Of a DNA stretch of 64,000 nt, positions 1-64,000 are shown one piece after another. Position 1 is the first letter of the stretch; each line of letters opens with the position of its first letter. The notes below the pieces were generated by a model that did not search any database, was not told where the DNA came from, and saw nothing but the letters and a program-made list of their open reading frames with translations. The position numbers and the translations under genes were made by a program. Source of the DNA: Blastocystis sp. Blastoise (taxonomy: Eukaryota; Protista; Bigyra: Opalinata); the NCBI GenBank assembly GCA_039096225.1, contig JBBPEB010000026.1, positions 841,357 through 905,356 of the forward strand, in the 5' to 3' direction.

Positions 1-65
<65 letters not shown>

Positions 66-80
66 ATTATAATTATATAC

Positions 81-248
81 CTTTTCAAGGGCTTCAGCTC
101 TCTTCTCAGAATAAGCAGCAAATCGATCTAATAAGGAAAGTTTAGGAGTAGAATTATCTTGAGAATTACTACGTTTACGAGGGAAAAGATTCTTTCTTTC
201 CTTTTCTATATATATATATATATATATATATTAATAATAATAATAAAT

Positions 249-279
<31 letters not shown>

Positions 280-3200
280 TATATATATACCTAATTCAAT
301 TTTTTGTTGATTTTCTTCTTCTTCCTTCATTTTTTGAATTTTATTTAAAGTGATTTTACCTCGTTCAAGAAGACTATCAGCATGTAACTATATATATTAT
401 TATATTATTATTAATATATATTCTAATGATAATTATAATCATATATATATATATATACAATTGGATTGACAACAATCATTTTACGAGCTTTTTCGGATAT
501 TTCAGGAACATAAGTATATTGTTTTTCTTCTTCTTTTGCCATAGCTTCTATTTTTTCTTTTCTCTTTTTCTCCCATGCTAACATTGCAGATATATGATTC
601 TATACATATATAATAATAATAATATTAAATATTAATATATAAATTAATATATATACATTCACTTCATCTTTAGAAATAATTTTCTTTTCTTCAGGAACAG
701 TGGACTATATTAATAATAAATAGAATAATGATAATATATATATATAGATATACTTCTTTCTTTTGTTCTTTCTTAGATAATTGATATAACTTATTCCAAC
801 GTGTATTCTATAACGATTAAAATAAATAAAAACACATAATAATAATAAATATAATTCACATAACAATAATAATAACAATACTAACAATAAATATAATTCA
901 CATAACAATAAATAATATACTTCATTATTTGTTGCTAATGCTTTCAATTCAGATTTTGTTAATAATCGTGGCTTTTTCTCAATAGGAGTTGATTCTTTAG
1001 GTATTTCTCGTTTAATCGGAGTAGCTAATTGTTCCATTCTCTTGGAAATAGCAAATGGATACTGATCTCCCTTCTTATAACCTTTATATAAAGCAAATTT
1101 CTTCTTCTTTTCTTCTTCTTCCATTAATTCTCTCTTCTTCTTTTCTTCTTCATGTATCTTTTGTTCCTTCATTTTCTGTTCATATCTTTCTAACATCTTT
1201 GGACCACTTGGAATTGTAACACGACCCTCACGTGGCTTAGGAATAGGAATGTCACGTGATCCATTCTCAAGTTCTAATAAATTAATAGGTTTTGTATTAC
1301 GATTCTTTTCAAGTGCTAATTTAAATGAACGAGGAGGAGGAATTAATCCTAACGCAAATATAACAGCGTTATCCGTACATGATTTATATTCTTTATGAAT
1401 AATATCATTCCATAATTCAGAATCTTCTATTTCTTTCCATTCAATAATAGATTTATTTCTCAAACCTTCTTCGATCTTCTTACTACTTTCATCTATTATA
1501 TATAAATCTTTCTCAGTTTCTATAGTATGAACTCTATATGCTTTATTTTCTATTACATAATATTTATAATGTTTCATATCTAAAATATCATTATATACTA
1601 AAGCATTCTCATGAGTAGAATGATAATTAAATTGACGACTATTCCCACGGGGAGTCATTGATTTTCCTTGACCACTTAATAATAATCCATTCTTATTCAT
1701 ATCAATTTGAATAGTAAGTTTCTTCTTATCTTTATTTATTTGTTTAGGAATAGTAGGAGTATTAAGAGGAGTAGTAGAAGTTGATTTAGGTTTATAAAGT
1801 CTATTTACTGTATCATTTATTTGTTTTTTAGATAAAGAATGAGGTGTTTTAACAGGAGAAGAAGCAGGAATAGACATACTCTTTCGTTTATTAGATACAG
1901 ATGTAGTATTCAATTTTGAAGGAATAACATGTGGTATCTTAGAAGCTTGAGAAGTCTGTTTTGATTCAGTTATTGGCGCAATAATAGTGGATGACTCAGG
2001 AACAGTATTCTCATTATTTAATTGTTCTTCAACAGCAATAGGTTGTTCTTCAATTTGTTTTTCAGCAATTATAGGTTGTTCTGGAGCTATAATTTCTTCA
2101 ACTTTAGGTTGTTCTTCAACAATAGGTTGTTCTTCAATAACAGATTGTTCTTCAGCAGCTATAGGTTTTTCTTCAACAACAGGTTGTTCTCCAACATTAA
2201 TAGGTTGTTCATCAACTATAGGTTGTTCTTCAATAACAGATTGTTCTTCAGCAGCTATAGGTTTTTCTTCAACAACAGGTTGTTCTTCAACATTAATAGG
2301 TTGTTCTTCAATAACAGGTTGTTCTTCAACATTAATAGGTTGTTCTTCAACTTTAGATTGTTCTTCAATAAGTATAGGTTCTTCAGACACATGCTGTTCT
2401 TCAACAACAGGTTGTTCTTCAACATTAATAGGTTGTTCTTCAACTTTAGATTGTTCTTCAATAAGTATAGGTTCTTCAGACACATGCTGTTCTTCAGCAG
2501 CTATAGGTTTTTCTTCAACTATAGGTTTTTCTTCAACAGCTACAGGCTTTTCAGCATCAATGGATTGTTCTTCAATTATAGGTTCTTCAACAACAACAGG
2601 TTGCTCTTCAACTATAGGTTGTTCTTCAACAGGTACAGGCTTTTCAGCATCAATGGGTTGTTCTTTAATTGGTTCTTCAACTGCAACAGGTTGTTCTTCA
2701 ACAATAGGTTGTTCTTCAACTTTAGGTTGTTCTTCAACTTTAGGTTGTTCTTCAACAACTATAGGTTCTTCAGACACATGCTGTTCTTCAGCAGCTATAG
2801 GTTGTTCTTCAACTATAGGTTGCTCTTCAACAATAGCTTCTTCAACAGGTACAGGTTTTTCAGCATCAACGGGTTGTTCTTTAATTGGTTCTTCAACAGC
2901 TACAGGTTTTTCTTCAACAGATACAATAGGTTGCTCTTCAACTGCAACAGGCTCTTCATTAATAATAGGTTGTTCAGCAGAAACTATAGGTCCTTCAACT
3001 ATTACAGGTTGTTCTTTAGCAACAGGTTCTTCATTATTAATAGGTTGCTGTTCAACTGCTACAGTTTCTTCATTATTAATAGGTTGTTCTTCAACTATTA
3101 CAGGTTCTTCAGCTATAGGTTGCTCATTAACAACAACCTGTTGTTGTTCTTCAATTGGTTCCTCATTAATAACTGATTCTTCAACAATAGGTTGCTCAGC

Positions 3201-5062
3201 AGGTTCTTCTAATTCTACTTGTTCAACAGGAATAGTCTCTTGAGAAACAATAGGTTCCTCTTCACTAGCTATAGGTTGTTCTTCAACTATAGGTTGCTCT
3301 TCAATAGTAGATTCTTCTTCAGCAATAGGTTCCTCTTCATTAGCAATAGGTTGTTCTTTATTAGCTATAGGTTGTTCTTCAACTATAGGTTGTTCTTCAA
3401 CGATAGGTTCTTCAATAGCAACAGGTTCAATAGGTTGTTCTTCAGTAGCTATAGGTTGTTCTTCATTATTAATAGGTTGTTCTTCAGTAGCTACAGGTAC
3501 TTCTTCATTAGCAATAGGTTGTTCTTCAGTAGCAATAGGCTCTTCAGTTTGAATAGATTGTTCTTCGACAGGTTCTTCAACAACAACAGGTTCTTCAACA
3601 ACAACAGGTTCAACAGGTTGTTCTTCAGTACCTACAACAGGTTGTTCTTCAACGATAGGTTCTTCAATAGCAACAGGTTCAACAGATTTTTCTTCAACGA
3701 TAGGTTCTTCAATAGCAACAGGTTCAACAGATTGTTCTTCAATATGTTCTTCAATAAGAGATTGTTCTTCGACAGGAGTAACAGGTTGTTCTTCAACGAT
3801 AGGTTCTTCAATAGCAGCAGGTTCAACAGGCTGTTCTTCAACGATAGGTTGTTCTTCTACATTAATAGGTTGTTCTTCATTAGCTATAGGCTGTTCTTCA
3901 ACTATAGGTTGCTCTTCAACAATAGGTTGTTCTTCTACATTAATAGGTTGTTCTTCTACATTAATAGGTTGCTCTTCAACAATAGCTTCTTCTTCAGTAA
4001 CAACAGGTTGTTCTTCATTAGTATAGTTGTCCATTGATTGTTCTGGTATAATTTCACTTGATTCGTCTGCTATAGGTTGTTGTTCACCAGTAGTATAATC
4101 TTCAGTATATTCAGTTTCTACAGGTTGTTCAGTAAAATTAGTATCTTCATAAGAACCATTATTATCATAGTATTCTTGATTTTCACCTTCTTGAGTATAT
4201 TCTTGATTATAATCACCTTCTTGAGTATATTCTTCTTGATTTTCACCTTCTTGAGTATATTCTTCTTGATTATATTCACCTTCTTGATTATATTCACCTT
4301 CTTGAGTATATTCTTCTTGATTTTCACCTTCTTGATTATATTCTTCTTGATTATATTCACCTTCTTGATTATAATCACCTTCTTGAGTATATTCACCTTC
4401 TTGAGTATATTCACCTTCTTGAGTATAATTTTCTTGATTATATTCACCTTCTTGATTATATTCTTCTTGATTATATTCACCTTCTTGATTATATTCACCT
4501 TCTTGAGTATATTCTTCTTGATTATAATTTTCTTGATAATCACCTTCTTGAGTATATATGGGTTGTTCTCCTTCAGTATATGATTCTACGTAAGATTCAT
4601 TGACTTCAGGATCTTGGGGTTCATAATTATAACTTTCATTTTGAACTTCTTCTGGATTTTCAGTATTTTGGTTTTCAACATTTGAATTTTCATCAACTAG
4701 ATTTTGATCACCAGAAATATCAACTACATATAAAAAAATAAAATAAGAAAAATAGTATTATAAGCAAATGAACACTATTAAAAAATAAAAAAATGTGAAG
4801 AACAATACAATAATAACGATTATGAATAGGAATAAAGAGTATGAATAATATTATATGATAAATAGCATAAATGAATATGAATAAAGAAGATTCAAAAACA
4901 AATGTATACCTTCTTGATTATAAGTATCTTCAGTAACATTGGAATCTTCATTTCTAGCTTCAACAACATCAACAGTATTCACTAAACAACGTAAAACACT
5001 ACTTAAGATGGAATACAGAATAAAATACCTGAAGATTCATTGTTATTTTCGTCATTATCCAT
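81..5062 (-). CDS. Multi-exon acidic (EEQP / QEGEY) repeat protein with a basic C-terminal region; probable microtubule/cytoskeleton-associated protein; 3' end runs off the window
   Basis: ATG at 5062 (MDNDENNNESS). GT-AG introns at ~4982-5028 and ~4724-4909. The large exon ~921-4723 is open upstream of the 705..4034 ORF. Further small exons follow toward position 81 (NTRWNKLYQLSKKEQKKE; STVPEEKKIISKDEVN; YVPEISEKARKM). Motifs such as SKRMEQLATP and VNRLYKPK resemble THEG/Mn-type microtubule-binding repeats (inference). No signal peptide seen. Confidence 0.8.
2020..4560 (-). repeat. Coding tandem repeats: EEQP(I/V)x units (~2020-4020) and QEGEY(T/N)/QEEYN units (~4170-4560)
   Basis: Directly visible GGTTGTTCTTC and CACCTTCTTGA periodicity on the + strand, with larger duplicated blocks (e.g. 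SEEPILIEEQSKVEEQPINVEEQP twice). Confidence 0.95.
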
Positions 5063-5751
5063 ATAGATCGAATTATGTATTATATAGAATAATAATATAT
5101 ATTCCTATAAGTAATAGAAATAAATTGAAATAAATAAATTTATTAAATGTGTTTAATTATCTGAACTGAACTAAATTATTTCTTGTTGATCATAGTCTAC
5201 AGAATGAATCACTAAACATTACGAATAATATACTTTCATGGGAATTCAAAAACAAATTAGTGAAAAACTGTAATTTTCAAAAGTGAGTCATTTTTAGAAT
5301 TTGGTATTCAAAGTATATGTTTCTTTTGAATCTATTGTTTTGATATGAATTAGTAAGCATGATTAACCTAGTTGTATTGAGATTATTTTGAATAGAATAT
5401 TTGTTAGATTGATTTCAAATAATGAATGATTTTCTTGTTCATTTTTGTTTGTTATTATGTCTTAAATGATTCATTTAAATTGTGATTTTAATTTTAACAT
5501 GCTAAAAAAAATTTTATTCAGATAATATAGAATCATGGTGAGTGTATGTACTGCTTTTTATAGTTAGAACCAAAATAAATAAATGAATATATAGAATATG
5601 AATACATAAATTTGTTAAACAATTAACTTTATCAATAATTGATAAATAAAAGTTAAAAAAGAAATAAAAAGAACAGAAAAATAAGAATTAAAGAAAAAAA
5701 TTATATGAAATGCATTGTAATTAATATAAACATTATTAATATTTACCAAAA

Positions 5752-10542
<4,791 letters not shown>

Positions 10543-10789
10543 AATGTTTGAATAGAATTAAAATAAACTGATCTGTTTCACATTACTTTTTATCGAGTAT
10601 TTTTTAATCAAGGGAAAACGTTACCAATACATAATAAATAATTCAAAAATAATCATGGTTTTTTATTGTACTAAGAAAAGCTAGTGTTTCTAAATGATGT
10701 CATTTTTTTTACTTATCCCTCAGATCAAAGAAAAGAGAGATTTTTTAATTTTTTTAGAATCAAGGGAACAACAATATTATAAGTGAATA

Positions 10790-11360
10790 AATGGAAATTT
10801 ACATGATTCGTTTCTTGTCCAGAAAAAAACTGACGATAATTTTTATTTGAAACACTCTTTCTCAAAGGAGATATATTATTAATTTATTAGATTCTTTTGG
10901 TATATCAGGATAACTGGAGTGTATGAAAATGTACACAGAAAAACTGACATTTAAAGAAATATCATTTCATTTTCCTTGTTGATGTAATGTAATATGCTAA
11001 ATACTTTAAAGATTTCCTATATGTAAGAAATAATAAGATATATGAAACATATTGAAATCAAGTTAATGGTGTTCTTTTATTAATTACAGATATTACTGGT
11101 GTTGAAGTGCTTATTATTATATTTTATAGATACATCATAAGGTATAGTGAGCTGTATTCAAGATACTAGATCCAATGAATGATGAGAGAAAACAGATTAT
11201 CCAGTTTCTAAATGAAAAGGCTTGTAGGAGTTTCATTTATAGGTTTATTTACATTAATATAAACAGACCATCGAAATGAATGTATAATATGTATATATAT
11301 TGAAAAATAGTCTATAATTAATTATATTTGATGATAATCTTAATATATATTGTAGAATGT
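10790..11360 (+). pseudogene. Decayed small-exon gene remnant, product unknown
   Basis: Exon-like, more GC-rich blocks bounded by TAG acceptors (e.g. VFKILDPMNDERKQIIQFLNEKAC), interrupted by stops. Confidence 0.3.
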
Positions 11361-11624
11361 GTAAAAAACAAATTCATATACAACATAAAGATTTATTTTA
11401 TTCTATAGTAATAATAAAAACTTTTTAAATAGTATTCCTGGTTCTTTTTTATTTTTAAAGGGTAAAATTTATATATATAATATTATCTATATTATATAAT
11501 TTTATTAAACAAAAAATAAACAATTTTTCTATAATAAAAAAAAATATCTTTATAATAAAGTATAAAAAGAAAAAAATAACAAAAAATTATTTGAGAAAAA
11601 AATAACATAATATAATAATATTAA

Positions 11625-13151
11625 CACTCTTGGGAAAAACCCGATTTTTGGGAAAAAACCCGGTTTTTCCAAAAAAATGACTGAGAAAAAAAATCTTGTT
11701 TTGCTTATTATTTTGTTATTGACTAAGCTTATATTGATATATAATAATGATTTTTAATCATAAGGATGTCAGCTACCAAAGTTTAGATTCTTGTAAGTTT
11801 ACATTAAGTTTCTAAAGATTTGGCTCACAATTGTCCAACATTTTGTATGTGTATTTCAATATAATATAAACTTTGTTTTATTAAGACAATCATTATGATT
11901 ATATTTATAAGAAAATCAAGTTTAAAATCAAGAAATAAAATACCGAAAAAGGCAATTAAGCAAAACTCTGTAACTACTTATTTTGAAACACTTAAGTACG
12001 AATATCACGTAAGAAGACAAGATTAGTTACTCTGTGAATGCAATATTATAAGATATAACTTAAAGACTCTTTTAAATTATTTGCCAAAAAACACTATTTT
12101 TCTATTTTTCTTCTCAATTTTTCTTTAAAAATATTTATTTATAAATTCTTTATATATTTACAATAAATACTTGATAATGCAGAGAATTTAGATAAATAAA
12201 GTATTAATCTTAGCTATTATTGAATTTAACCATATTGCAATTTTCTTCAGAAAACAATATACAATATGTCACAAAGTCTTTTTACTTTATTATTACAAGT
12301 CTCCATGTTGTTTCATTTCTAACTAGAATTTTAAAATAGTTCAACATGTGACTGACGGTTTATTAGAGGTATTTAAAAAAGTTTTTTTGGTATATTTAAA
12401 ACAATATTTTATCTCTTTTGACAGTAATTATTTAAAATAAAATGATGTAAATATAGAATATGTTAAAGGTGATAAAACAATATATAAAAAATAAATGAAA
12501 CAAAGGTTTCTATACTTTGTGTAAATGAGAAATGTTGACATTCATAAGAAAAAACTATTTGTAAGTGGTTTACAAAATAAAATAAATATGTGTTATTTAA
12601 GTAATATACAAGTATATTATATTATAATAAACGAAATATTCTCATCTATTATGAAAACGTTTAAAATATGTCAACAACATTCAAGAACATTTCCAGTTTC
12701 TCAACTAAAAAAACATAATAATTAAATATTTCTGATATATAAGAGTGTTTTAGAGAATTGAGAAGTGAAAGAAGAAAATAAAAACATTCAACTACTTTAG
12801 GAACAATATAGACTCGAAGTCATCATTTATCGTATACTCTCTATGTATTAAATGCAATAAAACCTTTACTTATTTATTTCCCAAACACTGTGAATCATAT
12901 CTCTCACAATTACAAATGAAATTAAAGTATGTCATTTTGAAGCCATATTGTTAATTAATAATTTTAACACCGAAATGATGTATTGTATAGAACTACATTA
13001 CAAAAATAAACATATATGGCTTTTCTTATTTAGTCTTAAAGCATAAACTAGTTGAATATACTTAAAAATAGATCAAAAAAATGACTTAAAAAACGCTTTT
13101 TCTTTAAAAAAACCGGGTTTTTTCCCAAAAATCGGGTTTTCCCCAAGAGTG
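11625..13151. mobile_element. Non-autonomous CACTA-superfamily element with CACTC ends, 1527 bp
   Basis: Left end CACTCTTGGGAAAAACCCGATTTTTGGGAAAAAACCCGGTTTTT. The right end is its reverse complement with one mismatch, ending ...CCCCAAGAGTG at 13151. 3-bp TSD TAA at 11622-11624 and 13152-13154. No intact ORF inside. Confidence 0.9.
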
Positions 13152-13163
13152 TAAAATAAATAT

Positions 13164-14670
13164 TTAATCTAAAGAAAGAGTTAAATGATTTGTTTGTATT
13201 CTAGAACATGCAATAAAACTGAAACTAGAGAGTGGAGATTCAATACAATCGGATCCATAAGATAAGAGATATAATTCTGCTAAGGCAATAGCACCATTTT
13301 CTTCTAAAGATTGTATATCTGTATTAAATTTCATATCTGTATGAGTAATTTTACCTAATTCAACTACAAATGCTTTTTCTTTTAAAATAGATTTTGCATA
13401 TTCTTTAAATTTACTGGAATCACTAGCAATATAAGCATAAGATAAATTACTTGCTTTTAAACGTTCAGATATAATATTTACAATTTTACCCATTGTATCT
13501 CCTTTCATTCTTTCTTTTGAAGTATCATGTAAATCAGATAATTTTCCATAACGTATATGACAACTTAAGAATTTATCAGTTTTATAATTAGGAAAATATT
13601 TTTGCATTAAATCATAAATAGGTTTATATGGAGTTAAAAAGGTATCTAAAATATAAAATACAGAATCATAAGTAGAAACAGGTCCTGGATGATATATATC
13701 TTTACGTTTTATATTTAATTCATCTAATGTATTGAAATAAAGTGGATTCTTAAGAAGATAATCTGTTAGTGTACCATATCCAGTAAAAAATAATCGACGA
13801 TAATCTTTACCATAAAATGCACATAAATTTCGTTTATTAATTAAAGGCTCATTTTTATTATTTCGATCAATATTATGATTGATTATATATTCAGATGTTC
13901 TCAGCTTTACTTTCGTTCTAGCTATATCATAATAATACAAGTAATCATCCCAACTATATTTCTGAATTTGCCCAGGAAAATGCTCTTTTATTGTATATTG
14001 AAGAATAAATGAACTATATTCAGGAACTATATATATAATATATATTGTTAGATATATATTTATAATATATATTGTTTGAAATATATATAATAAATATATA
14101 TATATATTGAGTGTTAGAAACATATAAAAATATGATAATAAAACATATATATATTTAATATATTAAAATATATATATATATACTAAAAATGGGAATTTTT
14201 TCAACAGTAGAAATAATATATAACATTGTAAAACAATTGATTTGATTTCCTAAACCACCTCCAGGAACAAAATAAAAAGCAAGTTTATTACATATTGGTA
14301 TATCTTCTATATATTTTTATATATTATTATTATAAACTTATTGAATAGATTTTATTGATATAAATATAATTATATATATACTATAAGCTAGTTTTGAATA
14401 ATCTTTTAGATAATCTGCTTCATTTACAGGAATAATTACCTTGCTGTGAGATATAACACTCTTTTTATTCTCTGAAATATCAGTCATATGTGTTTCATTT
14501 CGTTCACATTGTTTAGAGACTTTACTTTTTAGACTTGAATTCTGGGTTATAGCAAGTGTTTCAATATGTTGTTCTGTATGAAATCTGACAAAATATAGAA
14601 GCGTACCAGCGACCATAAATAATAATAAGTTAGTGATCAGTAACAATTGAATCAGACAGTTTTTATTCAT
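13164..14670 (-). CDS. Type II membrane fucosyltransferase-like protein (GT11/GT23/GT37-like GT-B fold), 3 exons, ~424 aa
   Basis: Exons 14670-14382, 14306-14184 and 14026-13164 splice in frame. N-terminal TM segment. Motifs GGGLGNQ, CHIRYG, AYIASDS and LAELYLLSYGSDCIESPLSSFS are the FucT motifs I-III. Confidence 0.85.
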
Positions 14671-14857
14671 TGCTTAAGACAGAAAGTGAAATATAAACAA
14701 AATGTAAATCTGTCATAAGAAAATAAAAAAAGAGTCAATTGTATGTACAGAAATGAAAACACGGGAAAATAGAATTATATACATACTTTATATATATTTA
14801 CCATGAAAAAATATAAAAAGTCTTTAGTTCTTTTTTATTTTATGTCGTTTCTAAAAC

Positions 14858-15064
14858 ATCCATAAAAAGACTCTTTTGGTATGGAAATACCATAAGAGAG
14901 TCTTTTGGATTGGTGCTTTATAAACAGAATTCGCCACGAAGACTCTGTTGGAATTCAAAACTCCCCAAAGAGGCTGTTTTAAGGGTACTTCTGGCGTTAC
15001 AAGGCATAGGATAAAAAACTTCGGAGGTAGAGTTTCTACCGTCGGTAGTATCGGGTGTACACTA
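14858..15064. other. GC-enriched multi-hairpin segment; candidate structured ncRNA or regulatory element
   Basis: Long imperfect hairpin 14858-14910 with a GGAA loop, further stems at ~14924-14948 and ~15035-15048. No family recognised. Confidence 0.3.
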
Positions 15065-15309
15065 ATTTTAATATTTCTAGAGATGAAGAAAAAACTCTCT
15101 TGGAATGAAATTATTACTCTAAGAATAATTAACCGAATTATGAAAATATTGTTTTTTTTCAATGAACTTAATTGGAATAATGAAAGAATATAGTTTTATA
15201 TAAATAGAATAATGAGAATTATTCTTCATCATTAACTATATCAGAATATTCTTTCTAAAAAGTGATATCTTCCACTAAATACACTGGTAGGCACTTTTGA
15301 GTTTTTGAA

Positions 15310-15680
15310 GGTTTTTGATTGGCTAATTTTCGTTCAAAACTTATTCAGCCAATAAAATTTGAATAAAAAAAAGACTTAGGCAAAAAAAATAAAATTTTCA
15401 CAAAATTTTTAAGTCGACTTTTGATTTAGACTCAAAGACCCTATTTGACATATTTTAACAAAGAATTGACATTAATTTTTGTTTACAGAGGGTCGCACAA
15501 TATCAAAAACGCTTTTCTTTTGTTTTAAATCGTAATTCCGACAAATAATGGGGTCAATATTTTAAAACCTCTTGTTACTCTGTTTAAAATAAAGACCCTC
15601 TCAGAGTCGCACACATGATTAAAAGTGAATAAAAAGACCTCTATGGGTCAAAACCAAAATTCAGCCAAAAAGTCAAAAAT
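15310..15680. repeat. Left subterminal region: ATTGG...CCAAT inverted pair and dispersed GAGGGTC/GACCCT and GTCGCACA motifs in both orientations
   Basis: AAAGACCCT at 15434 and 15591, CAGAGGGTCGCACA at 15486, GAGTCGCACA at 15604, AAAGACCTCT at ~15633. Confidence 0.55.
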
Positions 15681-16869
15681 TTATATTTTTTTTACACTGA
15701 AAAAATGAGCCGAGCCTATTTGTTCCATGGGCAATCAGACCAGAGTTTTCAATTTTTAAAATATTTACGGGAATATTTTTATTGTTTAAAAGTGAGTCTA
15801 TTTATATTTTATTTTATATAAGAGGACACAAGTGTTTTAAAAAAGGTTTTTCATTAAATTTTATTATGACTCAAAGTTCCGCATACAAAAAGTATGTCAA
15901 AGCTTATAGATAAAGGGTTCTTTTTCAGAATCAACTAAAAGTTTTTTTTTAAGTCATTTTTAGAGTTAATTCTTCAACGGATGGACATTTTAAGTTATAA
16001 TTAATAGTTTTTGGACGAGTTAGTCAACAGATCAGAGAGTCAACAAAAATGAGTTATTTTTTAAAGGTTAAAAGTGTGGGATGCAGTAGTATTGTATAGA
16101 TGGTGTAGTGTGAAACGTGTCATAACTTATAAATATGATAGTGAGTCATAAAAAATTAAAAAAATTAAAGAAAGGTATTTTCATGAAAAATTTTGTATTT
16201 CACTTGAACATTTGAATTTATTAGTGAATTTATAATTATTTTTATTTTATTGTCTCTAAGAGGAATTAGAGCTTCTCACAGTGTTTATGTATGTTTAGAA
16301 GACAAGAATGTATTGTGTCAGTTTTCCATTCTGTAGTCCCTCTTCCTATCAGACTGTCTCCTTGGTCAACCTCAAAAATTTAATCAACAGAGTTGCTGCT
16401 ACTTTTGTTTAACAAGATTATTTCCTTGTTCTTATTCCAACGCTTTCAAGAAACAACTTGCCATGCTATAAAAAGTATATAAATGTATTATTTGTTTTTC
16501 TATTCATTACTTTTTTTTTCAATTACTAAATATAAATATGTTTTTAATATTGGCTTATTTTAAATTGTATACAATTTATATTAATTATAATTTATATTAT
16601 ATAGAATGATAGGTTTTGTTGTCTATTCATACATCAAATTGTTAGTTAAGTCCTGTTAAAGATTAAACGGTATATAGATAGAAATTATTATTAATATTAT
16701 TATTATTATTATATATTATATTATTATTATTATTATTATTATTATTTGATTATTATTATTGTTATTATTATTATTTGATTATTTATTACGGGTATTCTTT
16801 AAAAAAATTAATAAATTACCCTAAAATTATTAATAATTTTTTTATTTTCTAAAAATATTTTATATATAG

Positions 16870-18345
16870 ATCTAAAAGAGATAGTTCTAGACTAAATAAT
16901 CTACATATAAATTCTAATAAAATAAATAAAATTGATATAAATGGATCAGCTATAAATAATATGAATAAAGATAAAAATAATAAAGAAACAGATGAATCGA
17001 ATCTCTCTCTTAAAGATAATTCTATTTCTATAAATAATAATAATATACATTCAAATAAACATCGTAAAGAATCAAATGTTTCTAATTCTTCATCTTCTTC
17101 ATCTTTATTTTCATCTCAAGATAAAAATACAAATAATTCAAAAGATATATCAAATAATAAGAATCATTCTTCTGTTAAAGGTAATAGTATTCATGATTCT
17201 TCTAAAAATATTATAAATTATATAAATTAGATGAATAATAGAAATCATAGTATTGATTATTCAAATATAAATAATATACAAGAAGAGGAAAAAGAAAGAA
17301 AAGAAGAAAGTATACCAGAAGAAAAAGAACAAAAAGAAGAAAAAATAGAAAAACATAAAGAAAAAGAGACAAGAGAAGAAAGAAAAGAAGAAGATGATGA
17401 TGAAGAAGAAGAAGAAATAAAAGAAAGAGAAGAAGAAGAAGAAAAAGAAGATAATGATAATGATGATGATACTACAAGTATAATAACAGATACCGATAGA
17501 GTATCTAATCCTATTATTCGTGGCCGTGGTCGTGGACGTGGTAAATTACGATCTCATGGTAGAGGAAGAGGAAGAGGAAGAGGAAGAGGTTCATTCTATC
17601 ATTATGACGATAGTGATAATCAAAGTGAAAATGAAAATGATGAAACATTTGAAATAGATAATGATAAAAATGATAAAAAAGAAAATTATCATTCTATTTC
17701 ACGTCATAATTATGATTCTACTTATAATATAGATGGAAATGATTTAGATAAATATAAACGTAAAGGTATAAATATGAAATTAAAAAAGAATAAACGTCGT
17801 AATAATGATGATGATAGTTCTGATGATTATGTGAAACATAGAAGGAATAGTATTTCTAAAGAATCTTTAAAAAGAAAATCAAGTATTAAAAGTGATTATT
17901 CTTCAATAAGTAAATCTAAAGATGATAGTATAAAGAGTTCTACTATAAATAATTCTATAAAGAATAATTCTATTCATATTAATAAACCATTATCTTCAAT
18001 AGATGGTAAAACATTATTAGATTTAGAAGGATCTGCTCATAAAAATTCACGGTTATTTGAAGAATATCATTCTATGGATATATCAAATGAAACTAATAAT
18101 AATAATACTAATGGTAATTAAATATTAATAATAATAAAGATAATAATAAAGATAATCATAAAGATAATCATAAGTATAATAATAATAATAGTAATATTAT
18201 TATTATTATTAATAATAATATTACGACAGCAACAACAACAACAACTACTACTACTACTAATATAGAGAATATTCCTAATAATACTCCTTATAAAGAAATA
18301 TGGCATATTGGTCAAATAATAAGAACATATAATAAAGATGAGAGT
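16870..18345 (+). pseudogene. Disrupted low-complexity 5' part of the captured chromatin gene (N/S-rich, acidic, RG-repeat)
   Basis: In-frame TAG at 17228-17230 and a frameshift near 18119-18123. The frame resumes and runs into ATG 18346. Possible further degenerate exons at ~16336-16670. Confidence 0.7.
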
Positions 18346-21300
18346 ATGACAAATATTGATAAACAGAATATTATACAGATATATGATTTAATTGATAATA
18401 AATTATGTCAAATTCCTATAAATAATGTTACTATATTTACTTCAAAACGTGAACATTTATCTGTTTATTATACATTATCTGTAGAAAATACAGAACATAT
18501 AAATGAAGAATTAGAATTAGTACCTAAAATTATTCAGAAAAGTCAAGAACCATTTAGTAGTATATCTGAAAAATTAATCAGAAGTAATAAAGAATGGTTA
18601 TATACATCTATTTATATATATATTTATATAAATAAATATCCATTTGGAGATTGGGAAAAAGGTTATGTCACGTGCTTTAATGCAAATACAGGTAAACATT
18701 ATGTCAAGTTTTATAAAGAAGAAATAAAAAGTGGTTGGTATTTATTAAATGATAGAGATGTTATTCGATGGAAAACTATTTATAAGTATATATATTATGA
18801 TATTTATTTATTATAAACTTTATATAATATATTATAATATATATATATTTTTAATAATATTTTTTTTATTATTTGATTATAATTTATTTTTTAAAACTAT
18901 TTTATTTATTATTCATATAATTAGTTCTCATTATATATATATGATTTAATTTTTTTTTATTATTTATCAATATACTATATATATATATAGTTTATTAACA
19001 TCATCTTCTCCATTAACTCAATATCATTCACAAGAATTAATAAAAATATTACCTCAAGATTCTACTTATTGTATATGTTGTTTATCAAATATATCAACAT
19101 TAACAAATCCATTATTACAATGTTCAAAATGTAATTTATATATACATTTAGAATGTGATCCTGATTCAAAACATAATTATAATGAAGAAAAACATAAATA
19201 TTATTGTTTTTGTTGTAGAGTTTGTAATGGATGTAATTTATATATAACAAAACATAATATATGGAATTATATAGTAATAAATGAAAAGCAAATAATATGT
19301 TGTGATAAATGTTTATTATTATATAATACCAATCATTATTGTAGTATATGTCGTAAAACATATATAAATACAAAAGATATGTTATTATGCCAAGAATGTG
19401 GTATGTATATACATGAATCATGTGAAAGTAAATGTGTAAGAAGATATATGAATAAAGAACGTGAAAATAGACATCATCATCAGCAAGAAGAAGAAGATAC
19501 TATAATAGAAGGAGAAATAGAAGGAGAAGGAGAAATAGAAGATAAAGATGGAAATGATACTTTATCTATAAGAACTGGTAATAGTAAAAAAGAAAATAGT
19601 ATATCAACTTCAAAGAGTTTTTATGATAATTATTTATGTAGTCGTTGTAGAAGAAAGAAAATGATAGATTTACATAAAGAATTATTAAGAATTGATATAA
19701 AACATTTATTTACAAAACAAGTTGAAGAGAATTTTGCACCTGATTATTATAAAGTAATATCAAAATCAAATGCTATGTGTTTAGATATAATGAATGAAAA
19801 GATAAAACAAAAAGAATATGCATCAATACAATTATTTTATAATGATTTTGAATTAATATGTTTAAATAGTTATAAATATAATAATCCTGAAGATAATATT
19901 TGGAATGCAACTGATGATTTTTATAAAGAAGGAAAACAAATATTTATACAATTATGTCATAATATTACTTCTGGTATATATGAAAAAGAAATAATAAATA
20001 TCCAAAATAAACGTTTAGAACAAATAAATGGTCCATCAGCATCTTTAACTGCACAAACAAATTCACATATAGCTAGTGAACGTCAACATCAATTAGAAAA
20101 AGTAAAAGATGAAATAGGAAAATTAGCACCTAAAACATTATTACCTTATATAGAACCATTAGATATAACTAAAGTAAGTATACAAGATAAATATAAAAGT
20201 ATATTATGTAGAGATATGTGTATAATATGTGGTAGTACAGGTGATATAGATAAAATGTTATTTTGTATTGATTGTGGTGAATGTTATCATGCTAATTGTT
20301 TAGTACCCCGTATTGTTATTAATGATTTATTAAGAACAACTTGGAGATGTAAATATTGTTGTATTTGTGAGCATTGTGGATTAAATATTCATACACAAAG
20401 TAATAATACTATACCTAATATTAATAATAATCATAATATTGAAGATATGAATGATAATAATCATAATGTGAATAATAATAATAATAATGTGAATAATAAT
20501 AATATACATATATATCCTTCAGAAATGAATAAATCAATATCAAATCATTATAAATCATCATCATTACAATCTTCTTCTTCAACACCTTTATCTTCACCTT
20601 CTAATCATTCTATAAATAATAATAATAATACTAATAATACTAATAATAATACAATATTATTAGAAGATCAAGATATTATTAGTTGTGATTATTGTAAGAA
20701 AACATATCATATGAAATGTTTAAATCCACCATTATTACAATTACCTAAAGATACATGGTATTGTTATACATGCTATCATTGTAATCAATGTCATCAACAA
20801 AATTTACCGTTTTCTTATTCAATTAAACGTAATTATTGTACTAATTGTGCTTTAAATGAACCATTATTTAAAATATGTCCTATATGTAATAAAGAATGGA
20901 ATGAAAATGATCAAAATATGTATTTATGTGAAAAATGTGAAAGATGGGTTCATAAATCATGTACTGAATTATCTTCTGAAGATATGTTTAAATTAGAATT
21001 TTATAATAAAAATTATATATGTAAAAATTGTTTACATAATAATAATAATAATAATATTAATACTAATATGATTAATACTAATAATACTATAGATATCAAT
21101 ATGAATACAATGAATAATATAAATCTGTCATCAAATTATATACAAAATTCTATAATAAATAGAAATAACAATAATATGAATACAAATAATATTTATTCTA
21201 ATACATCTATTCTATCAACACCATCTCTTTCTTCTTCTTATCCAATGAATACTATTATTAGTAATACTGATATTAGTAATAATAGTAATTATAATACTGA

Positions 21301-23010
21301 TGCTAATAATAATAATACTAATATTGATAATAGTAATGTTAATACTAATAATAATATGAATGATAGTAATAGTAATACTAATAATACTATGAATGGAATA
21401 TCATTAAATTCAAAAGCTTCAATGATATCCACAAATCTATTTGATCAACCAATAAATTCTCCATATCTTTCTATATTAGCAAATCATAATTCACCAACTA
21501 TATCTCAACCTATATCTACTACTCTATATACATCACCTACTACTTCACCTTATCCATTATCACCTTATATATATCAACAACCTGTGTCATTTACTATACC
21601 TGATAATGATACAAAAGATATGGATAGTACATTAAGAACATGTATTAAAAGTATACAAGGATATAGAAGTATGGTATTAGAAAAAGAAAATAATTTTAAA
21701 TCAAAAGATGAATTTATTAAAAATTTATTAAATAGTCGTGTTTATGAAATGGCTCAAATTATTTTAAAGGTATATATATATATAATATTAATATTATTAT
21801 TTATTGTTTTAAATAATTATTTTATAATATTATTCTATTTATAATTATATTTTATTATTATTTTAAATAATAAATATAATAAATATAATAAATATAATAA
21901 ATATAATAAATATAATAATAATATATTATTCTATAGGCAAATTCTATACTATTATATATAACTTCATTATCTGTACCTCAATCTATAATTGATGAAAAAA
22001 TACAAGAAAGAATATCTACGTTTAAAAATAAATATTTAGCTCAACAATTGTATTTTCGAGCTCAACGTTATATAGCATCTAAATTAGCATATAGTTCAAT
22101 TCATTTTACTTCAGGACCTTCTCCTTCTACTATAATGAATATACCAGAAATATGTAATAATTTACCTCATATTGATGTAAAATCTTATATTAATACTCCT
22201 TATCCTCTAGTTGATTCTGATTTAATTACTTCTCTTTCAGATTATTATAATTATGATCTTATTTCTTTGTATAGTGATACTATATCTGCTTCTTCTTTTC
22301 TTTGGGCTATTTATAATATATTTCCTATTTATTTTGATCCAAAAGAACCATTTTCAAAATTTCATTTATTATTAATATCTACACCATTAGTTCATTTACA
22401 TTATCTTCAAAAACAACATATTGGTAATCAAAATGATTTAGAAGATTTAAAACATAAATTAATAGAATCATTAACAAATCCTAATATAACTATGTTGCCA
22501 GATCCATCTATATGTACAAAACAATTTTCTTATAATGATTTATCTACACCTTTTTTATCATTTTCTTTTTATAATAATAATAATATAAATATAGATAATA
22601 ATAATTTATCAGAAAAAGATAATGTTAGTCAAGAAGAAAAAATGGATATAAAAGAAAAAGAAGATGATAAAGATAATATAAATGATAAAGATAATATAAA
22701 TGATAATAAAGATGAAAATGATAATAATAATAATAACGAAATAGAAGCTTCTGATAAAAAGGAGGAAGAAGTAAAAGTGGAAGAAAATACTATTTATACT
22801 ATTTATACTAATAATAATGAAATTAATAAAGAGTCAACAAATATAAGTATAGAAGAAACTCAAGTGATGAATAAGACGAATGAATTTATCTCTACACTGC
22901 TACTACTTATGTTACTACTATCACTATTACTACTGATATATCTTATATCTAATACTATATATGCTTATGGGATAGTCCATCTATATTTAATATCAATGAG
23001 AGTATTATAA
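18346..23010 (+). CDS. Captured Tudor-like + PHD x2 + bromodomain + PHD x3 chromatin-reader protein (KMT2/MLL-like reader module, no SET domain seen), ~1430 aa spliced
   Basis: Exons 18346-18785, 18991-21769 and 21937-23010 join in frame (4293 nt). Tudor/Agenet-like PFGDWEKGYVTCFNANTGKHYVKF. C4HC3 PHD fingers (e.g. CIICGSTG..MLFCIDCGECYHANCL..WRCKYC; CDYCKKTYHMKCLNPPL..WYC; CPIC..CEKCERWVHKSC..YICKNC). Bromodomain APDYYKVI..MCLDIM..YASIQLFYNDFELICLNSYKYN. The last ~40 aa look frameshifted. Confidence 0.8.
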
Positions 23011-24150
23011 CCGTAGTAAAAGAAGATAAAAATGATAAATAACATAAATCTAAAAAACATAAACTAGTATTATGACACAGATAAATCCGCTGAAATCACT
23101 AATTAATAAGATATTTCTTATAATAATAAATTTTCTAAATAATCTGATAATATACTATATATATTAATGATACTTCTATAAATATTTGTGATAAAGAACA
23201 GATGTATATATTAGTATAGATATAGCTATTAGGAAAACTTTATTTATTTTTCTTCCAAATGTATTCAGTGATGCTGGTGTAAAATTAACTATGATAACAA
23301 TGATAATAATAATAATACTAGTAATCATGCAATTACTACAGATCTAAATATTGCAACGAATAATATTAATCTTCTATTCATAAAAAGTTTTAACATAAAT
23401 GAAAAAGAAACATATAAAAACAAAAAGAATCAAAATAAATTGATGTTCAGATATCTTTGGATATACTTCAAATAATTCTCCTATTATAATATTATTTATA
23501 CAGCTCTTAATACTGAAATACAAATAGATACTTATTATTATTCTAAAACTATATCTACAAACTAAAAATGAATCGAAAAGAAAAAAATTATTGTCTTCAA
23601 TCCTCATTGAAATCAAATTTGAGAGAAGATAATAATCATCTTCTTTCTATACTATTAATTACTTTTACTCCTATGACTTCTTCAAGTTAATCTAAAACTC
23701 CTTCTATTCCTCCTCCTTCAGTAAAACTTACAAAAATAAATTATAGAGCTTCTATTCCTTCTCCTATGCATAGAATACATTATCAACAAGAATACATCCA
23801 TCACAGTGGCTATTACTCACCACAACAAGATACAAGAATAAGACCTTCTTCTGATTCTATATAACAATATAAATCTAATAATACACGATATATTGAATAA
23901 TATCATAATAATCGTCAATATACATATGATAAACGAAATTATAATGAGAACCATTGAGAGATCTTTAAATATATCATTCTCAATGTGAAATCATTTCCAA
24001 GAAAACCGCTATTTATGATTATTTTATTGATGACACATAATATCCTCTTCGTTATCATTCTTCTTATCTTCATGATTCTAATATAGATTATTATCCTGTA
24101 GTAAACATTTCGGTAGATCCTTAAACAGAAAATATTGATACATATCTATC
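23011..24150 (+). pseudogene. Decayed 3' continuation of the captured chromatin gene
   Basis: Coding-like low-complexity composition (S/T/N/K-rich) with many stops and frameshifts. Confidence 0.5.
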
Positions 24151-24681
24151 TTTAATTTAACTTTACTAGCATATATTTAGTACTCAATATAGCTTTATTA
24201 TGATAACTATTTTATTCAATATACCTAATTTTAAATTATTATTCTCAAATGTATTACTAGCTTTATATGTCATTAAATATACTCTACTAACTTTCCTTTC
24301 TTTCTACTTCCGGAACACATTCTGTATACATTTCATATTTTGTATATCTTTGTCGGATATCTTATTTTTTTCTGCTAATGGAATACTTCATATTATTTAG
24401 ATTTCTTATAAATTAAGAAATATTTCTTAATGTTTATATTATGTTTAAAATGAAGTAATTAATAGAAATAGATCTATGATACAATCATCTAATATAATAA
24501 AAGATGCTATCTACATACTTTAAGTTTTGTATTAAATGTCTTTTAACAAAACGTTAATGTTTATATACTTATTAATATTAAAAAAATATATATTATTCAA
24601 ACACAATATAATATAAAATTAAAAACAAAATTAATAATATTCATATATAGAAGATTATATTTATTTATAAAATTGATATAT

Positions 24682-27600
24682 CTAGGTAATATGGCGTGTC
24701 ATAAACACTGTATTTGTAACAACGATTTCAGAACTAACTACATTTTTATTCTTCTGTTTTACCTTCTTGGCCTATATATATAATTATAAACTGATACAAA
24801 AACAGATTAAATGAATATACTTGTTTTTCTTCATATGAATCATCAATATTCTTATGAATATCATCATGAACGTCTACAATAATAAGATTATCTGGTTCAA
24901 TACATGTTACTGGTATAAAAGATGAATACTCATTGTCCTTTGGTATAATTCTATTTGAATCTTCTACAATATAATACAAACCTGTTGAAGAAATATGACA
25001 CTCAGGATATTCATGTTTCTTTATCAGAATAGATGATCCTATTTGGATATAATATAATGCCTTAATTAGGTGTACTATATCTTTCTTCTCATTATCATTT
25101 GTTAAATACATTATATAAGAATTATCAATTGTTTCTATTCCTTCATCTATATCAGAAGAATTAAATATTATAGAATCATTTATCATTATCTCAGAATAGA
25201 ATGCTATTACTACATTTTTTAGATTATTAACTAATACTCGATATATATCAGGATCATTAATACTACTATTTATATTTGCTATTTTACTAGAATTTATATC
25301 TTTCCATAATACTTCTTTAATATGATTGTCATTTGATAACAGAAGAAGCTTTATTATTTCTTTTATATCTGATTGAGATAAATTAATAGAATCAATTCCT
25401 CTAATACCTTTTATGAGTTTAATACGTTCATTGTTTGTATGAACTTCTTTGAAACATTCAGTTAACTCATTCTGAAATGATTCATCCTCATTTAATTCAA
25501 TCCCAACTTCATCATATGTTTCTTTATTTCCTTCTAAACTTAGATTAGAATTACTACTATCAATATTTTTATTATTAATATGTATATCTGCTATTTCTCT
25601 TTCAATAATGCATCTCATACAGGATTCATTATATTGCTTTCTTCCAAAAGTTATTCTTTTTAGATAAGAGTAAAATCGTTCTGATTCGTATGTGGAAGCA
25701 TATATAATTGATCCAGCGTTAATAATAGTCTCTGGAAGATGCTTCAGATAATGAATCTGAGTATTTATCAACTCCTTTGGGAGTAATAACTCGAAAAGGA
25801 AACATATTATATTACATTGATTTTTAAATACCTCCAGATTCTGAGGAGAAGAATTACCTTTAAAACAATATATCTGACGAATGATTGTTGCTAATGGATC
25901 TATTAGTATAACAAGAGGAGAATCTGTGTAATAGAAATCTGCAGTAATAAGAGGTAAGATACAGGAGGTAAAGAATATTCTGGAATGTGAAGACATCCTC
26001 CAGAACTTCTTTTCATTCATGATATATCTAAACTCATATTCATGGTTATTATATAATGTATTTACTGCAGATACTCTAGTAGTAATAATAGACATATTTT
26101 CTTTATCAAAACATAGTTTTTCAATTAATGATTCACTAGGATCTATTCCTTCTTTTGATATCTTTGAGTAATTATCTTTTGCATTATAATGAAACAGAAG
26201 ACATAGAAGAAGAGTACAAACATTATTAAACAAATGCATAGGGTCAAGAATAAAACTTGTAGCTGAATCGAAATAGGTTAATGATTCAAAAACACTAGGA
26301 ACTTGTTTTATTCCATTAGTAGATCCACTCTCTCCATTACTGTATCTATTAAGCAATATAGAAGAATTTGTTCTTTGTAAATAAGATATTTTAGTCAAAG
26401 CATCATTATATATATAACTAGAAGGAATTGATTTTGTAAGAATTTGGATACTACTATTATTACTGTCATTGGGTTGATTAGTATTATAGGTATTATTATC
26501 TTGAGACGAATTTAGAGAACATGAAGGATACAAGATTCTCTTAATACTTTTATTATTAGTATCAACAGTAATATAATTTTCAATACTTTGATATGTACAT
26601 TTTATTCCTTGGTGGAATTCTGATGTACTTCGATTCCAATTAAGCTCACAATATCTGCATGGGAATGAAGATGAAGATCCAGAGAAACCACCAATAGTAG
26701 AAACTGCTGCACAATCACCAAAAACATTTAGTAATACTCCAACCACTTTTTTCTTTATAATCCTATTATCTATATATATATCCATTTCTATTCCAGATGA
26801 TAGTATAGAAAATTCTTTTATTAATAAAGTTAGAATGGTATTAGAATATGATTCCTTTGTTACTGAATAAACCCAGAAAGAACGATTATCTGATATTCTA
26901 TTATAATTATAATTCAATAACTTGAGAAGAATAGGAAAAGAAGATTGATTAATCTGTGATAATGGATTTGTAAAAACACTTATTCCATCACATGTCATAT
27001 CAAATGTCAAAAATATATCCCCATTATTTATGACCTTACTCATATACTGTCGATAATTCTTACCTGACATATAGGCTGGTAACTTGCTTGGCAAAGATTC
27101 TACAGGCATAGAAAGATATTGAATTATTTGTTCTTTAGAATAGTATGATATTTCATTTATAAACTTCTTAGAAGATAGGAATTTACGAATTCGTGGTATA
27201 AGAGGAATAATTGATGTTTTAATTCCTATATATTTGAATAGTTATATTGAATATAATGTATATTATGTATAAACAATAATAATAATAATGGAAATATTGA
27301 GAATGAAATTGAGATATATATAATATAATAAGAATGAATGATATAGACTCTACATATACTAATATTCAAATTATTAATATTTAAAAATAGTGTATATTAT
27401 TGTCTATAATAAGAATTATATTCTATTCTAATAAAATAGTATATATGAAGAAGTATATCAAATTTATATATTCAATAATAATATATATATACTAAAAATA
27501 ATATGGATTAAGGATAAATATATTAAAAATAATAAATTGAATAATATAATAAAATAATGAATTGGAATATTATATAAATATAAAGAAATACGTTAATCCT

Positions 27601-28527
27601 ATATAGCAAACAATATATTGAAATATTAGATTAAGAATAATAGAAAGGAATGTTTCAAATAATATTACTATAATATACTAACAATAATAATTATTGAAAT
27701 AATATATATAATAATGATATATCTAATGATAATTGAATTGTATATCGAACAATATATCAAAAAATTATAATAAGAATACTATAATGGTATTATATACTAA
27801 TATTAATATACAAAAAACATATATAAAGATAGTATATATATAATGACTATATGTATATATATATACCTGTATTTGGTCCACATTCTTCATTACTACATTG
27901 TATCTTTTCCTGCTCTAATAGATTTCTTCCTCCATTAAATCCTAGTAACTTAGTACAGTTTCTGCAAATATATAGATTTTTGTGAATTGGTATCTCATTA
28001 TTGGAAGAACAATACTTTCGAACTATGTCTTGGCCACTCTTCGGAATATATAGCAATTCATGTTGTGGTGCTACTAATTTGATTATATTATTTGCTAACT
28101 CGTAAAGTTGTTTTATGTGTTCTTTACTTATCCTAAGTTCACACCAACAAATATATATAAAATCATCAAGTGTTGATGTTTTATTTTCGTCTTCTTTGAA
28201 TATTTTATTCTACAATAATATATATGCATTATTATAAATAGGATTAATGATTATATCCATTATAAAACATATTTAAATAATATATATATACGCAATTCAC
28301 TACATTATCTAAAAATGCATCCATTATTGATACTTCTTCTTGAGAACTAGTGTTATCACCTTGAAATGAGTCTTCACAATATTGTAATGTATCCTCATAA
28401 TCATTTGTCATAGTAGGAAGTTCATCATCAATTGAGATACCTATGTATACATATGTATATAAGTAGTAGAATCATTACGATTCCTTTTTGGTTGAAAACC
28501 AGGAATATCAAAAAGTCGTGTACCCAT
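24682..28527 (-). CDS. CACTA/EnSpm DDE transposase (TnpD-like; Transposase_21/DUF4218-type), 5 exons, ~1000 aa, apparently intact
   Basis: Exons 28527-~28479, ~28440-28292, 28189-27867, 27225-24821 and 24771-24682 splice in frame. Motifs: CRNC..C..C zinc knuckle, IPLIPRIRKFL, FDMTCDGISVF, FGDCAAVSTIGG..FPCRYC, LDPMHLF, QIHYLKHLPETIINAGSIIYASTYESERFYSYLK. Confidence 0.92.
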
Positions 28528-29236
28528 TTTAGAAATAGAATAAAGAAAAATAATGTTTAGAAAAATTTAGATTTTTATATTAATAATTTGAATTAATTAT
28601 CTCAAATTTCATTTTATTTAGGTTTTACTTAACATAATATGCTTGTTGAATGTATATCGAATTGTTAAGGGTATCAATATTATAAAAATATATGATCGAA
28701 TTACTCATTATATTATACATACGTCTAATAAAAGTAAAACATTGTGTATACCAAAAGAGAATTTGTTTCAAATGCTTTTAAATATAATTAATTCAATAAA
28801 TTTTTTAGTCCTTCTTAATTTAATAATTTCTACTATATATACTTTTTGATTCGAAGTGTGATATCTAATATATATCAAAATTCTTTATTTATTTCAGCTT
28901 TTAGAATGCTATTGTTTAAAGAATAAAATATCATTCTAAACAAATTTTGTTTAATTTTTTTTTCTATATCTTTTTATATTGTGATAATAAACGATTTAAC
29001 CATTATATTTATTGTTTATTTATGAAGTATTAGCAAACAAATTGCAATTATAAATTATTTTACAGATCATGCAACAACTAACTACATAAAAAGATAGAAC
29101 ATTGTTTTAAAAACATAATATGACGAGACCTTATATTGTTTAATATAATAAATAATTTCACTTTTTTTTTTTGAGACTTTTAAAAACAATAATAAACCCT
29201 AATATGAAATTCTTATAAAAATTCTTTCGTTTTAAT

Positions 29237-30120
29237 ATGTTAACAAAACATGACCAAAAAGCATTTTTTATTCATTTTTATGATCTTTATCTCCCTAATT
29301 ATAGGTCTAAGTTGACTGAAAAGGAAATGAAAAAACTAAAACAATTCAAAATTGAAATGTTGGGATCTTTTCATGAATTTTATAGATCTCTCATCTCTCC
29401 TGACACATCCGGTATATTCTATATGATATTTATAATCATTTTAGGGAAAAAAGAATGTAAATATCTTACATACGATATAGAGACTTTTCTGAGAAAAGAA
29501 GCTCTTTTGAGACATATCAAAGTAATAGCCATAAAAGATACAACAAAACAAATAAAAGTATAACCTGTTCTCTAATTAATGTCTCATTTTATATTTTTTT
29601 AATTAAATAATCTTTATAGAAGTGTTTACGACTAATTCCATATATCTTAAAAGATTCAGAATTAATAAAAGCAAAATATATTTTAAAAAAAGAGAAAGAT
29701 CATGTGTGCGTTGACGAAAATAATTCATTATATAATCTTATTCTTTTAGTCATAAAAGACTACATGTCTCTCCATAAGAGAGTTAAGTCAATAAATGACT
29801 ATGACATCATACGATGTATAAAAAAAGCGTTCTATGATAAAAGACAAAAAGGTAACTTCGCTAGTTCTTTTGGTTTTGTTGTTGTTGATAAAGATGGATA
29901 CAAAATAACTGAAAAAGCAAGTCTTATAGATGAACCTTTAGTATATATTTTAACTATTTATACTGTCAATATATATAATTCTTTTAGAATTCTGAATGGA
30001 AAAGAGATTCTTCTCTTTTTACTACTACCAGTCATTCATTTATGAATAATAAGAAAATTATTGAAAATCTTCAAATCAGCTATGACAGAGTCATAGAACA
30101 CAATCAGCGTCATCAGTATA
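29237..30120 (+). CDS. Second transposon-borne gene of unknown function (possible TnpA-like accessory); 3' end uncertain, may extend to ~30650
   Basis: Four exons splice in frame (MLTKHDQK...SPDTS|GKKECK...KQIK|KCLRLIP...IDEPL|NSEWKRD...HNQRH) with canonical short introns. Divergent from the transposase across ~710 bp. Confidence 0.65.
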
Positions 30121-30920
30121 TTTATTTTATTGGTTTATTATATATTATTGTTTCTTATTTTTTAGAATATTTTTTACTTCCAGTTTTATTGGTAATATTT
30201 TATTTTTTGGATATAATACATTTTTTATTCTCTTTCTTCATTATAAAGTATAGTTATCATTGTATTTATATATATGTTTTATATATAGGATGTAATAAAC
30301 CTTGGGTTGCTATCTATTGTTGCCATTTTTTCTGGTATATTATTTTATATTGTTTCCAATCTTTATATTATTTCTATATATTATTGTCTTTATATACTAT
30401 TACTAATTATATATAGGAATGCTTAATAAATCATTGTCAATAATAGTATATATATATATATTTTAACATTATCATTATATATTTATATAGATCAAATATA
30501 ATTAATTATAATAAAGAACAATGAATTGTATGTTTTATTTCTATATAATATTCTATTTTTTATTTTTATAGATAAACCAAAAATTGCAATTTGTACTGTC
30601 GAAATATAGATTAATATTTTTCTTTAATTCTTATGTATTTATATAATTATTTTTATCTATTATTTATACTCTATAGGTCATTGGTATTATAATATTTCAA
30701 AACAAATAATAAAAACAAATATTTATTCTTTTTATATTTGATTTTTTTTTGTTATAATATTAATTAATTATTTTTATACATATTTAAACTAATTGCTTTG
30801 TTTACACTTTTAAAAAATATTAAAAAAACAATATAAATACATTTCTATTATTATAATCGAAATATAAAATGTTTAAAAGTCTATTATAATGATTAAATAT
30901 CTTGTTATTTCAAGCAAAAT

Positions 30921-31077
30921 TATTGGCCAATTATTGCAATTCTAGTGGTTAAATTTTTAAAATGATCCAATTATAATATATAAAGATACTAACAAGAAAT
31001 TTCTAGATTTTTTCAATCAAAACTATTGGACAATTAATGCAATTGTAGTGGATAAAAGCTTGAAATTATCCAATTAT
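30921..31077 (+). repeat. Right subterminal direct repeat, two ~54-bp copies, 103-bp offset
   Basis: TATTGGCCAATTATTGCAATTCTAGTGG...ATCCAATTAT (30921) versus TATTGGACAATTAATGCAATTGTAGTGG...ATCCAATTAT (31024). Confidence 0.75.
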
Positions 31078-31302
31078 CTTATTATAATAATATTGCATCT
31101 ATAAGTGTAACTGGCTGAAAAAGTCTTAAATTTTTTTGCTTACTTTTTCGAATTTGTCGTTTTTTTGATATCCGTGAAAATGCCTACCAGTGGTATGTTA
31201 GTGAGTAGAATTTATTTTCTTAATTTGGTTTATTCATCTCTATCACTTATGATTTTATAAATAAAATATGAAAATCAATACAATATAGTCATTTTGTCTC
31301 AA

Positions 31303-31790
31303 ATGCTGTGTAATCAATTCAAGAATATATTCTATCTTTCAGTTTGTACTGCTTGTTCAATTTTTATAATCTTTTTTGTGAGAACTTTGGATTATAAATC
31401 AAGAAGCAAACTGATTCCAGTTAACATTTACGTAAATTATCTCGATGTTTATAATTTCATTTAAATAGAATAGTAAATCAATTAAATTTCCTGAAAGAAA
31501 ATATATTTATAATATTATAAATATCGATATTAATAAAAGAGAAAATTATACAAAAGAAAATTTTTTAATTGATAGGAAATCTTATATTAAAGAACTTGGT
31601 ATATATATATATATTGATTATTTATTATATAGGTTTAATTAGAAAATGTGGGGTTGATGTTAAATCTTCTATATGTGATACATCATTAAATTCTACAGAA
31701 ATAGAAGCATTTAAAAAGTATTATAATAAAGAGAGTATTAATAAGAAAAGATATTTGGCTGTTTTTGGTACTACATTAGTAGTTACAGTA

Positions 31791-31873
<83 letters not shown>

Positions 31874-32023
31874 GAAACAAGAATCACGAATTTTTATTCA
31901 AAGTTATTTCCTTAATAGTATTCTTATCATTCAAAGATATACAAATATAAGATTTGTTGTATTCACTGATAGTCAACAAATAATAGATGAATGTACAAGT
32001 AGAAACATTAAGTATAGCACTGA

Positions 32024-32096
<73 letters not shown>

Positions 32097-33053
32097 GATT
32101 ACTATAATATAATTCTATATAGATAAAACAAATGAATTTAATGTTCCAATATTAAAATCAATTATTAATACATTAGAAACAAATTATGAATCATGGTTTT
32201 ATGGCTATTTAAATGGAGATATACTATTAAGTCTTAATATAGAAGATATATTAATAAAAGTATTAAATTCTATATATAAGAAAGAATTAAAACAAGAAGT
32301 TATTTTAGTAAGTACGCGATCAAATGTTCAAGATACATTCTTTTATAATAAAACTATTACTAATAATTATAATTATGTTGATTTATTAAATGAAGCTTAT
32401 GAAAATTCTGAGTATTATATTATACGTGCAATTGTATATAGATATTATGATTTATATTTATATATATTTTTTATTACTTTAGGATGTATTTATTGCAACA
32501 AAATATACACTAACAAATCATCTTGTTGATGATGCTGTAATAGGAAGATATTTTATAGATAATTATATAATGGATAATGCCAATTTTAGAAGTGAATTTG
32601 TTGAGGTTATAGATGTTACACCAAGTAGTATATTCTTTATATATATATATATATAAATAATAATAATAATTTATTTAATAGATAACAAATAGTAATAACA
32701 TGTAATAGCTTCTATATATAGTTTTAACAATACATATATCTGGGAATGAGCAATATAAAAGTGATCAAATACAATCAGATTTATTATATAATTCAAAATA
32801 TTTTGCTACAGAAAGTGAAGGATATTTTTGTGATATCTTGTTGTCAAGTTATTTAGTATGTTATTTTTTTAATTATTTTATTTTACTTGAACATAATTTA
32901 TAGATGAAAGAAACGAATCATTCATATATTTTTGTACCCATTCATGAATCCTATTTATGGCATAAAAAATATGAATTAAAACTATTAAGCTGTTATCAAA
33001 AATATCTAATAGAAAATAAGTGCTCAATATCAAGAACTTATAATGATTTGTAG
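31303..33053 (+). CDS. Type II membrane GT-A-like glycosyltransferase candidate, multi-exon
   Basis: N-terminal TM (IFYLSVCTACSIFIIFFV). Segments RFVVFTDS, TNEFNVPILKSI, FYGYLNGDILL (DxD-like), VILVSTRSN, DVFI..AVIGRYFIDNYIM..VIDVT..TIH. Stop TAG at 33051-33053. Confidence 0.7.
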
Positions 33054-34341
33054 AAAAAAGAAAAAAATTGTTGTTTCTACTTTTTAAAACTCAACAACTA
33101 TTAAGAAGTATATTCCAAAATTCGTTTTTTATGACGTTGAGAGTTACACATTTTTTTTTGAGGAATACATACTGTTGGGTAGAAAAGTAAAACATACTGG
33201 TGGATTATTATTGTTTTCTTTTAAGACCATATTCGAACTCAGTTTAGAAAAAAAATTAAATCGGTATAAAAAAATATAAGATGGAAAAGAATTTTGGATT
33301 GGAAAACAATTATTGTTTTTTGTTATTAATTTCTCTAAAACACTGTTGAAAATTCTAAATGGTTCTTTCTCGTTTATATTCAATGACGTTCATTAATTTT
33401 ACTTTATGGTATACTCTAAATAAGAAACAGACGATATTTGTCATATAAATATGAAATATTTGTAACTTATTTTTTTGTTATTTTCATTGAAGATTTGATA
33501 CTTGTTAAAATAAATTGAATATTATCGTGAGATCTTTATAGGGACTGGAAGAAAAGTAGGTATACTTTCTATCAATTTTTGTTGTTTTTTGGTGGAGAAA
33601 AGGCTTTTTATGCAAAAAAGTGGATTTGTCATTTTTTTTGATTTTGGTCTTTTTCTTTTAGTATTAGTTTGAATTTTGTTATAATGATATATAAATATGT
33701 ATATGTTTTGTCTCATGATGTTAATGCATATTCTTTTGCATTCAAATTAAGAAATAAATGAAAAACATTGTTGAGAAATTATACCATTATTATATATATA
33801 TATATATTAGTGACACAACTATTAAATCCAAAATGATTACATGAAACATATCATGTATAGAAAGATGTATAATTTAAGCCCATTTTATAAAACATTGTCA
33901 CTGATTTCACAAACAAAGCATTTCTATTGATTCTATTTATTAAGCCTACCATAAAAATATACAGAAAATGGTTACAAATTAGCAAATCACAAAAAATAGG
34001 CTTTAAAAAAGTATTCAATTTCCCTTTTTTTTTTTGTTTTGATTACTTGTACTTATTTTTCATTTGTAATAGTTTTTTATTTAAGCAAGCAAAAGCCTGT
34101 TTATCATGAACTATTAGTACATATAAATAAATTGAATATGAAATATTTAATACAAATAATATGAAAAAATTAACCACTTAAAAGAGTTATTTAATCGTGT
34201 CTTGAGTGTTGTCAACATATGATAACACAACATTCTACACAATATTATTTGTATTATGATATATACTGTCAATAACTTACAATATTATTAATTATAATAT
34301 TTATAATACCCACTAAAAAACACCTTTTAAATACATAAACA

Positions 34342-37300
34342 ATGGAGGAAAAAATAGTTATTTGTGTTTTATTAGATAATACAAAATATGAAGTTATTAT
34401 TTTCAATTATTGTATTCAAATAATACATAATATTGTTTTGTAAATATTTAATAAAAGCAATTGAAAAAGTTATTAAGTACCTAAAGTTGATATTTCATCA
34501 ATAAGTTGTATTCAAATATGTCTCCAGATATCTTATTTATTTTTTCGACTGTTGTGATATCATTGCTAATGGTTTGACTTCAATTCACAACTGTAAAAGT
34601 ATCATAAAACTATTTTTTTCATTCATTTCTCTCTTTATATAACTAGGATATGTGAATAAGAGTGAAATTATACTTTCTGGAAATACAAAAAAGGTCAATC
34701 AATATGCTGATAAAAGATGAAGACTATTCCATTCATATAAGCAATAGTATGTTCATAACAAACAATATATTATTAACTTTATTCCTTTCTTACATATCAA
34801 AATAAAAGAAATTATTAAAATAGAAAATGAAGATTAGCTTTGTTATGTTGCCAAATAAATTGAAAAATTGGGGAAAATATAATTATTATGGTTTTATATA
34901 TATATATATAATGTTTTTTGGTCGATTGTTATTTTAGAATGTAAATATGTTTTTCTCTAAAATTATTTGATATAAATTCATAAAAACATATTATTATGAA
35001 TTCTTAATGTTTCTAATGGTAAATCATTTTTTAAAATTTGAAAAATTATTAGTAGTGAGTGAAATATACCACTAAATATTTTTGATTTTCTCACATTTTT
35101 TTATGGAAACTTCAAAAATGATGAACTATTTACAATAAAAAAAGCATTTTGTACGCAAATTCTATTTTTTTCCAAAATTGTCTTTTTTTGGTGGAAAATG
35201 TGGAAAAAAGTGGAATCAAAAGCCCATTTTCTTTCAGTCCCATTATTTAATATAGTTAAAGAATTAGCTGATAAAATTGATGATAATCTATTTAATAAAA
35301 TAATGACAACTCATGTATTTCCAAATGTTACTGAAATTATATATGATGATGGTATAGATATATATTATATAAAGTATATATTATATATAGAATCTTTCAG
35401 ATTGTCTTCAATAAAAAAAGAATGCTTCCCTAAATTACATATTATCAATTACAATGTTACAATAAGTAATTTCATATATAATACATAACTATTATTTTTA
35501 TTCTAGCTACTAGTAATTTTGAGTTCCTTTTTCCTATGGATTTAATGTCAATAATTGATACTATTAGAATAAATAGAATTGATATCAACAATAACAAGGA
35601 AATAAATACTCTTTTAGATAACCTAGTTTATAGTCATTCAATTCATATTGATGAAATTAACCCATTACTTTGTAGTATATATATTTGATAGTATTACACT
35701 CTCTATACAATTACATTTCTTTGTTTTTATATAGATGGATTGATTTATTGTTTTCCACATTTAAAAGAATTATTGGAGAAAAATCTTATTTCCTTTGATA
35801 AAATTTATAGTATAAAATATATATATATATATTAAAAAAATATTATTTTATATGCTATATATTATTTTTATTCATATAAAGTTGATACTTCTGATTCTAT
35901 AAATGTCAAAAAATTGGATTCTTTTGAAAATTATAAACATAATATTGATCGTTTAGATATTACAGTCAGAGGTATTCATTTAATATATATTAATATTTAT
36001 TTATAGATAATATGGAAGATGATATAAGAAATTCTTTAGAAGGATTTTTAAAGAGTAGTGTATTAGAACATTTGAATGAATTAAATATTTCATGTATATT
36101 CTTTATTATATATTATTATGTTTTGTATAACGTCTATAGTTGAAGAAAACATAAGTTTTGAATATTTAACATGGATATCAAGTGTTTTTAATGATAATAA
36201 GATTACAGTTATTAAAAAATTAACGATTAATTGTATATTATATTATAAATATATGATAATATATAGTACGCTATATCAAGGAAGACTTATTCTCTGAATA
36301 TTTCACAATATTAGAAAACATAATGAATATACTGATTCCTATCGCATCTATTGTTTTTATTTATGGTAATTATATATATATGATGATGATTATGTTCAAT
36401 AATATTTTTTTAATTAATTTAAATATAATTATAAAGGAAATATGGCAGATATAAATAGATTGATTCTTAAAGGTTGTTTCCATAATATAACTGAATTATC
36501 TTTATGTATATATATATTCTGCAAACAAAACTTTTCAATAGAAAACATGACATATCTGATCTTATTTTAATACTTGTATTATTATAGACCCTGATGATAT
36601 ACCTGATGAACACTTTTGTGAACTATATACTACAGATAGTTTCCATAAGTTAAAATTGATCAAGTTTCGTATATATTTATAGTAACAATAAGATATATAT
36701 TATAAATCGTGAATTTTTGTGTATTCTTTCTTTATTATATAATATTTTTGTTAAATATTATATATATTAATAGGAACATTTAGAGACAATGATTGGTGGA
36801 ATGGTTTTATCCAAAAAATATGTATATATATGAATCATAACAACTTTCCATTATCAACTAGTATTCAATTAACTTGTATGTCAATCCAAATAATACACTA
36901 TTATTCATTAATGTTATTAATTCTATAGGTGGTTCTTCTTATACGTATATTTATGATCCTAATACTTCTATTCTTCGATGTAAACAGGATACTCATTCAC
37001 TTATGGAAACAATTATATGTACAGAAGGTATATATATGTAACTAATATGTATTATATAATATGTAGATAAAACAATAAATGAATATGAAATAAAAACATT
37101 ATTTGATTGTATAAATGAAAATAAGACGAAAAGTTTAAAAAGTTTAGAAATATGTATACATATATATAAATATTTTAAATTATATTTTTTTATAGATATT
37201 TATAATGAGGAACACTTATTAGAATTGATCAATTTTATAACTAATGGAAAGATTCCTAAATTGAAAGAATTTATAATTCATATCAGTATGTATATAGTTA

Positions 37301-37423
37301 TATATATCAATAATATTTTATATAGAGTATAAAATTTCAGATGAACACATTAATTCATATAAACAACAATTGATTGATTCTATGTTTATTCTAGAAAATC
37401 ATGTGTATTATAAATTCGATTAA
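34342..37423 (+). pseudogene. Multi-exon LRR-like repeat protein with a disrupted 5' part; exons from ~35200 to 37423 appear largely open
   Basis: Repeated FPxL/V motifs (FPNVTEI, FPKLHII, FPHLKEL, FHKLKLI, IPKLKEF) across many short exons; stop TAA at 37421-37423. The 34342-35190 segment has stops and frameshifts. Confidence 0.6.
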
Positions 37424-38249
37424 ATTAGGTAAATTATTTTATTTTTTTTTGTTGCTTTATATATAATCTATTTATTTTCTTATTTAAAAAAAAATTTAAA
37501 TTTCTATTAATTATATATATATATAAATTTATTATTTTATTTGAAAATAATGGAATAAAAATAATCAGTATATATGTTAGCTGTTGTTTTCAGTATTTGG
37601 TATTTTTTTAAATAATATATTATTGTTTGCTATGAATTCATTGTTTTATTGTGCTTATTAGGTATTCTTAAAGAAGAATAAATACTTCTATAGATATATT
37701 CTTATACAAAAATAATTTGAAATAATTTTTGGTAAAAAATGTTTAATAAGAGTTTACTACTATATATGAAGTATTAAAAAGAAAAAAGACTGTTTTGGAT
37801 CTACTTTTTTAAAAGAATTACAAATTCTTCATATTTAAAAAAATATTTGTTTTAGGGTTTCTTATGTGTTATAATATGTTTGCTTTACTGATTATAAAAG
37901 TAGTTTCAAAGTAAGCTGTAGAAGAATAAAGGAAATATGTTGTTTATATAAGAATCTCTTTTCATGCTTAATGTATAAAATACCAAATAGTTTTTTGTAT
38001 ATATATAATTAAATATCATATAGAAACTTTGATATAAAATAGATTAATATAGTATACCATCCAATAGAATTATACATGTTTATAAATATTGAAAAAAATA
38101 TGTTTTTATGATTCATTATAAATGTAAAATATATTTAAAAATTACAGTTATTAAATGTATATATATGATTTGCTATACTTGAAATCATTTTATATGCTAT
38201 TATATCAGAATTTAATTATTTATTATATAATTGATATTGTTTAAATAAG

Positions 38250-38870
38250 ATAATGAATAAGAAACGTTCTGTACTGTGAGCTAGTCATATTTGGTCTATA
38301 GATGAATATGGTAAATATATATAAATTAAGTATCTTAGATAATAATTTTTTGTTGAATAGTATATAAAAATAAAAGTGATCATAATTGTTTGGATGGAGA
38401 TAATATACTCATTTACATGATGATTATAAGGAGTATAAGATATATTAGGATTAATTATTTTAAAGAATAAAAATAGAAAACAATAATGATTTTTAAATTA
38501 ACTAGAAGGATATTGAAATTGAAAGAAATAAAATAATTTGAATGGGTAGAGAACTATATTATGAATGTAATAAATATATAAAAATATTAAATCGAGAATA
38601 GAATTGGAATGATTAGCTAAAGAAACATCATAATTGTGATGTAGATCAGTGATTCATGTGAATTATGATTATTTAAATAACATAGAATATGAATTGAAGC
38701 TCAAATAGATCCTATGAAGAAGATTTGAAACCAAATTGTGAATAAATGATAATTCTTACAAGTAATGAATATTAATTTATAATTATTAGAACACTCTAAT
38801 TAAGAATTAATATAGAATTGACTTGCTATCTTAGCTAATGGAATGAAGAATGACGATTATTTGTTTATTC
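38250..38870 (+). pseudogene. Highly decayed exon remnants, product unknown
   Basis: Purine-rich exon-like blocks bounded by TAG/GTA, with many stops. Confidence 0.25.
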
Positions 38871-39236
38871 TGATCTATTTTAATGTTATTCTTGTAGATT
38901 ACATGATTTATAAATAACAAAATCAAATATTTTTCTTTATAAATGCAATTTAAATGAATAATAAAGAGATTTAAAAAATGAATAAAAAAATGGATTTAAA
39001 TCTTTATTAATTATTAAATAAAAGTCAATGAATCAAAAATAATCGTGAATTGGTGAAAACCTAGTTTTTCATAAATATTTACGATTATTATTAAGTTTTA
39101 AGGCATAAAAAAAAATTTGTTTTCATTTAGTTTATTAACTAGAATTCTGAATTAGAGAAACAAGTTTCTCTTTATAGGATAGAAAAAGAGTTTTTAAAGA
39201 GTTTTCATTATTCTTTTATTCCTTATATTGTTAAGA

Positions 39237-39328
39237 ATGGTGAAAGAGAAGGTAGAATTTGATGCGAATAAGATGGTTGATATTCAGAAGGATGTAATTC
39301 ATTTTGAAAGACTGATTGGTGATTTAAT
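39237..39328 (+). pseudogene. Orphaned 5' end of the TLDc gene (MVKEKVEFDANKMVDIQKDVIHFERLIGDL), cut by the Pack-CACTA insertion
   Basis: Joining 39328 to 46403 (removing the element and one AAT) reads ...GAT TTA ATT GGT ATT TTA AGC AAG..., in frame with the 46452 ORF. Confidence 0.85.
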
Positions 39329-40423
39329 CACTATGAGGCAGGGTGGCCTATTTAAGAGTTTTGATTGGTTAATTTTAAAAATAGTCCAATAATTTTTCTT
39401 TAAAAAATTGACCTTCTAAAAAAGTGGTTTAGAGAAGGAATTTTTCTGAAAAACAAAAAAAAATAATTCTAAGTCGCTATTATTTTTCTATTTTTCTATA
39501 TTCTTCTCATATAGAGTTAATATGAGGTTTTTGACATTATATTCAATCAATAGGGTCTTTATTTGACAAACAGAGCTGCTTTTTATGTTTGTTTTCTTAA
39601 CATTAGTGGTTTGGAAATGTTGACTTATTTTCAATAAAAAATTGCTAAACGGTGTTCAATAGACCATGTAGACTCATAATATAAATGAAAAAACTTGTTT
39701 TATGATGTTTATAAAAAAAGTCAAAAACAAAAATTCAGACAGTCAAATTTTGTAATACACGGTAATTTTTTTCATTTCAAAAGAAAAAGAAAAATTTGAA
39801 AGTGGGTCTTTTGTTTTCTTTTTTTGTTGAACTTGATGTATGAATATGTATTTTGTTTTAATATATCATTTTTTATTTAGTGAGGATGTTCGTGTTTCAA
39901 ATTTGTTGTATTTTATATATTTTATTTTAGTTAATTCATTTCTTATTTTAGGTATCAGGTCTTTTAAAGATGAGACAACTCTGTCCATCGTGAAATTGGG
40001 TTCTGTGTTTTCCTAGGTGGTTCAACTGGATCAAAAATACTTTCTGTATATAATTATATTTTTTAATTAGCATTATTTATTTAATCTATCTTTATTTTAT
40101 AGTATAGAATGATTGCTGGTGATCAAAAGTGTTTATTTATTTATTATCTGTCAGTCTAGTAAGTATTTATATTAATTAGATTGTAATTACTTATTTTTTC
40201 TATTATATATATTTTTTAAATTTATTTTTTTATTAATTTATTATATTAATCGCTATCTTATTATTTCTACATTTTTAAATATAATTTTTATTCTATTTTT
40301 ACGATAATAAATTATATATATATAGACATACGAGTTAATACTTTCATTGAGTGAAGAACTTGTTTATCTTTTAATTTATTTTTTGTAGTGTTTATTATAT
40401 ATCAAAATATAGATGAGTATATA

Positions 40424-40684
<261 letters not shown>

Positions 40685-42308
40685 GATTATCTGTTCTTTT
40701 ACATATAAATTAAATAGATAGCTGGATTTGATTATAAATCTATATTTTCCCGTGGGAAGAAAGATAATTTCTGGTCGATGGGTGATGGTGTCGGTTCATG
40801 TGGTCAGTGTACTGAAAAAATTTATGCACATGTATATAGATATAGATAAATATAATAATAATATGAATCATAATTATTGATGATATTTTTATACTATTTA
40901 TATATATATAGGACACTGATTGATATATATATGATGATCTTCTCGAAGTATGGAATATTGTATTCATGGAATACGAGCAGAAGGAGTATATATATATATA
41001 TATAATTATATTTAATGATATTTGTATATTATAGTATATATATACAATATAATGAATAATTCTATATTTAATTTTATAATTATATATATTATATCTCTCC
41101 TTTTATCTTAGTCTTCCCTCGTTCCTCTGACACACTACTACTTCGACACACGAATGGTTCAGAACGTATGGCCAGTGTTGTATATATATATATATAATTC
41201 ATTACAGATATACTAATAATATACTATATATATATAGCTTCAAGGCGTATGTTCAAATTTTGATACAGATGTTTTCTATTCAATGAAAGATAATTTACTT
41301 GTATATATATGTATGTATATATTTTTTCTTAATTATATATAATATATATATATATTATAATATAAACTATATACAGTTAATTCGGTAACCCTATATAAAA
41401 ACTGATAAAAAGCACGTGCTCAATTTGAAAAGTTCCCGCCAAGCACTTCCCGCGTAAACCTATCACCGTATACTACGTTGCTTAATATTCTTTCAGACCA
41501 TTTCAGACAGTTTCAGCACTTATATATCTAGGTATATATCCATCGCCTACCGGTCGCGGATGTATACTAAGAAAACTAATTAGGTATATATATGTATATA
41601 TAATTGTTATTCATAAATACAATAAGGACAATCATATATAATTCTATATATATAGACGTTGTTTAAAATATGAGTATATATACAATATTCAATTCCCTTT
41701 CTTGTCTTCTTGTATTCCCGCGGTTATTCAATCTTTAGGTTTATATATATATATATATATATATATAATAGAACTGTTTTATCCTGATATTTCAAGTCAC
41801 GTGCAGGACATAACGTCAATTGTGGAGAATGAGGAAATGTATTTTTGGCGGGCATTTGAGTGCGGTAAAGATAAACTTGAAGACATAGTAAAATCATCAA
41901 AAGTATATACTTGTGTTGATTTATTTATTTTTAATTTTATTATTGTTATGCTTATTTGTATTATAAAGAATTGTATTTGTTATTATTATATATTATATAT
42001 TATATATGTATATATATATATATAGAAACGATCTATTCCCCCATCTCTCGTGGATTTGAACCAATTATATGGAAGTACAGGAATTTCATTGGATCTCTCT
42101 CTTGTATTATTGGAAGAATGTGGAATTGTGTTACAGAACACAAATATACCTGAGGATGAAATAGACCAATCAAAAAACAAAGATAATAAATCTAAAAGAA
42201 CAGTATTTATCATATATTTATTAGTTATATGTATATTTATTTATAGAATATAGGTTTAGATAGTTATGCTATTCCCGCACTTTCTGTTCTTTCCGCGCTT
42301 CACAATTC

Positions 42309-42355
<47 letters not shown>

Positions 42356-42857
42356 CTTCCTCCTCTTCTTTCAACACAATCAACGTCTAGTATACAAGCT
42401 ATATTGAATCCTCCCCGCGGGAATAAAGCTAAATATTCATATGTTTGTATCGATCCATGTCCATTCTTCCCCACGGGCGGGGGTCAACTGGGGGATCAAG
42501 GAACACTATTAACTGATGATGGAAACACTATTCCCATTATAGATACTGTATATATGCTATTTTATTATATATTGTTAGTCAATTATATATATATATATAT
42601 ATATATAGATTCGTGTGAATGATCATTTTATATTATTAAAAGCTTCCATTTCTGTTCCCGCGTCCCTCCTTCACGCACGTGTCAATCCCTCTGTTAACTC
42701 TGATAATTGAGCGTATATATATTTATATTAATATTTCTGTTGTTATTTTGCTTTTATTTTTCTCTATCTCTATATATATATAGTCAGACCTCTATTCATC
42801 ACACTTCTACTCATCTCCTTCATGAACTACTTCGAAGATATATTAATGATCCATGTA

Positions 42858-42950
<93 letters not shown>

Positions 42951-43376
42951 CTTATTAATCCTTTGAGTCCGCAATTCCCTCTAACTTCTCCTCTTCAGGC
43001 GGGAAGTCATGTAGATCCCTCTACAAGGCGATTTGATTATTCACTTAAAGAGGATCAAAATAGCTTGTCACAAGTATTAAAGAACGTTGAGAAAAGCATG
43101 AATATTATTACCAAACAATGTATATAGGAGTTATAATATAATAGTATAGCATAATATAGTATATAATATAATAGAATAATATATAATAGTTATAATATAA
43201 TAGTATAGAATATAATAGTATATAATATTATATTATATATAGCTAATCCTGTTCATTATGATTATATGTCCTATACTGACTCGATTTCCCGTGGTTATAA
43301 TGGTATATTTGCGGATAATTACAAAGAAACTGTTCGAGGAGTTGAAGTAGAAGGAGTTAGTAAAGAATTATGTGGA

Positions 43377-43452
<76 letters not shown>

Positions 43453-43700
43453 TTATTATTATTATTTTTATAACTATTATTATAACATTATTATAACATT
43501 ATTATAACATTATTATAACATTATTATTATAGGAACTCATTGTGAAAACATTAAAAATATTTATCCATTTATAACTCTCAAGAATTCATCTATTTCCGCG
43601 GGAATAAAAAGAGTAGAAGTAGTAACAGGTATGTATATGTTTTGAACATAATTCAAGAATCTAGTATTATTATAAAACTTTTTATTATATTTATATTTAT

Positions 43701-43765
<65 letters not shown>

Positions 43766-44206
43766 TCCAAAAGCAGTTGATTATTTATATAATGAGCATA
43801 TATCTTTAAAACATTGTGTGAGAAGCATAATATCCAATCATCTGCATTGGATAATGTTTTATCCAATCAAAAATAAATAATACAAGAATTATCCAATTAG
43901 AATAAGTTAATGATTAAATGTATTATTAAATCCATTCAGCCTACTACTTCTTATATATGTATATAACTATTATTATTATATTTTTTTGCTATTTATATAC
44001 TATGTTATTTATATATATAGGTAATAATAAAGAAGTTCACGTATATATCATACCTTCCGAATTCTCTTCCGAATGCTATCGAAAAAGAAGTCAATTCAAA
44101 ATCTATTAATATATATATATATAAATAATAATCAATCATATGCCAAAAACCTATGAAGATAATACTAGCTGGAAAGTATTTATAGCAAATCTTTGATGTA
44201 TACATA

Positions 44207-44531
<325 letters not shown>

Positions 44532-44621
44532 GTTATATAGGATAATGTACAGTGACTTAGATCTGTTAGATCAAATTATATATAAAGATTTAATAGATAT
44601 AAAGAATATTATATTGTAGAA

Positions 44622-44693
<72 letters not shown>

Positions 44694-46402
44694 CTATTAT
44701 TATTATTATTATTTCCTATATATACTATCCATTAGTATTATATATGTTTTATAGGCTAATTTAATTGAATATACTTTATTTAATTACAATAACCTCTTTT
44801 AAAATATCTTCATTATATTATTTTTTATATGATTTATTATCTTCCTTCTAGTCTACTCTTTGTATTAATTTTAATATATCAAAAGAAATAACCTATTTAG
44901 AAATAATAAACTATAAAGTAACTACTCTTCTTTCTCTTCTATTACTACATATGTATTATGAATTCTACAAATATATATATATATATATATATATACTCTC
45001 CTTCCATTATAAATATTAGTCTTTATTTGAATCATTATGTGTTTTGTTCAAAACTGATTTGTATTAAACTGCATGATAAATAAATGTCATTATTAAATTA
45101 GCTAATAATTAATTTTGTGTTTTAATAGTATCTATTATTATTGATATATTTTTCACTATAACAATATAAATCATATTTATTATTTTACTAAATCATTCAT
45201 GCAAGTGTATTTTTACTCTAATAAATATAGAAGAATAAAATTAATTTATTTCAAAGAATGTACTAATTAGAAAAAAGTAATGCCACATAAATTATCTTAT
45301 TTGATAATTTGTTCTGTTCTTATCAATTATGTCATATTATTATATCAATAGAACCTATACATGAGGGCAATTATGACTTCATTCCTTGAAAATATTAAAA
45401 TCGTTATTTCGGTAGTCTCTACACGTTATTAATAAGAATAAATAAACGTATACAACTCATTTTAAACTCTATTAATAGACTTTTGTTTAACGAAGACTTT
45501 TTAGTATTAAAAAAAAGAAAAACAGACGTTTTCATCTATCTCCTGGATTTAAATCAAATTTTAATGAAATTTTTATATATAAATAAAAAGATTCTTTTTT
45601 ACCCCCACCCCTGTTTATTTTTTTATATTTTTCAATCTTTACATAAATATTTTTTCTATTTATATTTCAAAAATATATAATAAAGGTTCTATAAAATGTA
45701 TTTTTATTATTTTATACATATAATAGTATATAGGTTTCTTTATATCATCAAAATAATAAGTAAATGAATACGATTATGGATAAGGTATATATATATTTAT
45801 TCTATAATTAATTCTATAGGTTTATTATATTATTATCAACTCAAAATATCAAAAACACTAATATTGGAAAGGTATGTTTCTATTCATTTTTACTAATTAT
45901 ATTCTAGCATCTATAGGAAGACCAAGTATCTCAACCTTGACCCATTACAAAGCTTCTTATCAATGGTATTTACTTATATTCACCTTTTATTCTTTACATT
46001 CTTATCATTTCTTTATATATAGGTATTGAAACTTTCTGCGGTCTTATTAGAGTGTTAATAGCTGTATAGATTACTCCATTACAAACTTAAATTGTTCTTC
46101 TCTTCTTCTTTTTTTTCCTTGTCTTTTTTTCTCTTTTCTTTGTTCTTTCTTCTGTATATTAATGCTTGAAAAGTTATCCAATCGTTTTGTTTATTTTAAA
46201 TATGTTTTATTGGCTGATATAAAATAATATATAATTTTCATTGGGTCATTTTTAAAGACATTTTTTATATTCCCGTGAATTTATCAAATATATTAAGGTT
46301 TTTCCCCATGCTTATAATTAAGCTGAGAGGGTTCTGATTCAGTCTGATGACAAAACCTCTCTTTGTAGAGGTTTTGTAAAAAAAAACTGCCTCATAGTGA
46401 AT

Positions 46403-47882
46403 TGGTATTTTAAGCAAGTCAATAAGTTTTTGTATTCATTCAGGTGAGTCCGTGAATGAATTAGTGAATCGATTAACAAGAAATTGTGAAGGAATGAATG
46501 ATAAGAATGGTGATGATCCACATATAATTATCCAAGAATCTTCTTTTCTGAATGAAAATGATTTAAATATGAATAATAATGATAATGGAATTGATTATAT
46601 TCGATTCACTAATAAAGGTCCAGTTTATTCTCTTCCTAAAAGAGTAACAAATAGTCTAGTGGGTAGTCTTCTGTATGAATGTTCCCAAGAAAATCAAAGA
46701 ACTAATGACGGAAGTATTTATTTGGATTATCGTGGTGATGAAACACTTTTTCCTTTATTAATCGATTCTTTAATGAATAAGAAAATAAATATTGATAAAT
46801 TGAAATTTGGAGATCAAATTGATTTATTAAATCTATTTGAATATTGTTATTTACCTATTCCTGAAGAATTAATGAAAACCTATTATAGAAGAGATCATGG
46901 TGTGAAACAATATGAAGAAGATGATGATGTTGTTCTTTATATAAATGATAAGGAAGATGATAGATTAAAAAAATACTTAAAGAAGAATGGATTAATGAAT
47001 AAGATTGTTAATGAATATGGTTATGGATATGTAGATTATGATGAAAAGAATAATGAAATGTTTATGAAGATGAATTATACATATATTGATCATATTTATG
47101 AATATATTCAATATAATTGTATTTATATTTCTGAAGAAGAAACAAAGAATATTAATAAAGAATTATTAGAGAATGAAATGTGTAGATTATTTGGTGATAA
47201 AGTAATAAATATAGTGGATGAATGTATAATCCCTTATTCATATTTCCCCTATACACGTATACTTACTAATAAATCCATGGAAATACCCTTAATGAATTGG
47301 CTTGGTAAAGAAAAGAAATGGAAATTATTATTTAGGTATTTATTATTTTATTATATTATATCATTATATATATAGAGCAAGTGAACATGATTTTTTTGTA
47401 AGTGAATTTCATAAATATTGTGATAATAAAGGAGAAACAGTAACTATAATCAAACATATAGGTAATAATAATCATATTAATATATTTGGAGGATATGCAG
47501 ATCAAAGTTGGGAATCTAGAACAAGCAACTGTATATTTATTTTATATAATCATTCAATATAATTTATATAGGTTATAAATCTCATTCTAAAGAATTTCTA
47601 TTTACTTTAAGTAATGAACATGGTATTCCACCTACTAAATATGATAATATTAATAGTAGCTATGGTATATGTTGTTCTTCTTCTTATGGTCCAACATTTG
47701 GAGGTGTTCGTGATATCTATATATCTGATGAATGTCATAGTAATACTAAATCTTTTTGTAAAGCATCTTCTTATTCTGAAGTGAATACTCCTCAAAGACA
47801 TTCATTATTTGTAAATACAAATAACTCTAATTCTCAAAATAATTATTAAGTAGAAGATTATGAAGTCTGGGGAAGAGCATAA
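46403..47882 (+). pseudogene. Remainder of the BTB-like + TLDc domain gene (transposon-split, with a premature stop)
   Basis: BTB/T1-like DGSIYLDYRGD. TLDc motifs KKWKLLFRASEHDF..FHKYCDNKGETVTIIK..IFGGYA..W..EFLFTL..YGPTFGG..DIYISD. Introns at 47336-47375 and ~47531-47571. TAA at 47847-47849 precedes VEDYEVWGRA*. Confidence 0.88.
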
Positions 47883-48999
47883 AAAGAATAATAAATTACT
47901 ATTTCTTTTTTATTTTCTCTCTTTATATATATTGTTTTCTTTTCTTTATTGAGAAAAGTTTTTCATTATATATATATTATTTTTAATAAAATATAAAAAA
48001 TAGTTTTGTTAATTGTTTTCTAACTGCATTCATACTATTAAAAGTTTATTAATATTAATTTTTATATAATACTTTCAATAATAAATAAATAGTTTTTTAA
48101 TAAAAATTATTTTCATATATATATTTATAAAATAGATATATAACAAAGGATAACATATAAATTATAAGAATAAACTTATAAAATATATGAAGGATAGGAA
48201 TTCTATGATAATAATAAGCATCAATACATTATTGTTTATTTAAATAATTAAAAACAATACTTATTGAAAGTTCAAAACAATAAATAGTTATCAATAATAT
48301 AAAATGAAAGGTGTTTCTATTCTTTTTTTATCAAAAATTTAATACTTTTTATAAACAATAATAATAGGAATACTATATGTATTAATATCAATTTATATAA
48401 TATATAAATAAAAAATAAATTATACTATTGAATTATAAAAATTTAAATATAAAAAAGATTAAAATAAATGTATAGAATGAATATTATTTAAAAGAAATGA
48501 ACAAATGTAATAAAATATTAATAATAAAACTAAATGATTTTTTTAAATATAATAAAAAATAATTTATAAACAAGAATAAGTTGAGAATAGTATAGAATTC
48601 ATGAATAGTATACAATTTACAAAAGTAGCCAAATGAACATTTTAATAGTATTTATAACTAATATAAAATAAGTATGATTATGAAAATAGTTTTTATTATG
48701 ATGAAGAGTATAAATATAGATGAATAATAGAATAATATAGAAAATTTGAATAAATAATAAAGAAGATAGATTTGATGAGATATATAAAAAATAATATAGG
48801 TGTCTTACCAATATTTTGTGGTACTTGTTGTGACTATCTCAGAAAGACATTTAAATCAGGCTTAATATAGTTGAAAAAAAACAATTTTACATTGTTAAAA
48901 AATAACAAAGGTGTCACTTTTTTATGACAATTGCTGTTCAATAAAAAAGTGTCATGGAAGAGAGAGATTATTATTATTATTATTATAGAGAACAATTGG

Positions 49000-51900
49000 T
49001 GAATATATTTTCCATTATGAATATATTTATACTATGGAATTAAATGAATGGAATCATGTGATATTCTCATTAATACCATTTTATAAAGATGATAGTTTTG
49101 ATATATGTATTATATATAATAGTGTAAAATATTTTGTATATTTCTCTCTTCTTTGTTATATAGATATTCATGACATTTAATAATCTATTTATTATTCTCT
49201 ACGTTTACTATTCTATTCTTATCATGTATATATATAGCAGTTTCTCAACTACTATTTTGAATCTCTCTATCTTTATCTCTATACTTTTAAATTAAATATT
49301 TTTATAAAAGTTATAAAACAACAAATATTATATATATCTATATAGATTTATATACGTTATTATCTTCTAAAAGTTCATACCTTTCATCTTCTTGCCTTCA
49401 ATCCATTATTCTTACCCTTACAACAATTCATATATCCCATTTGCAAGAATTATATTCTTAAGGGTTTCCAACAACTTGATGTATATAAATATATTGTATA
49501 ATATATATTATATATATATATTGTTTGTATAATATGTATCTACTATATTTAATAATAATAATATATATATATATATAGTACATAAATATTATATAGAGGA
49601 TGATTCATCTTATTCATTTGTAAGTTCATTTGATCTATTTAATATACTTACTACCATTATAATGTATATATATATATATATTTCTAACAATAAAAATTTA
49701 TAAGAATATATATATATATAGAGAGAAAACAATTCAAATATTAATCATTAAATAGCTATTTGAATGTTATCCTATATATATTCAATATATCCTATATTTG
49801 GTCTTTATTGTTTAAAATGAAATTAATTTTTTGGAATAAATGAATTGAATATTATGTTTGAATTGCTAGATTTGAAAATAGCTTATATTTGAATTATTTT
49901 TATGTTAAAAAATATCTTATTAATGAATATATAAATATATAGATTTATATAAGATATATTATTATCTAAGAATAAAAGAAATAAATTGTTGTATATGGTT
50001 TAGAAGTGTTAAAAGAAAGATATAAACATTATTAAATATACTAAACTTATATATATATTGAAATATCGATTATAAATGGAAGAAGAACTATTCTATAGGT
50101 ATATATATATTCTTATTATAGTTATAATTAATATATTTATTCTTATTATAGTTATATATTATTTATATATATTTTATAGTCATAAAAAACTTATATGCAT
50201 CTTGAACATCATTATGTTATTCTCCTATTAATGTAGTTACTTATATTTGTCTATTTAAAAATAGTTTATGAAATTTTTTTTAAATAATAAATATTATGAT
50301 TATAGAATAGTTTATGATATAAAGCATATAATACAATGAAACAAATTCATTCTGAATTTGAAGAAATTCTTAAAAAATAAATATTACTATTATTATTATA
50401 TGCAATAATAATAATAATAATACTATTGTATTTCCTTCTTCTATGCGATCGTCACAACAAAAAGATAAATCAAATCAAGCTTCTCTTTCACATTGGAATA
50501 ACACATTATTTACGCGATTATTTATGAATCGAAAAAGTCCTTCTGTGCTTTCAACTCCGAAATCTCATTCACCTATTCCACTTCGTTCAATGTCTCCTTC
50601 TATCTTTCCTTCTCCTTCTATTAATAATACAAATATTTCTCCTATTACAACTATACATAGATCTTCATCTACTATTCCTTCTTCTTCTTCTCATTCATTT
50701 ACAGATTCTTCTAATTATTCAACACAACCTTTATCATCTTCAACTATACCTATATCAAATGATTATACTCAATCATATTCTTCTATTCAAGAAAATAATA
50801 TATATTCTGATACATATATATATATATATCTCAAAAGACATGTTCTATCCTTTCTACATATTTAACTACAGAAAATGAAGAAGATACATCAAGTTTAATA
50901 AGTAGTAACATTTCTATGAATAGTAATAATAATTCAATAAATAGTGACAATTCAAATAAAGTTATATTAACTAATAAAATAGCTATAAACCATTATAATG
51001 ATTCAGAAAATGAATATATAAATAAGAATACATTAAGTCCTATGATTCTTCAAGATAAAGAATTATTTAAAAAGAAGAATAGTATAAATAGAATACCTCA
51101 AAATAATCGATTTCATTCAAATAGTATATCTACAGTATATGATAATAATAAACCATTAACAGAAACAACAGAATATTCTAAAACAAAACATTCATCATTA
51201 CGTCTTCTTAATCATTCTTTCTTCTTCTTCTTCTTCTATTCATAATTTATCTTCTACTATATAAGATAGCCTATCTACATATATATACATAATCAGTCTG
51301 AAACTACTCATTATAATACTCCTATTACTCTTCTTCCTTCTTCTAAATTATTTTATATAATATAAATATATATTCATCTACTCCTTCTATAGATATACAT
51401 TATTCAAATAATAATGATAATAATAATGAAGATAATACTAATATTCAATCAAATGATATATTAGATCCTACAGAACATTCTTTTAATATATATATATTCC
51501 ATTATCTATATCAACAGAAGATCAGAATTATACTATTAATAATTCTACAAAGAATAATAGTAATATCTCATATAATGAGAAAAATCAATCGTTAGTTCAC
51601 ATAAAAGAAGAACATAAGATTATGAAAACTGAAACTAATAATATGATTTATAATATTAATAGTATTATGAATAATAATAATACTAATGAAAATAATATCG
51701 CATACAATAATAATATGGTATTTATTTCTATTATTAATAATATCTCTTCTCTAAATAATACTGTTATTACTACTAACAATAATATAAATAATAATTTTAT
51801 AATTCAAAATAATAATATAAATAATAATTCTATGATTGCTATTAATAATAATATTTATATTTCTAATACTACTACTATTACTATTTCTACTCCTCTTAAT

Positions 51901-52700
51901 CATATACATACTACTGTTAGTAGTAGTCTTCCTCCTACATCATATACTATCCATTCTTTATCTAATCTATACAATACCATCTTTCTCTATGACTTCAGAA
52001 TCTCTTTCTTGTTATCATAATAATAGTTCTGATATGAATCATTTAACTAACTCTAATAGTATGCCTGTTCCTACATTCTCATCTAAATCAATTATTACTA
52101 GTACAACGACTGATAATCCTATTACTGCTATTACAACAGCAACTACTATTATTACTACTTCTTCTACTATATATTCTTATTATAAGACTAAACGAAGTCA
52201 TACTATATATTTATCTCCAATTCAATCATTACCGAGTTCTTTATCACCATTATTAGTTGCTACTACTATTATTACTATATCTTCGAATTCAAGGCTAACA
52301 ATCAAAACTAATTTTTATAATAATAATAATAATAATAATATGAATATAAATGATAATGAGGGTGTTACTTATCCTATTTCTCCTTCATTTCTTTCTTCTA
52401 CAGGTGTTTTTATTTGTTGAAGAGCTACTAAATATTCTTCATTATCCTATTATAATATGTTTCATTCACAAATAGGGAATCAATCTTATAATCATAATAA
52501 TAATAATATTTAAATAGATATTCATAAAGACATTAGTAATATTAATGATATTATTGATGTTAAAACTACTGCTAATAATAATTCAAATAATAATAAAAAT
52601 ATAAAGAATGATGAAAATGATTAAGATTTATTATTCATACTAAATTGAATTTTATAAAAAATAATATTAATGATATTATTATACAAATAGAATCATTCTT
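49000..52700 (+). pseudogene. Decayed gene: small 5' exons plus a long S/N/T-rich low-complexity exon broken into short ORFs
   Basis: Consecutive same-strand ORF fragments (50443, 50916, 51622, 51836) of similar composition, separated by frameshifts and stops. Confidence 0.5.
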
Positions 52701-53189
52701 ATTTGATTAATATGATATTTAGTTATATAATATAATAAAAATATATATTTAAATGAATTGATGATAATATTTGAATAGAATAATTATCAAATATAGTTAT
52801 TGAATAATATTAAATAATGTAAATTTCTATAATAGTAATATATTAGATAGATAAAATTGATGATAAACATATGATGATACATGAAATAGAAGTGGATTGT
52901 AAATTGTTATAATATATATAATAAAATTTCATTCAAATTTATTTTTATTAGATCCAGTTTTGGGTACCAAAATAACCGAAAAAAAAATAAAATCGATCTA
53001 ATATATTCCCAAAATGGGTATGTAATTCAACTAGATCCAAGAATATATTTTGTTTTTCTAAAAAGAAAAAAAATATAAAAAATAAGTGAAATTTTTCTAT
53101 TATTTTTCTTTTGAAATAAAGATTACTTTTTAAAAAATATATTCTGAATGAATAATTAATATAATTATTTAATTTTTTTACTAATTATT

Positions 53190-56100
53190 AAAGAAAGTGT
53201 TTGCCACCTGTGTAGTTGTAATAATGTATTTTTATTTGATACTCGAAAACTTAATTATAAATATTTTTATTTATTTATATTTATAGTTTATTGGCAATAC
53301 CTGACGTTATTAGACTATGATCTAGTTGTAATGAAACAGGAAGAAATATGTTCGACAAAGTATTGTAAATGTTGATAATTATTATTATTTATATATAGGT
53401 TAATCATAATTGGAATGATTCAGAACAATCTCACAAGGTATACAAACAGTTCTAAATCAAAATAAATTCAAAAAAAAATCAAAAAATAAATGAGAAAATG
53501 GGAGATCATTTGTTTTTGTATATATTTATTGTTTTATATTATTTATTTATTTTAGTTGAGAATATTGAAATTAATACTTTGATGTCATTCTGGTGTCTTG
53601 AATGTTCTAAATTATAAAACAAACAAAATCTTCAAAAATTCTTATAGGTAAATATTTATATACATATATATATATATCTTTATTTTGTTTGTCATTTAAT
53701 TCATATGTTTATTATATTAATTTAATTATACTAGATATAAATATATTGAAAATAGTTGTTTTACATTATATCTACTGTTAATTTGGTAATTCAATATTTT
53801 ATTATATATGTATAAAATTTATTTATTATTTCAATACTTTTTTTATATATATATTTTTTTATTGTATTTTTAATCTTATTTATTTCCTATATAGGAAATT
53901 TTAATTAGAAAATAATGTTTAAAACAATTTTAATTAAATATTATGTTATATTGAAATATTTTTATTATTATTAAGAAGAATTTATATACATATATATATA
54001 TATTGTTTTTATTTAATATATATGAATACATTTATATTTATTTATATTTAGGTTCAGATCGTATTATTATATATATAAAGAATAACAGAGAAATATAAAA
54101 GAGAGATTAGTAGTCTTGTAACTTGAATTATTATAGTATATATATATTTAGTTATTTATATTATTTGCTAAATTTATTTATATTATTTGTTATTTATTTA
54201 TTTGTATTATTTGTTATTCATTTATATTCTGCAGTCATATAAAAAGACTAGTAAACAGGAATACCTATTATGTGACTCACTCTATAGATTACTAGAGGTA
54301 TCTATAAGAAAATAGTATATATATATATATATATTAGTAATTTTTATTTATGTTATATTTTTTATTTATTTGTTATTAATTTATTTATTATTAATTTATT
54401 TATATTATTAGTAATATTATTATAGTTAGTATCTATATATTCTCCATATATAATTGTTGTTATTCTATATAAATCGTTATATATATATAAATGCTACTAA
54501 TACTATATTCTAGATCCATTTTCATTTCGTTCACTCCTCCTCTTCACCATCTTCATATAGTTATATATATATTTTATGTCTCTCCAGAATATGTAGTGTT
54601 TTCAACATATATATGTATATGTATATTATATTATTATAATTTTTTATTGCTATTATTTTTATTGTTTTTTTTTTCTTTTTTAAATGATATCATTTATATA
54701 TATAGGAATAGAATATAATTCTATATCTTCTTATATTTTCAATTTACTCAAGAATGAATACTTTAACATATTTATTATATATAAATGTAAAACATTCAGA
54801 TTTCCATGGGAATTAAGTCTACTGACCTTTTATGTCTCATGAAAAATAATATATTGTGTTGGTTTACTATTAATACTTTTTTCTGTATAAATACAGAAGG
54901 ATTAGAAAATCAATAACAAGTTTATAATTATAAGTATATAAACATATTATGATTATAATTATTGATATAATTATCTCTTACTTCAGTCTATTTTATTATT
55001 ACTCTTTTTTCTATTCATTGTGTATCTATTTATATATATATATATATAGGTATCGATTTCTATTCTAGACATCTCCCTCTCTTCCTCTCTAATAAACTCT
55101 TTATATTCCTGTTATTCACCTTGTCATGTTGATTCTATATTAGTTTCATTGCACAAGATTCATCTGTGTTCCAGAACATACTTAAAACTGTAGAATCTTT
55201 CAGTGATAATAATCAATATTTTTTTTATAAATATATATTATTGAAAGAAGTCCAGATCATATTGAAAAAGTATATTTATATATATATTTATTATTATAAT
55301 ATTATATATATAATATAGAACAGTAATTAATTAATTACCTATTTTTATACACACGAAAATATTTGTGTTTCTTTTTGTTCTACAGATATATTATATATCC
55401 GATGATTTTATACAATAGAAATATCTTTATGGATATAATAATGTTATTAATTATAAATTGTATATATATATATATATATATATAGTTCCTATTAGTTAAT
55501 AAATTTGTCTTCTCTTAAATTATCGACTTGCTTATTTACTGTTTCTAAAGAATTCTTTCTTTCTAAGGTGACTCCTATGAATATAACATTATGAAATACT
55601 ATTATTAATTATATTCTAGATAACTTCAATATTATTAAGTATATATATTTATTGTTTTTATTCAGTATTATTTATCTATTATATATATAGATCTGATTCT
55701 TCTATAATGAAGATATTGACTACTATAAAATGGTTTCCTAATAATTTTAATAAATTATATATACCTTCAGAATTATATAATCTTATGGATATCTCTATGA
55801 AAACATTATTATCTGAACTATATCATGCTTTTCGATATATTAATGTTTTATTATCAATATATATTTGATTTATTAGGAATTAATTAAATTATACATAGAA
55901 TAGTTATTTAAGAATATGTTATAATGTAGATGATAAATTTAAGAAGATAAAAAAAATAATAATAATAAAGAAAATATTGATTGATATATACAACTATACA
56001 ATTTATTATTATGTTATTTAAATAAAGAATAAAATAGGTTTTTAATTTCTTCAAATTCAAAAGGTTTCCTTTCATTTTTCTATGAGAATGAAGGAAAAAA

Positions 56101-57300
56101 AGAGTATCTATATCTGTGTGCTGAATAATTCTTAAAAAAACTTAAAGAAGTATATATAAGTTATTATTGTTATTTTTTTATGTTTATTATATTATATATA
56201 TATTCTAGAATCCATTTATTAATATATATTCTACTCCTCCTTCTTCTATATCACAATCAAAATCTACTATAACTACATTATTCTATGATTTAAATGAAAA
56301 TATTTATATGAATAAGTGTTGGTTAGCTTCTTCAAATTATTCTATTATTACTAAAAAAACAAGTATATATATATATATATAGTATTATATATAATTATTT
56401 TCTGATCTTATTCAATCATTATAATTAGCAACTCACTTTTCTTAAGAAATATTATTAAAATAATTAATATGTATTAATTTTCTGTATAAAAAAAGAATTA
56501 CTCTTAATATTTATTGAAATCAATTAAAAATATATGTGTAACTATATATGAACAATTATTTACTATTAAGAATGAATCTACTAAACCTACTCTTCTTCCT
56601 CTAGAACTAATTTCAGGTATATATAAAATTGGGTCCATTCCTCTTTCTAAGGTGAATAAATATATTATTATAACTAAACAATAAATACTGGATTCTATTA
56701 AAGAACTATTAAATAATATAAAATGAATTAAAACTAATATAAAATTTAGAAGAATATATTCTGGTTTCATATTTCCTTTAGAAACTAATTATTTATTTAT
56801 ATATAAAGTTTTTATTATTATCTACATATATTGAACAATTAAAAGTATTGAAAAGTCGAAATAATATTGGAAATAAGATTATAGACAAGTATATATATAT
56901 ATATTATTATTATAATTATATATATAATATTGTTATTGATGTATATATTTAGATATTAATACATACAAAGATAAATAGAATGATACTATTTCTTCCTTTG
57001 ATCTTTTGGTTATTCTCTTTGTATGTTGTTAACTTTAGTTCTTTCGAATTCGAAGAGTATTATTTTGAATGTTTTCATTTAATTATATCTTCTATTATAT
57101 ATTATTATTATATATATTATATCTATAAACTTATTTTTTATAGTCTAAGTATTTTATTAAATTATTCACTGAATTATACTATAATAGATAAGAATGAATT
57201 TAATGATAAAAATAAATAATAATGATATAATCAATAGGAGTAATAAACATATATTTCTAAAGGAAAAATAGTCTATGCTATATATATATTCTTTAATAAG
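53190..57300 (+). pseudogene. Decayed multi-exon gene relic(s), product unknown
   Basis: Regular GTAT...TATAG intron-like units separating coding-like blocks (e.g. SDSSIMKILTTIKWFPNNFNKLYIPSELYNLMDISMKTLLSELYHAF) with many stops. Confidence 0.4.
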
Positions 57301-57983
57301 TTCTTTTATATCTTTACAACATATATATAATTACTATTCCATGTTATTACTCCTTTTTATTATTTACTAAATAATATATATATATTCGTTTATACTATTA
57401 TTTTTATTTCTTCTTGTAATTAATATCATAAGAATATAAATTAGTTTATTATTAATGTTTCTACCTAAATAACTATTAGTTTTCTATATATATAGTTTTG
57501 TTTATAATAATAATATTTTTTTACACTTTTATTTCTATTAATATTCTTTAAATTGATTCATTTAAAACTTAGTTCTTTACACATTTATTTCTATGAGTAT
57601 GTAAAAATAAGAAAAACAAATAATTATAAATAAAAAATATTTTTAAAGAATTAGTAAATCAGTTTGTGAAAGTATATCAAATTAAACATTTTCTTATTTT
57701 AAATGATATAATTATTGTAATGAAATACTATATAATCATTATAGTATCTCGATTAAACTCAATATAGTTTTTATTTCATTTATTATTGGTTGTTATTCTT
57801 TCAATAACCTAATATCACTTGTCATAACATAAATTAAAATATCATAATTATTATATTATGAATATACAGTGATATTTGAACTATACTGACTTTTTTAGTA
57901 TTCAGTATCTTGAGGAAAAAAGAAGAAATCATCATAGGGTAGAATTTTCAGAGTTTTCGTATATATAAAAATTTTATACATAT

Positions 57984-58001
57984 TTTAGGGTTAGGGGTTA
58001 G
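57984..58001 (+). repeat. Short interstitial telomere-like tract
   Basis: TTTAGGGTTAGGGGTTAG, same orientation as the terminal array; a smaller TTAGGGTTAG occurs at ~58797-58806. Confidence 0.6.
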
Positions 58002-61000
58002 ATTATTATTTGACATAAAAGTTTTTCACATAAATCTTTTTATTATTGATTTTTTACGATTGTTTTTTTTTATTTCTAATGGTATTTATGGTTATTTATA
58101 AATATATTTTATTTTATAGTTATCATTTATGACTTAAATAAATAGGAGATGAACACAATTTTTTCTCTTGGATTAAGATATGTTCTTATTTTACTATTTA
58201 TCTACTCTCTATAATTAGGAATATTTCTTTAGTGCTCTACTGATCAGGAATGACTTGTTTTGAAATGTATGTTTTTAACATTTCTTAATAATAGTTATAA
58301 TTGGCTTCTTTTAGCTGGTGGTCCTTGAAGTGTAATCATTGATTGATGTGCGTGTTTAATATATATTATTTATAATTATTTTTTTATTCCTTTTTATTTT
58401 ATACTATATATAGTATTTCAGAATAATCATATAATTGAAGATAAGATGATGTTTTATGTGTTTATATAAGGTGTATAATTTATTATTATTCAATTATCAA
58501 CATTTTTATAATTACATTTCTATAGTCTTTAAAAATGGTCAAAAAACGACACACTGCATGAATACTAAACATATAAAAAAATTTATGTTAGTTTATTAAT
58601 TATTTATGTATTATTTTTTATTAGTTTATTATTTTTCTGTTTATAATACTATTAAATGAAAATGAGTTGTTTTGGGATTAAAAAGGATATTAATTAAATA
58701 TGAAATGACTTATTAAACCCTTTTATATATCATTAATACCCATATTATGTTAATTAAATAATATATATGTTTTATTTCTCATGTATTTTTATTTGCTTAG
58801 GGTTAGAACCAAATACATTTCTGAAATTGCTTCTTAAAAAAATATTGGGTCTGATAGTAGTGTCATATACGTTATATGGTGTTGACTTTAGAGTCTAAAT
58901 GTGATTTTTTATTTCTATTTAGTGCTTTTCTAGAGGATGATAGTAATCAGGCTAAGGGTCATTTAAAAAAGAAAAATAAAAAAATATCTATTTGTAAAAA
59001 TGTTCTATATGTCAAAGAATCTATATAAAGTAAAAAAAATAATATTAATGTTGTATAGTGATCACTTATAAAGAAATAAAAACAAACTAATTTTTCTTTT
59101 AAATTATGAATAGTAAATAAATAATTCTATGAAATATTTAGAATTGTAAAAGAAGTTAAATAAAAATAATTTAAAAATTTTAATTTGCTATTTTTAGATA
59201 TAAATAAAATTAATATATGAAAAAAAATAAAATTTTAAAAAGAAAATAATTTTTGTAATTCTTGTTTTGGAATAGATTTTAGTGTCATAAATTCATTTTT
59301 AATTATGTGTTATATATATAAGATTTATATATATTATTAATGATAATCCATAAATTAGTAATATTAAAGAATTATTTATCATATATAGATAATCATAATC
59401 ATATTTTTTTCTTATTTTTATTATATAAATAAATATTAATAAAAAATATAATATTTATTTTTATAGATATATATTATTAATTTTATTATTATATACAATT
59501 TGAAAACAGATTATTTTTAATTAGAAATATATATATAATATTAAAAGAAATTATTCTTAAAGTGATAAATGTTTTTTTATTAATAAAATATTTTAATTAA
59601 TTCTTAAAATATATAAAACATTATAGTGTTATAAATTTAAATAAAAATTTATATTAAATGATAATACGTAGAAAATACATATGTGTTGATATATAATTAT
59701 AATAGATTCAAATGTTATATTTTAATTTATTTTATTATTATAAAATATATATAAATTGTTTTATAAAATATTTTTTATATATTTTAATGTCAATGATTTA
59801 TTTTTATTAAATGAATTTATAATTTATATTTATAAATATAATTATTTAATTAATATAATATTTATTATAATGTTAATGATTTTAATGATATTTAAGCATT
59901 AATAAATAAAAGATAAGAATTATGTATTAAATTATTTATTTAAATAATGAATTAAATATTTTTAAAATAATATTCACATTCATTTATTTATAAATTATTT
60001 TTTATACTTTATTTATTCATTCGATATTCTATTAATAATATGGAATTCAAAATATATTTGATAATAAATTATTCTTTGAATAAGATATTTGTTTTTTATT
60101 AAGATTAAATGAATTTTTTATAATTTTTATGTAGTTTAATTATTTAATTATTTATTTTATTTATAAAAATGGATTGAATTATGAATAAGTTATATTAATA
60201 TAAAAGAATTCATTTAAATGTGATACTAGAAATTTTTTTAATATAAATTATATTTATATATATATATTGAATAAATATATTAATAAAATATAAATGAAAT
60301 AGTATTTGAATATATAATATATATATATTTTTATTAAAAAATGATTATTTCCAAAGTATTTTATGATAATATTTTATATTATAATAGTTATTTTACATTT
60401 AACATAATGAATTGTATTTAATAATAATCATTGTTTTATAATAAATAATATTATTAAATAATACTATTAAATTAATATAGAAAATATTACAAACAAATAT
60501 ATTTATTAATTAATAAGAAAAATTTTTAATTAATAAATATATATGTAATTTTTAAATGAAAATAAATATTGATTTATGAATGATATTTAAATTAAAAAAA
60601 TTAAAATAATGAAAATGATTTAAAAATATAATTTTTATTAAATATTAATATAAAATCTATTTAAATTATTGAATTACAAATTAAAATAATATTTTATATG
60701 AATTAATCAATTGATGAAATAAAATTGCATTGAAATTGTTTAATATTAGAAATATTCTTATAAATAATATTACTTTTTATTTATACATATATATAATAAT
60801 GAATGAAGATAATCATATATATATATGAATTCATTATATATGTAAATATATCTATTTGAATAATAGAAAAGATGTTATTCAAATTTTTAGTTTGTTATAT
60901 ATATATAAAATTATTTATAATATATACTAAGAAATTATATTAGTTTTTAATATATATATATATATATAATTGAGAAGAAAAATTAAAATTAAATTTTTAT

Positions 61001-61539
61001 TTATATTTTTATTTCTGAATGTATAAAAGCATATAATTTATAAGTAATAATTCAATTAGTAATGAATGTTTTATAGAATATTTATGATATTCATTAGAAT
61101 TATGTTAATTAATGTTTATACGATAAAATAATAATGAATATATGTATATATATACATATAATTACAAATAATTATAAAATATTAATTTTTTTAATAACAA
61201 ACACTAATTTTTAAAATAATTGATATATTTGATTATTTTGTGTAAAGAATAATAAAGTTAGATGATAATCAATGGAAAATATAGAATTTATGAATAATTT
61301 GACTTATTACTATAATATTTATAAATAATCTTGATTATTAATTGAAGAAGCTTAATTTATATATAAAACAAAATTAGGTAGAATAAATAGTAGCTTAGAG
61401 TCTAATATGACAAATAAGTGTAATGTTTTGTTCTAGTATAGGTGTATGTAAGTCATATAGATAATAATGAGTACCTAGGAGTATATAGGAGACTTGATAA
61501 GTCATTCATAACAAAAAAATTAATAAGTAATCATTTTTA

Positions 61540-62487
61540 AATATAATGAAATATTTATGAAATTTATGACTTTTTGAGTGTAATTTGATGAATAATCGTG
61601 ATTATGTTCTAAGCTTGATTATATATATATAAAATGATATTTTTATGATTATTGAAGAGTTCTAGAGTAAAATTGAATAAATACCCGTGATTATTTTTGA
61701 AAGTTGATGATTTTAAATATAATGATACATTTATGATTATTTATGTTATCCAAAGTAAAATTTGGTAGATAATCGTGATTATTTTTGAAAGTAAGATATT
61801 TTTATAGAAAACGATAGACTTATGTATATATATGACATATAGAGTGTTATATGGGATATTTCAGTAATTATTTAGAAAATTATTATATTTTTATACAAAA
61901 CCATAGACTCATCTATGTTATAAGTCTTATAGGTTTTCTGTAACATATTTAGGTGGTATTTTATGAGACTCGAGTATTTTACGGATCATGATAATATTAT
62001 GATTATTTATGATTTATAGAGTCTTATTTGATAAATTCCCATGATTATTTTTGAAAATTGATTATTTTTACATATAATGATATATTTATGGTTATTTATG
62101 ACTTCTAGAGTATAATTTTATATATTCCTGTGATTATTTTTGAAAGTAAGATATTTTCATAGATAACAAAATACTTATGCATATATATGAGGTATAGAGT
62201 GCTATGTAATATACCTTAGTGTCTCTTTTAAAAACTAAGATATATTTGAGTCAAATAAGTTAGGGTTATATGTATATATGATTTATAGGTGTTTTATGAC
62301 ATAATCATGTGACTGTTCATGAAAGTTGAGTATTTTATATACAATGACACATTTATGATTATTTTTGACTTATAGAGTGTTATTTGATAAATTCCCATGA
62401 TTATTTTTGAAAATTGATTATTTTTAGATATAATGATATATTTATGATTATTTGCGACTTCTAGAGTATAACTTGATAAATTCCCGT

Positions 62488-62489
<2 letters not shown>
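61540..62489 (+). repeat. Telomere-associated satellite: ~89-bp monomers with a ~355-bp tetramer higher-order repeat
   Basis: The TGATTATTTTTGAAA anchor or its degenerate equivalent occurs at 61599, 61688, 61776, ~61865, ~61954, 62042, 62131, ~62220, ~62310, 62398 and 62487. Best matches are four units apart. Confidence 0.85.
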
Positions 62490-62530
<41 letters not shown>

Positions 62531-63150
62531 GGTTAGGGTTAGGGTTAGGGTTAGGGTTAGGGTTAGGGTTAGGGTTAGGGTTAGGGTTAGGGTTAGGGTT
62601 AGGGTTAGGGTTAGGGTTAGGGTTAGGGTTAGGGTTAGGGTTAGGGTTAGGGTTAGGGTTAGGGTTAGGGTTAGGGTTAGGGTTAGGGTTAGGGTTAGGG
62701 TTAGGGTTAGGGTTAGGGTTAGGGTTAGGGTTAGGGTTAGGGTTAGGGTTAGGGTTAGGGTTAGGGTTAGGGTTAGGGTTAGGGTTAGGGTTAGGGTTAG
62801 GGTTAGGGTTAGGGTTAGGGTTAGGGTTAGGGTTAGGGTTAGGGTTAGGGTTAGGGTTAGGGTTAGGGTTAGGGTTAGGGTTAGGGTTAGGGTTAGGGTT
62901 AGGGTTAGGGTTAGGGTTAGGGTTAGGGTTAGGGTTAGGGTTAGGGTTAGGGTTAGGGTTAGGGTTAGGGTTAGGGTTAGGGTTAGGGTTAGGGTTAGGG
63001 TTAGGGTTAGGGTTAGGGTTAGGGTTAGGGTTAGGGTTAGGGTTAGGGTTAGGGTTAGGGTTAGGGTTAGGGTTAGGGTTAGGGTTAGGGTTAGGGTTAG
63101 GGTTAGGGTTAGGGTTAGGGTTAGGGTTAGGGTTAGGGTTAGGGTTAGGG

Positions 63151-63191
<41 letters not shown>

Positions 63192-64000
63192 GGTTAGGGT
63201 TAGGGTTAGGGTTAGGGTTAGGGTTAGGGTTAGGGTTAGGGTTAGGGTTAGGGTTAGGGTTAGGGTTAGGGTTAGGGTTAGGGTTAGGGTTAGGGTTAGG
63301 GTTAGGGTTAGGGGTAGGGTTAGGGTTAGGGTTAGGGTTAGGGTTAGGGTTAGGGTTAGGGTTAGGGTTAGGGTTAGGGTTAGGGTTAGGGTTAGGGTTA
63401 GGGTTAGGGTTAGGGTTAGGGTTAGGGTTAGGGTTAGGGTTAGGGTTAGGGTTAGGGTTAGGGTTAGGGTTAGGGTAAGGGTTAGGGTTAGGGTTAGGGT
63501 TAGGGTTAGGGTTAGGGTTAGGGTTAGGGTTAGGGTTAGGGTTAGGGTTAGGGTTAGGGTTAGGGTTAGGGTTAGGGTTAGGGTTAGGGTTAGGGGTAGG
63601 GTTAGGGTTAGGGTTAGGGTTAGGGTTAGGGTTAGGGTTAGGGTTAGGGTTAGGGTTTTAGGGTTAGGGTTAGTTAGGGTTAGGGTTAGGGTTAGGGTTA
63701 GGGTTAGGGTTAGGGTTAGGGTTAGGGTTAGGGTTAGGGTTAGGGTTAGGGTTAGGGTTAGGGTTAGGGTTAGGGTTAGGGTTAGGGTTAGGGTTAGGGT
63801 TAGGGTTAGGGTTAGGGTTAGGGTTAGGGTTAGGGTTAGGGTTAGGGTTAGGGTTAGGGTTAGGGTTAGGGTTAGGGTTAGGGTTAGGGTTAGGGTTAGG
63901 GTTAGGGTTAGGGTTAGGGTTAGGGTTAGGGTTAGGGTTAGGGTTAGGGTTAGGGTTAGGGTTAGGGTTAGGGTTAGGGTTAGGGTTAGGGTTAGGGTTA
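62490..64000 (+). repeat. Telomere (TTAGGG)n
   Basis: About 250 units to the end of the window, G-rich strand running 5'->3' toward the end, with rare variants (TTTAGGG, TAAGGG, GTAGGG). Confidence 0.99.

Follow-up and report, generated by a model that had tools for sequence, protein, structure and literature searches.

The 64,000-nt stretch of Blastocystis sp. Blastoise DNA analysed here (the window) contains a long open frame for a protein rich in histone-reader domains, lying inside a transposon. The question raised by this locus is whether the element has kept the reader for its own use or carries it as a passenger. The original prediction leaned towards the former, with a Tudor-PHD-PHD-bromo-PHD-PHD-PHD core that remains open between two decayed flanks. 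Blastoise is isolate Rus-B, from a tortoise, and has a 33.3 Mb genome with a strong diploid signal, a signal reported in all isolates (PMC12129017). The genome was assembled and polished with Flye, racon, Polypolish and POLCA. The window is AT-rich subtelomere, with TTAGGG repeats at its end. Database searches were run exon by exon, and exons were joined solely for frame checks.

A host gene fragment inside a CACTA-like element

The open frame is indeed transposon-borne, as it lies within an element bounded by terminal inverted repeats (TIRs) and containing a transposase (Table 1). Three sister copies, C2, C8 and C15, bring the number of copies to four. CACTG..CAGTG termini with a TIR of 16-17 bp are present in the window copy, C2 and C8. 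The target site duplication (TSD), for which CMC/CMCT elements should have 2-5 bp, is the 4-bp AATT in C8 and is 3/4 matching in C2, and the window copy has no matching TSD. CMC/CMCT elements are recognized by 5'-CA..TG-3' termini with TIRs and by a DDE transposase whose C(2)C and H(3-4)H motifs fall between its second D and its E (PMC12730594). The termini here are of the CA..TG type, and the transposase contains, by pattern alone, candidate residues in this arrangement (D260, D351, C370xxC, H672xxxH and E694/696), together with a DUF4218 match weaker than the cut-off (E 1e-4). Compared with a strict EnSpm/CACTA element (CACTA/G termini, 3-bp TSD), the termini fit and the best TSD is 4 bp. 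A 4-bp TSD is Chapaev-like. The transposase is intact in all four copies, which differ from each other by 0-6 nt in this gene, and an ORF that by eye resembles the second element ORF occupies the equivalent place in a related element nested within the C15 copy. The transposon family has dozens of further members in the genome, with the KMT2 cargo in only four copies; the cargo ORF is absent at about 40 other transposase loci of the genome.

Table 1 Features of the window copy and its cargo (positions within the window).
Feature	Position	Strand	Basis or remark
CACTA-like (CMC/CMCT clade) DNA transposon, 15.9 kb	15282..31192	.	homology to 3 other copies bounded by TIRs; flanks differ
Left TIR, first letters CACTG	15282..15298	+	
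Right TIR, last letters CAGTG	31177..31192	-	
Element-borne leader exons without long ORF, intron 16475-16604	16252..16669	+	putative splicing, from GT..AG signals
Captured internal fragment of host KMT2/MLL-like gene, introns retained	16826..22990	+	homology to the C26 gene
Old, neutrally diverged 5' edge (window copy and C2), with TAG at 17228	16871..17400	+	26 non-synonymous, 4 synonymous changes
Junction of net 2545-nt deletion relative to native gene, between AAT-rich repeats; frame shifted	18086..18245	+	
Core exon part 1, with putative Tudor-like segment about 18600-18785	18346..18785	+	
Core exon 2	18991..21769	+	PHDs and bromodomain
Core exon 2: PHD	19070-19216		
Core exon 2: Cys knuckle	19223-19321		
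Core exon 2: split PHD	19340-19648		
Core exon 2: bromodomain	19676-19906		YN motif Asn kept
Core exon 2: PHD	20219-20359		
Core exon 2: split PHD	20366-20773		
Core exon 2: PHD	20876-21031		
Core exon 3, to point of departure from native frame	21937..22890	+	
Old 3' edge of KMT2 fragment	22716..22990	+	pS 0.24, pN 0.17 and 79% identity to native; the same sequence in all 4 copies
Decayed relic of second, unrelated low-complexity host gene; stops and frameshifts	22981..24145	+	donor C16:1194823-1196072
Transposase, intact, multi-exon, 1011 aa as annotated	24682..28527 (main exon 24746-27109)	-	CxxC and HxxxH motifs, weak DUF4218 match
Second element ORF, head-to-head with transposase	29237..30045	+	

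A fifth copy of the cargo sequence, on contig C26 (about 409.8-418.6 kb), has no transposase alongside and, across canonical introns, stays in a single frame for at least 4390 aa. This gene runs on into ePHD, FYRN and SET domains (Pfam zf-HC5HC2H 3e-9, FYRN 2e-12, SET 7e-19), and its SET domain is closest to KMT2A/B/D (best PDB matches KMT2A, 2B and 2D). FYRC, which is split over exons, was not detected in it by Pfam. The gene thus has the PHD cluster, ePHD, FYRN and C-terminal SET/post-SET that define the KMT2/MLL group. It is the single native host gene for a KMT2/MLL-like H3K4 methyltransferase and the source of the cargo. Finding this donor excludes the alternative that the window holds the sole native gene, damaged by assembly errors.

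The cargo contains neither the N-terminal exons of the donor nor its C-terminal ePHD, FYRN/FYRC region, SET and post-SET. Homology to the donor stops about 3.4 kb (genomic) upstream of SET, and the captured piece stopped short of the C-terminal exons, which is why the cargo is SET-less; Pfam agrees with the prediction that the core has no SET domain. The predicted open frame of 4293 nt was recovered in full (exons 18346-18785, 18991-21769 and 21937-23010, GT..AG introns, 1430 aa, a single terminal stop), but its homologous part ends at ~22890 and the last ~40 codons are outside the native frame. Of the proposed domain string, PHD (Pfam E 6.5e-23, four stretches) and bromodomain (5.2e-13) hold. 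Five PHD-type Cys/His clusters are visible in the core, two of them split by low-complexity inserts. The Tudor domain is unsupported, with no Pfam match in the core at E<=0.1 and motif-level resemblance only. Another Tudor-like segment, in the block deleted from the window copy, has a single-sequence model with pLDDT 41, and its alignment to the putative segment of the core is not significant.

The two decayed flanks differ in nature. The lesion-riddled 3' part had been taken as a flank of the same gene, but most of it is the remnant of another host gene, with a donor on C16 that it matches at 67-75% nt and 44-54% aa identity. In the 5' part, the predicted stop is present. Stop-codon readthrough or an altered code is excluded at this position, since the native allele reads TAT, and candidate mini-introns that would remove the stop (44 and 50 nt) are out of frame. 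The frame change predicted at ~18120 is also real, but its cause is the deletion junction. The deletion, common to the window copy and C2, took out one split PHD together with a linker block. The frame would be restored across it by a GT..AG mini-intron at 18114 (26, 38 or 50 nt), but the signals of such an intron are atypical.

Lesions and sequence exchange among the four copies

An open core with decayed flanks describes two of the four copies. The 5' stop and the deletion belong to the window copy and C2, in which the core is open. C8 and C15 retain the block that is deleted elsewhere, but their core is broken by a stop at 18992, at the start of exon 2, and, at 21002, by a +1 insertion. The 5' exon of C15 is open over 1453 aa. 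C8 and C15 are inserted at different sites and show zero substitutions in the compared regions. As this youngest pair has a dead core in both members, the latest duplication involved a dead core. Open copies may help the dead-core copies in trans.

Against the native gene, the core of the window copy shows 17.5 synonymous and 4.5 non-synonymous differences (pN/pS 0.06). The dN/dS check against the parental gene, which the original prediction called for, therefore gives a value far below 1, yet it is not discriminating, because gene conversion from selected native alleles yields the same signal. The ratio is 0.12 in C2 and 0.11 in C8/C15, and for the block deleted in the window copy it is 0.15, a synonymous bias comparable to that of the core. 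A single snapshot, taken at capture and then left to decay neutrally, is rejected (p 1e-7 to 1e-11).

The edges of the fragment have a different history from its interior. They are 6-21% diverged, against 2% at synonymous sites in the core. The pS of the 3' edge is about 10-fold that of the core (0.24 vs 0.024, p=4e-4), and the 5' edge has a pN of 0.059 and a ratio of 1.3. As the edges are old and neutral and core pS is ~10-fold lower, the core was overwritten after capture, not preserved. Tracts of exchange are visible along the cargo. In 22035-22679, C2 carries the native allele, and the window copy, C8 and C15 share another. In 16902-17872, C8/C15 match the native gene at about 30 sites over much of the tract, and the 5' edge (16871-17400) is near native sequence in these two copies. 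Alleles are shared in all three pairings of copies, with a minimum of 9 recombination events. The cargo is about 99% identical to the native gene in all four copies, with frames broken at differing places.

Between copies, non-synonymous divergence of the core is 0.23-0.36%, compared with 0.32-0.45% in the non-coding background to its right (p 0.2-1.0), and synonymous divergence is 1.0-2.3%, above this background (p 2e-4, 0.04 and 7e-7). There is no deficit of amino-acid changes relative to the non-coding background, only a surplus of silent ones, as expected if host-filtered native alleles were imported. The patterns at synonymous sites are consistent with a pool of two alleles and about 30 silent sites, in which each copy has the unseen allele ~half the time (uniformity p=0.13). 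We infer a second native allele; the two-allele reading requires about 4% synonymous heterozygosity.

We therefore favor, with a probability of roughly two in three, the reading that the cargo is a passenger and that gene conversion from the native alleles of a diploid has refreshed it. Long ago, a CACTA-like element that encodes a transposase captured an internal intron-containing 8.7-kb piece of the KMT2/MLL-like gene, which came to lie beside the still older relic of another gene. The edges of the fragment then decayed neutrally, and its interior was overwritten repeatedly in tracts; the mechanism was probably ectopic gene conversion involving the native locus and sister copies. The diploid donor would have offered two alleles differing mainly at synonymous sites, and the copies would thereby have inherited synonymous-biased differences and an open frame without element-side selection. 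Random lesions would then have accrued per copy: the 5' stop and deletion in the window copy and C2, the core stop and frameshift in C8/C15.

Several observations count against the passenger reading. The left end of the element is 3-4.6% different between copies, which may be attributed to exchange with other family members; if this divergence reflected true age, the core would be constrained. Private changes are still synonymous-rich relative to neutrality (9:10, p 0.004-0.03), and the window copy has zero amino-acid changes in the folded PHD or bromo domains. Finally, the leader recurs at four other loci, C17:100.8k, C28:280.5k, C25:303.1k and C4:1820.0k, each with a PHD match 1.1-1.6 kb downstream on the same strand, where 0.05 would be expected if independent. 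These four loci probably form one sister subfamily, derived from one capture.

Transcription and alternative readings of the open core

The last leader donor, 16670, is modelled as splicing to a captured host acceptor at 16869. Two short leader introns of 47 and 34 nt are present in C2/C8 and precisely missing in the window copy, which may reflect cDNA-mediated loss or a polishing artefact. Together, the leader exons and the precise intron loss suggest a spliced transcript extending into the cargo. In the modelled transcript of the window copy, the core ATG comes after 1764 nt, with 41 ATGs and an ORF of 296 aa upstream of it. With so many ATGs ahead, translation of the core would need an internal start or another splice. 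The most translatable frame is that of C15 (5 upstream ATGs), and it encodes the 5' exon, not the core.

These features bear on the strongest alternative, that the core is a writer-less reader kept by element selection, as first proposed. After a recent replacement of the whole core, the window copy and C2 would make a PHD-bromo protein, ~1430 aa long. It would bind H3K4me/acetyl chromatin and aid the family in trans, whether through anti-silencing, by competing with KMT2 or through the choice of targets, and C8/C15 would be cheaters. The low pN/pS against the native gene in the two open copies, the rejection of a snapshot followed by neutrality, the unchanged folded domains, the PHDs behind the leader in the sister subfamily, and the intact leader splice signals and precise intron loss, which suggest transcription toward the cargo, are consistent with such a protein. 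We nevertheless consider it unlikely. Half of the cores are dead, the synonymous bias is just as strong in the dead copies and in the block that the window copy has lost, the overwritten core shows no non-synonymous deficit between copies, and the upstream ATGs stand ahead of the core in the window copy. Moreover, the reader has no transposase or DNA-binding fusion that would give it element specificity, and the sister loci probably count as one capture. More demanding is the proposal that this expressed, conversion-refreshed multi-PHD/bromo reader is selected in some copies and that the sister subfamily captured a PHD independently, so that histone readers were recruited repeatedly; this we consider quite doubtful. 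The C16 relic is unrelated to chromatin, as is the multi-copy, presumably AlaRS-like cargo of a neighbouring element, which argues against a chromatin preference in the choice of cargo.

Selection might instead act on nucleotide identity and not on the open frame. Near-identity to an essential chromatin gene could shield the element against silencing, or antisense or small RNAs from the cargo could modulate KMT2. The transposase is transcribed toward the cargo and is a possible antisense source, and the high identity of all four copies despite their different frame breaks would fit. Precedents exist in the TART-A/nxf2 and aub/piwi captures (PMC7785250, PMC13534243) and in plant donor-gene conflict (PMC13317346). 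However, the gain from silencing an activating H3K4 writer is not obvious, and conversion alone explains the identity, so that we regard such an effect as improbable.

Multi-mapping reads can homogenize repeats. If the diploid genome was collapsed in assembly and its five near-identical copies were polished with short reads, alleles may have been mixed and lesions erased or created; the assembly tools used and the zero substitutions between C8 and C15 might speak for this, and polishing could add to the mosaic. That it made both the mosaic and the open core is very unlikely, since each lesion discussed is common to two separately assembled contigs, the base gained in the +1 insertion is a G that lies in no homopolymer, private variants remain in every copy, and polishing does not yield long deletions or old edges.

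Implications and relation to known systems

If the passenger reading is right, a dN/dS far below 1 in transposon cargo is possible without element-side selection, as donor alleles are copied in, which matters when signs of purifying selection in Pack-elements are interpreted. An essential Blastocystis chromatin gene would be exchanging sequence with four mobile copies, and could in turn receive lesions from them. Annotated 'extra' PHD/bromo genes of the Blastoise genome are cargo. If expression and element-side selection were true instead, this would be a rare case of a DNA transposon co-opting a histone-reader module.

The donor resembles KMT2/MLL/Trithorax proteins (PMC6647185) in its multiple PHDs, bromodomain, ePHD, FYRN and C-terminal SET. 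It differs in that its bromodomain lies between PHD clusters and retains the YN Asn, and no CXXC was seen in it; the element cargo differs in having no ePHD, FYRN/FYRC or SET. As a TIR DNA element carrying intron-retaining fragments of several unlinked host genes, the element resembles Pack-CACTA/Pack-MULE elements (PMC13317346; PMC5861414), whose fragments are likewise mostly pseudogenized, some with apparent purifying selection. Its host fragments lie between the TIRs with their donors elsewhere (C26 and C16), as in Pack-type elements. Pack-type elements are non-autonomous, whereas all four copies here encode their own intact transposase; the 8.7-kb length of the fragment, the stramenopile host and the donor-refreshed interior also set the element apart.

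VANC of VANDAL elements (PMC5735166) is similar in the proposed role only, as an element-borne chromatin factor. The VANC gene belongs to its element family and its product binds motifs in the element's DNA, whereas the cargo here is a host fragment of 99% identity that shows no sign of specificity for DNA, and its ORF is not family-wide, being broken in two of four copies and missing at about 40 further loci with a transposase. Fungal DNA transposons that carry TET/JBP, of the CMCT and other types (PMC12730594), share a CMCT-type element with a chromatin-related passenger; theirs is an entire enzyme that has diverged from host genes and is conserved between families, whereas here it is a recent non-catalytic fragment in one subfamily. 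The TART-A nxf2 and aub/piwi captures of Drosophila (PMC7785250, PMC13534243) are also high-identity fragments of host gene-regulation genes, but these are retrotransposons acting via piRNA against silencing genes, whereas here a DNA element carries part of an activating writer.

Leader introns and flanks of this copy

The leader of this copy of the CACTA-like element, short element-borne exons modelled as spliced to the KMT2-like cargo, precisely lacks a 47-nt and a 34-nt intron, at window 16320 and 16416. Only the 34-nt one of these two introns is missing in the sister copy on contig C15, which elsewhere matches the C8 copy, and match lengths suggest that on C23 and C18, too, only the 34-nt intron is gone from the leader. 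Either this DNA transposon lost its leader introns by way of cDNA, or their absence is an artefact of polishing.

Just outside the TIRs, the flanks of this copy (15273-15281 and 31193-31203) make up a second, imperfect inverted repeat, CACTA..TAGTG, and no TSD was found in them. Since this copy is like C2 on its left side and like C8 and C15 on its right, it may be recombinant.

Nested insertions and neighboring features

Two sister copies contain nested insertions. The one in C8 is, judging from its sequence, a non-autonomous Helitron, and the relative nested in C15 encodes its own intron-containing transposase. Within the window, the second cargo element has four other copies in the genome (85-93%), and the 1.5-kb element contains no long ORF. 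One TLDc-like family member (on L035) lies immediately downstream of native KMT2, the host donor gene.

Coordinates of nested, neighboring and related features
Feature	Location	Strand	Characteristics
Insertion in C8 copy, 2.7 kb	window-equivalent 28909 (L026)		5'-TC, CTAG-3', 3' hairpin, A/T target
Nested relative in C15 copy, ~14 kb	window-equivalent 30597 (L021-L022)		CACTA end
PHD downstream of leader homologue	C17:100773, C28:280542, C25:303067, C4:1819980	as leader	G000 search matches
Second cargo element	window 39237-46452		similar spliced leader; AlaRS-like multi-exon cargo
1.5-kb element	window 11621-13155		57-bp TIRs
TLDc-like multigene family members	window 46452-47800; L035:3747-4913
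Long acidic tandem-repeat protein	window 705-4583	(-)	18-nt unit, ~75 copies
Subtelomeric degenerate repeats, then telomere	window 61500-64000		~1.5 kb TTAGGG telomere

PHD fingers elsewhere in the genome

When the organism's own genome (G000) was searched, PHD matches were found 1.1-1.6 kb downstream of leader homologues at four loci; according to these matches, the loci are a putative sister subfamily with another PHD cargo. Four further PHD matches (C18:753255, C5:483379, C19:224833, and C23:201714) all score the same, which hints at a further PHD-bearing unit that is repeated in the genome.
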